Source: Lachnospiraceae bacterium (GTDB lineage: Bacteria; Bacillota; Clostridia; Lachnospirales; Lachnospiraceae). Taken from it: DNA of 59,493 nt. The position numbers were made by a program, and so were the translations under genes. Below are positions 1 to 59,493 of this stretch, one piece after another. The notes beneath the pieces were generated by a model. The model was given only the letters and a program-made list of their open reading frames with translations. It ran no database searches and had not been told where the DNA came from. Where the stretch lies: NCBI GenBank assembly GCA_045651105.1, contig JAZRRW010000067.1:1-59493 (forward strand), given 5' to 3'. Numbering within the stretch: the stretch's first letter is position 1; the number at the start of each line of letters is the position of its first letter.

Positions 1-82
1 CCCCCTTTTGTAAATGTGCAATTTCTAATATTTCGCAGGCCGCCTGATAGCCCTCCTGCTCTAATTTTATTAATAATTCCAT
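1..82 (-). CDS. Partial CDS (N-terminal 27 aa, runs off the window): hypothetical protein, possibly UPF0340/TIGR01440-like
   Basis: ATG at 82..80 is preceded by GGAGGAAAAAT. The translation MELLIKLEQEGYQAACEILEIAHLQKG stays open to the window edge. The family guess comes from the N-terminal pattern only. Confidence 0.35.
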   Translation of the reverse strand, partial: MELLIKLEQEGYQAACEILEIAHLQKG

Positions 83-279
83 ATTTTTCCTCCGTATGTA
101 CTTAACATGCCTTAATTATAGCATATTTCATGAATTATAGCGAATAATTTTATACATATTTACACTTTACAAATTCCTCTCCGGATGGTAATGTAGTATT
201 TGATACTACATATAACAGTTGTTACCGACATATACTATATTTATTTGAGATATATCGACATCCATCAAGGAGGATTCAC

Positions 280-1110
280 ATGAAAATAGTTACCGATTCA
301 GCCTCATTATATTCCCCACAGGAAGGACTGGAACTAGGCTTTACTGTCATTCCGGCCTGCGTTATTCATAACGAACAATCTTACAAGGATTTTGAGGATA
401 TTACCAGCGAAGACTTTTTAGATATAGTAAGCAGAGGAGATATTCCTACCTCTTCCCAGCCTTCCATTGGAGATGTGCTGGAGGTACTGGAAGCGTCTGA
501 TGAAGAGATTTTGTATCTTTCCATTGGCGATGGGCTTTCCGGTGCCTACCAGAATGCCATGGGTGCCAAAAACACACTGGACTCAAGTGAACATGTACAT
601 ATTGTTGACACCAAGACCCTTGCCGGTCCGGAGCGCTATCTGGTACAAAAAGCATTGCAATTAAGGGATGCCGGCTTTCATATTGCCAAAATAAAAGCGG
701 AGCTCCAAAAGTGTATCGCCACCTCTGCCTCCTTTGTCATCCCTGCTGACTTTGACTTCCTAAAAAGAAGCGGCAGACTGACTCCTATTGCAGCCAAAAT
801 CGGTGGCTTAATTAAAATCGTTCCGGTTTTGACCCAGACGGAGGATATGCGCAGAATTACCCCTTTTGCCATAAAGCGTTCCTGGAAAACAGCAGTGGAA
901 TCAATCATCAAGCATTTTCATGCCCTTGGCATCAATGAAAACTATATTATTAGTATTTCCCATGCCGGTGCACAGGAAAAGGCCAAGGAAATACTGCATC
1001 AGATTAAAGAGCACTTTCACAATGCAACCTTTGAGCTCTTTCAACTGTCCCCGACCCTGATTACCCACGGCGGCCCGGGCTGCGTGGTAATACAGGTTAT
1101 TATGAAATAG
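280..1110 (+). CDS. DegV family fatty-acid-binding protein
   Basis: 276 aa. Begins MKIVTDSASLYSP and contains PTSSQPSIGD and HGGPG motifs typical of DegV. AGGAGG RBS lies upstream. Confidence 0.9.
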   Translation: MKIVTDSASLYSPQEGLELGFTVIPACVIHNEQSYKDFEDITSEDFLDIVSRGDIPTSSQPSIGDVLEVLEASDEEILYLSIGDGLSGAYQNAMGAKNTLDSSEHVHIVDTKTLAGPERYLVQKALQLRDAGFHIAKIKAELQKCIATSASFVIPADFDFLKRSGRLTPIAAKIGGLIKIVPVLTQTEDMRRITPFAIKRSWKTAVESIIKHFHALGINENYIISISHAGAQEKAKEILHQIKEHFHNATFELFQLSPTLITHGGPGCVVIQVIMK

Positions 1111-1115
1111 TGTTT

Positions 1116-1157
1116 AAAGCACCCTGAACATCTTCTTATAGATGTTTAAGGTGCTTT
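1116..1157. terminator. Bidirectional intrinsic-terminator hairpin between convergent genes
   Basis: aaagcaccctgaacatct / agatgtttaaggtgcttt forms a long imperfect stem, followed by a T-rich tract on the plus strand. Confidence 0.6.
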
Positions 1158-1185
1158 ATTTGTTATAACTTCAATATTACTCTCT

Positions 1186-1872
1186 TTATCGCTTTGCGAA
1201 ATCAAACCTTTCCGGACAATAAAATATCAAAATTTCAACCGCTGTATCCTTCCCCTCTTCTTTATAAACATTGCAGGACACATAATAATCCCCCAGCATG
1301 AAACCTCTGATATGGGTGTCCAGAAGTCTTACCTCTCCTGTCGCAAAATGAGCCAGTCCTATTCCATAACTTCCGGCTATGTCCACGTCCTCAAACAGAC
1401 TGTTCAGACAATCCCTACAGTAATACTCTGCGGCCTTACCCATGTCTACTACCTTCTCCGGCACTATTTTGGCCCTTGCATACCCCCTGTCCGCATTGAC
1501 CATTAAAGACATTTTAAAATCACCTGTAAGTTCAACCGTGTCACTGCTTAAATACCCTGCAGACTCCTCAATAGGCTGACCGGAGGCATCATACCGATTA
1601 ATTGCAACGTGAACGAGCTCACCACTGCTGACCAGAATAATACCCAGATTATCCTCAGTCCTCTCTGCGTAGGTAATATTTCCGCATAACTGACAATCCT
1701 CTTTAGACACTGCTGATGTGAACGACCATTCCCGTTCTCCCTGCTCTTGTTGCTTAGACTGCCCGGATGCGCTTTCCTTTACAAACCACCATATTCCGAA
1801 GCATGCTGCTAACAGCACTGCCCAAATACTACAAATTATAAAACCTTTTACCAAATAATCTCTTTTTTTCAT
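1186..1872 (-). CDS. Hypothetical membrane-anchored protein with two CxxC pairs
   Basis: 228 aa. N-terminal TM helix (FIICSIWAVLLAACFGIWWF), then CQLC and CRDC motifs. No family recognised. Confidence 0.55.
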   Translation of the reverse strand: MKKRDYLVKGFIICSIWAVLLAACFGIWWFVKESASGQSKQQEQGEREWSFTSAVSKEDCQLCGNITYAERTEDNLGIILVSSGELVHVAINRYDASGQPIEESAGYLSSDTVELTGDFKMSLMVNADRGYARAKIVPEKVVDMGKAAEYYCRDCLNSLFEDVDIAGSYGIGLAHFATGEVRLLDTHIRGFMLGDYYVSCNVYKEEGKDTAVEILIFYCPERFDFAKR

Positions 1873-2051
1873 ACCTTCCCTTTTACAACTTTACCTCTTT
1901 AATTTATTGTCACTTTTCACTAATTTCTTGACCTGTATCGCGGTCATGATTTGTTCTAATATACCATATATTGTCACCAATTGCAAGCACAACAAAAAAC
2001 AGGATACAAAAAATGAGTAAGCAGCATTACACCACTCACTCATTCACATTT

Positions 2052-2639
2052 TTATATCTCGATCACCCATTTTTCATAGGCATTTATTACAGTAGTCTCT
2101 ATATACTGTTGCTCTCTTTTGACCTTTCCGCCATAGTTCATGTGAACATGGCCATGAAGGAAATACTTTGGCTTATACTTTTCCATCAAATCATTAAATG
2201 CCTGAAAGCCCTGATGAGGCAAATCCTCCAAATCCCCCAATCCCTTAGCAGGGGCATGGGTCAGTAAAATGTCAAAGCCGCCCTTTTTTCTAAGTGTCCA
2301 GGTCAGCTTGCGGACGCGTTTTAGCATCTCCTTTTCTGTATACATATTATCGCCGGGCTTATAGCGCATGGAGCCCCCAAGCCCCAGAATACGTATGCCA
2401 TTGTATTCGTAAATTTGGTCCTCAATGCAGATACAGCCCTCAGGTGGCTTCTTGTCGTAGTGGTCGTGATTACCGTGCACGTACAAAAGCGGCCCCTTTG
2501 CAAAGGTTACCAAAAATGACAAATAGGCTGCGGGCAGGTCCCCACAGGACAATATCAAGTCATACTCTTCTATTTTTTCTCTTTCAAAAAAGTCCCATAA
2601 CCATTTGCTTGGTTCATCCGACAACACTAATATCTTCAT
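2052..2639 (-). CDS. Metallophosphoesterase (calcineurin-like, YfcE-type)
   Basis: 195 aa. Contains MKILVLSD, SCGD, VHGNHD and LHGHVH metal-ligand motifs. Confidence 0.85.
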   Translation of the reverse strand: MKILVLSDEPSKWLWDFFEREKIEEYDLILSCGDLPAAYLSFLVTFAKGPLLYVHGNHDHYDKKPPEGCICIEDQIYEYNGIRILGLGGSMRYKPGDNMYTEKEMLKRVRKLTWTLRKKGGFDILLTHAPAKGLGDLEDLPHQGFQAFNDLMEKYKPKYFLHGHVHMNYGGKVKREQQYIETTVINAYEKWVIEI

Positions 2640-2657
2640 TTTGTCCCTCTTTTGTCT

Positions 2658-4592
2658 TTATGTATCCATTTCGCCTACCACCGGTGTCACTTCTTCCTGA
2701 AGCGCCAGAAGTGTTTTTGCTTCCTCTGTCAGATTTTCGAAAAGCGGTCTTTTGCCCACCACATTTTCCACAAACCAGTCCATAGTAATTATCTGCTCCG
2801 GTGACAGTCCGCTGTCCTCATCGCCTATAACAGTACCATCCTGCAAAGTAATTTCTCCCTGGAAAGGATGAAATTCCTCCGTAAAAATCTGCTTGCGCAT
2901 AGTCTCCACCAAAATGCGGGTGTTTACAGGCAAATGATCAGAAATAATCAAATCAACAATATCACTGGAAATGCCCCACCAATAATTGAGAGCCTTACTT
3001 TTGTTCCAGTTGCCTGCCTGGATTTCGCGGACAATTTTTTCATAAAATTTGCCCCAGTTCCACATAGGTACGGTCAACTGCAGGTTGTCATCCCCCTGCA
3101 TCAGGTACAGACCGTACTTTCTGTATTCATTGGACAAGCGTATCATGTCCGTATCAGAAACTAACCTGATATCATGCTCTTTAATCATCCGATTTAAATC
3201 AGAAGTCTTATCGGAAAGCCAGTGCACATACACCTTTACTCTGGGATTTGTCATCCTCGCTCCCAACGCAAAGGCATTCACATTGGCAAAAGCTCCGTAA
3301 ATCGGAATATCGGCACAGTACGCCACCTTATCATTTGGTGTCATAATACCGGCCACCATACCACACAAAAACTTAGCCTCATACATTCTGCCGTAATAAG
3401 TTCCGATTGCATTATAAGAACGATTGATAGAACAATTTAAAATCCTTACAGCCGGGTAATCCAGTGCGGTCTTCAGGCTGGCACCCAGAAACTTCTGATT
3501 GGCAGTAAAAATAATATCATTGCCGTCCTTTACAGCCTGCTCCAACAGCTCCGCCGTGTCCTTGCCGCTGCCCTCTAAGAAATAGCTCTTTGTCTCAATC
3601 TTGCCCTCAAAAACCGCCTCCAGATGCGCTCGCCCCAGCTCATGACCATAGGTCCAGCTGGATTGCTCTGCCGGTCTGTCATGCAAAAAGGCCACCTTGG
3701 TTACCTTACTTTCCAAAATATTACCGGAAAGAGACTTTAACATATTAATCAGACTGGTGTCAGAGCTCTCCTCGGGCTCCATAACCAATGCTTCCTCCGG
3801 TGCACGGTTTAACATAGGCAGCTCGTTCCAAATGCGGTCCACGTCATTTCTCAGCTGTTCCTCCGGTATGTTAATAATCTCCTCATAAGAATACAAGGAC
3901 AAATAAAACAAGAAAGCATCTCCACTTGTTACAGGCAGGTTCTTGCCGCCCTTTTCGTAGAACTTTTTCTGAAACCTATAAAATGCAGAAGAAAAATCCA
4001 TTCTGTCTTCTTCTGTCCATATTTCATCAGGCTCCTTGCCTACTGCTCTGGTCAATGCCTCAAAACTGCCCTCCTTGGTAAACCACAGAGAATTAATTTT
4101 GCTGCATTTATAGAACTGCATAAATTCGTAATAAATTTTGTTTTCCAGAGAATTATTTTTCTTTGGAATGACACGAATTACTTCGCCTTCTATACTGGAC
4201 GCATCCAGAAATTTAAATACACTGACACGCTTATTGCCTTCCTGCACATAAAATCTGTTCAGGAACTCATATACTACAATAGGGTCTGTATTGCCCTCTT
4301 CCGTCTGATATCTATATAAATTACACCATTTATCCGCAAACTCAGTCTTTGGCTTCATAAGCGGCATAAAATTCACCGCGAATGCATTCTGCCTGCCGGC
4401 TGTCTTGGTACCCACAATCTTTTCTAACGGGATATCCACCAACCCCAGCTTTTCTTCCATTAAAATATCCACTCTGTCCAGAATGTCGTCTAACACAGGA
4501 ATGTACGGATACTTTCCTCTGGATAATGCGTTACGATATGCTTTTTCACCAAGCTTTAAAGCCTGTTCATATGCCTGTAAATCCATATACAC
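2658..4592 (-). CDS. BMP/PnrA-family nucleoside-binding-like domain protein with a long non-BMP N-terminal region (tentatively ParB/Srx-like)
   Basis: 644 aa with no signal peptide. The C-terminal half (VRILNCSINRSYN, GMVAGIMTPNDKVAYCADIPIYG, ALGARMTNP) resembles the basic membrane protein family. The N-terminal YEFLNRFYVQEGNKRVSV resembles a ParB/sulfiredoxin-fold motif. Confidence 0.65.
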   Translation of the reverse strand: MYMDLQAYEQALKLGEKAYRNALSRGKYPYIPVLDDILDRVDILMEEKLGLVDIPLEKIVGTKTAGRQNAFAVNFMPLMKPKTEFADKWCNLYRYQTEEGNTDPIVVYEFLNRFYVQEGNKRVSVFKFLDASSIEGEVIRVIPKKNNSLENKIYYEFMQFYKCSKINSLWFTKEGSFEALTRAVGKEPDEIWTEEDRMDFSSAFYRFQKKFYEKGGKNLPVTSGDAFLFYLSLYSYEEIINIPEEQLRNDVDRIWNELPMLNRAPEEALVMEPEESSDTSLINMLKSLSGNILESKVTKVAFLHDRPAEQSSWTYGHELGRAHLEAVFEGKIETKSYFLEGSGKDTAELLEQAVKDGNDIIFTANQKFLGASLKTALDYPAVRILNCSINRSYNAIGTYYGRMYEAKFLCGMVAGIMTPNDKVAYCADIPIYGAFANVNAFALGARMTNPRVKVYVHWLSDKTSDLNRMIKEHDIRLVSDTDMIRLSNEYRKYGLYLMQGDDNLQLTVPMWNWGKFYEKIVREIQAGNWNKSKALNYWWGISSDIVDLIISDHLPVNTRILVETMRKQIFTEEFHPFQGEITLQDGTVIGDEDSGLSPEQIITMDWFVENVVGKRPLFENLTEEAKTLLALQEEVTPVVGEMDT

Positions 4593-4617
4593 CTCAACTC
4601 ACTCTACAATTTAACAA

Positions 4618-5907
4618 TTACTCCAGCTTCCCCTTGGCAGGCTGTACCTCCATGCTCATGATTTGATGATACAAATCTCTCAAAACCTCTACCGAAAAAG
4701 GCTCATTTGTTTTGCGCAAAATACCGTGCTTTGCGGCCATCTCGTTGGTATAGTCCTCCAGCATATATACACCAAACTCCATGGTGCCGTAATTCCAGTG
4801 GGCCACCAAAGGTTCCAACGTATAGTCTTTAATACGAAAATCCTTTCCATCCTCATGAACATGCATTTCTATGGTAATGCGGGCCATGCCGCCCAGCAGC
4901 CTTGGTATCCGGTCCTGGGTAGAGACAAAATTGCCCACAGAATAATATACCAGCATTTCATGACCGTCCTCGCCGGTCAACATGGTATAAGGCTCCAATA
5001 CATGTGGATGGGCATTAATAGCAATATCTACACCCTGCTCTAAAAGAAAGTCCACCCATTGCTTGGACTGTTCACTTGGCTCATACACATATTCATTCCC
5101 TACATGCAAAAATACCACCACCAAATCGGCAAGCTCTTTTGCCTTAGCAATATCCCTGGTCATCTTTTCCTTGTCCAGCAAATTCACCAGATACGGTTCC
5201 TCAGCGGGCATAGGGAGACCATTTAGGCCATAGGTGTAATTGAGCATGGCAAAACGAATGCCCTTACACTCTACCACATCAATTTTGTCCTGGTCCTCTT
5301 CACTCTCGTTAATGCCAAGCACCGTAATCTCCGGATGCTTCTCCTTCCAGAAATTCAGGGTATCCCAGACCCCCTCAGCCCCTTTGTCTACGGTGTGATT
5401 ACTGGCATGTAGCACCACATCAAACCCGGTCCGTACCAGGGAATCTCCGATTTCCGGTGGAGAACCAAATCTGGGGTAAGCACTGATTTTGCTGCGGTCG
5501 TTAATAAAAATAGTTTCCTGATTGATAATAGCCAAATCCGCTGCTTCCACCTCATCCCGTACATTGGCATACACGTGGTCATAATTCCACTCGCCGTCAG
5601 CTTTCATGCCTGTCTTGTATAATCCTTCATGTATCAGATTGTCCCCTACCGCCAAAAGCTCCACCGTTACAAAGGATTCCTGAAACTCCTCGGTGGTCTC
5701 TATAACCTCTGTAACTTCTGTATTCAATATTGTCTCAGGCTCTGCTACTGCCTCTATCCCCACAGTACTGCTCTCTCCGGAGGAACTATCCGTCAGAACA
5801 CTGCAGCCTGTGCATAAAGCAAACATCCCCAGTACAATGAATCCCACTTGTACCTTACGTAATATATATATTTTCATAAGTAGTATACCTACCTGCGTTT
5901 CCTGCAC
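4618..5907 (-). CDS. CapA/PGA_cap family metallophosphatase-fold protein, signal/lipoprotein-like N-terminus
   Basis: LLAVGDNLIHE, HASNHTVDKG and VFLHVGNEY motifs. Hydrophobic leader ends in LCTGC. The start may instead be the ATG at 5877 (MKIYILRK). Confidence 0.8.
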   Translation of the reverse strand: MQETQVGILLMKIYILRKVQVGFIVLGMFALCTGCSVLTDSSSGESSTVGIEAVAEPETILNTEVTEVIETTEEFQESFVTVELLAVGDNLIHEGLYKTGMKADGEWNYDHVYANVRDEVEAADLAIINQETIFINDRSKISAYPRFGSPPEIGDSLVRTGFDVVLHASNHTVDKGAEGVWDTLNFWKEKHPEITVLGINESEEDQDKIDVVECKGIRFAMLNYTYGLNGLPMPAEEPYLVNLLDKEKMTRDIAKAKELADLVVVFLHVGNEYVYEPSEQSKQWVDFLLEQGVDIAINAHPHVLEPYTMLTGEDGHEMLVYYSVGNFVSTQDRIPRLLGGMARITIEMHVHEDGKDFRIKDYTLEPLVAHWNYGTMEFGVYMLEDYTNEMAAKHGILRKTNEPFSVEVLRDLYHQIMSMEVQPAKGKLE

Positions 5908-7847
5908 CTTTTCTTTATAATAGCCATCACAAGCTTCTTTACCAGTAAAATTATTACAACTAAAATCAGTATAACAACCAAAATCACTCCGATTATCATA
6001 AAGAAAAATTTATTTGGATTCTTCATCAAATCCCAGAGGTTTTTGCTGTCCTCTACTACCTTGCGACCTTCCGCTGTGCCATACTTAGCCGGTACATTTG
6101 GCGTGCCGTCACCGTCTGTATCCTCAAAGGAGGTCATGTACTCTGCAATGGCAACCCATGCCTTCAGCTCCTGACCGTCTGCGGTAATCACTGCGTCTTC
6201 ATAGTTGGTTATCGGTGTACCGTCTGCAAACTTCGGTACAATAGACAAGAGACCATAAGACATATCGGTCACACCACCCAACATCTGTGAAGAATAAAAG
6301 TCAGTGACCACACGATATAGCTGGTCGTCCATTAGCTCCACGCGTTCCTCGCTGCCATTTATCAAAAATACATCCGTAACCTTATTTAAAATCATACGAT
6401 TTGGATTATAATGCCAGTATAAGCCATCCGTATATAATCTGGCCGTGGTCATTAAATCAGAGATGCTGGCATCGATTTCCGCTACTGTTTTTAACTCTGC
6501 ACCGGTCAGATATACACTAATCAACGGATAACCCGGAATACCATCGGCTCCAATTCCCAAAGAGAAGGAATTAAATACATTTTCTGTGGTGATATGACCC
6601 TTTGCATAGGTATCACGAATGGTGCCTGCAGGCACTACTGCCACATCTACCGGATGGGTATCCTTGGTGTCAAACTTTTCCACCGCATATGTATAGGCAT
6701 CTGCCATAATACTGCCCAGATTTACCTCCGTATGCAATGCACCGGTATCAGAACTATCCGCAAATGCAATATCATTGGTAGCCAGAATCTGATCCTTGGT
6801 AAAGCCAAATTGCTCCAGATATTTACTGTCCACCATGTCCATCAGCGCATCCACCTTGGCCTGCGTAGCAGCGTCCGGTTCAATAGAGGTATCCACGGTA
6901 ATAAGCTCGTAGGTGTCCATGTTCCAACGACCGCCACTCTTTTGCGTCATAGTCAGGCTGCCCAAATATTTACCGTACTCTGCTGCAGAAACAATATAGG
7001 TATCCCCATGAACAATGGGCTCCTCCAGCTTGGTATGGGTGTGACCACTGATAATCAAATCCAGCTCCGGCACACTTTTTGCCAGAATTTCATCCTCAGA
7101 CTTGTCCTCATCTGCCCAGGTGCCGCTGTGAGACACGCAGACAATCATATCTACCTCTTCCTTGGTCTGAATTGCTGCAACGGTTTCCTTCACTGCTTCC
7201 ACCGGGTTCTCAAAATCCAGAGGACAGTTCGGCACACAATCCAGACAATCCTCACCAAACACACCGGTGATGGCAATCTGCACACCATTCTTCTCTACGA
7301 CAATATATTCCTCAACACCATAGTTCCGGAAGGCAGCCTGCAAAAGCTCCTGGTCCTCTGTGAGCCCTTTGGCCTCCATGCCTTCCCAGTCCACATTACA
7401 AACCACCATAGCCGGAAGCGCATCACCACTTGCTACTGCGTTGTTCATCATATTGGCAAGCCCTGCCGCCTTATAATCAAACTCATGATTTCCCAAGGTT
7501 GTGGCATCAAAACCCAGCTCGCCCAACATTCGGATTTCAGAAGCTTCCTCTTCAAAAACCACCTGAATCAGTGTGCCCATGGAGAAATCACCGGCATCCA
7601 ACAGTAACGCATCCGGGTTCTTGGCCTTTTTCTCATTAATCAAGGTCTGAATCTTGGCAAAGCCGCCTAAGACACGAGACTCACCATTCTCCACAGTGGC
7701 AAACTCATTCAAATGTGAGTGGGTGTCATGCAGAAACATCACATCTACACGCTTTGGCTCCGCCTCTGCTGTCACATGACTGCTCCATATTCCCCCAAAC
7801 AGCACGCTTCCTATTACAAGTCCTAATGTTAATAATTTTTTCCTCAT
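5889..7847 (-). CDS. Bifunctional metallophosphatase/5'-nucleotidase, secreted, with a C-terminal TM anchor
   Basis: DVMFLHDTHSH, LLLDAGDFSMGT and GNHEFDY motifs. Signal peptide MRKKLLTLGLVIGS. C-terminal hydrophobic helix followed by KKRCRKRR. Start chosen at M15 with a GAAAGGA RBS. Confidence 0.9.
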   Translation of the reverse strand: MRKKLLTLGLVIGSVLFGGIWSSHVTAEAEPKRVDVMFLHDTHSHLNEFATVENGESRVLGGFAKIQTLINEKKAKNPDALLLDAGDFSMGTLIQVVFEEEASEIRMLGELGFDATTLGNHEFDYKAAGLANMMNNAVASGDALPAMVVCNVDWEGMEAKGLTEDQELLQAAFRNYGVEEYIVVEKNGVQIAITGVFGEDCLDCVPNCPLDFENPVEAVKETVAAIQTKEEVDMIVCVSHSGTWADEDKSEDEILAKSVPELDLIISGHTHTKLEEPIVHGDTYIVSAAEYGKYLGSLTMTQKSGGRWNMDTYELITVDTSIEPDAATQAKVDALMDMVDSKYLEQFGFTKDQILATNDIAFADSSDTGALHTEVNLGSIMADAYTYAVEKFDTKDTHPVDVAVVPAGTIRDTYAKGHITTENVFNSFSLGIGADGIPGYPLISVYLTGAELKTVAEIDASISDLMTTARLYTDGLYWHYNPNRMILNKVTDVFLINGSEERVELMDDQLYRVVTDFYSSQMLGGVTDMSYGLLSIVPKFADGTPITNYEDAVITADGQELKAWVAIAEYMTSFEDTDGDGTPNVPAKYGTAEGRKVVEDSKNLWDLMKNPNKFFFMIIGVILVVILILVVIILLVKKLVMAIIKKRCRKRR

Positions 7848-8092
7848 GATTGTTCCTTTCGATATATCATTTGCTTCGTTCATAACCATAATTAGTAAAA
7901 ATAATTTTCAGGTATATTTTACCCAATTTTCAGGAAAATGTAAAGGCATAGTGCATAAAATCCGGCTCGAAGGATTACACTATCATCTTTTGTAATTATT
8001 TTGACTTATTCTGCACAATATGTTATTATATGAACACTTAATGCATTCGAGCAGACTGATTTCATTACACTTATTTTCAAAGGATTCTTTTT

Positions 8093-8821
8093 ATGAAACT
8101 GATTATTATAAGACATGCAGACCCGGACTATTCCATCGACTCCCTCACGCCTACCGGCTGGAAGGAAGCCGGATTATTGTCCGAGCGTATTTCCAAATTA
8201 GACATAAAAGCTTTTTATACCTCACCTTTAGGCAGGGCCAAGGACACTGCTTCCCTTACCCTGCAAAAAATGGGTCGTGAAGCTACGGAGTGCACCTGGC
8301 TCAGAGAGTTCAATTGTAAAATTCCTCGTCCGGACCAGGCCGTAGACAAAATTCCATGGGACTGGCTGCCGGCAGACTGGACGGCTGTTCCTGATTATTT
8401 TGATAAAAATAAATGGTATGACACAGATGTCATGAAGGCCGGTCACGTCAAAGAAGAATATGACTGGGTAACCTCCGAGCTTGACAAGCTCCTCGCTTGC
8501 CATGGCTACGTGCGTGAAAATGATTACTATCGTGCCAAACAAGCAAACAACGATACCATTGTGCTTTTCTGCCATTTCGGACTGGAATGTGTACTCTTAA
8601 GCCACCTAATCAATGTATCTCCAATGATACTTTGGCACGGCATGTGCGCTGCCCCATCCAGCGTCACCACCCTCGTTACCGAGGAAAGACGCCAGGGCTA
8701 TGCCTACTTTAGAATGTCCTCCTTTGGCGATATTTCACATTTATATGCGGCCGGTGAGGAACCATCCTTTGCCGCAAGGTTCTGTGAGATTTATGATAAT
8801 TGGGATGAGAGGCATGATTAA
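8093..8821 (+). CDS. Histidine phosphatase (phosphoglycerate mutase) family protein
   Basis: 242 aa. MKLIIIRHADPD (RHG-type motif) and the overall length fit the family. Confidence 0.85.
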   Translation: MKLIIIRHADPDYSIDSLTPTGWKEAGLLSERISKLDIKAFYTSPLGRAKDTASLTLQKMGREATECTWLREFNCKIPRPDQAVDKIPWDWLPADWTAVPDYFDKNKWYDTDVMKAGHVKEEYDWVTSELDKLLACHGYVRENDYYRAKQANNDTIVLFCHFGLECVLLSHLINVSPMILWHGMCAAPSSVTTLVTEERRQGYAYFRMSSFGDISHLYAAGEEPSFAARFCEIYDNWDERHD

Positions 8822-8867
8822 ATTTATTATTCCTTTACTTACCTAATGCAAACAAAAAATTTCATTT

Positions 8868-8885
8868 TGGACGATATATCGTCCA
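8868..8885 (+). terminator. Short perfect palindrome, possible terminator of the histidine phosphatase gene
   Basis: tggacgatatatcgtcca is followed by a T-rich sequence. Confidence 0.35.
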
Positions 8886-8997
8886 CATTCCATTTTTATA
8901 TGGTGTACAATTATTTTACAGTTTAATAGGTCTTTACACCAGTCGCCCCATTTGGTACAATACTAATGTATAAGTATTGAATGGGAGGTAGTAAAGG

Positions 8998-9165
8998 ATG
9001 ATGGAAGAAATGGGAATGACTAACGAGCAGTATAAAGGTATATTACTTGATGAATTAGAAGACTGGCAGGAAGTGCTGGAGCTCGCAGAAGCTGATCATA
9101 ATGAAAAAATCATCAAAAAAGCCCAGAAACAAATTAACAAAATTAATGAAAAATTGAAATTTTAA
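8998..9165 (+). CDS. Small charged helical protein (55 aa), hypothetical
   Basis: Below the ORF-track length cutoff. GGGAGG RBS lies 8 nt upstream. Upstream TTTACA-N17-TACAAT promoter. Translation MMEEMGMTNEQYKGILLDELEDWQEVLELAEADHNEKIIKKAQKQINKINEKLKF. Confidence 0.5.
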   Translation: MMEEMGMTNEQYKGILLDELEDWQEVLELAEADHNEKIIKKAQKQINKINEKLKF

Positions 9166-9225
9166 TGCATAACGTAACTTGTTGTTAACGTGTAAGGACC
9201 TGTTAAATTGCAAAGCACCTCACAC

Positions 9226-9261
9226 AGGGGCATTGTGACTCATACAAATCACAATGCCCCT
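9226..9261. terminator. Strong hairpin, probable shared terminator of the convergent small gene (+) and the long BMC operon (-)
   Basis: aggggcattgtga / tcacaatgcccct forms a perfect 13-bp stem with a 10-nt loop. Confidence 0.55.
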
Positions 9262-9276
9262 GTTGGACAGGATGCT

Positions 9277-9441
9277 TTAATAACTGCTGCCCGGTCTGGA
9301 GGCGCAGCCACCCTGTGTAATAGAAGAACCATAGTATACCACCGGCTTCTCAATGCGGTAGGCCGGTGCCGCCTTTAAAGCAGCGCCCTCCTTTAAACCA
9401 AGATAAAATTTCAGAGATGTCCCTGCCTGTCCTTTTATCGT
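9277..9441 (-). pseudogene. Internal remnant of an SGNH/GDSL-type hydrolase gene
   Basis: A minus-strand frame with no start codon is open for about 54 codons. It reads ...LKFYLGLKEGAALKAAPAYRIEKPVVYYGSSITQGGCASRPGSSY*, and YGSSITQG is the catalytic-serine block of SGNH esterases. The length is far too short for a full enzyme. Confidence 0.4.
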
Positions 9442-9468
9442 TCATGCTATCGTACCTCAAAGGTAGAT

Positions 9469-9534
9469 TTATTTGAATTTCTTACGATAAATAATACCAT
9501 GAATAGCTAGAGTTGTAAATGCTGCAAAGAGCAT
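9469..9534 (-). CDS. Possible 21-aa hydrophobic/basic micropeptide (MLFAAFTTLAIHGIIYRKKFK)
   Basis: ATG lies 8 nt downstream of GAGGA and 21 nt after the stop of the Lys-rich gene. The call is speculative. Confidence 0.2.
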   Translation of the reverse strand: MLFAAFTTLAIHGIIYRKKFK

Positions 9535-9555
9535 ATTAATGACGTCCTCACTTCA

Positions 9556-9876
9556 TTATAATAAATGTACCGGCATTTCTTCTGTCAGTCGACAAGCTTC
9601 ATTGCCTTTCTTTTGCTTTATCGGCTCTGCAGCCGGTGCTTTCTTTTCCTTCTTTACAGTCGTTTTCTCAACTGCTGCCTTCTTTGCTGCTGGCTTTCTG
9701 GTTGTGGTCGTCTTCGTCGCCTTTACAGGTGCGGTCACATCCTTTTCAGGTTGGGACTGCTCCTCCACAACTGTAGTCTTCGGCTCCACCTGTACCTCTT
9801 CGATTACTGCCTTCTTGGTGGTTGCTTCTGCATTTGCCTTTGATGCTCTTTTAATACTTCCTGCTCCTACTGCCAT
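9556..9876 (-). CDS. Lys/Thr/Ala/Glu-rich low-complexity protein (106 aa), candidate ParA partner
   Basis: The ATG overlaps the ParA stop (ATATGGCAGTAG), with AAGGAG upstream. It has 19 Lys, many Glu/Thr/Ala and no Phe, Trp or Tyr, including PAAKKAAVEKTTVKKEKKAPAAEP. Plus-strand ORFs over the same span are mirror artefacts. Confidence 0.6.
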   Translation of the reverse strand: MAVGAGSIKRASKANAEATTKKAVIEEVQVEPKTTVVEEQSQPEKDVTAPVKATKTTTTRKPAAKKAAVEKTTVKKEKKAPAAEPIKQKKGNEACRLTEEMPVHLL

Positions 9877-10658
9877 ATGCTATCAATCTCCTTTGCAAGC
9901 TCCATATATTCTCCGGCGCTTCGTGCCTTTGCTTTGTGAACCAGCACAGGCTTACTGTCGTCCTGAGCCCACTCCACTTCACTGTCCACGCGGATAATAT
10001 TCTGAAAAACGTGTACATTGTCTGCGGAACGTAAGGTTTCGCATGTTTGCTTGTAATAATTTTTACGGGCGTCTACCTTGGTAATAGCTATGCCCAAAAG
10101 CTCCAAATTCTCATTGATGCGGCGAACATCCTCCAAAAATTCGAACATGTTGGCCACACCGAACAATCCCCACGGACTGGCCTCTACCGGCATGATCACA
10201 TAGTTTGATGCGCAGAGTATATTCATAACCCAGCCACCCAGTGTAGGAGGCGCATCTATCAGAATATAGTCATACAGATTAGATTCCTTAATACTTTTCA
10301 GACAGTTTTTTAAAATAAACTCCCTCTGCCATTTGGTAAAAAGCTCGTACTCCATACCACTCATCAACATGGAAGAGGGTATGAGATCCAGATTTTCATA
10401 AGGAGTAGGGATAATGTACTCCTTTAAGTCCTCCTGCTTTTTGATGGCATGATAAAGATTGCGTTCACTGGCTGCCAGCTCCAACACTTGGTCCTCTGTA
10501 AAAAAGGACAGGGACAGATTCAGCTGCATATCTCCGTCTATCAAAAGAACCTTCCTTCCCATGGTTGCCAAAGAGTAACCTATATTCGCACAGGAAGTGG
10601 TTTTGCCACTACCGCCTTTATTGTTTGCAAATGCTATGATTTTAGTTTTCTTCTCCAT
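9867..10658 (-). CDS. ParA/MinD-family P-loop ATPase
   Basis: MEKKTKIIAFANNKGGSGKTT carries the deviant Walker A KGGxGKT with the signature Lys. LLIDGDMQ and ILIDAPP motifs are present. Start chosen at M16. Its ATG lies inside the last codons of the DeoR gene (17-nt overlap). Confidence 0.85.
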   Translation of the reverse strand: MEKKTKIIAFANNKGGSGKTTSCANIGYSLATMGRKVLLIDGDMQLNLSLSFFTEDQVLELAASERNLYHAIKKQEDLKEYIIPTPYENLDLIPSSMLMSGMEYELFTKWQREFILKNCLKSIKESNLYDYILIDAPPTLGGWVMNILCASNYVIMPVEASPWGLFGVANMFEFLEDVRRINENLELLGIAITKVDARKNYYKQTCETLRSADNVHVFQNIIRVDSEVEWAQDDSKPVLVHKAKARSAGEYMELAKEIDSIWQ

Positions 10659-11412
10659 ACAGACATTCAATCCCTTTATCCCTAAAATATTCCATCCATG
10701 CATCGGATGGACGTATGTCAGTTACTATCGTGTCAATATCTCTGATTTCACAAATCTGTGAAAAGGCTGCTTTGTCGAATTTGGTATGGTCTACAGCCAA
10801 TATTCTCATACCGGCTGAACGAAGCATGCTCTTTTTAACCTGTGAAAACATTTCATTGGTATCGGTAATGCCCTTATTCATATCGATTCCCTTACAGGAC
10901 ATTATGACCTTGTCAGCATTAAAAGTACTGATACTTTCTACTGCCTTCGGACCTACCAGTACCAGATAATTCTCCCAAATGGAGCCCCCGGTGGAAATAA
11001 CATTCCAACCCGGTACCTCCGCTACCTCTAACAGAACTTCTACGGAGTTAGTTACGATTGTAAGTCGGTTTTTGTCTTTGATAGCATTCACGATTGCTAC
11101 GGTAGTAGTACTTGGGTCCAGAATAATATGGTCGCCGTCAGCAATCATTCCGGCAACTATCTCTGCAATCATGCGTTTTCCACGCATATTTTTCTTTTTG
11201 CGGACGCTGAAAGGCATTTCCGTGTTACTATTTTCCACTAAAACGGCTCCACCATATGTCTTGGTCGCCAAGCCCATTTTTTCTAATTTGTCTAAGTCTC
11301 TTCTGATGGTTTCCTCAGACACATCAAACTGCTCGCTCAACTCACCTACTACTACACGTTTTTCGTCTTGAAGCTTCTCCAGTATCAGATTTCTTCTTTC
11401 TACTGCTAACAT
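10642..11412 (-). CDS. DeoR-family transcriptional regulator (sugar-phosphate sensing)
   Basis: 256 aa. N-terminal HTH RRNLILEKLQDEKRVVVGELSEQFDVSEETIRRDLDKLE plus a DeoR C-terminal sensor domain. Starts 17 nt after the PduT-like gene. Confidence 0.9.
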   Translation of the reverse strand: MLAVERRNLILEKLQDEKRVVVGELSEQFDVSEETIRRDLDKLEKMGLATKTYGGAVLVENSNTEMPFSVRKKKNMRGKRMIAEIVAGMIADGDHIILDPSTTTVAIVNAIKDKNRLTIVTNSVEVLLEVAEVPGWNVISTGGSIWENYLVLVGPKAVESISTFNADKVIMSCKGIDMNKGITDTNEMFSQVKKSMLRSAGMRILAVDHTKFDKAAFSQICEIRDIDTIVTDIRPSDAWMEYFRDKGIECLYGEEN

Positions 11413-11429
11413 AACCGGCTCCTTATAAA

Positions 11430-11978
11430 CTATAAAATAGACTTACAAAGCTGCGCGTCAGGACGTGCAATAACGGAAGAATCCAAAAACATGCCCCTTT
11501 CACCTACACTTACCTTTGCCTTCTGAATAGCCGCCTCACAGGCTGCCACTTCACCGGTAATCAACATGTAGGACTTGCCACACATACCCTTTGCAATACG
11601 CAGCTCAATGAGCTTGACAATTGCAGTCTTGGCTGCAATGTCGGCTGCTACAATAATAGATGCTGCGTCATAAGTCTCTAAAATGCCCAATGCATTAATT
11701 TCATCAATCTGGCTGCTACCGTAAATAGCAGGAAAAATGGATGCGTCCGGATTGCCCAACACGAAGCTTCCGATTAATTCGTCCGGTCTGGTTTTTTCTG
11801 CACGGTCTATAGCCGCTCTTACCGCACTTAAATCACCGGCAATCAGGGCAATGTACTTGCCCGGACATACGGTCTGCGCCTCTAACAATTCCACTTCAGA
11901 GGTCTTTACCATCTGATCTGCTGCAGTAATACCTGCTGAAACTGTCTTAAATTCAATCATTCCGATTGCTCTAGCCAT
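11430..11978 (-). CDS. pduT: BMC-T tandem-domain shell protein, PduT-like
   Basis: 182 aa with two BMC repeats (AIGMIEFKT..., ALGILETYD...). A Cys in TVCPGKY sits at the position of the PduT Fe-S ligand. Confidence 0.8.
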   Translation of the reverse strand: MARAIGMIEFKTVSAGITAADQMVKTSEVELLEAQTVCPGKYIALIAGDLSAVRAAIDRAEKTRPDELIGSFVLGNPDASIFPAIYGSSQIDEINALGILETYDAASIIVAADIAAKTAIVKLIELRIAKGMCGKSYMLITGEVAACEAAIQKAKVSVGERGMFLDSSVIARPDAQLCKSIL

Positions 11979-11988
11979 GTTCTATCCT

Positions 11989-13308
11989 CTACTTAATGAT
12001 AATATAATCCTTAGTTACTTCCTGTACAACACCTGAAATAGATGCATGAATATTTACAGACAGACCCTCTGCTGCCTTACCTACCACATCACCGGCAGAC
12101 ACAGCATCTCCCACGCTTACCACTGTAGCTGCAGGTGCACCAATATGCTGAGACAACATAATTTTAACTTCCTTTGCATTTCTGGAAGAATCATCCAGCT
12201 TTGCAGGCTTATCATACTCTCCTAAGCCCAATCTTGCAAGCAGTCTGCCCTCCCAGGCTCTGCGGTATTCTCGAGAAGCCTTTACCGGTGCCGCCTCTAC
12301 TACAGGAGGCTTAATACTTGCCTTACGGAGACCGTTTTTGTACTCGTTAATCATAGTACGCGGAGAAAGTCCCTGCGGACAACTAAATAACTCACATAAA
12401 CCGCAGGCGCTGCAGAACATGGTATCCAAGAATGGTTCTAAATCCTGAAAATCCTGATTGGCTGCCGCCCTCATAAATAAATGAGGCTGTATCGGGTAAC
12501 CCAACGCAAATCTAGGGCAAAGATCCGTACATGTCTGACACTGACAACAGCTGGACGCTGCCCGTGCCACCGCGGTTTTAAACCGATTGGTCTTGCGGTA
12601 AACAAGCGTATGATCCTCCGGCAATACAATAATAGCGTTGGTAGTCTTGGTCACAGGCTGATAATCCTTGCCAAAGCTTCCCATCATAGGACCACCCAAC
12701 AAGTACACCGGCTTCTTGGTAGTGATACCTCCGGCCATGGCTACCACATCACGAATACGCATACCGATTGGTACACGAACGGTAATCGGGTTCGCCACTT
12801 CACCTACTACGGATACGTACTTCTCTGTAACTGGCTTGCCTTCCCAGACTGCCCGGTAAATATTGTACACGGTCTCTACGTTAAATACGGCCACACCGCT
12901 TTCAATCGGCAGACCGCCGGGACGCACTACTCTGCCTGTAGCTTCATAAATAAGGATGACTTCATCCCCCATTGGATATGCTCCCGGTAATTTATGTATA
13001 CGCATCATTGGGAACTCGTCCATATACTCTTCCAGTGCCTCAATGGTGCTCTTATATTCTTCTTTAATTCCAATAATCGCTTCTTTTGCCTGTACCGTTT
13101 CGGCAAGCAAGGCAAATGCTTTTAATATCTCATGTGCATGAACCTTTAACAGCTGTCTGTGCAGCTTTAACAATGGCTCGCATTCCGCACAGTTCATGAG
13201 AATGGTATCAGCCTTGTCGGAAAGCTTGCCGTAGGTAGGAAAACCTGCTCCGCCTGCTCCTACGATACCATTCTCTTTTAAGATTTTGCTTAAATTAGCA
13301 ATTTCCAT
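11989..13308 (-). CDS. pduS: PduS-like RnfC-type flavo-iron-sulfur protein
   Basis: 439 aa. GAGGAGFPT nucleotide/FMN motif, an SLBB-like region, and two Cys clusters CCQCQTCTDLCP and CSACGLCELFSCP. Confidence 0.8.
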   Translation of the reverse strand: MEIANLSKILKENGIVGAGGAGFPTYGKLSDKADTILMNCAECEPLLKLHRQLLKVHAHEILKAFALLAETVQAKEAIIGIKEEYKSTIEALEEYMDEFPMMRIHKLPGAYPMGDEVILIYEATGRVVRPGGLPIESGVAVFNVETVYNIYRAVWEGKPVTEKYVSVVGEVANPITVRVPIGMRIRDVVAMAGGITTKKPVYLLGGPMMGSFGKDYQPVTKTTNAIIVLPEDHTLVYRKTNRFKTAVARAASSCCQCQTCTDLCPRFALGYPIQPHLFMRAAANQDFQDLEPFLDTMFCSACGLCELFSCPQGLSPRTMINEYKNGLRKASIKPPVVEAAPVKASREYRRAWEGRLLARLGLGEYDKPAKLDDSSRNAKEVKIMLSQHIGAPAATVVSVGDAVSAGDVVGKAAEGLSVNIHASISGVVQEVTKDYIIIK

Positions 13309-13314
13309 AACCTG

Positions 13315-13590
13315 TTACCCCAATTTCCCGATGTCATCGATGATACCTACAATAGCGGCATCAATAGGAGAATCCGGCAACCCGCAGCCAATACGTGCTG
13401 CGCTGCCCTGAGCTACCAATACATACTCACCGATTCCGGCACCGATGTTGTCAATAGCTACCAGTCTGTTATGCTCTCCGTTCATCATACTAATCGGCTC
13501 AATTACCATGAACTTGTTACCAACCAGGTTATCCTGCTTGCGTGTGGAAACGATACTTCCTATTACTTTTCCAATAATCATTTCTATCAC
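13315..13590 (-). CDS. BMC-P pentameric vertex protein (EutN/CcmL/PduN family)
   Basis: 91 aa. MIIGKVIGSIVSTRK...LVAIDNIGAG...VLVAQGSAAR is typical of EutN/PduN. Confidence 0.9.
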   Translation of the reverse strand: MIEMIIGKVIGSIVSTRKQDNLVGNKFMVIEPISMMNGEHNRLVAIDNIGAGIGEYVLVAQGSAARIGCGLPDSPIDAAIVGIIDDIGKLG

Positions 13591-13614
13591 TCGTTTCTGA
13601 CTGTGTTTAAACTT

Positions 13615-14268
13615 CTATTTAATGACTACTACCTTGTCACCCTGCTTGATTTCACTGGCATTGGCTTCATCTGTGTCAATGTGCATTTCCAGCGTAAAGC
13701 TTTCATCTACACGGATTTTAACATTGTTAAAGGTAGTACCACGCTCATTTTCTACTTTTACGCTTACATAGTCGCCGTCATTTACTCCGCAAGCAGCGGC
13801 ATCAGCCGGTGACATGTGAATATGTCTGGCTGCTACGATACAGCCTTCGTTACAATAAACAGCTCCCTTAGGACCAACAATCGCGATAGGGGCAGAGCCT
13901 TTTACATCTCCTGATTCACGGATTGGCACATTGATGCCCAGCTTTCTGGCATCTGTGCTGCTGATCTCTACCTGTGTACTCTTACGGGCAGGACCTAACA
14001 CTCTGACATTTTCGATTGCACGCAGCTTTAAACCTACGATGGTACAGCATTCATTGCAGGCAAACTGTCCGCCCATCAGCTCCTTCTTCTTGGTAAGCTG
14101 ATATCCCGGACCAAACAAAGCCTCCACATGCTCCTGTGATAAATGAATGTGTCTGTTGCTGACACCTACAGGAACCAAAAATCCATTGCCCTTTTCCTTT
14201 TCCTGCTGCATACAGGATAATACTAACTTGGTTAAGGCTTCCAATTCATTTCTTTCCATGTTGTTCAC
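13615..14268 (-). CDS. pduL: Phosphate acyltransferase PduL with N-terminal encapsulation-type helix
   Basis: 217 aa. Duplicated PduL motif VPVGVSNRHIHLS / IVAARHIHMS. N-terminus reads ELEALTKLVLSCMQQ. Confidence 0.9.
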   Translation of the reverse strand: MNNMERNELEALTKLVLSCMQQEKEKGNGFLVPVGVSNRHIHLSQEHVEALFGPGYQLTKKKELMGGQFACNECCTIVGLKLRAIENVRVLGPARKSTQVEISSTDARKLGINVPIRESGDVKGSAPIAIVGPKGAVYCNEGCIVAARHIHMSPADAAACGVNDGDYVSVKVENERGTTFNNVKIRVDESFTLEMHIDTDEANASEIKQGDKVVVIK

Positions 14269-14292
14269 CTGTTACCCTTCTAATATTTGATA

Positions 14293-14342
14293 GTCAGCTA
14301 TAAAAAGTACAGCTGACCGGGAGCACCGAAAACGGTGCCCCC
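14293..14342 (-). promoter_or_regulatory. Two adjacent intercistronic hairpins after a BMC-H gene (RNA stabiliser or partial attenuator)
   Basis: gggagcaccg-aaaa-cggtgccccc and gtcagct-N11-agctgac. No clear U-run follows either on the minus strand. Confidence 0.4.
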
Positions 14343-14371
14343 AGCAACATATATATGTATGTCACCTATAC

Positions 14372-14650
14372 TTATTTGATAGCAGGAAGAATACCTTCAA
14401 CATCTGTGTGTGGACGTGGAATTACGTGCTGAGCTACTAACTCACCAAGTCTTTCAGCGTTCATAGCGCCTGCTTCTACTGCAGACTTAACTGCACCTAC
14501 ATCACCACGTACCATAACGGTTACTAAACCGGAACCGATCTTCTCAGTACCTACTAAAGTAACGTTTGCTGCCTTACACATTGTATCAGCTGCCTCGATA
14601 GCTGCTGTAAGTCCTCTTGTTTCTACCATTCCTAATGCTTCCTGTGCCAT
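14372..14650 (-). CDS. BMC-H hexameric shell protein (PduA/EutM-like)
   Basis: 92 aa. [27 protein letters not shown]...[11 protein letters not shown]. Confidence 0.9.
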
Positions 14651-14716
14651 AGTTTTATCCTCCTTACTTATGTGCCAGAATTTGATAATATAAATTGTTA
14701 TGCTGCTTGCACAGCT

Positions 14717-14745
14717 ATTATACTGTATTTCTACAGTTATTTCCA
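14717..14745 (-). promoter_or_regulatory. Possible internal sigma-A promoter inside the BMC operon (TGGAAA-N17-TATAAT)
   Basis: On the minus strand, TGGAAA sits at 14745..14740 and TATAAT at 14722..14717. They lie in the 163-nt gap between two shell genes. Confidence 0.3.
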
Positions 14746-14813
14746 GATATTTTTATCTGTTTCCGGATTTATTTGCAGCTTTTTATTGCTGCAGGCGGCC
14801 TTACTGCCCAATA

Positions 14814-15113
14814 TTACTTTTTCTGCAGTCTCTTTGCGCTCTTTGCCACCAGCTTGCGTGTCTCCTCAGCAGGAGCAGCAATAATACCTGATGCCGCCAA
14901 AATATGATTATTTGCATTGCAAATGCCTGCAGCAGCTTCCACTGCTGCCTTTACGTCAGACACGGTACCTTCCACAATAATAGTAACCAATCGGCCACCC
15001 ATTTTGCGTTCCCAGGTAACCAGCTTTACATCTGCCGCCTTACACATTGCATCTAAAGAATCCATTGCAGCAACCACACCGGAAACCTCAATCAGTCCGT
15101 ATGAGCCACCCAT
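14814..15113 (-). CDS. BMC-H shell protein with basic C-terminal tail
   Basis: 99 aa. YGLIEVSGVVAAMDSLDAMCKAADV...IIVEGTVSDVK. The tail reads RKLVAKSAKRLQKK. Confidence 0.85.
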   Translation of the reverse strand: MGGSYGLIEVSGVVAAMDSLDAMCKAADVKLVTWERKMGGRLVTIIVEGTVSDVKAAVEAAAGICNANNHILAASGIIAAPAEETRKLVAKSAKRLQKK

Positions 15114-15118
15114 AGTTC

Positions 15119-15403
15119 TTATGCCTCAGGGAATCCCGGAAGAATCTTCTCAACGTCTGCATGTGGACGTGGAATAACGTGCTGAGCTACCAATTCACCA
15201 AGACGGCTTGCTGCTGCCGCACCGGATTCTACAGCTGCCTTCACAGCGCCTACATCACCACGTACCATAACTGTTACCAAACCGGAACCAATCTTCTCAG
15301 TACCTACTAAAGTAACCTCAGCAGACTTTGTCATTGCATCTGCAGCGTCAATTGCTGCTGTAAGTCCTCTTGTTTCTACCATTCCTAATGCTTCTTTTGC
15401 CAT
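15119..15403 (-). CDS. BMC-H hexameric shell protein (PduA/EutM-like)
   Basis: 94 aa, a close paralog of the 14372..14650 product. Confidence 0.9.
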
Positions 15404-15455
15404 TTTAATAGCCTCTCTTTCTTATAAAAACTCTTAATATAATATACTTTAATTT

Positions 15456-15773
15456 TTAATTTGTGTCAAATCCACAAATGTTTAACATTTTTAATGTGTC
15501 ACTGGTTGGTCTTGGGATTATATGACTTTGTACAACCCCTGTTGTCCTCTTTGCCATTTCAATTCCGGCTTCTACAGCTGCGGTTACATCCTCTACGCTG
15601 CCGCGGAACTTTATGGTTACCAAAAGCGGTACCTTCAAGGTTTCTGCATTTGCAGGCTTGTTCTTGTCAAAAGGCTCCAATGTAACATTGGCTGCCTTAC
15701 AGCCTGCGTCTGCTGCCATGAATGCACAAACAACTCCGTAGACCTCCAGGATACCTACTGCTCTTTCATCCAT
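15456..15773 (-). CDS. BMC-H variant shell protein with an internal insertion
   Basis: 105 aa. AVGILEVYGVVCAFMAADAGCKAANV, then the insert EPFDKNKPANAETLKVP, then IKFRGSVEDVTAAVEAG. Confidence 0.8.
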   Translation of the reverse strand: MDERAVGILEVYGVVCAFMAADAGCKAANVTLEPFDKNKPANAETLKVPLLVTIKFRGSVEDVTAAVEAGIEMAKRTTGVVQSHIIPRPTSDTLKMLNICGFDTN

Positions 15774-15807
15774 ATCAGCTTTCCTCTCTTAAAGTAACAC
15801 TTTCCGA

Positions 15808-17025
15808 TTAATCCATGAAAACTGCAACCTTAAGTCCGGTCATTGCAAGATTCTTCTTGTATGCTTCGTTAATCTCGCTTAACGGATATCTGTCAGTAAT
15901 CAGCTCGCTCATAGGAAGACCGATTGCCTTTGCACTCTTTAAGAACTCAAAGGTAGTTGCATAATCACGAAGTGTGTATACCCAGCTTCCTACGGTTGTG
16001 ATTTCCTTAGAGCAGATGTCAAAGTGAGGGTTGATGGTTGCATCACCGCCATTGATGAAGAAACCAAGCTCGCACAGACCGCCGCCCTGACGGATAAACT
16101 TGTAAATATTTGAGTGACCTACAGGAGAACCTGTACACTGGAATGCAAAGTCTGCAAGATGACCTTCAAACTTGTCATAAATGCCCTTTGCCATTTCCTC
16201 TGCACCCTTGTAATCCTTAAAGTTTACACTATCGCTTGCGCCAAGTCTCTTTGCAAACTCGAGACGGCCTTCATTACCATCAACTGCAATAATGTTGCCG
16301 ATACCCATAGTATGTAAAATAGCAATACAAATCAAACCGATCGGTCCACAGCCCTGTACTACAACGCGGCTGTTAAATCTTAAGATGCCTGTGGTCTTTG
16401 CACGCTCTACTGCGTGGATTAAAACGGCACATGGCTCGATTAAGATACGGGAATCCAAATCCAAATCACTTACGTTAAAGAATGTGGAACCCTTACGGCT
16501 AATCAGGATGTAATCTGCAAACCAGCCGTTAAGATGAATATCATCATCTGGAACCAGACCGTATACTTCCGCACCGTTACCAACGTTCTGCTTATTTAAG
16601 TCAAACATGGTGATGTCCGGGTCATCCTTGAAAATCATACAGGTAACAATCTTGTCACCAACCTTAACATCCTTGCCTGCGCTGTCCTTTTTGACATTCT
16701 TACCCATCTTTACGATTTCACCGGTACCTTCATGTCCTAAAGCTACAGGGATAAGACCAAATGGGTCGCGCTTGTATTCGTGAGCATCTGTACCACAGAT
16801 ACCACAGCCCTCAACCTTAACGAGGATGTCGTCATCGCCAACCTCCGGCATTGGGTATTCCTTAATTTCTACAGTTTCAAGAGCGGTAAGCATAGCAACA
16901 TGTGCTGTCTTAGGAATCTCCAGACTGCCTTTGGAAGCTACTACGTTCGCTGCAGGAGCAGAACCGCTTAACTGGCTTAATACCTGCTTTACAATAGCTT
17001 CAACCTGAGAACTATTCATATCCAT
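15808..17025 (-). CDS. Zn-dependent medium-chain (MDR) alcohol dehydrogenase with N-terminal encapsulation-type helix
   Basis: GCGICGTDAHE zinc motif and VQGCGPIGL Rossmann motif. Start set at the ATG at 17025, after AGGAGG (MDMNSSQVEAIVKQVLSQL). The longer ORF-track start would overlap the upstream gene. Confidence 0.85.
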   Translation of the reverse strand: MDMNSSQVEAIVKQVLSQLSGSAPAANVVASKGSLEIPKTAHVAMLTALETVEIKEYPMPEVGDDDILVKVEGCGICGTDAHEYKRDPFGLIPVALGHEGTGEIVKMGKNVKKDSAGKDVKVGDKIVTCMIFKDDPDITMFDLNKQNVGNGAEVYGLVPDDDIHLNGWFADYILISRKGSTFFNVSDLDLDSRILIEPCAVLIHAVERAKTTGILRFNSRVVVQGCGPIGLICIAILHTMGIGNIIAVDGNEGRLEFAKRLGASDSVNFKDYKGAEEMAKGIYDKFEGHLADFAFQCTGSPVGHSNIYKFIRQGGGLCELGFFINGGDATINPHFDICSKEITTVGSWVYTLRDYATTFEFLKSAKAIGLPMSELITDRYPLSEINEAYKKNLAMTGLKVAVFMD

Positions 17026-17041
17026 TATATTTTCCTCCTGT

Positions 17042-18433
17042 CTATCTGATACACAGACTGTCTGACATCGTACAGCGTCTGCTCTTTGTAAATGTGGAAG
17101 CACTGGTCAGACCCTCACCTGTACGGCTGGCAATGGTAAAGGTTGGATAACCTTCTCCGCCAAAACCAAGTGCTGCATAGGACGGACCGTTCTTTACTAA
17201 GATTGCCGTATCCATTGCTCTGGCATACTCGGTAATTCTGTCTACATTCTTGGAATGAATATGTGCAGAGTGGCGGTTGCCATGCTCTAACCAAACAGCG
17301 TCTGCTACAGCTTCCTTAAAGTCCTTAGCCCTTACAATACCAAGGATCGGCATCATCAGCTCTTCTGCAATAAGCGGATGCTCCTTTGGACCTTCAAAGA
17401 TGATACAACGGATATTGTCCGGTGCCTCTACACCTACCATGCCAAGCAATACCTTGGCGCTTCTGCCTACACACTTACGATTTAAAGCACCCTTTTCATT
17501 GAAAACAGTCTTTACTAATTTGTCCTGAACTTCCTTGCTTGCCAGGTAGCAACCCTGCTCTTCAATCATGTACTTCATCAGCTGGTCGCAAATTGCATCA
17601 ACTGCAACTACTTCCTTCTCTGCAATACATGGCAGGTTATTATCAAAGGTACATCCGTTTATGATGTCCTCTGCTGCTTTTCTGACATCAGCAGTCTCAT
17701 CAACCAATGCCGGCGGATTACCTGCACCTGCACCGATACCACGCTTACCGCTGGACAATACGGCTGTTACTACACCCGGACCACCGGTAGCTACCAGTAA
17801 CGGAATATCCTTGTGCTTCATCATGACTGCACTGGAGTCCAAGGTTGGCTTTTCTACGGTACATGCAATGTTATCCGGACCGCCCGCTTCCAAAGAAGCC
17901 TCGTTCAACAGATTTACTGCGAAAATAGATGTCTTTACTGCCTGCGGATGTGGACTGAATACTACGGTATTGCCACCTGCAAGCATACCCATGGTGTTAC
18001 AGAGAACGGTCTCACTAGGATTGGTACAAGGAGTAATGGCGCCGATAACACCAAAAGGTCCTCTCTCTACCAAAGTAAGTCCTCTGTCACCGGACCATGC
18101 AGTAGTGGTAATGTCTTCTGTACCGGGTGTTTTCTCTGCTACTAAGAGGTGCTTCAAAATCTTGTCACCCACATTACCCATGCCGGTCTCATTTACGCCC
18201 ATGCGGGCAAATGTTTCTGCATTTTCTTTAATTTTAGTACGTATATTGGAAATAATTTTTTCACGCTGATCCATGGACATCATACGTACCACTTTTTGTG
18301 CTTCTTTTGCCTTTTCAATTGCGGTATTCATATCAGCATACACACCATGCATACCGGACACACTGCCCTGCAGCTGCATCTTTGCCATGACTTCACCGAC
18401 AATACTTTTAATCTGGCTTTCTGTCATTTCCAA
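17042..18433 (-). CDS. CoA-acylating aldehyde dehydrogenase (PduP/EutE-like) with N-terminal encapsulation-type helix
   Basis: 463 aa. Length and motifs fit the EutE/PduP family (GAITPCTNP, catalytic Cys in NNLPCIAEKE). N-terminus reads ESQIKSIVGEVMAKM. Confidence 0.9.
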   Translation of the reverse strand: MEMTESQIKSIVGEVMAKMQLQGSVSGMHGVYADMNTAIEKAKEAQKVVRMMSMDQREKIISNIRTKIKENAETFARMGVNETGMGNVGDKILKHLLVAEKTPGTEDITTTAWSGDRGLTLVERGPFGVIGAITPCTNPSETVLCNTMGMLAGGNTVVFSPHPQAVKTSIFAVNLLNEASLEAGGPDNIACTVEKPTLDSSAVMMKHKDIPLLVATGGPGVVTAVLSSGKRGIGAGAGNPPALVDETADVRKAAEDIINGCTFDNNLPCIAEKEVVAVDAICDQLMKYMIEEQGCYLASKEVQDKLVKTVFNEKGALNRKCVGRSAKVLLGMVGVEAPDNIRCIIFEGPKEHPLIAEELMMPILGIVRAKDFKEAVADAVWLEHGNRHSAHIHSKNVDRITEYARAMDTAILVKNGPSYAALGFGGEGYPTFTIASRTGEGLTSASTFTKSRRCTMSDSLCIR

Positions 18434-18912
18434 GCTATCACTTCCTTTAATAAATTTTTACCGAAAGTGCCAAGATAGATATCCTGCTCTGCAGTACCTC
18501 CGCTGACACCAATTGCACCGATCATTACGTCATCTACAAATAGAGGCTCGCCTCCGCCAAAGATTACGATTTTGCCCTGATTGGTATGCTGAATACCATA
18601 CAGGGAACCACCCGGTGCCGCAAGCTCGGCAAGCTTTGCGGTTGACATTTGAAAAGCTACCGCAGTATAGGTCTTATTGACAGCGATATCATAACTGCCT
18701 ATGTACGCACCATCCATGCAATGCACTGCAACCGGCCTGCCGGATGCATCAGATACTGCTATGACTGCCTTTACACCTATACGTGCAGCTTCTGCCTCCA
18801 CCCTTTCCATCAGCTCTTTGGCAAGCTTCAGGTTCATGGAAGGAGCTGCCTTCACCTGTTTTAAAACTTCACGGACAATGCTTTCCATGTTATGTATTTC
18901 CATAGGAATCAC
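18424..18912 (-). CDS. DUF336 / GlcG / PduO-C-terminal-like heme-binding-fold protein with N-terminal encapsulation-type helix
   Basis: GVKAVIAVSDASGRPVA...AIGVSGGTAEQD. N-terminus reads MESIVREVLKQVK. The start is ambiguous (GTG at 18912, ATG at 18903 or 18888). There is a 10-nt overlap with the aldehyde dehydrogenase start. Confidence 0.75.
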   Translation of the reverse strand: MIPMEIHNMESIVREVLKQVKAAPSMNLKLAKELMERVEAEAARIGVKAVIAVSDASGRPVAVHCMDGAYIGSYDIAVNKTYTAVAFQMSTAKLAELAAPGGSLYGIQHTNQGKIVIFGGGEPLFVDDVMIGAIGVSGGTAEQDIYLGTFGKNLLKEVIAWK

Positions 18913-18936
18913 CTTGCCTTTCCTGAAACAGGATAT

Positions 18937-19791
18937 TTATTTCATGTTAGCAATTACATTCTTTACGATTTCAGCAATAGCAGCCTCATCTACCTTACCT
19001 TCGCCGCCACAGTCACAACCAAAGTTATATTCATAACCAGGGAACTTGCTGTAATCAGCGTGGCTACCGCAGCTGCCGCCACAGTTATGGCAGTTTGTTG
19101 TACCCTTGTTCAAGCAAACATTTGCAGGATGCTTACCAGGCATACCAAACTTACGACGGATTTCGTAAAGCTTCTTGATATTTTCCTTATCGAATTCCTT
19201 AGGACCGCCAAGCATTTTGGACTTGTACAGAAGCTCTGCATAGAACTCTAAGCTTTCCATCTTGTGATATGCTGCCATTAAGTCTGTGCTCCAGGTTAAT
19301 GCACCATGGTTCTCAAGCAGTACCGCATCAAAGTATGGAAGATACTTCTCTAAGTTATCAGGAATTTCCATAGTAGAAGGTGTACCGTACTCTGCGATCG
19401 GTACGCAACCTAAGGAAATAACTGCTTCCGGCATAATCGGCTGTGTTAAAGGAATACCTGCAATTGCAAAAGATGTTGCAAAAGTAGGATGAGCATGTAC
19501 TACAGCACCTACATCAGGGCGCTTCTCGTATACACGCATATGCATCTTGATTTCAGAAGATGGCTTGAAGCCCTTATTTGCCTGAATCACATTACCCTTA
19601 GCATCTACCTTACAGATGTATTCCGGTGTCATAAAGCCCTTGGATACGCCTGTTGGTGTGCAAAGGAATTCATTGTCGTTCAGCTTTACGGAAATATTTC
19701 CATCATTAGCTGCAACCATGTTACGGTTGTAAATTCTTCTGCCAATTTCACAAATTTGTTTCTTGATTTCCATTTCGTTAATCATGGACAA
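18937..19791 (-). CDS. Class II aldolase (fuculose/rhamnulose-1-phosphate aldolase family) with Cys-rich linker and C-terminal encapsulation-type helix
   Basis: 284 aa. NDGNISV, HAHPTFA and ENHGALTW motifs. The tail reads C-x7-C-x2-C-x3-C...C-x-C, then DEAAIAEIVKNVIANMK. Confidence 0.9.
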   Translation of the reverse strand: MSMINEMEIKKQICEIGRRIYNRNMVAANDGNISVKLNDNEFLCTPTGVSKGFMTPEYICKVDAKGNVIQANKGFKPSSEIKMHMRVYEKRPDVGAVVHAHPTFATSFAIAGIPLTQPIMPEAVISLGCVPIAEYGTPSTMEIPDNLEKYLPYFDAVLLENHGALTWSTDLMAAYHKMESLEFYAELLYKSKMLGGPKEFDKENIKKLYEIRRKFGMPGKHPANVCLNKGTTNCHNCGGSCGSHADYSKFPGYEYNFGCDCGGEGKVDEAAIAEIVKNVIANMK

Positions 19792-19874
19792 TTCCTCCTA
19801 GTTTAAGTTTATATTTATGAAAATGTTTGCTTTCTGGTGTCTAAAAAACAACAACAACCCACATTTATAAATTC

Positions 19875-19903
19875 ATTATATGACTGTTTGTGTGGTTTGT
19901 CAA
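19875..19903 (-). promoter_or_regulatory. Consensus sigma-A promoter of the BMC operon (TTGACA-N17-TATAAT)
   Basis: On the minus strand, TTGACA sits at 19903..19898 and TATAAT at 19880..19875, about 80 nt upstream of the aldolase ATG. The promoter is flanked by CCACACAAA repeats. Confidence 0.6.
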
Positions 19904-19927
19904 TATGGTTTTGTGTGGGTTTTTGTG

Positions 19928-19964
19928 AAAAAAGCCGCCACACCTAGGCAGTATGACGGCTTTT
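19928..19964 (-). terminator. Intrinsic terminator after rhaA
   Basis: gccgcca / tgacggc stem with one G-U pair, flanked by an A-run and a T-run. It lies immediately downstream of the rhaA stop. Confidence 0.6.
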
Positions 19965-19982
19965 ACACTCATTTTATTGAAA

Positions 19983-21230
19983 TTATCTCTTCAACAGTAC
20001 TTCCTGTTCATATTTTTCGATTTCCTTAAACCATTCCGGTCCTGCTTCTACGCCGCACTGTGCACAGTATTCGTTCCAGATATCTCCGAATGGCAGGGTC
20101 TTGATTTCTTCCTGCATTACCATAAGCTCGGTCATACGGTTTGCATCCTGAAGCTCCTTAAGCATAGCATTTGGTGCACAAAGTGCACTGAGAAGTGCCT
20201 TCTGCCAGCTGCGGAAACCAACGGTCCATGCAGAAATACGGTTAATGCTTGCATCAAAGTAGTCAAGTGCCATATACACTCTGTCTAGACCATTGTTGCG
20301 AACGATTTCTTTTGCCATTTCCTTGGTCTCATCATCGAAAAGAACTACGTGGTCGCTGTCCCAACGAATTGGTCTGGTAATATGTAAAGCAATCTCCGGG
20401 AAGAAAGCCAAAAGCGCAGGAATTTTGTCGGAAACCACCTCTGTCGGATGATAATGTCCATTATCCATCAGTGGCAGACAACCCTCATGCATAGCAGCAA
20501 AACTTAAAGAAAACTCTGCACTGCCTACTGTGTAAGCCTCCACACCAATACCGAACACCTTGCTTTCTACACAAGGCTTAACCAAATTCTTATCAAACGG
20601 CTCTGCCAGAATTTCTTCGATAGATTCTTTATAACGAACTCTAGGACCCATTCTGTCCGCCGGAATATCCTTGAAACCGTCACCTGTCCAGATGTTCATA
20701 ACACATGGAATACCTGTTTCCTTCGCAAAATATTCAGAAATACGAATACAAACCTTTCCGTGCTCAATCCAGAACTTTCTGGTTTCTTCATCAGGGCTGG
20801 ATAAAGTCAGACCATCCTTTACCTTATCATGAGAAAAGAAAGTAGGGTTAAAATCAATACCCATGTTTCTTTCCTTAGCAAACTCTACCCACTTTGCAAA
20901 GTGCTTTGGTTCTAACTTATCTCTGTCCACAAACTCGCCTTCCTCAAAAATAGCATAGCAAGCGTGTACGTTTAATTTCTTCTTACCAGGCATCAGACTC
21001 ATAGCCTTATCCATATCCTGTAATAACTGCTCTGGTGTGGTAGCCTTTCCGGGATAGTTACCCGTAGTCTGAATACCACCGGTCAAAGGACCATCATGGT
21101 CAAAACCGATAACATCATCTCCCTGCCAGCAATGAAGGGATACCGGAATTTCTTTTAATTTTGCAATGGCTGCATCTGTATCAACGCCCAATGCTGCATA
21201 GATTTTCTTTGCTTCTTGGTAACGTTTCAT
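19983..21230 (-). CDS. rhaA: L-rhamnose isomerase
   Basis: 415 aa. The sequence from IPVSLHCWQGDDV onward is typical of RhaA. Confidence 0.9.
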   Translation of the reverse strand: MKRYQEAKKIYAALGVDTDAAIAKLKEIPVSLHCWQGDDVIGFDHDGPLTGGIQTTGNYPGKATTPEQLLQDMDKAMSLMPGKKKLNVHACYAIFEEGEFVDRDKLEPKHFAKWVEFAKERNMGIDFNPTFFSHDKVKDGLTLSSPDEETRKFWIEHGKVCIRISEYFAKETGIPCVMNIWTGDGFKDIPADRMGPRVRYKESIEEILAEPFDKNLVKPCVESKVFGIGVEAYTVGSAEFSLSFAAMHEGCLPLMDNGHYHPTEVVSDKIPALLAFFPEIALHITRPIRWDSDHVVLFDDETKEMAKEIVRNNGLDRVYMALDYFDASINRISAWTVGFRSWQKALLSALCAPNAMLKELQDANRMTELMVMQEEIKTLPFGDIWNEYCAQCGVEAGPEWFKEIEKYEQEVLLKR

Positions 21231-21273
21231 TGTGATTCTCCTTTATAATACATGCCCTCAGCGGGACGTTTTA

Positions 21274-22686
21274 TTATTGATTAGTTGGCTGAAAGGTCTT
21301 TACCGCAAAGGACTTGAAAATACCCTTGCGTGCTTCCTCCAGGCTCTCATACTCGCCAGACTTTAACATCTGTGCTACTAAGTTACCAATAGCAGTGGCC
21401 TCTGTAGGACCTGCATAAACCGTTTTGCCGGTACTGTTTGCAGTCAGCTGGCTCAGGTAATCAGCATTGGCACCACCGCCTACAATATTAATAGCCTCAT
21501 AGTCCTTACCGGTAATTGCCTGAATCTCCTGCACAGTCTGTCCGTAACTGTCAGCCAGACTCTGGTATACTACTGTGGAAACCTCGCCCGGTGTCTGTGG
21601 AACAGGCTGTCCTGATTTCTCGCAATACTCCTTGATGGCACCAATCATGCTGTCCGGTGCAAAGAAACAGTCATCATTTACATCCACTCTGGATGGGAAG
21701 TCCTTTACTGCCTCCGCCATGGCACAAAGCTCTGCGAAAGAATACTTATCCTCATATTCATGACGAACAGACTGAATCATCCATAAGCCCATAATATTCT
21801 TAAGGAAACGATAACGATACTCATAACCGCCCTCATTGGTCAGATTAGCCTGACGACTTGCTTCCGTACAGATAGCCTCCATATTCTCCACACCCATCAA
21901 AGACCAGGTGCCGGAGCTGATATAAACCGTTTCCTTACCCATGCTAGGCACTGCCATTACCGCTGAGGCTGTGTCATGCGATGCAATCTGCAGCACATCC
22001 AAATCAAAGCCTACTTCCTCAGCCAGTTCCGGCTTCAGACCACCTACTCTGGTACCTGCTGTGGATAGCGGCACAAACATCTCCTTCTTAATCCCCAACA
22101 TATCAATCAATTTATAATCCCAGTCCTTGGTATCCGGATTAACTAGCTGTCCTGTGGTAGCCTCTGTATACTCGCTCTTTGCCACACCTGTCAGCAAATA
22201 ATTCAAATAATCCGGCACCATCAAAAGCTTATCCGCAGCATCCAACAACTGTGGTTCCTGCATCTTCACAGCCATTAACTGATAAATGGTATTGAACATC
22301 TGCTTTTGAATACCGGTACGGGTATATAAATCCTCCGGTGAAATAATGCGGCTCACCACTTCATCCATGCCGTTGGTGCGGCTGTCTCTGTAGCCATATG
22401 TATTACCGAGCACCTGACCCTCAGCATCTAAAAGCACATAGTCAACGCCCCAGGTATCAATACCCATACTTACCGGAACCTTGCCCAGCTCCTTACACTT
22501 TTTAAGACCTGCTACAATGTCACCAAAAAGCTTCTCATAATCCCAGCAAAGATGACCATCCTTCCTCTGCATCCCATTGGAAAAACGGTGGATTTCCTCC
22601 ATATATATCTGTCCGTCCTCCACCCAGGCCAAGATATGCCTGCCGCTGGATGCACCAATATCTACCGCTAAATAATATTTGTTCAT
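21274..22686 (-). CDS. rhaB: Rhamnulokinase (FGGY family)
   Basis: 470 aa. YLAVDIGASSGRHIL and GIDTWGVDY motifs, with a conserved rhaB-rhaA arrangement. Confidence 0.9.
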   Translation of the reverse strand: MNKYYLAVDIGASSGRHILAWVEDGQIYMEEIHRFSNGMQRKDGHLCWDYEKLFGDIVAGLKKCKELGKVPVSMGIDTWGVDYVLLDAEGQVLGNTYGYRDSRTNGMDEVVSRIISPEDLYTRTGIQKQMFNTIYQLMAVKMQEPQLLDAADKLLMVPDYLNYLLTGVAKSEYTEATTGQLVNPDTKDWDYKLIDMLGIKKEMFVPLSTAGTRVGGLKPELAEEVGFDLDVLQIASHDTASAVMAVPSMGKETVYISSGTWSLMGVENMEAICTEASRQANLTNEGGYEYRYRFLKNIMGLWMIQSVRHEYEDKYSFAELCAMAEAVKDFPSRVDVNDDCFFAPDSMIGAIKEYCEKSGQPVPQTPGEVSTVVYQSLADSYGQTVQEIQAITGKDYEAINIVGGGANADYLSQLTANSTGKTVYAGPTEATAIGNLVAQMLKSGEYESLEEARKGIFKSFAVKTFQPTNQ

Positions 22687-22746
22687 GACTCCCTCCTTAT
22701 ATTATGCCATAATATCTTATTATAATAATATCAAAAATGCGGGCAC

Positions 22747-22780
22747 AAAAAAAGGACACCTTTTGTGAAAAAAAGTGTCC
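22747..22780 (-). terminator. Intrinsic terminator after the AraC-family gene
   Basis: ggacac / gtgtcc stem followed by T7 on the minus strand. Confidence 0.55.
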
Positions 22781-23749
22781 TTATTTGCCATTGACATCCC
22801 TATACTTCTTTGGCGTCACCCCAAATCTCTTCTGAAATATACGATGAAAATAACTTTGATTATCATAGCCAACCGCCAGTCCGATATCCAGCACTGACAT
22901 ATTGGTATTTTCCAGCAAATACACGGCCTGGTTCAATCTTCTTGCCTGTACCAGCTCCGTATAATTTTTACCTGTACGTTTTTTTATTTCCTTGGACAGC
23001 CAATAAGCATCATAATTCAGAAGCTTTGCCAGCTGCGTCAGCTCCCCGTCCCTGTAATGCTCCTCTATGTAGCCCAGCACATCAATAACCAGCTTCTCAC
23101 TGGAATTCTCTGCACTGGCCTCCATGCGGTCCATATGGTTTAACAGCTGCAAAAACAGTAACCCCATGGTCACCTGATTCATGCTGCGTTTGTTCGGTTG
23201 TTTGTGCCAGATAGACCAGATTAAATTTTCCACCAGATTTTGAACAGGCAACACATCAGCCACCTTAAAATGCATATAACCCACAGCATCGTTCTTGCCG
23301 GTCAGACAATTGATTACAAACTCTCTGAGCAAATTCTCCTCATTCCCCATCAGCTTCAGGCCATAGTCAAAAAATTCCGGCAAAACTATAAAATTGACAG
23401 CAATGTCATTTTCTCTAGCGGGATATATTTCCTGCATCGCATTTTGATTTAAAAACAGAAGCTCGCCTTCCTTCAGCACAATTTCCACACCATCAATCAG
23501 ATGTCGCGTACTGCCGGAACACATGTAAATCACTTCAATATAATTATGACTATGCTTTGGAAAATGCACAAAACGGGTATGAGGCCGCACTTGAATAAGC
23601 TTCCCCTTGTCTAAAAGCCTGGCCGCATCAATAACATCCGAATCACCGGCCATATATAAATCCTTTTGAATGGACTTGTCGCCGGAAAGAAGCGCACGCT
23701 CTTCCTCGGTAATCTTTTGTAATTCCTGATATAATGCTTTTGTAATCAT
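22781..23749 (-). CDS. AraC-family transcriptional regulator (cupin sensor plus HTH), probable rhamnose regulator
   Basis: 322 aa. C-terminal AraC HTH (SYFHRIFQKRFGVTPKKYR). Sits adjacent to rhaBA. Confidence 0.85.
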   Translation of the reverse strand: MITKALYQELQKITEEERALLSGDKSIQKDLYMAGDSDVIDAARLLDKGKLIQVRPHTRFVHFPKHSHNYIEVIYMCSGSTRHLIDGVEIVLKEGELLFLNQNAMQEIYPARENDIAVNFIVLPEFFDYGLKLMGNEENLLREFVINCLTGKNDAVGYMHFKVADVLPVQNLVENLIWSIWHKQPNKRSMNQVTMGLLFLQLLNHMDRMEASAENSSEKLVIDVLGYIEEHYRDGELTQLAKLLNYDAYWLSKEIKKRTGKNYTELVQARRLNQAVYLLENTNMSVLDIGLAVGYDNQSYFHRIFQKRFGVTPKKYRDVNGK

Positions 23750-23900
23750 TACCTCTGCTCCACACGGAAATCCTTGTTACATTTTGCTAGAATAATTATA
23801 CATCAACCAAACGTTATCTGCAATACCCATAATCAATACCCCCTCCCCACTTGGGTATTTTATTACATGAAACTTTCGTGACTTTTTCTGCTGATTTATA

Positions 23901-23933
23901 GAACAAAATACTTTCTTGTCCGTTATATAAGTG
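23901..23933 (+). promoter_or_regulatory. ECF-type promoter GAAC-N16-CGTTATATAAGT, copy 1
   Basis: GAAC at 23901-23904 and CGTTA at 23921-23925, 53 nt before the ATG. This is the same architecture as copy 2 at 27533. Confidence 0.5.
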
Positions 23934-23973
23934 TAAGAGGGAAGACGTTTAAATCAAAAGAGAAAGGACGGAC

Positions 23974-24231
23974 ATGATTATGCATGTAACGAACAAGGAA
24001 ACAAGCTTAAAACTTATTCAAACACTTTATGAAAACAGAAAACACCGACTGTATTATCTGGCCTTTCACATCTTGCAGGATGAGAGTGCCGCAGAGGATG
24101 CTGTTTATAACTGCTTTGCAAAGCTACTCGAGGCATACGCTCATTCTCGTGTATCCTACCGGCAGCTGGAGCGTTTGGCCGATAAGCTCGTGCTCCAGTT
24201 GGCCTGCAGTTCATTAGAACAGCAAAAGTAA
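23974..24231 (+). CDS. Truncated sigma-70/ECF-like protein (region 2 N-terminal part only)
   Basis: 85 aa. Alignable by eye to residues ~15-95 of the 190-aa sigma at 27606 (LYENRKHRLYYLAFHILQDESAAEDAVYNCF vs LYSKERDKLFYIAKEILKNETDAEDALQQSF). Region 4 is absent. It may be a pseudogene. Confidence 0.55.
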   Translation: MIMHVTNKETSLKLIQTLYENRKHRLYYLAFHILQDESAAEDAVYNCFAKLLEAYAHSRVSYRQLERLADKLVLQLACSSLEQQK

Positions 24232-24251
24232 AACATTTGTAATTTAACTGT

Positions 24252-24284
24252 AAAACAGGCTGCTCGAAATGAACAGCCTGTTTT
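24252..24284. terminator. Bidirectional terminator
   Basis: aaaacaggctg / cagcctgtttt forms a perfect 11-bp stem with A and T flanks. Confidence 0.7.
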
Positions 24285-24308
24285 ACGTTAAATGTTATAT
24301 CAATTTCT

Positions 24309-24494
24309 TCACTCCACTATTATAGCATCGGTTGGACATCCTTCCGCTGCCTCCTGTGCCAGTTCTGCATTATCCTCCGTAACCTTGCCAACAGCTTCTG
24401 ATATGCCGTTGTCATTAAATTCGAAAACGCTGCCGCATACACCTACACAAAAACCGCAACTGATACATTTATCCGGATCTACATGTGCTTTCAT
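24309..24494 (-). CDS. Small 4Fe-4S/3Fe-4S ferredoxin
   Basis: 61 aa starting at MKAHVDPDKCISCGFCVGVC and containing EGCPTDAI. GGGAGGG RBS. Confidence 0.85.
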   Translation of the reverse strand: MKAHVDPDKCISCGFCVGVCGSVFEFNDNGISEAVGKVTEDNAELAQEAAEGCPTDAIIVE

Positions 24495-24591
24495 ACATAC
24501 CCTCCCATGTATAATGTCTAACCACATTATACCCCATATGGTACCTTAATATGCATGGTGCATGCTAACCCCCAGCTTACCCCCCGTAGCA

Positions 24592-25527
24592 CTACGCCTC
24601 CATAAACAATGGTGTAGAATAATATCTGTCTCCGCTATCCGGCAATAACACTACGATATGCTTGCCCTTGTTCTCCGGTCTTTTTGCCAGTTCTACCCCG
24701 GCTGCAAGAGCTGCACCGGAGGAAATGCCTACCAAAATACCTTCTGTTCTGCCCAGCATTTTCGCCATAGAAAAGGCAGCCTCATTCTCCACCGGAATCA
24801 CTTCATCATATATGCCGGTATTCAATAGGCTTGGCACAAAATTAGCTCCAATACCCTGGATTTTGTGAGGACCTGCCTGCCCCGTGGTCAACAGTGGTGA
24901 AGCTGCAGGCTCTACGGCCACTACCTTTATCTTATCATTCTGATTCTTTAAATATTCTCCGGTGCCGGTAATGGTACCACCGGTACCTACACCTGCCACA
25001 AAAATATCTACAGTTCCCTCTGTATCCTGCCAGATTTCCGGACCGGTGGTTTCTCTGTGTGCCTGTGCATTGGCCTGATTATCAAACTGTCCCGGAATAA
25101 AGCTATTCGGCAATTCCCTTGCCAACTCCTCTGCTTTTGCCACAGCTCCCTGCATGCCCAAAGCACCGGGTGTTAATACCACCTCTGCACCATAGGCCTT
25201 TAAAATGTTAATACGCTCCACGCTCATGGTGTCGGGCATCGTCAAAATCATGCGATACCCCTTTACTGTGGCAATGCTTGCCAATCCGATACCGGTATTT
25301 CCACTGGTGGGCTCGATAATTACACTGCCCTCTTTCAACAGGCCCTGTGCTTCAGCTGCCTCAATCATATACTTCGCTGCCCTGTCCTTCACACTGCCTG
25401 CCGGATTTAAATATTCCAGCTTTAAAAGAAGCTTGGCCTGAAGTCCCAGTTTTTCCTCTAAATGAACGGCCTCCAAAAGCGGAGTGCCTCCAATTAATTC
25501 TATTGCACTTTTATAAATATTTGCCAT
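24592..25527 (-). CDS. cysK: Cysteine synthase A (O-acetylserine sulfhydrylase)
   Basis: 311 aa starting at MANIYKSAIELIGGTPLL. NPAGSVKDR (PLP lysine) and SGNTG motifs. Confidence 0.9.
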   Translation of the reverse strand: MANIYKSAIELIGGTPLLEAVHLEEKLGLQAKLLLKLEYLNPAGSVKDRAAKYMIEAAEAQGLLKEGSVIIEPTSGNTGIGLASIATVKGYRMILTMPDTMSVERINILKAYGAEVVLTPGALGMQGAVAKAEELARELPNSFIPGQFDNQANAQAHRETTGPEIWQDTEGTVDIFVAGVGTGGTITGTGEYLKNQNDKIKVVAVEPAASPLLTTGQAGPHKIQGIGANFVPSLLNTGIYDEVIPVENEAAFSMAKMLGRTEGILVGISSGAALAAGVELAKRPENKGKHIVVLLPDSGDRYYSTPLFMEA

Positions 25528-25725
25528 TACAATTCCTACCTTTCTTGTGGGATTATTTAAATGTATTGTACTGTATACACCTGCAGAATGCAAGTATCTG
25601 TTGTAATTTTTACCTGGCAATTTTTACTGTTGACACATAGTTTTAAAGCTTTTATACTTAGTACAATTAGCTTCATAATATAAGCATATACATACCAAAA
25701 GCCCCAAAGAAAAGGAATTTGTCTC

Positions 25726-26325
25726 ATGATACCAAAGCCAGGTGAACGCAACACACATAAAATCAAAAGAAAAAACACCACCGGAACCTACGTCATGATC
25801 GCTCTGACTACAGCCATTATCGCCATCCTGACCCAACTGGCTATCCCTTCTCCGACTGGTATACCCATGACCCTGCAGACCTTTGCTGTAGCACTGGTAG
25901 GTTACATACTGCTTCCCAGACAGTCCTTTTACAGCATTCTGCTGTATCTATTAATCGGTGCCGTCGGTCTGCCGGTATTTACCAATTTCAGAGGTGGCCC
26001 GGGGCACCTGTTTGGAATGACGGGAGGCTTTTTGTGGGGCCACTTAATATACGCTCCCATGTGCGGACTGGGCATAAAGTGGGCCCGTAAACGCAAAAGT
26101 GCCTCCATGGCAATTGCCTGTGGAAGCACCGGATTATTGATATGTCATGCACTGGGCACCCTGCAATATGCTTTTCTCACTGCTCATTCTGTGAAGACAG
26201 CCTTTTTGATAGTATCACTGCCTTACTTACCAAAGGATATACTGTGCGTTATTGCTGCGTATTTGGTAGCAACGGGGATAAGAAGACAAATTACTTTACG
26301 GGATTCTTCTCCAAGAACACCTTAA
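25726..26325 (+). CDS. bioY: Biotin transporter BioY (ECF S-component)
   Basis: PMTLQTFAV and GGPGHLFGMTGGFLWG motifs. The start could instead be the ATG at 25795. Confidence 0.85.
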   Translation: MIPKPGERNTHKIKRKNTTGTYVMIALTTAIIAILTQLAIPSPTGIPMTLQTFAVALVGYILLPRQSFYSILLYLLIGAVGLPVFTNFRGGPGHLFGMTGGFLWGHLIYAPMCGLGIKWARKRKSASMAIACGSTGLLICHALGTLQYAFLTAHSVKTAFLIVSLPYLPKDILCVIAAYLVATGIRRQITLRDSSPRTP

Positions 26326-26656
26326 TCGCCTGAAAGCTCTCATCGCTCAACGCATGCTCCATGTTGCAGGCATCATCCTCTGCAACCTTGGCATCCACGC
26401 CCAGACCTGTCAGGAAATTATAAAACAGCTCATGGCGTTCCATGACACGCTCTGCCACCTTGCGGCCTGTGCCGGTCAATGTAATATCATGACCATTTAT
26501 GAGCAGGTAGCCTTTTTCCTGCAAATTATGTACTGCAACACTGACGCTTGGCTTGGACACTCCCAAGTCTCTTGCAATATCAATACTTCTGACATTACCC
26601 TTCTCCCTGCCTATCCTCAGCACGCTTTCCAAATAATCTTCACCTGATTGTTTCAA
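26291..26656 (-). CDS. DtxR/MntR-family metal-dependent repressor (short form)
   Basis: 121 aa. SGEDYLESVLRI...IARDLGVSKPSVSVAVHNLQEKGYL...RHELFYNFL. Confidence 0.85.
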   Translation of the reverse strand: MKQSGEDYLESVLRIGREKGNVRSIDIARDLGVSKPSVSVAVHNLQEKGYLLINGHDITLTGTGRKVAERVMERHELFYNFLTGLGVDAKVAEDDACNMEHALSDESFQAIKVFLEKNPVK

Positions 26657-26671
26657 TGGGGTATACCTCCT

Positions 26672-27349
26672 CTATTCTTCCTCATGCCCCTGCTGCACTT
26701 CGTCTATCATATAGCGAATATCCTGCATGCGCATGTCTACCTCAGCAATAACATCTGCACATTTCTTTAGCTCCGTGGCTATTTGCTCCGGATTGTCAAT
26801 CTTCTTTTTGTATTTCAACTGATGCTCCAGGCTTGCCCAAAAATCCATGGCAATCGTACGGAACTGCACCTCTACACGCATATGTTTTTTCTCATTGGAG
26901 AGAAAAATAGGAATATCCAGAATCAGGTGCAGACTCCGGTATCCATTCGGCTTTGGATTTTTGATATAATCCTTAATTTCAACTAAAATAATGTCATCCT
27001 GACTAAGTAAAAGCTCAGCAAGCTTGTAAATATCTTCTACAAAGGAACATATAACACGTATACCTGCAATATCCGTCAATTGCTCCTTCATATTTTCTAC
27101 AGTAACCGCAAATCCTCTTCTTTCAAGCTTCTCAATAATACTGACAGGACTCTTGATACGAGACTTAATTGTCTGAATAGGATTTCTGTCTGCCCGTATG
27201 GAAAATTCCTCATCCAACACACGAAGCTTCGTCTCTATCTCTCTAATAGCACAACGGTTATACATCATCAGCTCCACAAACGGCTTTGCCTTTTTTAAGG
27301 CTTCAATACGTACCGCATCTAATTGAAACTCTATCTCTTGATTGTTCAT
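26672..27349 (-). CDS. Small alarmone synthetase (RelQ/RelP-type GTP pyrophosphokinase)
   Basis: GIRVICSF, YRSLHLILDIP and VEVQFRTIAMDFWASLEH motifs. Start taken at the ATG after AAAGGAAG. Confidence 0.85.
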   Translation of the reverse strand: MNNQEIEFQLDAVRIEALKKAKPFVELMMYNRCAIREIETKLRVLDEEFSIRADRNPIQTIKSRIKSPVSIIEKLERRGFAVTVENMKEQLTDIAGIRVICSFVEDIYKLAELLLSQDDIILVEIKDYIKNPKPNGYRSLHLILDIPIFLSNEKKHMRVEVQFRTIAMDFWASLEHQLKYKKKIDNPEQIATELKKCADVIAEVDMRMQDIRYMIDEVQQGHEEE

Positions 27350-27532
27350 ATTGCTTCCTTTCATCTGAATGCATATCCTTGGAAATATTCAAAAAGAATT
27401 TCCATAAGTATATTTTACTAGATTCTGCCATGAAAAGAAAGAAAAACTATATTAATTTTTTGTTAATAATTGTGTTAATTGCCTTTCGTAAAAATATACC
27501 TTAAATTTAAGTATGTTTTTTTGATTTTTTTG

Positions 27533-27565
27533 GAACAAATTGCAAACTTCTCCGTTATATAAGTA
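27533..27565 (+). promoter_or_regulatory. ECF-type promoter GAAC-N16-CGTTATATAAGT, copy 2
   Basis: GGAAC ends at 27536. CGTTA at 27553-27557, 53 nt before the ATG. Confidence 0.5.
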
Positions 27566-27605
27566 GAGGGGAATTTGTAAGATTAAAGTACCACGAGGAT
27601 TAATT

Positions 27606-28178
27606 ATGATGATACTATTAACCCAAACAGAAACACCACCCCCAAATGATTTCATTGAACAATTATATTCCAAGGAACGCGACAAGCTCTTTTATATTGC
27701 GAAAGAAATTTTAAAAAACGAAACGGACGCTGAGGACGCCCTTCAACAAAGCTTCCTAAGACTGACAGAAAGAGCACCGCGCTACTCTAACAAGCCTTAT
27801 GAAGAATTAGTACGTATCACAAACACGATTGTCACCAATGAGGCACTAAATATTTGGAGAGTTAATCAGAGAATTGCGCCTTTAGCCAAAAACGACCTTT
27901 CAGAGGAAGTGCATATGCTGGGCACCGTCCCGGATGTACTTTCACAGTTAGAGGATAAATACGAGGGAACCATGATTACCCAGGCTGTCATGAAATTACC
28001 TAAAATTGACCGAGAAATATTAGGCCTTTACTATGGATACATGTTGACCTCTAAAAGGATTGCAGCCTTAGTTGGTGTATCACATAACTTTGTCCGCAAA
28101 GAGCTGTACAACAGCCGCATTAAGCTTGCCAAGATTTTGCAAGGTAAAGCATACAAGGATTTATTTCCGGATACATAG
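27606..28178 (+). CDS. ECF-like sigma-70 family RNA polymerase sigma factor
   Basis: 190 aa. Region 2 (DAEDALQQSFLRL) and region 4 HTH (LTSKRIAALVGVSHNFVRKELYNSRIKL). No adjacent anti-sigma gene. Confidence 0.85.
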   Translation: MMILLTQTETPPPNDFIEQLYSKERDKLFYIAKEILKNETDAEDALQQSFLRLTERAPRYSNKPYEELVRITNTIVTNEALNIWRVNQRIAPLAKNDLSEEVHMLGTVPDVLSQLEDKYEGTMITQAVMKLPKIDREILGLYYGYMLTSKRIAALVGVSHNFVRKELYNSRIKLAKILQGKAYKDLFPDT

Positions 28179-28180
28179 CA

Positions 28181-28223
28181 ATTCAAAGCCAATGGGGCCT
28201 CGCACTCATTGGCTTTGAATTAT
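28181..28223. terminator. Bidirectional terminator between the sigma gene and mfd
   Basis: aattcaaagccaatg / cattggctttgaatt forms a perfect 15-bp stem. Confidence 0.7.
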
Positions 28224-28238
28224 GTCGTTCACCTGTCC

Positions 28239-31200
28239 CTACATTTCTCCCTGAATATATATTTTCTGCTCCATGCGCTCCAATACTTCTTCACAGGCTC
28301 TAAGAATAATCTGGGCATCCTTCTCCACCATGCCGGTCAAGACACATCGGTAAGTAAAGGTAGGCATTCCCATAGGCGTGAAATTCATACTTCCCTTAAA
28401 AGACTTTACAAAGGCCGGTATCGCATCCGGATTAATACGGGCATCCGGCCGGATAACAAATTGTATTCTGTCCTTCACACTACGTATATCCGTCATAAAC
28501 ATGCGGTGTGCCCTGATACGAAGAAGGTTAATGCGCAGCAAATTATCTACCGGCACCGGCACTGCGCCAAAACGATCCTGAAGCTCCTGCACCATGTCTT
28601 CTTTTTCAGCAAGGCTCTCCACCCCTGCAATGCGCTTGTAAATGTCCAGCTTCTGCACTTCATTTAAAATATATTCTGCAGGGATGAAAGCATCCGCACT
28701 GACATCCACCTTCGTGTCAAAGTCTACAGCCACCTTCTTGCCTTGGGCAGTCATGACCGCCTCATTTAACATTTTACAGTACATATCGTAGCCAACAGCT
28801 TCCATGTGACCATGCTGTGCCTTCCCAAGCAGATTACCTGCACCACGGATTTCCAAATCTCGCATGGCAATCTTAAAGCCACTGCCTAAGTCTGTAAATT
28901 CCTTAATAGCCTGCAGACGCTTTTCCGCTACTTCTTTTAATAATTTACCACGCTTATACATCATAAACGCATAAGCGGTACGGTTGGAACGTCCTACACG
29001 TCCACGCAACTGATACAGCTGACTCAGGCCCAGACTGTCCGCATCATGAATAATCATGGTATTGGCATTGGAAATATCCATGCCCGTCTCAATAATGGTA
29101 GTAGATACCAGCACATCGATATCTCCATTGACAAAATCAAACATAATGCGCTCCAGCTCATGCTCCTTCATCTGGCCGTGGGCAAAGCTTACCGTAGCCT
29201 CCGGCACCAGCTGCTGCACCTGCAGCGCTACCTGGTCAATGTCATTGACACGATTGTATACATAATACACCTGCCCGCCACGGGTCAGCTCACGGACAAT
29301 GGCCTCTCGCACCATTTCATCGTTGTACTCCATAACATAGGTCTGAATCGGAAGTCTGTCCTGAGGTGCCTCCTCTAAAAGACTCATATCACGGACACCA
29401 ATCAGACTCATGTGAAGTGTACGCGGAATAGGGGTGGCAGTCAAGGTCAGGACGTCCACATTTTCCTTGAGCTTTTTAATCTTCTCCTTATCCCCTACAC
29501 CAAAGCGCTGCTCCTCGTCGATAATAAGAAGTCCCAAATCCTTAAACTCCATGTCCTTGGACAACACTCTGTGGGTACCGATTACAATATCTACAAAGCC
29601 CTTCTTTAAATCGGCCAGGGTACGTTTCTGCTCAGAAGGGGTACGAAAACGGCACATCAAATCTATACGCACCGGATAATCCTTCATACGCTGCACAAAG
29701 GTATTATAATGCTGCTGAGCCAAAATAGTGGTAGGTACCAGATACACCACCTGTTTGCCCTCCTGTACCGCCTTAAAGGCTGCACGAATGGCCACCTCTG
29801 TCTTACCATAGCCTACGTCGCCGCAAATCAGTCTGTCCATAATCTTGGTGCTTTCCATATCCTTTTTGGTAGCCTCAATAGCACTAAGCTGATCCGGTGT
29901 CTCCTCATAAGCAAACATTTCCTCAAACTCCCGCTGCCACACGGTATCCTGTCCATACTGATAGCCGGAAGCCTGCTGCCTGTGGGCATACAACTCCACC
30001 AAATCCTTTGCTACCGTCTCCACTGCTGCGCGAACCTTCTGCTTGGTCCTAGACCACTCCTTACTGCCAAGCTTACTAAGCTTCGGCACCTTAGCATCCG
30101 CAGAGCCATACTTCTGCAAAATATGAAGCCCAGTAGCGGGCACATATACATTGCCGTTATCCCGATATGCCAGCTTGATATAATCCTTTATGATATGATC
30201 TACTTCTACCTTTTCGATACCCTGATACTGTCCCAGACCATACAACTCATGAACCACATAGTCCCCGATATGAAGCTCTGCAAAGTCCTGAATCTTGGTG
30301 CCGGAAAAGCCTGATTTCTTTTTCTTTTTGCGCTTCTTGGCGCCAAATATATCGCTTTCCGCAATAACCACAAAATGAAGCAGCGGATACTCAAAGCCCC
30401 TCGCCACATTGCCCGCAAGACACAACACCTCACCTACAATAGCTTCTCTAAAAGGGTCCTCACTAAAGACTGCCGGAATGTCATTGTCCCGTAGGCTCTC
30501 TGCCAGACGTCTGGCCCTGGTTCTGGAAGGACTGAGTAACACCATGCGATATTTATTCTTGCGGTACTTGGCTAAATCCTTTACCAACGTTTCAAAACTA
30601 TGATTATACGGAGAAACCATCTTGGCCTCCACTTCAAAACGCTCCTTCACAGGAAACAGCGCACACTTGGCCTCCATCATGGAAAGAGCAAGCACATGGC
30701 GCTTATTTAGCCCTGCCGCCACCTCCTCACTGGCATACAAAAGCCCAGTCTGTCCCGGCAAAATATAGCCCTTTTCCAGACGGTTGCTCATGCTGTCTTT
30801 AAACTCCAGCTCCACCGCATCCACATGCTCCTTGATACGGACAGGCTCATCTAAAATCAAAAGACTCTTGTCCGACTCCGTAAAATCCAGGAGACTTCCC
30901 GTCTCTTGATAAAAATAGTGCAGGTAGCTATCCAGATTGGTCATGGACTGAAAGGTAAATAAATCCTCTTTTAACTCCTTCACCTGCTGCTTAATCCGAT
31001 GGGCTTCCTCCGTCTTAAACTGCGCTCGGAACAAATCATACTGCTTCTCGGCCTCTGCCTCAATAGCCTGCATGCCCTGCTCCTTACGCTCTGCGGAAAG
31101 TATCATTTCCCTTGCCGGAAAAATCTGCACCTGGGTCAAGGTCTCTATAGAACGCTGGCTCTCCACGTCAAAACTTCGAATGGACTCTATCTCATCCCCC

Positions 31201-31781
31201 CAAAGCTCCATACGCACCGGATTGTCCTCTGTCAAGTCAAAAACATCTAAAATATCACCGCGTACCGCAAACTGCCCCGGATTGTCTACCTGATATGTCT
31301 TTTCATAACCCAGCGCCACTAACATCTCGGCCAGCCTCTTCAAGTCCACCTCTGCGCCCTTTTTCAGGTTCAGAATGCTCTCCTCATAAACAGACAGCGG
31401 TATCTGCGGTGCCATCAAGGCATCAAAGGTAGTTACCACCGTGATAGGCTTTTTCTGAAGCAAACGCTTTAGTACACGAATGCGCTCCTTGGTCTGCTGA
31501 TTGCCATGAATATCTGCCTGATAAAAAATCAAATCCTTGGCCGGATACACGTACGTATTTCTGTCATAAGCACGAAATTGCTCATAAATATCCCTGACAT
31601 GAAGCTCGCTAAAAGTAGCGATGATTTTAAACTTATAATCATCGCTAAGTCCATATGCCATATGCCATTTCTGCGCGTCCACACAGCCGGAAACGGATAC
31701 CGTACCGCCGCCCTTTCGCAATTCCTTTTTAATTTGTCCATATTCCGCCAACTCATATAGCGGTGTCAATAATGCCTGCAT
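28239..31781 (-). CDS. mfd: Transcription-repair coupling factor Mfd
   Basis: 1180 aa. CarD-like domain, DEAD/H helicase motifs (GDVGYGKTEVA, IIDEEQRFG) and a TRCF C-terminal domain. Confidence 0.95.
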   Translation of the reverse strand: MQALLTPLYELAEYGQIKKELRKGGGTVSVSGCVDAQKWHMAYGLSDDYKFKIIATFSELHVRDIYEQFRAYDRNTYVYPAKDLIFYQADIHGNQQTKERIRVLKRLLQKKPITVVTTFDALMAPQIPLSVYEESILNLKKGAEVDLKRLAEMLVALGYEKTYQVDNPGQFAVRGDILDVFDLTEDNPVRMELWGDEIESIRSFDVESQRSIETLTQVQIFPAREMILSAERKEQGMQAIEAEAEKQYDLFRAQFKTEEAHRIKQQVKELKEDLFTFQSMTNLDSYLHYFYQETGSLLDFTESDKSLLILDEPVRIKEHVDAVELEFKDSMSNRLEKGYILPGQTGLLYASEEVAAGLNKRHVLALSMMEAKCALFPVKERFEVEAKMVSPYNHSFETLVKDLAKYRKNKYRMVLLSPSRTRARRLAESLRDNDIPAVFSEDPFREAIVGEVLCLAGNVARGFEYPLLHFVVIAESDIFGAKKRKKKKKSGFSGTKIQDFAELHIGDYVVHELYGLGQYQGIEKVEVDHIIKDYIKLAYRDNGNVYVPATGLHILQKYGSADAKVPKLSKLGSKEWSRTKQKVRAAVETVAKDLVELYAHRQQASGYQYGQDTVWQREFEEMFAYEETPDQLSAIEATKKDMESTKIMDRLICGDVGYGKTEVAIRAAFKAVQEGKQVVYLVPTTILAQQHYNTFVQRMKDYPVRIDLMCRFRTPSEQKRTLADLKKGFVDIVIGTHRVLSKDMEFKDLGLLIIDEEQRFGVGDKEKIKKLKENVDVLTLTATPIPRTLHMSLIGVRDMSLLEEAPQDRLPIQTYVMEYNDEMVREAIVRELTRGGQVYYVYNRVNDIDQVALQVQQLVPEATVSFAHGQMKEHELERIMFDFVNGDIDVLVSTTIIETGMDISNANTMIIHDADSLGLSQLYQLRGRVGRSNRTAYAFMMYKRGKLLKEVAEKRLQAIKEFTDLGSGFKIAMRDLEIRGAGNLLGKAQHGHMEAVGYDMYCKMLNEAVMTAQGKKVAVDFDTKVDVSADAFIPAEYILNEVQKLDIYKRIAGVESLAEKEDMVQELQDRFGAVPVPVDNLLRINLLRIRAHRMFMTDIRSVKDRIQFVIRPDARINPDAIPAFVKSFKGSMNFTPMGMPTFTYRCVLTGMVEKDAQIILRACEEVLERMEQKIYIQGEM

Positions 31782-31835
31782 TTATACCTCCAGCTCTGCC
31801 ATAAGCAGTCAAATCGAGCCTATAGCTGAACCCTG

Positions 31836-32408
31836 TCATTTCCCCGAACGGTTACACTTGTTCATGGCCTCGTCCAGCCCTGAGGTCATAAGTAGCTCCA
31901 CGGCCTCCACAGCCACCTGTACAGCCTCGTCCACGGCCTTTCGCTCCTCCGTGGTAAACCGCCCCAGTACATGATCCACTAAATCCCAGCCCTTGGGCTT
32001 CTCGCCAACGCCTACCTTCACACGCTTAAATACATCATGTCCCAGATGCTGCAAGATATTCTTAATGCCATTGTGTCCCCCTGCACTGCCTTTACCGCGT
32101 ATGCGAAGACCGCCCGGCACCAGAGAAATATCATCATAAACCACAATCAGCTCTTCTTCCTCGTTCACCTTGTAATAGTCTAACACCTCACGCACGCTTT
32201 CACCACTCAGGTTCATAAACGTCAAAGGCTTAACCAGAAGTACCTTCTGTCCAGCCACTATGCCCTTACCAATCAGCGCCTTGTGCTTACGCTCTATTAC
32301 AGAAATATTATATTTGTCCGCCAGCGCATCTATGACATCAAAGCCAATATTGTGCCTGGTCTTTTCGTATTGCTTGCCGGGATTACCCAGCCCTACTATT
32401 ATATACAT
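31836..32408 (-). CDS. pth: Peptidyl-tRNA hydrolase
   Basis: 190 aa starting at MYIIVGLGNPGKQYEKTRHNIGF. Confidence 0.9.
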   Translation of the reverse strand: MYIIVGLGNPGKQYEKTRHNIGFDVIDALADKYNISVIERKHKALIGKGIVAGQKVLLVKPLTFMNLSGESVREVLDYYKVNEEEELIVVYDDISLVPGGLRIRGKGSAGGHNGIKNILQHLGHDVFKRVKVGVGEKPKGWDLVDHVLGRFTTEERKAVDEAVQVAVEAVELLMTSGLDEAMNKCNRSGK

Positions 32409-32577
32409 AATCAACCTCTGAAAAATAAGTTTGCTTTTATTATACATTTTTTCTGACGAAAAACAACTCATATGTTGCACTTTTTCTAACTATGCAAAAA
32501 ATGAGGGACTTATGCAAGGATAATTCTAAAAAATAAGGGACTTTTTAAGCCCCTTGAAATTTAATAAACCAGCGCAC

Positions 32578-32618
32578 TAAAAAGCGGATATCTAAATTTT
32601 CTAACTTAGATATCCGCT
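32578..32618 (-). terminator. Orphan intrinsic terminator (minus orientation) with no annotated gene upstream
   Basis: agcggatatctaa / ttagatatccgct forms a perfect 13-bp stem, followed by TTTTT on the minus strand. Confidence 0.55.
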
Positions 32619-33040
32619 ATTAAACTATGCTGTCCATTGGACCTTCCTCATTCTTTCTTTGTGTTTTATTTGTTTTGCTATTTGTCAATCTATATTAAAT
32701 TTTATCTTTAGGATTATTCCTTTCTGGAATCTTTTCATAATAATCATTTCTTATTTCATGTAGGCTTTGTCTCTTTCAGAAGTTTTTGCAAAGCGTTTAA
32801 ACAATTTATGAATAATCCTGTTCTTTTGAACCTCTGTCTTTTCCTTTGCCCTTTTACCTGAGCTTCTTCTTCGCTATTGTCTTATTCCGGCTTCTTTGAA
32901 ATCCTAACCCTTTCTCGTCAGGCTAAAACCTCTTTTTATTTTTTGACTTTGGTTTTCTTTTTTGCCTTCAGCTTTCAATTTTGCCTTTGGCTTTTAGTTT
33001 TTACTATAAACTTTGAAATTCAATTTTTTAATTTATGTTT

Positions 33041-33185
33041 CTGGTGGTTTGTACCTCGCTTCTTCTAGATTATGAGTTTTAAATTAAGTTTTGATTGGAC
33101 CGTACCTCGCTTTCTTTAATATTATGAATTTTCGTTTAAGTTCTTGGTGGTTTGTACCTCTTTCTTTAGATTTTGTTGTGAACTC
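33041..33185. repeat. Three imperfect tandem repeats of ~50 bp in a noncoding region
   Basis: The units begin ctggtggtttgtacctcgcttcttctagattatgag..., ttgattggaccgtacctcgctttctttaatattatgaa... and cttggtggtttgtacctctttctttagatttt.... A degenerate fourth copy lies at about 32633-32665. Confidence 0.7.
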
Positions 33186-33290
33186 TTTTGTTTTTTGTAA
33201 TTTCATTATATCAAACATTTCGCATTTGTCAATACCTTTTTCAAAATTTTTTTAATTAATTTTTATTTTATCAGACAATTTGCGTTTTGC

Positions 33291-33344
33291 ACAAAAACAA
33301 GACAGAACTATTGTAAAAAATGAATAATTGACAATAGTTCTGTC
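33291..33344 (-). terminator. Intrinsic terminator of the ftsEX / M23 peptidase / ctpA operon
   Basis: gacagaactattgt / acaatagttctgtc forms a perfect 14-bp stem, followed by a T-rich tract on the minus strand. Confidence 0.7.
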
Positions 33345-33370
33345 CTTATAAAAACACCTCTTTTTGAGTC

Positions 33371-34630
33371 TCAGTTTATATTATTCCGAAGCATTTCCCC
33401 AAGTACTTCCTTGGCCTTTTCCAGCTGATTATCATAACCGTCTGCCCGGTATGCCTCACCGTCAAATTCCACCACCACATCCGGCTCAATACCTGTGCCG
33501 TGAATATTGGTGCCTGCCGGTGTATAATAAGCACTGATGGTCAGTTTAATAGCGGAACCATCCCTAAGCGTCCTGATGGTCTGTACAATGCCTTTACCAA
33601 AAGTGGTGGTACCTACCAGAGTGGCCTTGCCATGATCCTTTAATGCACCGCTAAGCACCTCAGAAGCACTGGCAGAATTGCCATCTACCAAAACCACCAT
33701 AGGTACATCAATAATGGTGCCATCTCCGGAATTATATACTTCCTGACGACCTTTTTTATCCTCTGTATAAAGTATTTTGCCTTTATCCAAAAGCATATCC
33801 GCTATATCTACTACAGAGTATAAATTACCTCCGGGATTTCCGCGCAAGTCGAGTATCAATCCTTTTACATTCTCTTTCTCAAGTGCTGTAATCGCTCCGG
33901 AAAACTGATTAACCGTGACATCGTCAAACTCTACAATTTGCACATAGCCCATTCCATCATCCAACATACTGTACTCGATGGTAGGAGATTCAATCTTGCG
34001 ACGCTCCACGTCTACCTCTACGTATTCGTTGCCGCGAACCAGGGTGAGATGCACGGTAGTTCCTTCCTCGCCTTTGATATGAAGCACTACCTGCGATACA
34101 TCCAGTCCGGCCATATCCTCGCCGTTCACCTTGTACAGAATATCCCCTGCCTGCAGGCCGGCTTCTTCGGCCGGTGTATCCTTTATCGTACCGGTAATCT
34201 TGGCATAGCCGGTAACTGTGTCCATCTGAACATAGGCACCTATGCCATAATAAATCCCCTCAGACTGCTGAAAAACTTCTTCTGCTTCTTCCGGTGTATA
34301 ATAAACGGAGTAAATATCATCAAGAGCTGCCACAATACCATCATAAGCACCCTCGCGCAGTACTTCCGCACTCACCTCGTCTAAATAAAAATTCTCATCT
34401 ATCAGTGTCTCAATCACATCTATCTTTTGCAAGAATTCTGATGATACAATCCCGTCCTGCTGCACCATAACAACATTTGCATTTCCTGTATTGGTACCGG
34501 AGCCTTCCTCTTCTGTCATAAACTGGCCAATACCATAGCCCAGCACCACTACAAGTGAGGTCATAATCACACCTGCTAAAAGACCACTGATGAAACCAAA
34601 AACGGGACGTTTTTTCATTTCTAAATCCAA
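33371..34630 (-). CDS. S41 family carboxy-terminal processing protease with PDZ domain
   Basis: 419 aa. N-terminal TM segment, a PDZ domain (GLQAGDILYKVNGED), and LDLRGNPGG, SASASEV and GKG motifs. The start is either TTG at 34630 or ATG at 34618. Confidence 0.9.
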   Translation of the reverse strand: MDLEMKKRPVFGFISGLLAGVIMTSLVVVLGYGIGQFMTEEEGSGTNTGNANVVMVQQDGIVSSEFLQKIDVIETLIDENFYLDEVSAEVLREGAYDGIVAALDDIYSVYYTPEEAEEVFQQSEGIYYGIGAYVQMDTVTGYAKITGTIKDTPAEEAGLQAGDILYKVNGEDMAGLDVSQVVLHIKGEEGTTVHLTLVRGNEYVEVDVERRKIESPTIEYSMLDDGMGYVQIVEFDDVTVNQFSGAITALEKENVKGLILDLRGNPGGNLYSVVDIADMLLDKGKILYTEDKKGRQEVYNSGDGTIIDVPMVVLVDGNSASASEVLSGALKDHGKATLVGTTTFGKGIVQTIRTLRDGSAIKLTISAYYTPAGTNIHGTGIEPDVVVEFDGEAYRADGYDNQLEKAKEVLGEMLRNNIN

Positions 34631-34648
34631 CTTACACCTCTCTTCCTG

Positions 34649-35896
34649 CTATCTGCTCAAATAATTCCATGGACTTACATATGCTCCGTTCAGGCGCACA
34701 CTAAAGTGTAAATGCGGTCCTGTGGAACGACCTGTAGTACCGACAGCAGCAATCACATCTCCCTTTAATACTACATCATCCTTGGAAACGTAAAGCTTAG
34801 ACGCATGTAAATAAATGGTTCTGAGGCCATCTCCATGCTCGATGTAAATATAATTACCCATGGAGCTGTTGTATCCTGCCTCGCCTACAATACCATTATA
34901 TGCGGCTACAATAGGCGTCCCCTCTGCTGCCGCCAAATCTACACCGTTATGGTATGCCTTAAGCCCCGTGAAAGGGTCAGAACGCCATCCAAACTCAGAT
35001 GTAACAGCAATATACTTTGGCGCCGGCCACGCAAAACCGCTGCCATCATAGCCCAGGGTAATGCCACTTGCTCTTAAGATTTCTTTTTGTTCCTCAGTAA
35101 TTTCTTTTTCAAGGCTGGCGATCAGATTCGTCTGATATTTCAGGTCTGCTTCCAGCTCCTTAATGCTGGCTTCCGTTAAGGCTATATCGTCTTCGTATGC
35201 TGCCAAATCCTTTGCCTTTTGCTGTCGTACAGCAGCCAGATTACTTTCCTCTGCCTCAAGTGCAACCTTGCCTTCATTCAAGGTAATCTTTTCCTGCGCT
35301 ACGGCATCCTTACAGAGAGCAATGTATTCTCGCTGTAATATATACTGATGAAGCATCTGATTGTCATATGCCGCCATCTCCTCTACGTATTCAGCTCTGT
35401 TAAGCATACTGGCGAAGCTGTCAGCCGTAAGGATTGCCTCCAGGTAACTGACTTCACCGCGCTCATACAAATATTGTATGTGCTGCTGCATAATTTCATA
35501 CTGCTCTTCTTCCTGCTCTAAAGCCTCTGTCAACTCTTTTTCTTTGAGATTAAGCTCAGCCTCTTTTTCAGCAATCAATTTCTCATAGGACTTGATTTTG
35601 TCCTGAATGCTGTTCATCGTGGCATCAATGCTTTCTATATATTTGTCTAAGTCTGCTTTTTTATGTTCCAGATCCTTTACTATTTTCTCCATATTAGTAA
35701 TGGAATTCTTAATACTTCCCTGTTGCGCAGAAGCATTGGCGATTTCTTCCTTTTTGGCTGCAATGCTGTCACTGGTTATGGAGGACAAATCCATAGCATG
35801 CGCCCGTTCTCCCTCCACCCAAAGACAACAGACAACCAGTATTATTGCTGCAAACAGGCTGATAAAGCAGGCTATTAGCTTTTTGCCTGGTTTCAT
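34649..35896 (-). CDS. M23 family metallopeptidase with N-terminal coiled coil (EnvC-like)
   Basis: 415 aa. Long coiled coil followed by HNGVDLAA...GNYIYIEHGDG...GPHLHFSV. Confidence 0.85.
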   Translation of the reverse strand: MKPGKKLIACFISLFAAIILVVCCLWVEGERAHAMDLSSITSDSIAAKKEEIANASAQQGSIKNSITNMEKIVKDLEHKKADLDKYIESIDATMNSIQDKIKSYEKLIAEKEAELNLKEKELTEALEQEEEQYEIMQQHIQYLYERGEVSYLEAILTADSFASMLNRAEYVEEMAAYDNQMLHQYILQREYIALCKDAVAQEKITLNEGKVALEAEESNLAAVRQQKAKDLAAYEDDIALTEASIKELEADLKYQTNLIASLEKEITEEQKEILRASGITLGYDGSGFAWPAPKYIAVTSEFGWRSDPFTGLKAYHNGVDLAAAEGTPIVAAYNGIVGEAGYNSSMGNYIYIEHGDGLRTIYLHASKLYVSKDDVVLKGDVIAAVGTTGRSTGPHLHFSVRLNGAYVSPWNYLSR

Positions 35897-35905
35897 GCCT
35901 GCTCC

Positions 35906-36805
35906 TTATACCTTTAAATGCTTTCTGCAAGTAAAATAACTGCCAAAATATCCAATTCCAACACCTATACCAAGGCTCAGCGGGAGCAGATATGTAAATA
36001 CTGCCGTAACATCCAAAAAGCCCAATAAAGAGGTCAAGGCAGGGAACTGCGCCGCAATCCCCAATACAATTTGATTATACAAAACATAAATCAATACAAG
36101 TGGCAGCGCTGCACCGATTAAACCGATTAAAACACCTTGAATAATAAACGGAAATCTTACAAAAAAGTCCGTAGCGCCTATATATTTCATAATATTGATT
36201 TCTTCCTTACGGATAGAAATACCCACGGTAATCGTATTGCTGATCAGGAATACAGATACCAGAAAAAGGATACCGATAATGCCAAAGCTGGCTACACCCA
36301 CTAACGAATCCATACCGGTCAACATATTTGCTGCTAGATCGGATTTATTAATACGACGAATAATTGGATTGGATTCCAGATATTCTACCAACTGCTCCTG
36401 TTTGGAGGTATCGTTAATGTAAATTTCCAGATTGGCACTTTTTGCAAGCGGATTTTCCGGAAAGCCTTCCATGTACTCGCCCATATTCATGTCTTCTACA
36501 AAATCAGCCCACGCCTGCTCTGCAGAAACATATACGGTGCGCTCCACCTCATCTCTGGCTTCTAACTGGGCCTGCAAGCCTTTGATTTCTTCTTCTGAAG
36601 TGCCCTCTACAAAAAAGGTAGTGACTGCCACGCCCTTCTGTACATTTTCTACAATATGTTGAAAATTCATCATAATTGCCACAAAAATGCCTAATAAAAA
36701 CAGACACGCACTGATAGTGGCAATAGATGCCAATGTATACCATTTGTTCCTAAAAAGGCCCTTAAAGCCCTCCTTGAATGTATATTTTAAAGTATTAATC
36801 CTCAT
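35906..36805 (-). CDS. ftsX: Cell division permease-like protein FtsX
   Basis: 299 aa starting at [22 protein letters not shown]. Four TM segments. The start overlaps the ftsE stop by 11 nt. Confidence 0.9.
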   Translation of the reverse strand: MRINTLKYTFKEGFKGLFRNKWYTLASIATISACLFLLGIFVAIMMNFQHIVENVQKGVAVTTFFVEGTSEEEIKGLQAQLEARDEVERTVYVSAEQAWADFVEDMNMGEYMEGFPENPLAKSANLEIYINDTSKQEQLVEYLESNPIIRRINKSDLAANMLTGMDSLVGVASFGIIGILFLVSVFLISNTITVGISIRKEEINIMKYIGATDFFVRFPFIIQGVLIGLIGAALPLVLIYVLYNQIVLGIAAQFPALTSLLGFLDVTAVFTYLLPLSLGIGVGIGYFGSYFTCRKHLKV

Positions 36806-37541
36806 AAATGTAACCACCCATCTCTTCGTCGCTTTCAATAAAGCCCTTGTGCATCGTAACGACCCGCTTCTGCATTGCATCTACAATTTCACGGTTATGT
36901 GTTACAACAACTACCGTAGTGCCGGCCTCATTAAATTCCTCCAACAGCTTCATAATTTCCCAGCTGTTCTTCGGATCCAGATTACCTGTTGGCTCGTCGC
37001 AAAGTAAAATTTCAGGCTTATTAATCAGGGCTCTCGCCAATGCCACACGCTGCTGCTCACCACCGGAAAGCTGCCTTGGCTTTGCCTTATACTTGCCGGC
37101 AAGTCCCACCTGTGACAATATCTCAGGAACATTCTTACGCACCTGCTTTTCCGGTACCTGTGTAATGTACTGAGCAAATGCTACATTTTCATATACATTC
37201 ATGCTTTTTAACAAACGGAAATCCTGGAATACCACACCCAGTCTTCTGCGAAGTGCCGGAACGCGTTTACGCCTCATTTTATTTAAATTCTGCCCCAAAA
37301 CATATACATTGCCTGTGGTAGAGGTCAATTCACGTAATAGCAGCTTAATCAGTGTAGACTTACCGGAACCGCTGTCACCTACTATAAATACAAACTCGCC
37401 CTTTTTGATGCGCAAAGAAATGCCTTTTAATACGTTGGATACATTATATGACTTCGTCACGTTGTCCAACACAATTGCATCATCTTCGTATAATTCAATT
37501 TCATTCATTCGTGCTCTATTATTTCTCGCCACGTTGTTCAC
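36795..37541 (-). CDS. ftsE: Cell division ATP-binding protein FtsE
   Basis: GDSGSGKST Walker [16 protein letters not shown] signature and [11 protein letters not shown] Walker B. The start may be an internal Met. Confidence 0.9.
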
Positions 37542-37644
37542 CTTTCCTTTATCTATTACATGTAAGCACCAATACCCGCACTGAAAGTAATGTACTTTAC
37601 AGACTCTCTGTAAGATTCCACCTTTCGTCCGGGTATTCTTGTTA

Positions 37645-38730
37645 CTAGCTCTCTAAACTTTCCATATATTTCATATACTTCACTACCATCAACGCAATGC
37701 GGAAGGTAATGGCATCCTCAAACACACGTAAATCCAGACCTGTTGCCTTCTGCAGCTTATCCAAACGATATACCAGTGTATTACGATGAATAAACAACTG
37801 TCTGGATGTTTCAGATACATTCAGACTGTTTTCAAAGAACCTGCTTATAGTAACCAGACTTTCCTCATCAAAATCATCAGGACTCTTTCCACCAAAGATC
37901 TCTCTGATGAACATCTTACACAACGGTATCGGAAGCTGGTAAATTAATCGACCAATGCCCAATTCACTATAGGCTATTACCCACTTGTCCTCAAAGAATA
38001 TCTTGCCTACATCCAATGCCATTTTGGCTTCCTTATAGGAACGGCTGACGTCCTTGATTTCACGTACACATGTACCATAGGCAATGCGGATACCCTTTGC
38101 GCCGTCCTTGGTCAACTGCTCGATAATACTCTTAGCGTACCTGTCCACATCGGAATTGGATTCATGTTCTGCCAAATCCTTTAGAATAATAACATCCCTC
38201 TCATCCACAGCAGTAATGAACTCTTTGTTACTACTACCTATGAATGCCTTTGTAAGCTCTAATATATTAACCTCACGGCTATTTGCCGCTTGAATCAGTA
38301 TAACCGTACGTTTCTGATCTGTAGGCATACGCAGCTTCTTGGAACGACTGTAAATATCAACCAACAGCAAGTTGTCCAACAATAAGTTCTTGACAAAATT
38401 ATCCTTGTCAAAGCGCTCCTTGTAGGCAACCAACAACCCCTGAATCTGGAAGGCACTCATCTTACCCACCATGTAAGCATCATCCCCTGTGCCACGCACT
38501 ACAAGAATATACTCCAACTGGTACTCGTCATAAATCTTAAAGTATTGACACCCCTGTACCTCCTGACTGTCTGCCGGTGATCTGGAAAATTCAATACACC
38601 TGACAGCACATTCCTTCATATCGCAGGTAGCCGCCAATTCCTTCCCCTCTGCATCCATAACCGCAAGTTCCATACGGCTGATACTTTTCAGGCCGTCAAT
38701 TGTACTTTGTAGTATCTGATTTGAAATCAT
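37645..38730 (-). CDS. PucR/CdaR-family transcriptional regulator
   Basis: 361 aa. The C-terminal HTH SETSRQLFIHRNTLVYRLDKLQKATGLD is typical of PucR_C. Confidence 0.8.
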   Translation of the reverse strand: MISNQILQSTIDGLKSISRMELAVMDAEGKELAATCDMKECAVRCIEFSRSPADSQEVQGCQYFKIYDEYQLEYILVVRGTGDDAYMVGKMSAFQIQGLLVAYKERFDKDNFVKNLLLDNLLLVDIYSRSKKLRMPTDQKRTVILIQAANSREVNILELTKAFIGSSNKEFITAVDERDVIILKDLAEHESNSDVDRYAKSIIEQLTKDGAKGIRIAYGTCVREIKDVSRSYKEAKMALDVGKIFFEDKWVIAYSELGIGRLIYQLPIPLCKMFIREIFGGKSPDDFDEESLVTISRFFENSLNVSETSRQLFIHRNTLVYRLDKLQKATGLDLRVFEDAITFRIALMVVKYMKYMESLES

Positions 38731-38830
38731 GTCCTTTTCTCCTATGTGTGATTTCAGTAAATACCGTTAATTAAAATTTACACAAAATGTACCAAAAAAG
38801 CAATAGTTTTTTGTAGAATTTTGCTGATAT

Positions 38831-39691
38831 TTATTCGGAAATTTTTAAAATGCCCTTTTCTGTAATTTTGATGCGACCATTTTTGAGTAAATTCCCAACC
38901 GCACGTTTAAATTCGTTTTTGCTCATGCCTGTTTCACGCTTAATCACCTCCGGTGACGCCTTATCATTAAAAGGCAATGCGCCGCCAAACCTGTCGATAA
39001 GCTCTGCTACCTTCTCAGCATCACCGGCAATTTGTAAATATGCCTTTTCACGAATACTCAAATCTAACTTGCCGTCTTCCTTTACCTGCAGCACTCGGGC
39101 AGTAATCGTCTCTCCTATCCGGACGTCACCGTATAATTCCTTTTTGGCAATAAGTCCGGAATAAATATCATCCACCGCAACAAAAGCGCCAAAGTTAGGA
39201 CTGATTTCATAAACAGTACCGGTTACTCTGTCATCCTTCTGATACGGGCTGTCTGTACGTAAATCATGATACACATTCATAGTAGCACACAGACGGTCAC
39301 TCTTATCAATATAAAGAGATACCAAAACCTCTTCCCCTTCACTGACACGTTTTTTCTGCTGCTTAAAAGGAAGCATCAAATCCTTCTCCAACCCCCAGTC
39401 CAAAAAAGCTCCAAACTTGCCTACCTGTGCCACACGCAGTCTGGCCACCTGCCCCATAGCAAGCTTTGGCTGCAAGGTGGTAGCTACAAGCCTGTCCTTA
39501 GAATCTCTGTAAACAAACACCTCTACATGATCTCCAACTGACTTGCCTTCCGGAACATATTTGGATGGCAGCAAAATTTTCTGCTCCTTTATTGCTTCTG
39601 CATCATGTACCGCACTTTCCGGTGCCACGTAAACACCGAATTCCACCTTCTTTACAATAACTAAATTCTGTACTTCTCCTAAACGAATCAT
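38831..39691 (-). CDS. S1-like RNA-binding protein, CvfB/YitL family
   Basis: 286 aa. Repeated S1-like barrels (FGVYV, FGAFLDW, FGAFVAV) plus a C-terminal winged helix. Confidence 0.85.
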   Translation of the reverse strand: MIRLGEVQNLVIVKKVEFGVYVAPESAVHDAEAIKEQKILLPSKYVPEGKSVGDHVEVFVYRDSKDRLVATTLQPKLAMGQVARLRVAQVGKFGAFLDWGLEKDLMLPFKQQKKRVSEGEEVLVSLYIDKSDRLCATMNVYHDLRTDSPYQKDDRVTGTVYEISPNFGAFVAVDDIYSGLIAKKELYGDVRIGETITARVLQVKEDGKLDLSIREKAYLQIAGDAEKVAELIDRFGGALPFNDKASPEVIKRETGMSKNEFKRAVGNLLKNGRIKITEKGILKISE

Positions 39692-40410
39692 TTCTCTCCT
39701 CCCATACTGGTCAAAATATGCATATTTACATATGGCGTTCCCTCTGCATCACGTAGGCTGACTGCAATACCACCTTCCATAGAAGCTACAAAGGGATAAA
39801 TATCATCTCCTAAATAAGCCTGTTTTTTGTACTCTACTCTAAGCTCTTCCACTTCCAAATGGCGTGGTACATAGTTCATGGCAAGTGTAATATATCTGGC
39901 ATTATTCATATGTTGGTTGGTATCCAAATGCTCACGACTTACCTTCACAGGCGCAAAACTCTCTCCCTCTGCCGGAATGGTCACTTTTCTTCCTGCATAA
40001 TTCATGTCAAGTCTTTCCTCCAGTGGATACTGACCAACAATTTCTTCATCCGCCTTTACAGGCTTTCCGGTCTGCATATCCAGCAGTGTCCAGATAGAAT
40101 TGGCACAGACAATATGCTCTCCTCCGGCATCCTCTAACAGGAAATTTCTCATTCCCATAAAACTTTTAAATTCATACGGAAAGGTGCCTGCCTTAATCAT
40201 TTCCCCCTGCCCGGGCCTGCGTTTAATTATAATCTGCCAAAAGTTCAAAACCCATGCAAGGTGCCTTTCTTCCAAATAGGCACGCCCCACTCCCAATTCA
40301 TCTGACTGAAAATTAGAACAGTCCTGAAAATAATCAACAATCCTTGGAACACCTAAAAGCCCCTTTTCATCCAATTCACTATAGCGAATTTTACTTTCAA
40401 ATTTAAACAT
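39688..40410 (-). CDS. Acyl-ACP thioesterase
   Basis: 240 aa. Double hot-dog pattern (RYSELD...HLAWVL...DTNQHMNNARY). Confidence 0.8.
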   Translation of the reverse strand: MFKFESKIRYSELDEKGLLGVPRIVDYFQDCSNFQSDELGVGRAYLEERHLAWVLNFWQIIIKRRPGQGEMIKAGTFPYEFKSFMGMRNFLLEDAGGEHIVCANSIWTLLDMQTGKPVKADEEIVGQYPLEERLDMNYAGRKVTIPAEGESFAPVKVSREHLDTNQHMNNARYITLAMNYVPRHLEVEELRVEYKKQAYLGDDIYPFVASMEGGIAVSLRDAEGTPYVNMHILTSMGGEK

Positions 40411-40442
40411 AACACTGTTTCCTTTTATGTTCCCATGTAATG

Positions 40443-40474
40443 AAAAAAGTCTCAGCAGATTGCTCCACTGAGAC
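40443..40474 (-). terminator. Intrinsic terminator after tRNA-Gln
   Basis: gtctcag / ctgagac stem followed by TTTTTT on the minus strand. Confidence 0.6.
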
Positions 40475-40481
40475 CTCTAAG

Positions 40482-40553
40482 CAGCGCTACAAGGATTCGA
40501 ACCTTGAAATGACGGAGTCAGAGTCCGTTGCCTTACCGTTTGGCGATAGCGCT
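40482..40553 (-). tRNA. tRNA-Gln (anticodon CTG)
   Basis: The minus strand reads AGCGCTATCGCCAAACGGTAAGGCAACGGACTCTGACTCCGTCATTTCAAGGTTCGAATCCTTGTAGCGCTG. It has a 7-bp acceptor stem, anticodon stem ACGGA/TCCGT with loop CTCTGAC, and a GGTTCGAATCC T-arm. CCA is not encoded. Confidence 0.85.
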
Positions 40554-40579
40554 ATATGTTATTGCTGAACACTTATATT

Positions 40580-40607
40580 ATTATACACACTTTCCCAAAA
40601 TATGCAA
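40580..40607 (-). promoter_or_regulatory. Promoter for tRNA-Gln (TTGCAT-N16-TATAAT with TGTG extension) behind an A/T-tract UP-like region
   Basis: On the minus strand, TTGCAT sits at 40607..40602 and TATAAT at 40585..40580. Long A and T runs lie at 40617-40650. Confidence 0.5.
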
Positions 40608-40727
40608 GTACTTTTATAAAAAAAAAATAATTTTTTTATAAAAAAAATTTTATGCTTCATTTAGGGCTCATTCGGCGCGTCTGGTCATAATAATATGATT
40701 GACACGCCGAGTTTGCCATTTCTAAAT

Positions 40728-42836
40728 TTAAACCTCAAAAATCAACTCACCATAATTTGGAACAGGCCATACCTTTGCGTCCACAATACGCTCTAAAGAA
40801 TCAATGTGCTTACGAAGCTCATTCATTGCAGGAACAACCTGCTCCTTAAAGAAGAAGGCACGCTCCTTGTGATTTTTAATGGCTTTTGACTGGGTTCTGA
40901 CTTCTGTCAGTACATCCAGTGCTGCCTTTGCCTTTGCCAGCTTATCAGAAACTTCCATGAGCAGATTTTTCTGAACAGTGGTGTCCACTCCTACGCTCTG
41001 TACTGCAATCACAGTATCCGCCAAGCTCTTTGTATAATCAATAATTGCAGGTATGTATTGCTTTGCTCCCATGTCAATCATGGTGCGGGCTTCAATATTC
41101 ATGGTCTTTACATAAGTCTCATAAAGAACTTCTGCGCGGGATTCCAGTTCTACCTTGGTAAAAATACCAAACTTCTCAAACAGCTTTACAGACTTTTCCG
41201 TAAGCAATGCATCCACTGCTTCCACAGTAGTCTTAATATTTGGTAAACCACGTCGTGCTGCTTCCTCTATCCATTTCTGTGAGTAACCATCACCATTGAA
41301 AATAATGCGCTGATGCTTTGTCATATATTCTTTAATCAAATCATGGACTGCTACATCAAAATCTTCTGCCGCCTCTAACACATCTGCCGCTTCACAAAAA
41401 GCTTCCGCAACAATAGCATTTAAGGTAGTATTTGGTGCAGCCACTGAGTCGGAAGCACCAACCATTCTAAATTCAAATTTATTACCGGTAAATGCAAATG
41501 GTGAAGTACGATTACGGTCGGTAGCATCTTTTTCAAACTCAGGAAGTGTAGAAACACCTGTCTCCAGCTTCTGTCCACGTAAGGAGCGGGCTGCCGTTCC
41601 GGTCTCTACAAGCTGTGAAACCACATCCTCCAGCTGCTCGCCAAGAAACATGGAGATAATGGCAGGTGGTGCCTCGCCAGCACCCAGTCTATGGTCATTT
41701 CCCACATCAGATGCACTTTGTCTAAGCAGGTCTGCATGGGTATCAACAGCCTTCATGATGCATGCAAGCACTAATAAAAACTGGATGTTTTCATGAGGGG
41801 TCTTTCCCGGCTCCAACATATTAATACCAGTATCCGTACAAAGTGACCAATTATCATGCTTGCCGGAACCATTAACACCTGCAAATGGCTTCTCATGTAA
41901 AAGGCAGGTCAGATTGTGACGACTTGCCACCTTTTTCATGGTCTCCATAATTAACTGGTTGTGGTCTACTGCAATATTAGCCGTCTCATAAATCGGTGCC
42001 AGCTCATGCTGTGCAGGTGCAGCCTCATTGTGCTGCGTCTTTGCTGTTACACCGAGCTTCCAAAGCTCTATATTGAGCTCTTTCATAAAGGAACCGACAC
42101 GGTCACGAATAACACCAAAATAATGGTCTTCCATTTCCTGACCTTTCGGCGCAGGTACACCAAAAAGAGTACGCCCTGCAAAAATCAAATCTTTTCTCTT
42201 TAAATATTTGTCACGGTCAATCAAAAAATATTCCTGCTCCGGACCAACAGAAGGAATAACCTTCGTTGCAGTTGTGTTCCCAAATAAACGCAAAATTCGT
42301 AAAGATTGCGTACTGATGGCTTCCATGGAACGAAGCAATGGTGTCTTCTTATCCAAAGCTTCTCCGGTATAGGAGCAAAAAGCAGTAGGAATACACAAAA
42401 CTACCCCTGTTGCGTCCTCCTTTAAAAATGCAGGAGAGGTAATATCCCAAGCCGTATAGCCTCTTGCTTCACAAACGGAACGAATACCGCCATTTGGAAA
42501 GGAAGAAGCATCAGACTCACCTTTAATCAGCTCCTTACCTGAAAACTCTAACAGTGTCTTACCGGAAGCATCCGGCACAGTTACGAAAGCATCATGCTTC
42601 TCAGCCGTAATGCCGGTCAATGGCTGAAACCAATGTGTGTAGTGGGTGGCCCCCTTTTCTACTGCCCAGTCCTTCATAGCCTTTGCCACTACATTGGCAT
42701 CCGCCAATGAAAGCTCGCCCCCCTGCTCCATTACCATTTTTACATCCTTAAATACATCCTTGGGAAGACGTTCCTTCATTACTCCAAGCGTAAATACATT
42801 ACTGGCAAAAATTTCTTCTACGTTAATTTTGTTCAT
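40728..42836 (-). CDS. glnN: Glutamine synthetase type III
   Basis: 702 aa. The length and N-terminus ([21 protein letters not shown]...[12 protein letters not shown]) are characteristic of GS-III. Confidence 0.9.
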
Positions 42837-42862
42837 CTTTTGCTGCTCTCCTCATTTAAATA

Positions 42863-44101
42863 TCACTTTATATTCTGCACTCTCAGCAAATCATACTGCT
42901 CCGGCACCACAGACAGCTGCAGATAAATCAACTGTTTGGAATGCGGGCAGCTTTCCACAGGATTCATGTCTGCATCAAACATGCCATTTACTGTTACAGG
43001 AACGTTTTCGCCATTCGGCTTCATAATCTCGATGGTATCCCCCACGCAGAATTTATTACGCTGTTCAATACGTACCAGCCAATCCTCCCGCACTTCTTCA
43101 ACGATACCAAGGTAAATATATTCGTTTACATAGGTGTTGTTATCATATATCTGCGTCTCATTGGTAGGCTTGCCAAAGAAAAATCCGGTAGTAAACTGTC
43201 GATAGGTACATTTGCCAATTTCAGCCTTGTACCATTCCATGTTAGCGCGGTATTTTTCTTCACTTTCATAATAATCATCCAAAGCTTTACGGTAAGTGCG
43301 CGCTACCGTTGCCACATAAAGGGCTGTCTTCATACGTCCTTCAATTTTCAGACTGTCGATACCAGCCTCACAAATAGCAGGAATATGTTCTATCATACAT
43401 AAGTCCTTGGAATTAAAAATATATGTGCCCCGTTCGTTTTCATAAACCGGCAGATATTCACCCGGTCGCTTTTCCTCTACTACGGCATATTTCCAGCGGC
43501 AAGGATGTGTACAGGCGCCCTGATTTGCATCTCTGCCTGTAAAATAGTTAGACAACAGGCAACGTCCGGAATAGGAAATGCACATTGCTCCATGAATAAA
43601 AGTCTCTATTTCCATATCCTCCGGAATATGCTCTCTGATTTCACGTATTTCCTCCAGGGAAAGCTCCCTTGCAGAAACCACTCTCTGTGCTCCCAGCTGA
43701 TGCCAGAACAGATAAGTCTGATAGTTGGTATTGTTGGCCTGGGTAGAAATATGAATCTCAATCTCAGGACAAACCTCTCTGGCAATCATAAACATACCCG
43801 GGTCTGATATAATCAGTGCATCCGGCTTCATTTCCTTTAACTCGGCAAAATACGCTCTGGCACCTTCCAAATCGCCATTATGTGCCAAAATATTAGCCGT
43901 TACATATACTTTTACACCATGTTCATGTGCAAAAGCAATTCCCTTTACCATATCTTCCTTAGAAAAATTTTTGGCATTGGCACGAAGTCCAAAGGCTTCA
44001 CCGCCGATATATACGGCATCTGCGCCAAAAATGACTGCTGTCTTTAAAACTTCCAGACTACTAGCCGGAACCAGTAATTCTGCTTTTTCTCTTCTAGCCA
44101 T
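42863..44101 (-). CDS. Peptidase U32 family protein (TrhP-like, probable tRNA ho5U-related)
   Basis: 412 aa. ELLVPASSLEVLKTAVIFGADAVYIGG and SARELSLEEI motifs. Sits adjacent to a TrmR-like methyltransferase, as in the Bacillus yrrM-yrrN-yrrO cluster. Confidence 0.8.
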   Translation of the reverse strand: MARREKAELLVPASSLEVLKTAVIFGADAVYIGGEAFGLRANAKNFSKEDMVKGIAFAHEHGVKVYVTANILAHNGDLEGARAYFAELKEMKPDALIISDPGMFMIAREVCPEIEIHISTQANNTNYQTYLFWHQLGAQRVVSARELSLEEIREIREHIPEDMEIETFIHGAMCISYSGRCLLSNYFTGRDANQGACTHPCRWKYAVVEEKRPGEYLPVYENERGTYIFNSKDLCMIEHIPAICEAGIDSLKIEGRMKTALYVATVARTYRKALDDYYESEEKYRANMEWYKAEIGKCTYRQFTTGFFFGKPTNETQIYDNNTYVNEYIYLGIVEEVREDWLVRIEQRNKFCVGDTIEIMKPNGENVPVTVNGMFDADMNPVESCPHSKQLIYLQLSVVPEQYDLLRVQNIK

Positions 44102-44139
44102 GAAAATCCTCTTTGTAACTATTCAACCCGTCTGAACAA

Positions 44140-44787
44140 TTACTCCTCTTTCTTTATACTAAGGGTTACCCCATCACCCACAGGTAACACCACGGTTTCT
44201 AATCTGTCATCATGCGTTAATGCAAATAAATACTCACGCATACGTGCATGTATGGTACGGTTCCTTCTGATTACTGCAAAGCGAGACTCAATAATCTCAC
44301 CATCCTGCATCACATTATCAGACACCAATAAACCGCCCGGTGCCAAAAGTCGCATCACGTCCGGCATAAAATGAATATACTGTCCTTTGGCTGCATCCAT
44401 AAAAATCATATCATAGGTACCTTCCAGCCCCTTTAAGATATCCGCAGCATCACCTTCCAACAAGGTTATTCTGTCTGCATAACCGCTGGCTTCGAAATTT
44501 GCCTTTGCTAACGGGATGCGCTTTTCATACTTTTCAATTGTAGTAATATGACAATTCTTAGGACTATACTCTGCCATTAAAATAGCAGAAAAACCAATTG
44601 CCGTACCTACCTCCAATATACTGGAAGGCTTATGCAGTTGTAATAAAAACCGCATCAGACTCTGCATGGCAGGTCTGATAATAGGCACATCCGTGCGGAC
44701 AGCCTCTTCCTCAAGCTCTGTTAAAAACGGGGTATTGCCCTTATCCAAAGACTGAATAAAGGCAATCATTCTCTCATCTATAATCAT
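44140..44787 (-). CDS. Class I SAM-dependent O-methyltransferase (YrrM/TrmR-like)
   Basis: 215 aa. ILEVGTAIGFS SAM motif and IFMDAAKGQY. Confidence 0.8.
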   Translation of the reverse strand: MIIDERMIAFIQSLDKGNTPFLTELEEEAVRTDVPIIRPAMQSLMRFLLQLHKPSSILEVGTAIGFSAILMAEYSPKNCHITTIEKYEKRIPLAKANFEASGYADRITLLEGDAADILKGLEGTYDMIFMDAAKGQYIHFMPDVMRLLAPGGLLVSDNVMQDGEIIESRFAVIRRNRTIHARMREYLFALTHDDRLETVVLPVGDGVTLSIKKEE

Positions 44788-44790
44788 GTC

Positions 44791-45165
44791 CTACTCCTGA
44801 CTAATCTCTCCTGAGAGTATAGCCATAATTTCCTCATTATCCATTGACGTATTTAAAGTATAAGTGCCGGCCCTAAAAGAACCTTTATAGTGTGAAAGTC
44901 GATTTTGAATATTAAATACAAGAGCATCACGAATAACACCCTTCTGCTCCAACATGTCAGCAATGGCGCTGGTACCCATACCTTCTTTAATTTCTACCAC
45001 TACGTCCTTGCCCGGTGCAAGGCTTATGGGCTTTTCTGCAAACAGTCTGTATCCGAAATCATATGCGGTCAATGCCCCCACATAAATTACCATTACTATA
45101 ACAATTGCAAACAACAACCTTGTCACTCTGGATAACACAGAGTATCCTGCCTTTTGTTTTTTCAT
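44791..45165 (-). CDS. Short MltG/YceG-like protein (TM plus N-terminal domain only)
   Basis: About 124 aa starting at MKKQKAGY. A TM helix, then GMGTSAIADMLEQKGVI...FRAGTYTL, resembling the N-terminal part of MltG. The catalytic part is absent. The position matches yrrL synteny. Confidence 0.55.
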   Translation of the reverse strand: MKKQKAGYSVLSRVTRLLFAIVIVMVIYVGALTAYDFGYRLFAEKPISLAPGKDVVVEIKEGMGTSAIADMLEQKGVIRDALVFNIQNRLSHYKGSFRAGTYTLNTSMDNEEIMAILSGEISQE

Positions 45166-45222
45166 AATAATCTCCATTCCGCCGCCTATAAGCTACGGCC
45201 AAACTCCTTAATACCGCTGCTC

Positions 45223-45558
45223 TTAGTCAAACCCCATGGCAGCCGTCAGGCGACCTTGTACCTCCTGCAAAACACGGCATAAAGCCACTTCTGCCTTTAA
45301 GTAACGGTCAATCTGCGGATAGTTGGCCAATTCTGTTCTTTTATCCTCTAAACTGTTAAAATCCGCAAAACTAACCGGTCCCTTCAAGGCATGATATGCC
45401 AGATAATTTTCTGCCCGGAAAGCATCCGCCTGTGCCTTCAGCTCGGGATACTTTTGTAAATCCTCTAGAGCGCTCCGAAATTCTGTATAAATCGAAGTGC
45501 CTTTAATGGTATTGATTAAAACATTTGTTTCATTCAATATCTCTGTAACTTCCCTCAT
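45223..45558 (-). CDS. YlbF/YmcA-family protein
   Basis: 111 aa helical protein. The family call rests on pattern and synteny only. Confidence 0.55.
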   Translation of the reverse strand: MREVTEILNETNVLINTIKGTSIYTEFRSALEDLQKYPELKAQADAFRAENYLAYHALKGPVSFADFNSLEDKRTELANYPQIDRYLKAEVALCRVLQEVQGRLTAAMGFD

Positions 45559-45564
45559 AAAAAT

Positions 45565-47262
45565 CTAAACTTCCATAATTATCGGTAAAATCATCGGACG
45601 ACGCTTGGTTTTCTTCCAAACGTAGTCACTTAAACTGTCACGAATGCTGCCCTTTAACTTGCCCCAGTCGGTAATGCCCCTGTCCAGACAATAATTCACA
45701 GCCTCCTCCACAACTTCTTTGGCTTCATCCATAAGTGATTCACTTTCACGAACATATACAAAGCCTCTGGACACAATATCCGGTCCTGATACTAATATAC
45801 CATTATAGCTGTCCAATGCCAACACCACAATCATAATACCATCTTCCGCAAGATGCTGTCTGTCACGCAGTACCACATTTCCTACGTCACCAACACCCAG
45901 ACCATCCACCAGAATGCCGCCCACAGGTACAGAGCCTGTAATCTCTGCACATTCATCACACAGCTCCAGAACCTGTCCGGACTTCATGATAAAAATGTTT
46001 TCCTTCGGAATACCCAGACTGGCCGCTATTTTTTTCTGTGCAATTAAGTGCTTGTATTCACCATGCACCGGCATAACATACTTTGGCTTTACAAGCGTAT
46101 AAATAAGCTTCAGCTCTTCCTGGCAGGCATGTCCGGAAACATGGGTATCCTGATAAATAACATCTGCACCCTTCTGCAAAATTTCATTGATAACCTTCGT
46201 CACGGCCTTCTCATTTCCCGGAATCGGACTGGAGGAAAAAATAACCGTATCACTTGGTGTAATAGAAATTTTGCGGTGTATGCCGCTTGCCATACGTGAC
46301 AATGCTGCCATACTTTCTCCCTGAGAGCCTGTAGTAATAATAACCGTCTGATTGTCCGGATATTGCTTTAACTGCTCTACCTCAATCAGAGTATTCTCCG
46401 GCACTTCCAGGCATCCCAGCTTGGCTGCTGTCTCGATAATATTAACCATACTGCGGCCTTCCACTACTACCTTGCGGCCATAGCGATAAGCAGTATTGAT
46501 AATCTGCTGTACACGGTCCACATTAGAGGCAAAGGTAGCCACAATAATACGAGTGTTCTGATGCTCCTCAAAAAGGGTATCGAAGGTCTTGCCAACTGTG
46601 CGTTCAGACTGCGTAAAGCCCGGACGCTCCGCATTGGTAGAATCCAACAATAAGGCTAAAACTCCCTTTTTGCCCAATTCTGCGAATCTGATTAAATCAA
46701 TGGCGTCACCAAATACAGGGGTATAATCCACCTTAAAATCACCTGTATGCACCACCACACCTGCAGGCGAATAGATTGCAAGCGCTGCGGCATCCACGAT
46801 ACTATGATTTGTCTTGATAAACTCTATACGAAACTGTCCCAGATTAATGGACTGTCCAAATTTCACGATTTTTCTTTTTGTTCCCTGTACCAGATTATGC
46901 TCTTTCAGCTTGTTTTCGATAATGCCCATAGTAAGTCTGGTAGCATACACAGGCACATTCATTTCCTTTAAAACATATGGCAAAGAACCAATGTGGTCCT
47001 CATGACCGTGAGTAATAACAAACCCTTTTACTTTGTCATAGTTGTCCTTTAAATAAGTTACGTCAGGTATAACCAAATCAATGCCCAGCATATCATCTGC
47101 CGGAAATGCCAGACCGCAATCCACGACAACAATACTGTCTTCGTATTCGAAGGCAGTAATATTCATACCAATTTGCTCCAGGCCTCCCAACGGGATGATT
47201 TTCAGCCTGCTCTGCTGCGTATTACCCGCCTTACCTGAAACACTATTATGATTTTTTCTCAC
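45565..47262 (-). CDS. rnj: Ribonuclease J
   Basis: LKIIPLGGLEQIGMNITAFEY and ITHGHEDHIG (beta-CASP metallo-beta-lactamase). GTG start at 47262 follows GGAGGA. The longer ORF-track N-terminus overlaps the upstream gene. Confidence 0.9.
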   Translation of the reverse strand: MRKNHNSVSGKAGNTQQSRLKIIPLGGLEQIGMNITAFEYEDSIVVVDCGLAFPADDMLGIDLVIPDVTYLKDNYDKVKGFVITHGHEDHIGSLPYVLKEMNVPVYATRLTMGIIENKLKEHNLVQGTKRKIVKFGQSINLGQFRIEFIKTNHSIVDAAALAIYSPAGVVVHTGDFKVDYTPVFGDAIDLIRFAELGKKGVLALLLDSTNAERPGFTQSERTVGKTFDTLFEEHQNTRIIVATFASNVDRVQQIINTAYRYGRKVVVEGRSMVNIIETAAKLGCLEVPENTLIEVEQLKQYPDNQTVIITTGSQGESMAALSRMASGIHRKISITPSDTVIFSSSPIPGNEKAVTKVINEILQKGADVIYQDTHVSGHACQEELKLIYTLVKPKYVMPVHGEYKHLIAQKKIAASLGIPKENIFIMKSGQVLELCDECAEITGSVPVGGILVDGLGVGDVGNVVLRDRQHLAEDGIMIVVLALDSYNGILVSGPDIVSRGFVYVRESESLMDEAKEVVEEAVNYCLDRGITDWGKLKGSIRDSLSDYVWKKTKRRPMILPIIMEV

Positions 47263-47278
47263 ACGATTTTCCTCCAAA

Positions 47279-47533
47279 TTAAACCAAATCCACATCTTCC
47301 AGAAGATTCTCAAAAACTGTAGCAACTGCAGATAATTCAGAATCGTCTGTAACAATCTCGTAGATAGCCTCCGCATCTGATTCCTGGGATAAATCCTTTA
47401 AAATCAAAGCGTCTCCGTCTCCGTCTTCTACGTCTGTAACTAAAATATAATTAAATCCGCCCAGTCGGGTTTGCTCCAATACAAAAAACGCAACCTGACT
47501 CTCACCATCCGGGCTAAAAATTATTTTTTCCAC
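47279..47533 (-). CDS. DUF1292 domain protein
   Basis: 84 aa acidic protein (FFVLEQTRLGGFNYILVTD) in conserved synteny next to ruvX. Confidence 0.75.
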   Translation of the reverse strand: MEKIIFSPDGESQVAFFVLEQTRLGGFNYILVTDVEDGDGDALILKDLSQESDAEAIYEIVTDDSELSAVATVFENLLEDVDLV

Positions 47534-47569
47534 TTTTATACTCCTAATACCAAAAATACAAAAAAAGTA

Positions 47570-48004
47570 TTAATTTTTCTGCTGACCCCTTTTGTAATCC
47601 AAATACCCCTGCAAAATAATCGTTGCAGCAATCTTGTCCACGTATTCCTTGCGATCCTCACGGCGCACTCCCGCTTCCATCATCAGTCTATCCGCACTGA
47701 CTGTAGTCAGTCTCTCATCCCACAATGCAACCGGAAGACCTGTCCGACGCTCCAGCTTTTCTTTAAACTCTAAAGAAAACTGCGCCCTGTCTCCCAAATC
47801 ATTGTTCATATGCTTTGGCAAGCCCAACACGATCTCGCTTACCTCGTACTCAACAATTAAGCTCTCAATACGCGCAAGTGTCTGACGAAGCTTGTTCTCA
47901 TCCTTACGACGTATAATCTCAATACCTTGGGCAGTCAACTGCAGGGCATCACTAATAGCGACACCCACCGTCTTGGTGCCTAGGTCCAGTCCCATAATTC
48001 TCAT
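47570..48004 (-). CDS. ruvX: Holliday junction resolvase-like nuclease RuvX (YqgF)
   Basis: 144 aa. [19 protein letters not shown] and DERLTT motifs. Confidence 0.9.
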
Positions 48005-48007
48005 TGA

Positions 48008-48271
48008 TTAGTCCCACTTCTTACCCGCAATATAGCTTGACAATAATTCCTCTACCAATTCGTCACGTTCCACCTTCATAATCAGGCTACGTGCACTGTT
48101 ATGTGAAGTGATGAAGGTAGGGTCACCGCTCATAATATATCCAACTATCTGATTTACCGGGTTATAGCCTTTTTCACGTAATGCTTCGTAAACAGTAGAA
48201 AGTACCATCTGCACACCAGTCATTGGTTCTGTTTCTACTTTGATGTATTGTGTATTTTGTAAATCACCCAT
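48008..48271 (-). CDS. ireB: IreB family regulatory phosphoprotein (UPF0297)
   Basis: 87 aa. VYEALREKGYNPVNQIVGYIMSGDPTFITSH. Confidence 0.85.
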   Translation of the reverse strand: MGDLQNTQYIKVETEPMTGVQMVLSTVYEALREKGYNPVNQIVGYIMSGDPTFITSHNSARSLIMKVERDELVEELLSSYIAGKKWD

Positions 48272-48320
48272 AATGTACCTCCGTACAGTCTCTTCTCATA
48301 CTACTCCATGATTTAATATC

Positions 48321-49733
48321 TTACCTTAATTTACTCAAAATTGCAAGTAAAATGTCATCCGCCAGAAATCCCTGCACCATAACTTCCACAATCTGATTAG
48401 AAAGGTCTTTCGATGTTTCCACAGCCACCTTTACATATTCCTCTGTATGACCCAGCATATAGATTTTACCTTGAATTTCCTTAGCCTCTTCAAAAAGTAC
48501 CTTCACGGTACTTCCAATAAACCGGCTGCGATACTCTTTACTTTTCCGTGCTTCCATTTCCAAAAGCACTGCGCTGCGTTTACTCTTTTCAGCCTCTGTC
48601 AATTGCTCCTTCATAGCGGCAGCCCTTGTCCCCTTACGCACAGAATATTTAAAAATGTGCATTTCATACAAAGAGAGCTCTTCCAAATAATTGACCGTTT
48701 CCTGAAATTCCTCTTTCGTCTCTCCGGGGAAACCTACGATTACATCCGTCGTAATTGCCGGACTGTCAAATGCTTTTCTGAGAGCCTGTACACTTTCTTT
48801 AAACTGTGCAGTCGTGTACTTACGATTCATTCGCTTTAAGGTGGCATCGCAGCCGCTTTGTAAAGACAAATGAAAGTGCGGACAGACCTTAGGCAAAGCT
48901 GCCAGTCTCATAGCACTTTCCTCTGTAACAATTCGAGGCTCCAGAGACCCGATTCTAATACGCTCAATACCCGGTATATCATGAATACGCTCAATCAAAT
49001 CCAAAAGCTTGCTCCTGCCGGAATAGTCATGCCTGTCACTGCTCTGCGGCTTTTCCACGCACTGCCCTAAAGCCCATGCATCATCCTCAAAGTCAATACC
49101 ATAAGAGCTAATATGAATGCCCGTCAGTACAATTTCCTTATAACCGGCCTGTGCCAAACCCATAATTTCCTGGCGGATACTATCTAAGTGCCTGCTTCGC
49201 ACCCTTCCTCTGGCAAAAGGAATAATGCAATATGAGCAAAACTGATTGCAGCCATCCTGCACCTTTATATAGGCTCTGGTATGCTCCGTGGTATGAGCCA
49301 ACTGCATTTCCTCATAGTCAAAGGTGGCATTAATATCTATGACACTGGTGTCATTCATGGTTTTGTCAAAATTTCTCTCGCCATCCCTATCAGCGAGATA
49401 TTCCACCAGTATGTCGGCCAAATCCTTTTTTTTGTTATTGCCAACAGCCAAATCGATACCTGCATCTGCCAGCACCTGCTCTTTACCGGTCTGCACGTAA
49501 CAGCCGGCTGCCACGACTACCGCATCAGGATTGCGTTTTTTTGCCTGATGAAGCATCTGGCGGCTTTTCCTGTCTGCGATATTAGTAACGGTACATGTAT
49601 TTATAATATAGACATCCGCCTGTTCGTCAAAAGGCACAATGGCAAAGCCTTTTTCTACCAACTTTTGTCCAATAACATCCATTTCATATGAATTCACCTT
49701 GCATCCAAGGTTGTGTAATGCAACTTTTCGCAT
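48321..49733 (-). CDS. mtaB: tRNA methylthiotransferase, MtaB-like radical SAM enzyme
   Basis: 470 aa. NLGCKVNSYE, NTCTVT, a CNQFCSYCIIP radical SAM cluster and a TRAM domain. Confidence 0.85.
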   Translation of the reverse strand: MRKVALHNLGCKVNSYEMDVIGQKLVEKGFAIVPFDEQADVYIINTCTVTNIADRKSRQMLHQAKKRNPDAVVVAAGCYVQTGKEQVLADAGIDLAVGNNKKKDLADILVEYLADRDGERNFDKTMNDTSVIDINATFDYEEMQLAHTTEHTRAYIKVQDGCNQFCSYCIIPFARGRVRSRHLDSIRQEIMGLAQAGYKEIVLTGIHISSYGIDFEDDAWALGQCVEKPQSSDRHDYSGRSKLLDLIERIHDIPGIERIRIGSLEPRIVTEESAMRLAALPKVCPHFHLSLQSGCDATLKRMNRKYTTAQFKESVQALRKAFDSPAITTDVIVGFPGETKEEFQETVNYLEELSLYEMHIFKYSVRKGTRAAAMKEQLTEAEKSKRSAVLLEMEARKSKEYRSRFIGSTVKVLFEEAKEIQGKIYMLGHTEEYVKVAVETSKDLSNQIVEVMVQGFLADDILLAILSKLR

Positions 49734-49834
49734 TTTTTTCTCCTAATTTTTCTGCATGTTAGACATTGACTTTTATCACTTCTTGAATTACCATAAGAGT
49801 AGACATTGAAAGTAAATAAGGAGGAATGATTCCA

Positions 49835-50065
49835 ATGAAAACATTACAAATTTCTTTAAATTCAATTGACAAGGTAAAAGCATTCGTAAACGACATCACC
49901 AAGTTTGACTGTGATTTTGATTTAGTTTCCGGCAGATACGTTATCGACGCTAAGTCTATTATGGGGATTTTCAGCTTAGATTTATCCAAGCCAATCACCT
50001 TAAACGTACATGCTGAGGGTGATGCTTCAGAAATCATGAGTGTTCTTGCAAATTACGAAGCTTAA
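49835..50065 (+). CDS. HPr-like domain protein lacking the His15 phosphorylation motif
   Basis: 76 aa starting at MKTLQISL, after AGGAGG. IDAKSIMGIFSL matches the HPr Ser46 region. There is no GxHARPA motif. Confidence 0.65.
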   Translation: MKTLQISLNSIDKVKAFVNDITKFDCDFDLVSGRYVIDAKSIMGIFSLDLSKPITLNVHAEGDASEIMSVLANYEA

Positions 50066-50108
50066 TGCCTCACACTGTTTTATGCAGGCAAATACTTTTA
50101 TAAACATA

Positions 50109-50139
50109 CTTCGCAGTAGTAAACTACTGCGAAGTTTTT
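50109..50139. terminator. Bidirectional terminator (HPr-like gene / thiI)
   Basis: cttcgcagtagt / actactgcgaag followed by TTTTT. Confidence 0.65.
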
Positions 50140-50146
50140 ATTTGAG

Positions 50147-51331
50147 TTAATTCTCAGTAGCAATAACCAGTTCCCTGGTATCCAGAGCAGTCTGCACCAA
50201 TTCATCAATCTTTTCAGCCAGACACAACTCATGCTTTTTAATTATACCCAGATTCGGCTTGGTAACCGGATGCTTTGCCACAAAAATCGTGCAACAATCC
50301 TCAAACGGTAATATAGACGTTTCGTAAGTGCCGATTTTCTTGGACAGAGTAACGATATCCTCCTTATCAAAAGCAATTAACGGACGATATACCGGAAGCT
50401 CACACACTTCATTGGTAACTGCCAATGACTGCATGGTCTGACTGGCAACCTGACCGATGCTTTCACCTGTGATCAGACCCAGGCACTCAGTATCCTTGGC
50501 AATTTGCTCTGCAATACGCATCATATAGCGTCTCATAATAATGGTCAGTTCATCATGAGGACAATTCTCATAAATATATAACTGAATATCCGTAAAATTA
50601 ATAATATGCAGATAAATAGGACCTGTGTACTTGGACACAATACGCGCCAAATCCACTACCTTTTCCTTTGCACGCTCACTGGTATAAGGCGGTGCATGGA
50701 AATAAACCGCATCAATCTTTACACCACGCTTTGCCACCATATAACCAGCCACCGGAGAGTCAATGCCTCCTGAAAGCAACAGCATAGCCTTACCACCTGT
50801 ACCTACAGGCATACCCATAGCTCCCGGAATTTCTTCGCTGTAAATATAAATTTTTTCGCGAATTTCAATATTTAACTTAATTTCAGGATTGTGTACATCT
50901 ACCGTAAGATTTGGGAAAGCATCCAAAATGACACCACCCATTTCCATACAAATCTCCTGAGATTCCAGAGGATAATTTTTGCGGGCACGTCTTGCAAAAA
51001 CCTTAAAGGTCTTTTTCACGTCACCATACATATCCTTCATATAATTTACTACGGTTTCACATAGCTTTTCAAAGCCCTCGTCCTCTACATATACTACCGG
51101 ACAAATGCCACTGATGCCAAACACCTGCGTCAGACGCTCAACCGTCTCGTCATAGTCAAATGCAGTCAATGCATCCACATAAATGCGCCCCTGAGTCTTC
51201 CGAATACTAAATTCGCCCTCACACTTTTTCAGTGCATATTTAATCTGCTGAACCAAAGCATCCTCAAACATATATCTGTTTTTGCCTTTGATGCCTATTT
51301 CGCCGTATTTTATCAAAAATGCTGTAAACAT
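50147..51331 (-). CDS. thiI: tRNA 4-thiouridine synthase ThiI
   Basis: 394 aa. YGEIGIKGKNR, a THUMP domain and the SGGIDSPVA PP-loop. Confidence 0.9.
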   Translation of the reverse strand: MFTAFLIKYGEIGIKGKNRYMFEDALVQQIKYALKKCEGEFSIRKTQGRIYVDALTAFDYDETVERLTQVFGISGICPVVYVEDEGFEKLCETVVNYMKDMYGDVKKTFKVFARRARKNYPLESQEICMEMGGVILDAFPNLTVDVHNPEIKLNIEIREKIYIYSEEIPGAMGMPVGTGGKAMLLLSGGIDSPVAGYMVAKRGVKIDAVYFHAPPYTSERAKEKVVDLARIVSKYTGPIYLHIINFTDIQLYIYENCPHDELTIIMRRYMMRIAEQIAKDTECLGLITGESIGQVASQTMQSLAVTNEVCELPVYRPLIAFDKEDIVTLSKKIGTYETSILPFEDCCTIFVAKHPVTKPNLGIIKKHELCLAEKIDELVQTALDTRELVIATEN

Positions 51332-51346
51332 ATTTCCCTCACTTTT

Positions 51347-52501
51347 TTAATGTCTTGTGTATTTTCGTAACATTGGAATCATATCATATAATGTATTTAA
51401 TGTATAGTCTATTTCTTCCCTGGTAGTGAAAACAGACATACTGAAACGTATCGTAGAATCCCACAGACTCTTATCTAAGCCAATGGCCATCAGAGTCTTG
51501 GAGGTCTGCGGATGATTGGACGCACAAGCGCTTCCTGCAGATACATAAATCCCTTTATCCTCCAGAGCATGCAAAAGCACTTCGCTTCTGATGCCCTTCA
51601 CAGAAAAACTAATGACATGTGGTGCACTGCGGCCATCTGTATATCCATTAATCTGAGTATCTGCAATCTTGCTTAATCCATCCACAAAATATTGCTTCAG
51701 CTCATACAAACCGATTACCTCTTCATCAAGCTTATCATAAAGCATCTTGGCCGCCAGTGCCATACCGGCGATGCCTGCTACATTCTCTGTACCGGAACGA
51801 AGATTCCTTTGCTGGCCGCCACCGAAATTAATCGGCAGAATTTTCACTTTATCGCCTACATACAAAAGACCTACACCCTTCGGACCATGAATTTTGTGTG
51901 AGCTTGCAGACAGCAAGTCAATATTCATCTTCTTTGGATAAATACGTGCTTTGCCAAATCCCTGCACTGCGTCCACATGAAACAGGCACTTAGGATTAAC
52001 CTTCTTAATCAGCTTACCAATCTCCATAATCGGCTGCAGAGAGCCTATTTCGTTGTTGGTATGCATAATGGACACAATAATAGTTTCCTTCGTTATAGCG
52101 GCCTCTAAATCACTCAGACGAATAATGCCCTTTTCATCCACAGGTAAATAGGTGATGGTAAATCCTTGCTTTTCCAGATAAGCCAAAGGCTCCAATACTG
52201 CAGGATGCTCTATTTTGGTAGTAATAATATGCTTGCCACTACGCTGGTTAGCCCATGCACAGCCTATCAAGGCTAAATTGTCTGCTTCTGTTCCTCCTGA
52301 GGTAAAAAATAGTTCCCTGGTATTTACCTTCAGTATACGGGCAAAAGTGTCCTTGGCCTCCTTTAAATAATGCTCTGCCTCAAGGCCCTTTCTATGCATA
52401 CTGGAAGGATTACCGTAGTTTTCACACAGTATCTGTGTCATAAGCTTTGCCACTTCCGGAAAACATGCGGTAGTAGCAGAGTTATCCAAATAAACTTCCA
52501 T
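51347..52501 (-). CDS. Cysteine desulfurase (NifS/IscS class)
   Basis: 384 aa starting at MEVYLDNSATT. SSHKIHGPKG PLP-lysine motif and SAGSACAS catalytic Cys loop. Confidence 0.9.
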   Translation of the reverse strand: MEVYLDNSATTACFPEVAKLMTQILCENYGNPSSMHRKGLEAEHYLKEAKDTFARILKVNTRELFFTSGGTEADNLALIGCAWANQRSGKHIITTKIEHPAVLEPLAYLEKQGFTITYLPVDEKGIIRLSDLEAAITKETIIVSIMHTNNEIGSLQPIMEIGKLIKKVNPKCLFHVDAVQGFGKARIYPKKMNIDLLSASSHKIHGPKGVGLLYVGDKVKILPINFGGGQQRNLRSGTENVAGIAGMALAAKMLYDKLDEEVIGLYELKQYFVDGLSKIADTQINGYTDGRSAPHVISFSVKGIRSEVLLHALEDKGIYVSAGSACASNHPQTSKTLMAIGLDKSLWDSTIRFSMSVFTTREEIDYTLNTLYDMIPMLRKYTRH

Positions 52502-52627
52502 GATATTTCCTTTCCAAACAAAAATTCTTCTAATATATTTTATGCAAAGCAAGTGTAGCGTTTCTCAAATAATCAACCAAATTGTGTAGAATATATTCAA
52601 AAACCGCACAAGCACACAGGCTGTATT

Positions 52628-53374
52628 CTAGTCCTCCAATAGGTATACCAACATGGCCAAAACTGCAAGTCCTGCGGTCTCAGTCCGTAAAATCCTGCGC
52701 CCTAATGTTACCGGCCGGGTACCCTGTAAAAGAGCTGCCTCCACTTCCGTATCATCAAAACCACCCTCAGGTCCTATAAATATAGCCACACGCTGTCCCG
52801 GTCTGATGCCGTTTAACAGACTGCGGGTAGCCGCCATGCCCTCTGCATTCTCATAGGGCATCATACTGACCTCAAACTCTGCAGCTTCCTTTAATGCCTC
52901 TTTTAAGGACATTACAGAGCCGATAACAGGAATCATATCCCGCTTACTCTGCTTGGCTGCTGCCTCTGCAATCCCCTGCCAACGGCTGATCTTGGCATGT
53001 GCCTTCTTTTCATCCAGCTTTACGACTGAACGTTTGGTGGCTACCGGCACAACGCGGGCTACTCCCAGCTCCACAGCCTTCTGAATAATAAGCTCCATCT
53101 TGTCTGCCTTAGGCAGCCCCTGATAAAGCACAATTTCACAAGGCAGCTCGTTGCTCTCCTCCAAATATCGCAGAATGTCACAAACCACCTGCTCCCCGGC
53201 CACGCTCTTTAAGGCACACAAATACTTCCCCTGACTCTCGCCATCGGTTACGTAAAACTGCTCCCCCGGCTTCATGCGAAGCACATGACTGATATGATTG
53301 ACATCCGGGCCTGTTATATAGGCAAGACCCTCCTTGGGTGCAATTTGCCCCTTGTCTACAAAAAACTGAAACAT
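52628..53374 (-). CDS. rsmE: 16S rRNA (uracil1498-N3)-methyltransferase RsmE
   Basis: 248 aa. The C-terminal IGPEGGF and LGRRILRTETA motifs are present. Confidence 0.9.
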   Translation of the reverse strand: MFQFFVDKGQIAPKEGLAYITGPDVNHISHVLRMKPGEQFYVTDGESQGKYLCALKSVAGEQVVCDILRYLEESNELPCEIVLYQGLPKADKMELIIQKAVELGVARVVPVATKRSVVKLDEKKAHAKISRWQGIAEAAAKQSKRDMIPVIGSVMSLKEALKEAAEFEVSMMPYENAEGMAATRSLLNGIRPGQRVAIFIGPEGGFDDTEVEAALLQGTRPVTLGRRILRTETAGLAVLAMLVYLLED

Positions 53375-53375
53375 T

Positions 53376-54365
53376 TTAAAAATCCTTCCGTGCGGTTACA
53401 CTGACCCACTCACCCTGATATGTCACCTCTACTACCGTCAGACCTGCCGCTTTCACAGCCGCTACTACCGTTTCTTCCTTGTCATCGATAATACCGGAGG
53501 TAATATAATAACCGCCTGTTTTCAACTGATTTACAATCACAGGGGTAAGTGGCACCAGCACATCAGCCAGAATATTCGCTACAACAATGTCATACTTATC
53601 GTATCCTACCTTGTCCTGCACGTCCTTGTCAGTAATAATGTTGCCAATCATCATATCAAACTGCTCCGGACGAATGCCATTCACTTCACTGTTCTCACGC
53701 ACGGCATCCACAGCACACGGATCCAAATCGGTCCCCACAGCATGCTTTGCCCCAAACATCAATGACAAAATAGACAAGATACCACTGCCCGTACCTACAT
53801 CCAACAGCTCCGTCTCCGGAGTAATATACTTACGAAGCTGACGAATACAAAGCTGGGTAGTCTCATGCATACCCGTACCAAAGGCAGTACCCGGATCTAT
53901 GTGCAGCACCATTTTGGCCTCGTCCTCCGGCTTTACATCCTCCCAGGAGGGTATTACCAAAATATCGTCAATATAAAACTGATGGAAGTACTGCTTCCAG
54001 TTGTTAATCCAGTCAATATCCTCCGTCTCATCTACGGTGACAGAGCTCTCTCCAATATCCATAAAAGACTTCCAGCTTGCCAGCTCTTCCTCCACCATCT
54101 CCAAAATCGCTTCCTTTGTGGTCACTTCCTCCTGAAAAATCAGATTACCATCTTCATTCTCCTCCACAAAAAAGCTAAGATATGCTACACCATCATCCTC
54201 CGGTCCCTGTGGTAAAATATCTACAAACATCTGCTCCTTCTCTGCAGCCGTCAAAGGCACCTTATCCTCAATCTGCGCACCTTCAAAGCCCAAATCATAT
54301 AAAGCAGAAATAATAATATCCTCTGCTGCTGTAATCGTTTTCACACGGAATTTCATCCACTTCAT
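53376..54365 (-). CDS. prmA: Ribosomal protein L11 methyltransferase PrmA
   Basis: 329 aa. IDPGTAFGTGMHETT and LDVGTGSGIL motifs. Confidence 0.9.
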   Translation of the reverse strand: MKWMKFRVKTITAAEDIIISALYDLGFEGAQIEDKVPLTAAEKEQMFVDILPQGPEDDGVAYLSFFVEENEDGNLIFQEEVTTKEAILEMVEEELASWKSFMDIGESSVTVDETEDIDWINNWKQYFHQFYIDDILVIPSWEDVKPEDEAKMVLHIDPGTAFGTGMHETTQLCIRQLRKYITPETELLDVGTGSGILSILSLMFGAKHAVGTDLDPCAVDAVRENSEVNGIRPEQFDMMIGNIITDKDVQDKVGYDKYDIVVANILADVLVPLTPVIVNQLKTGGYYITSGIIDDKEETVVAAVKAAGLTVVEVTYQGEWVSVTARKDF

Positions 54366-54467
54366 AGCATTGTCCTCTCGTTCATAAATCTAATATCTGA
54401 ATGTATAATAATTCTCATCAAACCGCATATATAATTAATTATACTCGCATTTGTGCAAAAGTGCAAT

Positions 54468-54905
54468 CTATTTTCCTTTTGGAGACAGTTGATATGCCAA
54501 ATCCAGATATCTTTGACGCCATTTTCGACCTTCTTCCTGCATATCCTCAGCTAATTTCTGTAATTCTGCATAAGAGGCTTCAAATTGCTGACGCATATTT
54601 GCCACTTCTTTCTTTTTCTCTTCTTCAATAGCCTGTTTTTCCTGCTGCATTTGCATTTGCAGCTTTTTAAATTTTTCCTCCAGCTCACGACATTCCGTTT
54701 CACAGCGTTTCGTCTGTTCCTTGTAAATCCGGCACTGCTTTTCCAGCTGTTCAAATAATTCCAGTCTTCCCAATGGCCCCGGCAACTTATTCCCATCTTT
54801 GTCAAGCGTTTCCTCACCCACCTGCTCCATGCGATAGTATATCCATTGATTACCCATATCAGCATATACATGCCACACTTCACCCATATCAAATAAATAC
54901 TTCAT
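54468..54905 (-). CDS. Hypothetical coiled-coil protein
   Basis: 145 aa. A Trp/Tyr-rich N-terminal ~40 aa, then a Glu/Lys/Gln-rich heptad-like helix. No family recognised. Confidence 0.55.
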   Translation of the reverse strand: MKYLFDMGEVWHVYADMGNQWIYYRMEQVGEETLDKDGNKLPGPLGRLELFEQLEKQCRIYKEQTKRCETECRELEEKFKKLQMQMQQEKQAIEEEKKKEVANMRQQFEASYAELQKLAEDMQEEGRKWRQRYLDLAYQLSPKGK

Positions 54906-55019
54906 AATTCCCCCGCAAAAGGCGTTGTATTCAATGTATGTTTTTTCTCAGAAAGATATTCCCGTAAAACACAATTTACACTAGATTTTCATATCTTAAT
55001 AATAAAAAGGAGTTTTTTT

Positions 55020-55904
55020 ATGGCTAACTATAATTGTAATTGCAAATCCAAATGTTATACCAGCAATGCCATCGCTAATATGAATACAGATTGCGGTACT
55101 TGTGTAGATGTATGTACAAACCCTATTTGCGGCACACCTGATGCTTTATTGCTTTATGCGCCCGTAATCTATGATTGCATCGGCATTAATCTCTGCAGAA
55201 CTGTGCCTTTAGGTGTAGATATTCCGACCACTTTTCCTACTGCAGCATATGTAACCGCTGAAGTTGTTGACTTGGTTCCCGGTACTGCTGATATCACACC
55301 AATTGCAAACAGACCTAATTGCTATAACGTAGAATTAAGCGAGCTCAGCTTTACGGTTATTGTTAAATTATTTGACTGCTGCCAGCGATTATTGGCAACG
55401 CTGCCTTTAACTGTGGTATATCTTCCGGGTGCAGTCACAGACCCTGATTACGACGAAGATACCAACCCGACCGACGTAACCTTACAGCTTTATGCGCCTT
55501 ATGGACCGGCCTATACGGTTGCAGGCACTACCGCTACCCCTACACTGATTTTCAGCGGACTGACAGTGGCACAGGTACCTCAGACTCAGGGAATTCAGGC
55601 TTCTGCAGTAGCAAAGGTACTGAATTTTAATATCGATGACTCTACAATCAGCTTAGGCGTAACGTTGTATGTATTTAGCTTGTACAATTCTTTCTACAAC
55701 TTCTACGACACCACTCGTGGCAACATTCCAAAGGGAAGCCTTGCTACCGTAGAAGAAAACGTATGCATGAATTTCGTCCGTGGCGGTCTGTTAGACAGAA
55801 ATATCAAGCCTTTGGAATTAAGCGATCCTGCTTGCGAAGGTCAGCTAAAAAACGATTGTACCCCGGATATGGAAGCATGTGAAAGTGCAACAGACGTAAT
55901 ATAA
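55020..55904 (+). CDS. Hypothetical Cys-rich protein (294 aa)
   Basis: AGGAG RBS. N-terminal cluster NCNCKSKCY...DCGTCVDVCTNPICG and C-terminal Cys pairs. No signal peptide. No family recognised. Confidence 0.6.
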   Translation: MANYNCNCKSKCYTSNAIANMNTDCGTCVDVCTNPICGTPDALLLYAPVIYDCIGINLCRTVPLGVDIPTTFPTAAYVTAEVVDLVPGTADITPIANRPNCYNVELSELSFTVIVKLFDCCQRLLATLPLTVVYLPGAVTDPDYDEDTNPTDVTLQLYAPYGPAYTVAGTTATPTLIFSGLTVAQVPQTQGIQASAVAKVLNFNIDDSTISLGVTLYVFSLYNSFYNFYDTTRGNIPKGSLATVEENVCMNFVRGGLLDRNIKPLELSDPACEGQLKNDCTPDMEACESATDVI

Positions 55905-55932
55905 TTCCTCCTTGCCTTTTAGGCATATAAAA

Positions 55933-55957
55933 GGGGCCTGGCTCAAAGCCAGACCCC
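55933..55957. terminator. Bidirectional terminator between the Cys-rich gene and the GT-C gene
   Basis: ggggcctggct-caa-agccagacccc (one mismatch). Confidence 0.6.
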
Positions 55958-55967
55958 ATTATAAAAA

Positions 55968-57383
55968 CTATTTATGCTCTTTAAGCTCATACACTACCAC
56001 AGGATTGGTTCCAATAACACCCTGCTCCACAAGCATTTCCGGAACATATCCTTGTATCTGCAGTCCGGCAGTCATTTCCTCACTAAGCTTGCCGGAAAGC
56101 ATCAGCCAGTAGTCCTTACCCTCCTTCAAAGCAGGAAGCTCACCGTCACCCATATATATCTGCTCCGAACCGGGATAATAATAATCTCCCACTGTCCAGT
56201 CTATATATTCCAAATCGGTAACAATTACGTTCCCCTTTCCTGCAATCCGGGTAGTAGCCTCAAGGGTCTCCTGTAAAAGCACATTTTGCGTTCTTTCCGT
56301 CTGAACAATATGGATAAACTGCGGGCCACTTGTAATAAGCAGTGCCGCTGCCAGTAATCCTGTGTACAGACGCTTCCTTCGGCACCCTGAAATGCCCACT
56401 GCCAATAATACCCATGCAATCACGGAAACCGGATACAAATACCTGACAATCATTACCGGCCTGAAAAGTCGGGATACAACATTACCCACCGTAACGGTGC
56501 CCAAAATGCTGCACAAACCCGCTGCCAGCCACATAAGCCATGCTGTATCCTTTCTGCGATACCACGCTGCCAAGGCCACGGCTGCTATCATAACCGCAAA
56601 TAGCACATACTTCAGGCTGCCGCTAAACATATACCCAATGCAATCCTTTAAATACGGAATATAGAGCATCCAAAAATCACCCATGGTTCTTCTCAGGGTC
56701 TGTATCAGAGTTATCAGCCAAGGCAAGTATGCTGCTACTGTTACCAGACACGCTATCAAGGTCCTTTTAAAATGCTCCTTACGCTTTACCAAAGCCAGCC
56801 CTATGAGCACAATATAAAAGAATGCAACGGAAATCAAACAGTAATAGTGCGTGTAAGCACACCCCAGCGAAAACAGTACAAAGCATACATAATCCTTTGT
56901 TTGGTTCCTTGTAAAAATACGATACAAAGCAAGGAAACTAAGCAATAAGAACAAGGCTCCCCAGGAATACATACGCACCTCTACGTTATAGGTCACCGCT
57001 GTTTCTAACAGCGAGGACAAAAGAATAAATAAGATAGAGGCTTCCATACCAAACCATTTCCAAATTACCGTCAATGCAACTACTATCCCAATGACATAAG
57101 GTACCAAAGACGCCAGATGATAAACCACACCGGAATATCCAAACAGCCTACAAAACATCTGTACTATAAAATAATACAGAGGGGGATGTACATCTGCCGC
57201 CGTTTCCATTAACATTTCTGTGAAATTCATTTGAGACAGACGAATGGTATATGCCTCATCTCCCCAAAAATTATTGTCAAAAATCCTCACAAAGTGCAAT
57301 GCTATAAGCAACACAGAAAAAGCCGTCACTGCCAGACGCTGATAATTAATCTGAAAGTCGGTATTTTTCTTAAAGCTCCTCAT
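55968..57383 (-). CDS. GT-C fold membrane glycosyltransferase (family 39/83, PMT/ArnT-like)
   Basis: 471 aa with about 11 TM segments. The first loop carries GDEAYT...DVHPPLYY, typical of PMT_2/ArnT-like enzymes. Confidence 0.75.
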   Translation of the reverse strand: MRSFKKNTDFQINYQRLAVTAFSVLLIALHFVRIFDNNFWGDEAYTIRLSQMNFTEMLMETAADVHPPLYYFIVQMFCRLFGYSGVVYHLASLVPYVIGIVVALTVIWKWFGMEASILFILLSSLLETAVTYNVEVRMYSWGALFLLLSFLALYRIFTRNQTKDYVCFVLFSLGCAYTHYYCLISVAFFYIVLIGLALVKRKEHFKRTLIACLVTVAAYLPWLITLIQTLRRTMGDFWMLYIPYLKDCIGYMFSGSLKYVLFAVMIAAVALAAWYRRKDTAWLMWLAAGLCSILGTVTVGNVVSRLFRPVMIVRYLYPVSVIAWVLLAVGISGCRRKRLYTGLLAAALLITSGPQFIHIVQTERTQNVLLQETLEATTRIAGKGNVIVTDLEYIDWTVGDYYYPGSEQIYMGDGELPALKEGKDYWLMLSGKLSEEMTAGLQIQGYVPEMLVEQGVIGTNPVVVYELKEHK

Positions 57384-57401
57384 CCCTCATTCTCCCATGC
57401 C

Positions 57402-58565
57402 TTATTTTTTCCAGAATTTACCCTTCTTTTCCTTTGGTTCTTCCTCGTTTTTGTCCGCCGCGTGCAGAGAGTCACCTGTAGCCGCATCAAACTGTCTAAG
57501 CAGTTCCTTTGCCTCGTTGGAAAGCTTATCCGGAGTCTGCACTACCAATGTCACATAATGATCACCGCGCACCTCCTTATTTCTCCAGGACGGAACACCC
57601 TTGCCCCTCAAACGGATCTTGGTATCGGTCTGCGTACCTGCTTTTACTTCATACACAACCTTGCCATCAATGGTGTCAATAATAATTTCACCGCCAAGAG
57701 CTGCCACTGCAAAGCTGATAGGTACTGCTGAGAAAATATTTAAATCCTGACGCTGGAAAATCGGGTGACGGCCAACAATAAATTCAATAACCACATCACC
57801 TCTAGGGCCACCGTTAATACCCGGCTCACCAAGTCCTGTCAGACGTTTACGCTGACCGCTGTCCACACCGGCAGGAATATCCACCTCGTATTTTTTGCGC
57901 ATGGACACAAAACCGGTACCACGGCAATCTGTACACTTCTCACGAATAATCTTACCTGTACCCTGACAATCCGGACATGCCTGCACATTACGGATAGTGC
58001 CGAACATGGACTGCTGGGTAAATACAACCTGACCCTTACCACCGCACTTTGAACAGATCTCAGGACTGGTGCCTGCCTTTGCACCGCTGCCGTGACATGC
58101 CTTACACTCTTCTTTTACATTTAATTCTATTTCCTTCTTACAGCCTGCTACAGCCTCTTCGAAGGTAATTCTCATACTGGTACGAATGTCCTCGCCCTTC
58201 ATAGGGCCATGATTACGGCCACCTCTGCGGCTGCCAAAAATATCACCAAAGCCAAACATATCCCCGAAAATATCAGAGAAGTCCGCTCCGCTGAAATCAA
58301 AACCGCCAAAGCCACCTGCCCCGCCGGCACCTCCGTCAAAGGCTGCATGACCAAACTGGTCATACTGACGTCTCTTTTCCGGGTCGGATAATATTGCATA
58401 CGCTTCGGAAGCCTCTTTGAATTTTACTTCCGCATCTTTATCTCCCGGATTCATATCCGGATGATACTTCTTCGCTAATACACGATATGCCTTTTTGATA
58501 GCTGCGTCATCCGCATTTTTATCTAAGCCGAGTACCTCGTAGTAGTCTCGTTTCTGTTCTGCCAT
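57402..58565 (-). CDS. dnaJ: Molecular chaperone DnaJ
   Basis: 387 aa starting at [14 protein letters not shown]. Contains HPD, a G/F-rich region and four CxxCxGxG repeats. Confidence 0.95.
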
Positions 58566-58580
58566 AAAATCAACTCCAAT

Positions 58581-58607
58581 CAACCCCGCATTTGACATAC
58601 GGGGTTG
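58581..58607 (-). promoter_or_regulatory. Intercistronic hairpin between dnaK and dnaJ
   Basis: caaccccg / cggggttg forms an 8-bp stem with no U-run. Confidence 0.4.
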
Positions 58608-58622
58608 TGATAAAATTTATTT

Positions 58623-59493
58623 TTAAACCTCTCTATAATCGCCATCGATGATGTCATCGCCTGCAGCGCTGCCTGCAGCGCTGCCTGCACCGGCTGCACC
58701 GCCCATATCAGGACCTGCACCCTGAGCACCCTGCATTGACTCATACATCTTGGTAAACAATGCCTGAGCACTGCTCATCAGCTTCTCTTTGGCTGCCTTT
58801 AACTCATCCACATCACTGTCGCTCATTTCCTGATTTGCAGTTCTGTCAAGGATTGCCTTTACTGCTGCAAGCTCAGCCTCTACACCGGCCTTTTCGTCAG
58901 CAGAAATCTTGTCACCCACTTCGTTCAAAGCTTTCTCTGTCTGGAATACGAAAGAATCTGCTTCGTTACGTGTGTCAATAGCTTCCTTACGCTTCTTGTC
59001 CTGAGCTTCAAATTCAGCTGCTTCCTTTACTGCTCTTTCAATTTCATCATCAGACATAGAGGAACCTGCTGTAATGGTAATGTGCTGCTCCTTACCGGTA
59101 CCTAAATCCTTAGCAGATACATTTACGATACCATTTGCATCGATATCAAAGGTAACTTCGATCTGTGGCACACCTCTCATTGCCGGTGGAATACCATCTA
59201 ATCTGAACTGTCCAAGGCTCTTGTTGTCTCTAGCGAACTGTCTTTCACCCTGAACTACGTTAATGTCAACTGCTGTCTGATTGTCAGCTGCGGTAGAGAA
59301 TACCTGACTCTTCTTGGTAGGAATCGTAGTATTTCTCTCGATTAATCTGGTAGCAATACCGCCCATAGTCTCGATAGAAAGAGATAATGGAGTAACGTCT
59401 AACAATAAGATTTCACCTGCACCAGCATCACCTGCTAACTTACCACCCTGAATAGAAGCACCTAATGCTACACATTCGTCAGGGTTTAAGGAT
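58623..59493 (-). CDS. dnaK: Molecular chaperone DnaK (C-terminal part; the gene continues beyond the window)
   Basis: The frame is open to the window edge (…[15 protein letters not shown]…[17 protein letters not shown]…). It covers the substrate-binding and lid domains and a Gly/Ala-rich tail. Confidence 0.95.

Follow-up and report, generated by a model that had tools for sequence, protein, structure and literature searches.

Gene layout at the end of the metabolosome operon

The window, by which we mean the whole stretch of 59,493 nt of DNA analyzed here, from a gut Lachnospiraceae bacterium (GenBank assembly GCA_045651105.1, contig JAZRRW010000067.1, forward-strand numbering), carries a metabolosome operon on its minus strand, and beyond the last shell gene of this operon lie three further genes read in the same direction:

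19875..19903, minus strand: candidate operon promoter upstream of the aldolase gene, sigma-70-like by pattern match (TTGACA, 17 nt, TATAAT; 12/12)
11430..19791, minus strand: PVM-like (aldolase-type) metabolosome operon, from the ORF list and Pfam; its gene order recurs in 57 related loci
11430-11978, minus strand: PduT-like ORF with two BMC domains (Pfam)
10642-11412, minus strand: DeoR-family regulator gene (Pfam: HTH_DeoR 6e-18, DeoRC 1.3e-46)
9867-10658, minus strand: ParA/Soj-type ATPase gene, 263 aa (AAA_31 1.8e-55)
9556-9876, minus strand: partner gene, 106 aa plus stop, conserved downstream of ParA; putative adaptor (McdB-like or "mini-ParB")

The operon encodes, in order, a class II aldolase, an HbpS-like protein, an acylating aldehyde dehydrogenase, a Zn alcohol dehydrogenase, four BMC-H proteins, PduL, an EutN/BMC-P protein, a PduS-like protein and PduT; the aldolase, HbpS-like, AldDH, ADH, PduL, PduS and PduT proteins were assigned by Pfam. 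Genes for rhaA, rhaB and an AraC-type regulator lie immediately upstream. The components of a PVM-like locus, namely a class II aldolase, an acylating aldehyde dehydrogenase, PduL, BMC-H/P/T shell genes and a DeoR gene, are all present, and neither a glycyl-radical nor a B12 dehydratase occurs in the locus, as expected for this type.

The initial annotation had read the 3' end of this cluster as PduT, DeoR, ParA and a 106-aa ORF in close succession, and the coordinates bear this out: DeoR begins after a gap of 17 nt, the ATG of ParA falls inside the end of DeoR so that the two share 17 nt, and ParA in turn shares 10 nt with the partner, whose ATG lies across the ParA stop (ATATGGCAGTAG). Its observation that no terminator follows the PduT-like gene also stands, in that a pattern search of the coding strand between PduT and DeoR recovered no consensus terminator or promoter, either in the window or in three relatives whose gaps measure 227-362 nt. 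The stronger claim, that the pair is welded onto the metabolosome operon, goes further than the data do. ParA begins 772 nt downstream of PduT, the last shell gene, with DeoR alone between them, and what is conserved is the overlapping trio DeoR-ParA-partner (an overlap joins DeoR to ParA in 61/65 loci, and ParA to the partner in 70/74), the distance of which from PduT ranges from 10 to 1388 nt. Further, the DeoR gene of the homologous locus in C. phytofermentans, which itself appears to have no such pair, is a separate transcript that is induced only about 2-fold (Petit 2013, PMC3557285). By analogy with this DeoR transcription, expression of the ParA gene and its partner may not track that of the shell genes.

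The tight joining of the three genes bears on the possibility that ParA and the partner are regulatory accessories of DeoR, which act through DNA occupancy or titration, like Soj/Spo0J on DnaA, and move no cargo. While the frequent DeoR/ParA overlap and the persistence of the three genes together without an adjacent BMC would fit such a role, the pair is present without DeoR in stand-alone and GRM-type loci, the ParA is of the short type without an HTH, and an invariant docking-type motif at the C-terminus of a disordered adaptor would be unexpected in the partner of a regulator. We accordingly consider an accessory role improbable.

A different origin could be envisaged from the arrangement of a ParA gene with a small ORF downstream, which is the usual layout of the type Ib plasmid partition cassette, such that the pair would be what remains of the partition system of a plasmid or mobile element that had integrated. 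Consistent with what had been noted at the outset, there is no parB, replication or mobile-element gene among the ten flanking genes scanned, all of which are housekeeping or regulatory, and no parS-like or centromere-like repeat was found in the window; an Rfam scan of the window matched only a distant tRNA. The same position is kept in 57 species with the catalytic residues invariant, the best plasmid ParA is no more than 44% identical, the partner has no plasmid match, and no viral contig carries the pair. On the last three grounds we rejected a plasmid or phage origin, and the view of the pair as a remnant is scarcely credible.

The ATPase and its three-part partner

For the ParA gene, the start at 10658 was preferred over an upstream ATG at 10703 because its homologues are 263 aa long at 100% coverage. 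Two segments of the protein are central to its likely activity:

10596..10625, minus strand: deviant Walker A NNKGGSGKTT, residues 12-21, with K14 as signature lysine and K19 as P-loop lysine
10062..10073, minus strand: D-A-R-K, residues 196-199, with D196, R198 and K199 invariant; candidate non-specific DNA-binding residues

Profile searches matched AAA_31 (188 bits, where the cut-off is 27) and CbiA (4e-20, 72 bits); the protein is of the short type, lacking an HTH by Pfam, and NCBIfam returned no model at its cut-off and no McdA model among its matches. The deviant Walker A with its signature lysine, recognized already in the initial annotation, is confirmed, and its stretch N12-K19 is invariant in 81/81 ParA sequences. 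Across these 81 orthologues 80/263 residues are invariant, and so are the Walker A'/Walker B aspartates D41, D43 and D135; a Trp110 is likewise invariant in the clade. With every Walker motif (A, A' and B) as well as the D-x-R-K unchanged throughout, the ATPase looks active. Sequence comparison assigns it a Soj-like fold: its nearest solved structures are those of chromosomal Soj/ParA proteins, namely ParA 8RAY (3e-32), H. pylori Soj 6IUB (6e-28) and T. thermophilus Soj 1WCV (6e-27). The Arg of the D-x-R-K aligns with the D-x-R of ParA 8RAY, and we take it to correspond to the DNA-binding Arg189 of B. subtilis Soj. The only McdA-like structure in the PDB (Cyanothece, 6NON/6NOO) gave 1e-12 as against 1e-28 for Soj, and this low sequence affinity for McdA would weigh against the positioning role discussed below.

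The partner divides into three parts, each with its own pattern of conservation:

9838..9876, minus strand: N-terminal peptide MAVGAGSIKRASK, with V3, G4, S7 and R10 invariant; proposed ParA-ATPase-stimulating peptide
9601..9837, minus strand: hypervariable low-complexity spacer, K/A/E/T/V/P-rich and without aromatics (pLDDT about 48-60)
9559..9600, minus strand: C-terminal segment EACRLTEEMPVHLL, with the motif [DE]-[LM]-P-x-[Y/H/F]-L-[LM], proposed to serve in docking to the cargo (the shell)

That the 106-aa ORF is a real gene rather than a chance reading frame follows from its conservation, which had been named as a test: in 75/80 related loci ParA is followed by an ORF whose two termini are the same (two further are cut by contig ends), and the indels between strains, of 3, 12 and 66 nt, are all in frame. 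A longer ORF on the plus strand (9539-9997) was rejected as a gene, being a by-product of the biased composition. The family counts about 550 cluster representatives in public data. The composition of the window protein agrees with the earlier count of a Lys-rich product (19 Lys, 17 Ala, 13 Glu, 13 Thr; zero Phe, Trp or Tyr). It has a net charge of +8, a pI of 9.7 and a GRAVY of -0.72, the charge-hydropathy relation classes it as disordered, and the AlphaFold2 model (mean pLDDT 59.7, pTM 0.16) has as its sole helix residues 5-18; both approaches thus predict a disordered protein. Searches of Pfam and NCBIfam gave no match for it, and it has no ParB_N domain, HTH, dimerisation domain or other DNA-specific domain.

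At its N-terminus the family shows the ParB-like consensus MxVGxGSIKRA, in which position 9 is Lys or Arg in 60/68 sequences, giving a charged terminus. The G-x-G-S-I-K-R-A of this peptide resembles the N-terminal peptide by which ParB activates Soj. The spacer (K 20%, A 19%, E 12% and T 11% across the family) accommodates the variation in length of the whole partner, from 61 to 232 aa, and the central DNA of the gene is a mosaic with in-frame indels even between strains whose ParA proteins are identical. At the C-terminus, all of 72 sequences have P at -5 and L at -2, and at position -3 there are 41 with Y and 31 with H. Among 234 database members the same position is distributed as Y142/H68/F21/W1. 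It is flanked by acidic residues, with E-E at -8 and -7 in the window partner; at -7, 49 of the 72 sequences have E and 6 have D. When all loci and the window were scanned, 91/92 matches to the motif fell on partner ORFs, and none was found on another protein of the locus. The conserved termini on either side of a variable spacer make the partner look like an adaptor. The earlier description of it as aromatic-free is true of the window protein; as a trait of the family it does not hold, the state being lineage-specific, with Tyr, Phe or Trp at -3 in 164/234 members. Tyr is the usual residue at this position, of which the window presents the His variant, and its closest species-level relative (L001) has Tyr there. 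A covariation analysis of Tyr/His at -3 against every column of the shell-protein, enzyme, ParA and DeoR alignments gave no shell-specific signal, and the top scores fell in enzymes.

Linkage to microcompartment loci and the question of cargo

The initial annotation had proposed a neighborhood survey of the pair, and we sampled 80 species-level genomes found through ParA. The order BMC operon-DeoR-ParA-partner is seen in 57/80, such that co-occurrence with aldolase-type BMC loci is borne out. In three more species the pair lies beside a GRM-type BMC (with a glycyl-radical enzyme, its activase and PduV) in two other gene orders, and these three loci (L067, L068, L074) occupy separate places in the ParA tree. 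As the linked loci of PVM type all fall into one ParA clade, most of the 57 linked cases are the retention of one ancestral event rather than 57 independent ones. Look-ups with the partner protein, which are independent of ParA, recovered additional BMC-linked loci. A metagenome scan with the partner profile gave 270 pattern matches, of which only 9 were confirmed because tblastn handles a low-complexity query poorly; those with enough sequence are BMC-linked. The pair is common in gut Lachnospiraceae.

About 17/80 loci are stand-alone, DeoR-only or partner-less. No BMC gene lies within 9-10 kb of 7 stand-alone pairs, 4 DeoR-only loci (DeoR-ParA-partner) and 3 ParA genes that lack a partner and adjoin rhamnose genes, and further stand-alone pairs were seen beyond the counted species-level loci. 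Residence mainly away from BMC loci, which had been named as an outcome that would speak against a positioning role, is thus not the predominant state; it does, however, concern roughly a fifth of the sampled species, which is not negligible.

These unlinked loci bear on the chief alternative, under which the pair is a ParA/mini-ParB module for some other cargo, such as a chromosomal region, a protein assembly or a cell-cycle factor, that has come to adjoin the BMC by travelling with DeoR. Stand-alone pairs, their N- and C-terminal motifs unchanged, sit among housekeeping genes, and in four loci DeoR-ParA-partner is kept without a nearby BMC. Moreover, two partner variants have a ParB/Noc-type N-terminal domain, which points to an ancestry in chromosome partition, the spacer, rich in Lys/Ala/Pro, is reminiscent of DNA-binding tails of the histone-H1 kind, and one family member has a weak precomputed match to the HC2 model of Pfam. 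On the other hand, the linkage to BMCs recurs in three gene orders and two BMC types, orphan ParA genes of the same clade also adjoin rhamnose genes, and the partner is without an HTH or DNA-specific domain, just as no parS-like repeat accompanies it. Weighing these, we regard a separate cargo as rather unlikely, though as the likeliest of the alternatives.

A putative McdAB-like positioning module

The proposal that the pair is an McdA/McdB-like positioning module is partly supported, by the conservation of its gene neighborhood, which favors it, and by the adaptor-like layout of the partner, although the fifth of species without a nearby BMC, the single event behind most of the linked cases, the lack of a shell-specific covariation signal and the loose tie to the operon detract from it. 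The general idea of a ParA pair beside catabolic BMCs is not new, having been published in 2014 and 2021-2024. ParA genes in BMC loci were listed by Axen 2014 (PMC4207490), and putative McdAB-like pairs have been described adjoining PDU/GRM/EUT loci (section 2.9 and Fig. 8f of MacCready 2021, PMC8359340; 2021 mBio review, PMC8262871; Fig. 4 of Basalla 2024, PMC11321042). The McdB-like proteins of such non-carboxysome BMCs end in a stretch of four or five residues that includes a Tyr or Phe, with acidic residues close by (PMC8359340, PMC11321042). The C-terminal acidic and Tyr/His/Phe motif of the present family matches this description at the level of sequence, the window partner itself having His where those proteins have Tyr/Phe. 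The window pair is a further case of these predicted pairs, with which it has in common a ParA gene followed by a small ORF, both in or next to a metabolosome locus, and an adaptor with a charged N-terminus and a disordered body. It differs from them in lying in a PVM-like locus (with an aldolase and no glycyl-radical enzyme) and in being fused by overlap to DeoR; the three GRM-linked relatives probably belong to the published set. Our literature search found no experimental demonstration of an McdAB-like pair for any catabolic BMC, in agreement with the initial annotation. The Pdu organelles of Salmonella were unaffected by McdAB, ParA and MinD, and PduV is the only candidate for positioning catabolic microcompartments that has been tested (PMC12866334). 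Like the pair, PduV/EutP, which has been proposed to position Pdu microcompartments, is a nucleotide-hydrolysing, metabolosome-encoded protein linked to organelle localisation, and it co-occurs with the pair in the GRM-type relatives; in contrast, it has an unrelated Ras-like GTPase fold, comes with no adaptor gene, and is absent from the locus of the window.

Among characterized systems, close parallels are found in the alpha-carboxysome McdAB of Halothiobacillus neapolitanus. Here, too, the McdA has the signature lysine, the genes lie beside shell genes, and the McdB is encoded immediately downstream as a protein of about 100 aa that is almost fully disordered, with no coiled coil, a charged N-terminus and a short C-terminal docking motif, the one in the window partner being proposed. 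As for an McdA, the window ParA lies beside the shell operon of its putative cargo, the cargo locus being a metabolosome in a Gram-positive anaerobe as opposed to a carboxysome. The adaptors have no detected sequence relationship, and the invariant C-terminal Trp of the carboxysomal McdB is replaced by His/Tyr in the partner family: the window partner has no Trp, and Trp occurs at -3 in 1/234 members. Spo0J/ParB offers another comparison. Two of the 80 orthologous-position partners retain a ParB/Noc N-terminal domain (ParB_N), whereas the window partner is without ParB_N, HTH or dimerisation domain, there is no parS, and the pair does not lie at the replication origin.

We lean, by a modest measure, towards ParA and partner as an McdAB-like nucleoid-ratchet system that positions the rhamnose/fucose metabolosome. 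On the observed ATPase motifs, three-part adaptor architecture and genomic linkage, we infer nucleoid binding, ATPase stimulation, shell docking and a positioning outcome. Thus, ParA-ATP dimers would coat the nucleoid, and the disordered partner would dock via its C-terminal [DE]-[LM]-P-x-[Y/H]-L-L on the exterior of the microcompartment shell. Its N-terminal peptide, with the invariant Arg10, would stimulate the ParA ATPase and thereby clear ParA locally from the DNA. Microcompartments with many adaptor copies would then move up the surrounding ParA gradient by a diffusion ratchet, and so be spaced apart and shared between daughter cells. The overlapping reading frames may couple expression of the pair to DeoR, the regulator of the locus.

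More tentatively, the partner could represent a ParB-descended adaptor family for catabolic BMCs, in which the ParA-activating peptide of ParB type was kept, the body gave way to the fast-evolving spacer, and a C-terminal [DE]-[LM]-P-x-[Y/H/F]-L-L was gained that would dock on conserved shell hexamers of PVM-like and GRM organelles alike, the two variants that still have a ParB/Noc N-terminal domain being rare relatives from this descent. We see this as possible, even if doubtful on balance. Were it true, McdB-like adaptors would be tied to ParB by descent, and one would have a portable peptide that targets metabolosome shells. A short peptide that docks on shells would also help to direct proteins onto the exterior of engineered microcompartments. 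As the family is large, common in gut Lachnospiraceae and sharply defined at its functional ends, the question of positioning is directly testable.

A DeoR-ParA-partner unit behind a metabolosome operon

The window carries a complete aldolase-type metabolosome operon upstream of genes for a DeoR regulator, a ParA-type ATPase and a small Lys-rich partner. The operon runs from class II aldolase through HbpS-like protein, acylating aldehyde dehydrogenase, Zn alcohol dehydrogenase, four BMC-H proteins, PduL, EutN and PduS-like protein to PduT; a perfect sigma-70-like consensus lies 5' of it and is itself preceded by rhaA, rhaB and an AraC-type regulator gene. In the classification of Axen 2014 and Sutter 2021 this is a "PVM-like" locus, a type that usually includes a DeoR regulator. 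Its distal end is arranged as follows:

11430-11978, minus: PduT-like shell gene (from ORF analysis)
10642-11412, minus: DeoR regulator gene, after a 17-nt gap from PduT
9867-10658, minus: ParA gene, its ATG overlapping the 3' end of DeoR by 17 nt
9556-9876, minus: partner ORF of 106 codons, its ATG overlapping the ParA stop by 10 nt

Everything that the initial annotation had read directly from the sequence (gene order, gap, overlaps, ATPase motif and partner composition) was upheld. Pattern scans detected no terminator between PduT and DeoR, and neither a coding-strand promoter nor a terminator in the longer PduT-DeoR gaps of relatives, this distance being 10 to 1388 nt (median 65) across linked loci. 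The overlaps recur in 61 of 65 loci (DeoR/ParA) and 70 of 74 (ParA/partner), and the tightly coupled unit is DeoR-ParA-partner. In the homologous locus of C. phytofermentans, DeoR was reported to be transcribed separately, with an induction of about 2-fold against 15-87-fold for the shell operon (PMC3557285). The DeoR/ParA overlap is what a DeoR-linked regulatory role for the pair would build on, a reading that we regard as improbable; the pair also occurs as a stand-alone unit in other genomes.

Several further features of the operon were observed. A long extension of ~95 residues at the C-terminus of the class II aldolase (18937-19230, minus) contains a Cys-rich stretch (CLNKGTTNCHNCGGSCGSH...GCDCGGEG) and ends in an amphipathic segment, KVDEAAIAEIVKNVIANMK, encapsulation-peptide-like in appearance; similar N-terminal segments are present in the aldehyde dehydrogenase, alcohol dehydrogenase, PduL and HbpS-like proteins. 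The mechanical ORF of the alcohol dehydrogenase (15808-17103, minus) has a GTG start overlapping the aldehyde dehydrogenase gene by ~60 nt; the true start is likely an internal ATG at about 17028, giving MDMNSSQVEAIVKQ..., and it is there that an encapsulation-peptide-like helix begins. On the other flank, a short ORF fragment (9280-9445, minus; ending in EKPVVYYGSSITQGGCASRPGSSY before its stop) resembles the opening block of a truncated SGNH/GDSL hydrolase and is likely a pseudogene remnant; after it comes a perfect inverted repeat with 15-nt arms and a 10-nt loop (9224-9263).

The ATPase has the deviant Walker A motif NNKGGSGKTT and matches the Pfam family AAA_31 (1.8e-55). Its best solved-structure relatives are ParA 8RAY (3e-32) and then Soj of H. 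pylori and T. thermophilus, the single solved McdA-like protein matching at 1e-12 only. Across 81 orthologues (68-95% identical) 80 of the 263 positions are invariant, including the entire Walker A, D41/D43, D135 and a D-x-R-K motif at residues 196-199. The latter aligns to D-x-R in 8RAY and falls in what we take to be the region of the DNA-binding arginine in B. subtilis Soj. Because of these invariant motifs and this alignment, the protein looks like an active ATPase and possibly a nucleoid binder. Four Trp residues (110, 143, 163 and 230, in the contexts F..WQRE, GGWVMN, PWG and EW.QD; 9967-10331, minus) are also invariant in 81/81 orthologues; Trp is absent from the Trp110 site in the two ParA/Soj structures aligned (8RAY, 6IUB), and this residue may correspond to the "central tryptophan in region 1" described in alpha-McdA and beta-McdA type 2.

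No plasmid ParA more than 44% identical to that of the window was found, and none of the viral contigs searched encodes a relative. A repeat search found no centromere-like direct or inverted repeat array, and the ten flanking genes scanned are all housekeeping or regulatory, in agreement with the earlier claim that no parB, replication or mobile-element gene is nearby. That the pair is a mobile-element remnant appears extremely improbable.

A conserved partner with a variable spacer

The partner has 19 Lys, no Phe, Trp or Tyr, a net charge of +8 and a pI of 9.7, and matched no family in Pfam and NCBIfam searches. Of 80 species-level loci, 75 have a same-ended ORF after ParA (contig ends truncate two others, and three have no partner), which bears out the conservation of the 106-aa ORF; on this comparative evidence the gene is real and conserved. 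An exhaustive profile search retrieved about 550 cluster representatives, 100 of them at E <1e-10; the 150 matches listed are 70-158 aa long and nearly all aligned end to end.

Conservation is concentrated at the two ends: M-[S/P/A]-V-G-[A/K/T]-G-S-I-K-R-A-A at the N-terminus, with V3, G4, S7 and R10 invariant, and [D/E]-[L/M]-P-[V/I]-[Y/H]-L-[L/M] at the C-terminus, with invariant Pro at -5 and Leu at -2. Length, 61-232 residues overall, varies in the K/A/E/T-rich spacer, which is essentially without aromatic residues. The C-terminal motif was found on no non-partner protein across all loci and the window. Position -3 is Tyr in 142, His in 68, Phe in 21 and Trp in 1 of 234 retrieved members; hence the description "aromatic-free" holds for the window protein, which is a His variant at a usually aromatic position. 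An AlphaFold2 model (31-sequence alignment; mean pLDDT 59.7, pTM 0.16) has a single helix, at N-terminal residues 5-18.

Two strains with identical ParA and 98% identical DeoR differ by mosaic spacer DNA with in-frame indels of 3, 12 and 66 nt, which points to recombination, or to very relaxed or diversifying selection, in the spacer. The mosaic centre spans ~200 nt between almost identical flanks (9601-9837, minus, against 1773-2174 of the related locus L088).

Genomic contexts of the pair

The neighborhood survey proposed in the initial annotation, on 80 Lachnospiraceae-type loci (one genome per species), placed the pair beside BMC genes in 57 + 3 of them.

Contexts of the pair in the 80 loci
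57: microcompartment operon-DeoR-ParA-partner
3: pair adjoining GRM-type microcompartment genes (glycyl-radical enzyme, activase and PduV), with two further gene orders
4: DeoR-ParA-partner, no shell gene within 9-10 kb
3: DeoR-ParA, upstream sequence missing
3: truncated beyond judging
7: stand-alone pair among housekeeping genes
3: ParA without partner, two directly adjoining rhaB-rhaA or a rhamnose AraC gene

Look-ups from divergent partner proteins likewise gave some BMC-linked loci with PduV and others that stand alone. A ParA tree groups the PVM-linked loci in one clade, within which the DeoR-only cases are nested; the GRM-linked cases fall at two separate points of the sister clade, which also contains the stand-alone and orphan cases. 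From these contexts and tree positions, the link to microcompartment or rhamnose genes is seen repeatedly, in several gene orders and with two organelle types, yet most of the 57 linked cases reflect one ancient, maintained linkage.

ParA is intact but partner-less in three loci of the same clade, namely L078 (9998-13538), directly upstream of rhaB-rhaA, L075 (9998-11758), directly upstream of the rhamnose AraC-type regulator gene, and L077 (9968-10774); L078 and L075 have no shell genes within 10 kb. A PduV/EutP GTPase accompanies the pair in GRM-type loci (L067 17051-17605, L068 9556-9999, L085 168-593, L086 1-116), such relatives thus having two candidate positioning systems, PduV/EutP and ParA-partner, side by side.

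Two partner variants, in the stand-alone pairs of L076 (10779-11231) and L064 (4873-5430), have a ParB/Noc-type N-terminal domain between the usual N- and C-terminal motifs. This domain (PF02195; 1.2e-12 and 5e-7, respectively) replaces the low-complexity spacer, and the closest PDB entries are Noc 7OL9 and Spo0J 1VZ0; the GERR box is represented by the degenerate forms GYKR and GSKR, and the C-terminal ending is LPxYLL-type. Because of these variants, descent of the partner family from ParB is suggested. They also leave room for the pair to serve a cargo other than the microcompartment, which we consider unlikely, though less so than a regulatory role, with the linkage to BMC genes on the other side.

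Proposed organelle positioning and its precedents

We slightly favor the pair as an McdAB-like diffusion ratchet positioning the metabolosome. ParA-ATP would bind the nucleoid, the adaptor would be tethered to the shell via its C-terminal motif, and its Arg-containing N-terminal peptide would stimulate ParA, such that organelles would move off ParA-depleted DNA and away from one another. Every biochemical step here is predicted; its basis is the set of ATPase motifs, the layout of the adaptor and the genomic linkage. The McdA/McdB-like reading of the initial annotation is thus partly supported, by motifs, layout and linkage in 57/80 loci, and weakened by the non-BMC contexts, which are its main weakness. 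Carboxysomal mcdAB genes, too, frequently lie apart from the shell operon (PMC7182216), so that unlinked copies do not refute positioning.

The novelty first claimed for such positioning of a catabolic BMC was overstated. ParA (PF01656) was listed among ancillary genes of BMC loci by Axen 2014 (PMC4207490); MacCready 2021 (PMC8359340) gave four examples with a C-terminal Tyr within the last four residues; and a 2021 mBio review (PMC8262871) and Basalla 2024 (PMC11321042) reiterated this for PDU and GRM types and showed that Tyr or Phe is able to replace the carboxysomal Trp. EUT and PDU examples are mentioned in a 2025 review, and a 2026 Salmonella study (PMC12866334) found Pdu organelles unaffected by McdAB, ParA and MinD and called the question open. 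From this literature, therefore, the concept was previously predicted, and the window pair belongs to a known, predicted class of BMC-linked McdAB-like pairs. What is added here is the sequence definition of a large Lachnospiraceae partner family, its His/Tyr alternation and ParB_N-bearing relatives, the coupling of ParA-partner to DeoR, and an estimate of how frequently the pair is linked to BMCs.

Follow-up and report, generated by a model that had tools for sequence, protein, structure and literature searches.

The locus lies on the minus strand of the 59,493-nucleotide window (Lachnospiraceae bacterium, GenBank assembly GCA_045651105.1, contig JAZRRW010000067.1) and is a GRM5 microcompartment (BMC) operon from which the glycyl-radical enzyme (GRE), the activase, one BMC-H shell gene and PduV have been removed by a clean ~4.3 kb deletion. 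The 12 core genes that remain have been under strong purifying selection since that deletion. We favor, with somewhat better than even confidence, the interpretation that this GRM5-type fucose/rhamnose operon, from a Lachnospiraceae bacterium of the gut or rumen, now disproportionates lactaldehyde after deletion of its first four genes.

Gene content and encapsulation peptides

Pfam searches upheld the gene content and order of the initial annotation for 11430-23749, with one correction: the core, from the aldolase to the PduT-like protein, comprises 12 genes, not 13. The locus also extends further, to a DeoR regulator, a ParA-like ATPase and a small lysine-rich ORF. Its genes are:

22781..23749, minus strand, AraC-family regulator with cupin sensor domain and HTH_18 (Pfam)
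21274..22686, minus strand, rhaB, FGGY-family rhamnulokinase (Pfam FGGY_N/FGGY_C)
19983..21230, minus strand, rhaA, L-rhamnose isomerase (Pfam RhaA, E = 2e-180)
18937..19785, minus strand, class II aldolase, 282 aa, with Cys/His-rich linker and C-terminal encapsulation peptide IAEIVKNVIANM (Pfam Aldolase_II)
18424..18912, minus strand, DUF336/HbpS-like protein with N-terminal encapsulation-peptide-like helix MESIVREVLKQV (Pfam)
17042..18433, minus strand, CoA-acylating aldehyde dehydrogenase (AldDH) with N-terminal encapsulation peptide IKSIVGEVMAKM (Pfam Aldedh); likely start ATG at 18427, giving 461 aa
15808..17025, minus strand, Zn-dependent MDR alcohol dehydrogenase (Zn-ADH), 405 aa, GRM5-type lactaldehyde reductase with N-terminal encapsulation peptide VEAIVKQVLSQL
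15456..15773, minus strand, BMC-H shell protein 1 (Pfam BMC, single domain)
15119..15403, minus strand, BMC-H shell protein 2 (Pfam BMC, single domain)
14814..15113, minus strand, BMC-H shell protein 3 (Pfam BMC, single domain)
14372..14650, minus strand, BMC-H shell protein 4 (Pfam BMC, single domain); identical protein on many related contigs
13615..14268, minus strand, PduL-type phosphotransacylase, N terminus loosely encapsulation-peptide-like (Pfam PTAC)
13315..13590, minus strand, BMC-P vertex protein (Pfam EutN_CcmL)
11989..13308, minus strand, PduS-like flavo-FeS protein (Complex1_51K, SLBB, Fer4_17, RnfC_N)
11430..11978, minus strand, PduT-like tandem-BMC shell protein; pore motif C-P-G-K-Y, in agreement with the motif in PMC6325248
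10642..11412, minus strand, DeoR-family regulator; GRM5 and PVM-like loci conserve it at their 3′ end
9867..10703, minus strand, ParA/McdA-like ATPase, conserved with the locus
9556..9876, minus strand, McdB-like small partner, lysine-rich, probably disordered, with conserved termini MAVGAGSIKRASK ... TEEMPVHLL

The five cargo peptides previously quoted as similar amphipathic helices were all found verbatim, and all lie outside Pfam catalytic domains. The claim of similarity held for four of them, which fit the pattern hydrophobic-x-x-hydrophobic-hydrophobic-x-x-hydrophobic-hydrophobic-x-x-hydrophobic, and weakened for PduL, which fits it only loosely. Elsewhere, the pattern occurs at five internal sites in the 16,897 residues of 50 window proteins (one transmembrane helix aside), and it is kept in all 77 AldDH and all 72 Zn-ADH relatives. 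When the Eisenberg hydrophobic moment is the sole measure, the DUF336 peptide is the only one that stands out, and the other four fall between the 64th and 90th percentiles. These sequence features support reading all five peptides as encapsulation-peptide-like.

A deletion joint between promoter and aldolase

Three features lie between rhaA and the aldolase gene:

19935..19951, minus strand, terminator-like hairpin and T-run 3′ of rhaA, dividing rha genes and BMC operon
19875..19903, minus strand, BMC operon promoter, TTGACA-17-TATAAT, 12/12 match
19832..19845, minus strand, deletion joint, from sequence comparison with GRE-containing relatives

The nearest relatives (84-88% nucleotide identity) have the gene order rhaA-GRE-activase-BMC-H-PduV-aldolase, which is that of GRM5, and the same order is found on the contigs with the identical BMC-H protein (L082, L085-L088 and L090). 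Protein identity between the window and GRE-containing loci is 83-99%. In those relatives, the same promoter sequence, which in the window is bordered by CCACACAAA-type repeats and an inverted copy, TGTGGGTT, stands upstream of the GRE gene. On one side of the joint, similarity to the relatives' GRE 5′ leader stops near 19844-19845; on the other, similarity begins near 19832-19834, to the stretch immediately upstream of the aldolase in these relatives. Positions 19926-19845 match the pre-GRE promoter and leader, and 19834 onward matches the pre-aldolase region, with the GRE promoter fused directly to the aldolase ribosome-binding region. Relative to these loci, ~4.3-4.6 kb is missing at the joint, containing the genes for the GRE, the activase, a 124-aa BMC-H and PduV, and a ACATTTTCA-like microhomology is present on both sides in the GRE-containing L082.

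A chimeric or collapsed contig could in principle have produced the rhaA-aldolase junction, but we found nothing in favor of such an assembly artefact and give it almost no credence, as it is contradicted by independent data. The joint is common to two assemblies from different projects, L083 (GCA_017516285.1, NCBI), which carries it with a 35-nt insert, and L089 (ENA), where it is identical to that of the window; each of these independent assemblies shows ~94.5% nucleotide identity to the window sequence over 13 kb. It is also found in Logan contigs from at least four runs: a metagenome contig in X1 covers 18956-20134, across the joint, and further metagenome contigs cross it in X2, X10 and X19.

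Sufficient upstream flank was available for 61 related species-level loci, and 46 of these have the GRE inside the locus. Otherwise complete loci without the GRE appear more than once in the family tree, on several separate branches. In one clade (L049, L050, L053, L054, L056 and L066-L068), the GRE is placed downstream of DeoR and not upstream of the aldolase.

Searches of the window bore out the earlier statement that it encodes no diol dehydratase, GRE or activase. With the GRE, activase, fifth BMC-H and PduV of a relative as queries, tblastn of the 59 kb gave no match, and none of the window ORFs of at least 300 aa, all searched with Pfam, had a domain of the PFL-like, Gly_radical, diol dehydratase or acetate kinase type. 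Neither PduCDE nor an acyl kinase was found within the 59 kb, the latter again as first proposed. The single other radical-SAM protein, at 48321-49733, is no GRE activase but a UPF0004/MiaB-type enzyme.

Selection on the remaining genes

Across the 12 core genes, dN/dS is 0.04 between the window and L083 and 0.03 between the window and L089, based on ~35 nonsynonymous against ~265 synonymous changes; stop codons are absent. Because dN/dS is this low (0.03-0.04) and no stop codons are present, the remaining genes appear to have been kept functional. Individual genes in the GRE-less clade behave alike, with values of 0.02-0.04 for AldDH, 0.00 for PduL and 0.02-0.04 for PduS/PduT.

The operon might instead be a decaying remnant, non-functional after the loss of its signature GRE and with erosion still pending, and a passage of Axen et al. 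can be counted in favor of this. We regard it as very unlikely, and the selection analysis contradicts it: three GRE-less genomes, differing by a dS of ~0.16, each have the full set of 12 intact genes, their dN/dS equals that of GRE-containing pairs (0.04-0.05), and the translated proteins contain catalytic and cluster-binding motifs. The operon is also found in gut metatranscriptomes, where contigs of 95-99% identity cover the aldolase, DUF336, AldDH, Zn-ADH, shell genes, PduL, BMC-P and ParA, with DNA carry-over possible. For the most conserved shell genes, such contigs may be cross-recruited from close relatives.

Proposed function

The earlier view of an aldolase-centered deoxyhexose BMC locus agrees with these results, and lactaldehyde disproportionation is a plausible reading of it. 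RhaA and RhaB would produce L-rhamnulose-1-phosphate, which the encapsulated aldolase would cleave to dihydroxyacetone phosphate, leaving for glycolysis, and L-lactaldehyde. Within the shell, Zn-ADH could reduce part of the lactaldehyde with NADH to 1,2-propanediol, while AldDH would convert the remainder to lactyl-CoA and NADH, so that NAD cycles internally. PduL might then form lactyl-phosphate, to be converted to lactate and ATP by a kinase whose gene would lie elsewhere. The original operon promoter now reads straight into the aldolase gene. Under this disproportionation scheme, the end products would be 1,2-propanediol and lactate, compared to propionate and propanol in GRM5. The same scheme has been put forward for PVM and PVM-like BMCs (PMC4594438) and for gut Firmicutes (Ravcheev 2019, PMC6620236).

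An improbable alternative is that the organelle is reductive only, disposing of electrons by turning nearly all lactaldehyde into 1,2-propanediol, with lactyl-CoA no real intermediate. AldDH and PduL would then be kept for another aldehyde, or for cofactor balance through PduS/PduT. The literature names Zn-ADH as the GRM5 lactaldehyde reductase (PMC6325248), Pfam found no acyl kinase among the window ORFs, and PMC4594438 and PMC6620236 contain no biochemical proof of lactaldehyde oxidation to lactyl-CoA by a BMC AldDH or of lactyl-CoA use by PduL, all of which would suit a purely reductive role. Yet AldDH and PduL have been constrained as strongly as the aldolase and Zn-ADH since the deletion, both carry targeting peptides, and the operon encodes no other aldehyde-producing enzyme.

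A more serious competitor to disproportionation, though still on the unlikely side, is that a GRE and activase, or B12-dependent PduCDE, are encoded elsewhere in the genome and either enter these shells or are coupled with them. The organelle would then retain the GRM5 route, in which lactaldehyde passes via 1,2-propanediol and propionaldehyde and ends as propionyl-CoA and propanol. Among 13 gut Firmicutes genomes with the BMC, 10 had a GRE, beside the BMC genes in six, and four of the seven genomes without an adjoining GRE still had one elsewhere (PMC6620236); the clade of relatives with a GRE downstream of DeoR points the same way. AldDH is almost unchanged from its GRE-containing relatives: since only four substitutions are fixed, including F429Y and two linker changes, there is no clear sign that the enzyme was retuned to lactaldehyde from propionaldehyde. 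PduS and PduT, proposed electron donors to the GRE activase (PMC6325248), are kept under selection, and their retention would also suit a GRE encoded elsewhere. Against this, the GRE, activase, adjoining BMC-H and PduV were lost as one block with a clean joint, and no GRE, activase or PduCDE lies within the 59 kb. In X1 and X19, small metagenomes with window-like strains, matches to the nearest available GRE module are short, patchy and below 90% identity, with several bins at zero depth, but this mapping is weak evidence, as other species add to the matches and an identity of only ~84% is expected.

Comparison with known systems

Compared to GRM5 of Clostridium phytofermentans and Roseburia inulinivorans (Petit 2013, Zarzycki 2015, Ferlez 2019), the locus shares the order from aldolase to DeoR, the Zn-type lactaldehyde reductase, AldDH, PduL and the encapsulation peptides, but lacks the defining GRE and activase and the adjoining 124-aa BMC-H and PduV. 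The Zn-MDR alcohol dehydrogenase, initially thought unusual, is the defining GRM5 lactaldehyde reductase, with the same N-terminal peptide throughout its relatives. Similarly, the suggestion of a distinct design akin to the planctomycetal PVM gives way to a GRM5 operon with a visible deletion.

The PVM of Planctopirus limnophila (Erbilgin 2014) shares the proposed chemistry, in which lactaldehyde released by the aldolase is partly reduced and partly oxidized in a CoA-dependent step, as well as an aldolase with a C-terminal encapsulation peptide. In contrast to the present locus, its shell combines a BMC-P triplet with two BMC-H proteins, its reductase is of the lactate/malate dehydrogenase type rather than Zn-ADH, an acetate kinase lies in the locus, the gene order differs, and the organism is aerobic and belongs to another phylum.

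Assignment to the PVM-like class fits: the locus is what BMC catalogues name PVM-like, a class already catalogued. As in the PVM-like loci of Firmicutes (Axen 2014; Sutter 2021; Asija 2021), from which it has no essential difference, a class II aldolase is the only candidate signature enzyme, AldDH, PTAC and BMC-P have their nearest counterparts in GRM5, and the DeoR regulator and gut habitat are shared. The idea is not fresh for Firmicutes. For the "Pvm" fucose/rhamnose BMC of human gut Firmicutes, Ravcheev 2019 (PMC6620236) made the same argument from aldolase, AldDH, PTAC and ADH, reading an absent or non-co-localized GRE as lactaldehyde disproportionation; that study rests on presence and absence over 13 genomes, whereas the analysis of this locus has a deletion joint, a selection test and expression evidence. 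Axen 2014 merely suspected that PVM-like loci originated from GRM5, to which the present analysis adds that origin by deletion at the base-pair level and a measurement of selection after the loss.

Gene content and transcription units

The locus is arranged as two transcription units on the minus strand between 23749 and 9556, with the second starting at its own promoter.

Features of the locus
23749-22781, minus strand, AraC regulator (unit 1; Pfam)
22686-21274, minus strand, rhaB, FGGY kinase (unit 1; Pfam)
21230-19983, minus strand, rhaA (unit 1; Pfam)
19951-19935, minus strand, hairpin and T-run after rhaA
19903-19875, minus strand, promoter TTGACA-17-TATAAT, perfect match, start of unit 2
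9867-10703, minus strand, ParA-like ATPase, after DeoR
9556-9876, minus strand, 106-aa lysine-rich ORF overlapping the ParA-like gene

Unit 2 encodes, in order, a class II aldolase, a DUF336/HbpS-like protein, a CoA-acylating aldehyde dehydrogenase (AldDH), a Zn-dependent MDR alcohol dehydrogenase (Zn-ADH), four single-domain BMC-H proteins, PduL, BMC-P, a PduS-like flavo-FeS protein and a PduT-like tandem-BMC protein, and ends with a DeoR regulator, the ParA-like ATPase and the lysine-rich ORF. From aldolase to PduT this core (11430-19785) counts 12 genes, one fewer than in the initial annotation, and its shell set is one BMC-P, four BMC-H and one BMC-T (Pfam). The translations carry the motifs expected of active proteins: three His and a Glu in the aldolase, the cysteine of NNLPCIAEKE in AldDH, GHE and CGTD in Zn-ADH, RHIH twice in PduL, two Cys clusters in the PduS-like protein and C-P-G-K-Y in the PduT-like protein. 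An exact-protein look-up of the PduS-like sequence found it not on record. Directly upstream of AraC lies a 72-aa ORF (24309-24527, minus strand) with a CxxCxxCxxxC motif, ferredoxin-like by eye. Across all 80 loci compared (see below), the promoter sequence is kept only in the nearest relatives (L001, L003, L012 and L070), so it yields no family-wide operator motif.

tblastn with four proteins of the nearest relative (L001), namely the glycyl radical enzyme (GRE), its activase, the fifth BMC-H and PduV, gave no match in the whole 59-kb window. Likewise, Pfam assigned housekeeping functions to the window ORFs of at least 300 aa and showed none of them to have a PFL-like, Gly_radical, diol dehydratase or acetate kinase domain. 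Within the window, these searches bear out the earlier reading that dehydratase, GRE, activase and a local acyl kinase are all missing.

Relationship to GRM5 loci

An aldolase alignment, run against one genome per species, hit more than 598 stretches, and the best 80 of these, all from Lachnospiraceae-type Clostridia, were compared. In most of them the aldolase is immediately preceded by four genes, for a GRE of ~845 aa (PFL-like plus Gly_radical), a radical-SAM activase of 264 aa, a BMC-H of 124 aa and PduV, and from the aldolase on the genes are those of the window (synteny and Pfam). This GRE-activase-BMC-H-PduV-aldolase architecture is the published fucose/rhamnose type GRM5. Upstream sequence of at least 4.7 kb is available for 61 loci. 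A GRE is part of the locus in 46 of them, and in the other 15 no GRE is seen within 10 kb. In eight of the 46 it is found downstream of DeoR instead of upstream of the aldolase; these belong to one clade (L049, L050, L053, L054, L056, L066, L067 and L068), in which the ParA/McdB-like pair adjoins rhaB. Placement of the GRE module is therefore fluid within the family. Many relatives also carry a 381-383-aa Fe-type, FucO-like alcohol dehydrogenase right after DeoR (e.g., L037, 18640-19791), which the window does not. Large ORFs upstream of other GRE-less loci were considered as alternative dehydratases and proved unrelated (GlgB, MscS, AAA, GGDEF, ABC, DUF5054), and the truncated GRE or missing AldDH of L081 and L084, candidate decay intermediates, coincide with 100-N scaffold gaps and are not pseudogenes.

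A neighbor-joining tree of aldolase, AldDH and Zn-ADH places the window as sister to the GRE-containing L001, nested in a GRE-containing clade. GRE-less loci are scattered across the tree. Its AldDH, PTAC and BMC-P share 84-92% protein identity with those of L001. The comparisons show that the locus is a shortened GRM5.

The deletion and its joint

Ten close relatives were collected as contigs encoding an identical fourth BMC-H protein. Six (L082, L085-L088 and L090) have the order rhaA-GRE-activase-BMC-H-PduV-aldolase at 84-88% nucleotide identity to the window; two, L083 (MAG GCA_017516285.1) and L089 (an ENA metagenome assembly), have the window's rhaB-rhaA-aldolase order at ~94.5% nucleotide identity over 13 kb. 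Intergenic alignment locates the joint precisely: window positions 19926-19845 correspond to the promoter and leader found ahead of the GRE in relatives that have one, and the sequence from ~19834 corresponds to that preceding their aldolase, with ~4.3-4.6 kb missing in between. In the GRE-containing L082, ACATTTTCA-like microhomology lies on both sides.

The possibility that the joint is an assembly artefact is rejected by its recurrence. The L089 joint is identical to that of the window, and L083 has the same joint plus a 35-nt insert flanked by two copies of ACATTTTC (L083 4790-4830; window ~19815-19826). Logan contigs from at least four independent metagenome runs also cross it: X1 (1179 nt, 18956-20134), X2, X10 and X19. 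The junction is thus genuine and has become fixed in a species-level clade, one found in gut and bovine gut samples. A contig in run X19 carries a 23-nt palindromic insert (GTATCTGTTCAGCACCTGAACAG) at the joint, a small insertion polymorphism.

The promoter and BMC operon seem to move or recombine as a module, apart from their upstream neighbors. Synonymous divergence (dS) from L083 and L089 is 0.5-0.65 for AraC, rhaB and rhaA (19983-23749) and ~0.16 for the BMC core, and a contig in run X10 retains the GRE-less joint and diverges upstream at 19923. A RhuM-family gene lies between AraC and rhaB in L083 (722-1744) and L089 (729-1751) and not in the window.

Selection and expression after the deletion

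Comparison of the window with L083 or L089, all GRE-less with a common joint, provides a measure of selection after the deletion. Across the 12 core genes, at a dS of ~0.16, there are ~265 synonymous and ~35 nonsynonymous changes, with no stops or frameshifts, giving a dN/dS of 0.03-0.04 compared to 0.04-0.05 for GRE-containing pairs; constraint is seen in each of AldDH, PduL, PduS, PduT and DUF336. Contigs from four gut metatranscriptomes, at 95-99% identity, cover the aldolase, DUF336, AldDH, Zn-ADH, shell genes, PduL, BMC-P and ParA. Two cautions are that this evidence comes from contigs and that sequences from relatives may be recruited to the most conserved of the shell genes. Together, intact genes, low dN/dS and presence in metatranscriptomes reject the view that the operon is a decaying remnant. 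They demonstrate that purifying selection on the shortened operon matches that on intact GRM5 operons and, from the metatranscriptome contigs, that the operon is transcribed in the gut. In AldDH, only four substitutions are specific to the GRE-less clade (G23, S24, D378 and Y429). At residue 429 of AldDH (encoded at 17042-18433), this clade has Tyr, and the nine close relatives with a GRE that were compared all have Phe. No other clade-specific change in AldDH falls on a site that is otherwise invariant, and this one is a candidate for specificity tests.

Targeting peptides and a putative McdAB-like pair

The five amphipathic peptides reported initially for AldDH, Zn-ADH, DUF336, PduL and the aldolase are all there, each of them outside the catalytic Pfam domains; four share the spacing hydrophobic-x-x-hydrophobic-hydrophobic-x-x-hydrophobic-hydrophobic-x-x-hydrophobic, which the PduL peptide fits only loosely. 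Hydrophobic moment did not discriminate four of the five, and the spacing motif and its conservation were used instead. Setting aside one transmembrane helix, just five internal positions match the pattern among the 16,897 residues of 50 window proteins, and it is kept in 77/77 AldDH and 72/72 Zn-ADH relatives. The Zn-ADH, first described as unusual, is the norm in GRM5, and its domains (PF00107 and PF08240) are those of the Zn-type lactaldehyde reductase of that class. The aldolase (PF00596) has the C-terminal encapsulation peptide of GRM5; this peptide and those of AldDH and PTAC are known features of the family (PMC4594438). Between the catalytic domain and the encapsulation peptide, the aldolase linker contains a conserved Cys/His cluster, HPAxxC...CHxC (19083-19131, residues 219-235), which looks like a putative metal site. 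It is found in 73/80 BMC-associated relatives and is absent from the short non-BMC aldolase paralogues of fucose clusters.

In 27 related loci, the ParA-like gene and the lysine-rich ORF are likewise conserved alongside the BMC genes. The product of the small ORF has conserved termini, MAVGxGSxKRA at the N-terminus and EEMP[IV][YH]LL at the C-terminus, where the [YH] position is His in the window and Tyr in most relatives. In McdAB systems, the gene after that of the ParA-type ATPase encodes a small partner that is charged and disordered and has, at its C-terminus, a conserved motif with an aromatic residue (PMC11321042). The pair may resemble putative positioning pairs of McdAB type that have been reported close to GRM loci.

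Proposed chemistry and significance

The simplest scheme for the shortened operon, drawn from family knowledge, is disproportionation of lactaldehyde, as proposed by Erbilgin 2014 and restated by Aussignargues 2015 and Ravcheev 2019 (PMC4594438, PMC6620236). RhaA and RhaB would supply rhamnulose-1-phosphate, from which the encapsulated aldolase would yield DHAP and L-lactaldehyde. Without a dehydratase, lactaldehyde would be the only aldehyde on offer to the still-constrained AldDH. Zn-ADH would turn part of it into 1,2-propanediol, consuming NADH, and AldDH would turn the rest into lactyl-CoA, producing NADH; PduL would then make lactyl-phosphate, and the final step would require a kinase encoded elsewhere. 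We regard this scheme as somewhat favored. With AldDH and PduL both under constraint, an organelle working only in the reductive direction seems quite improbable. A dehydratase supplied from elsewhere is, in our view, less likely than disproportionation and more likely than a reductive organelle. The scheme of disproportionation is weakened by the 4/7 non-co-localized cases that had a GRE elsewhere (Ravcheev 2019, PMC6620236), by an AldDH with so few clade-specific substitutions and by retention of PduS and PduT. Searching metagenomes with the L001 GRE module gave ambiguous, patchy matches that are weakly informative, L001 being more distant than the closest module (L082). Overall, the results support the view that the core of aldolase, AldDH, ADH and PduL works on its own.

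We tentatively speculate that gut Lachnospiraceae lose the GRE module repeatedly and that selection maintains the resulting switch, from a GRM5 producing propionate and propanol to a lactaldehyde-only organelle that would release 1,2-propanediol and lactate and alter community feeding. PduS, PduT and DUF336 are strongly constrained with no GRE or activase in the locus; if such a switch exists, their role would not be, or not solely be, reduction of the activase and could be to carry electrons across the shell as an NADH-linked conduit. The predicted ecological outcome is a species-level difference in deoxy-sugar fermentation, with cross-feeding by 1,2-propanediol and lactate rather than propionate.

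Because the PVM-like class is catalogued and its proposed chemistry published, the locus does not count as a discovery in itself. The analysis adds a base-pair-level demonstration that a PVM-like locus arose from GRM5 by deletion of the GRE module with the promoter retained, together with continued purifying selection on the shortened operon and its expression in the gut. The closely related GRE-containing and GRE-less lineages would form a natural, isogenic-like pair for asking whether BMC AldDH and PduL process lactaldehyde and lactyl-CoA, and what PduS and PduT do in B12-independent BMCs when the GRE is absent.

Comparison with known BMC classes

The catalogue describes PVM-like loci as having the aldolase signature of PVM and an AldDH, PTAC and BMC-P closest to GRM5, and Axen 2014 suspected them to be GRM5 fragments. 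The locus is not a member of GRM5 because the defining GRE (PF02901 and PF01228) and activase (PF04055) are absent. Nor is it a planctomycetal PVM, because shell composition, reductase type and kinase all differ: PVM loci of Planctomycetes/Verrucomicrobia have a BMC-P triplet, only two BMC-H, a lactate/malate-dehydrogenase-type reductase and an acetate kinase, whereas the window has one BMC-P, four BMC-H, one BMC-T, a Zn-ADH and no acetate kinase. In a locus with neither GRE nor B12 dehydratase, the aldolase is the sole candidate signature enzyme. The original assignment to PVM-like fits the catalogue description, and the catalogue also holds a 'GRM5like' class. By gene content, the locus would work like PVM-like loci and would be catalogued as one.
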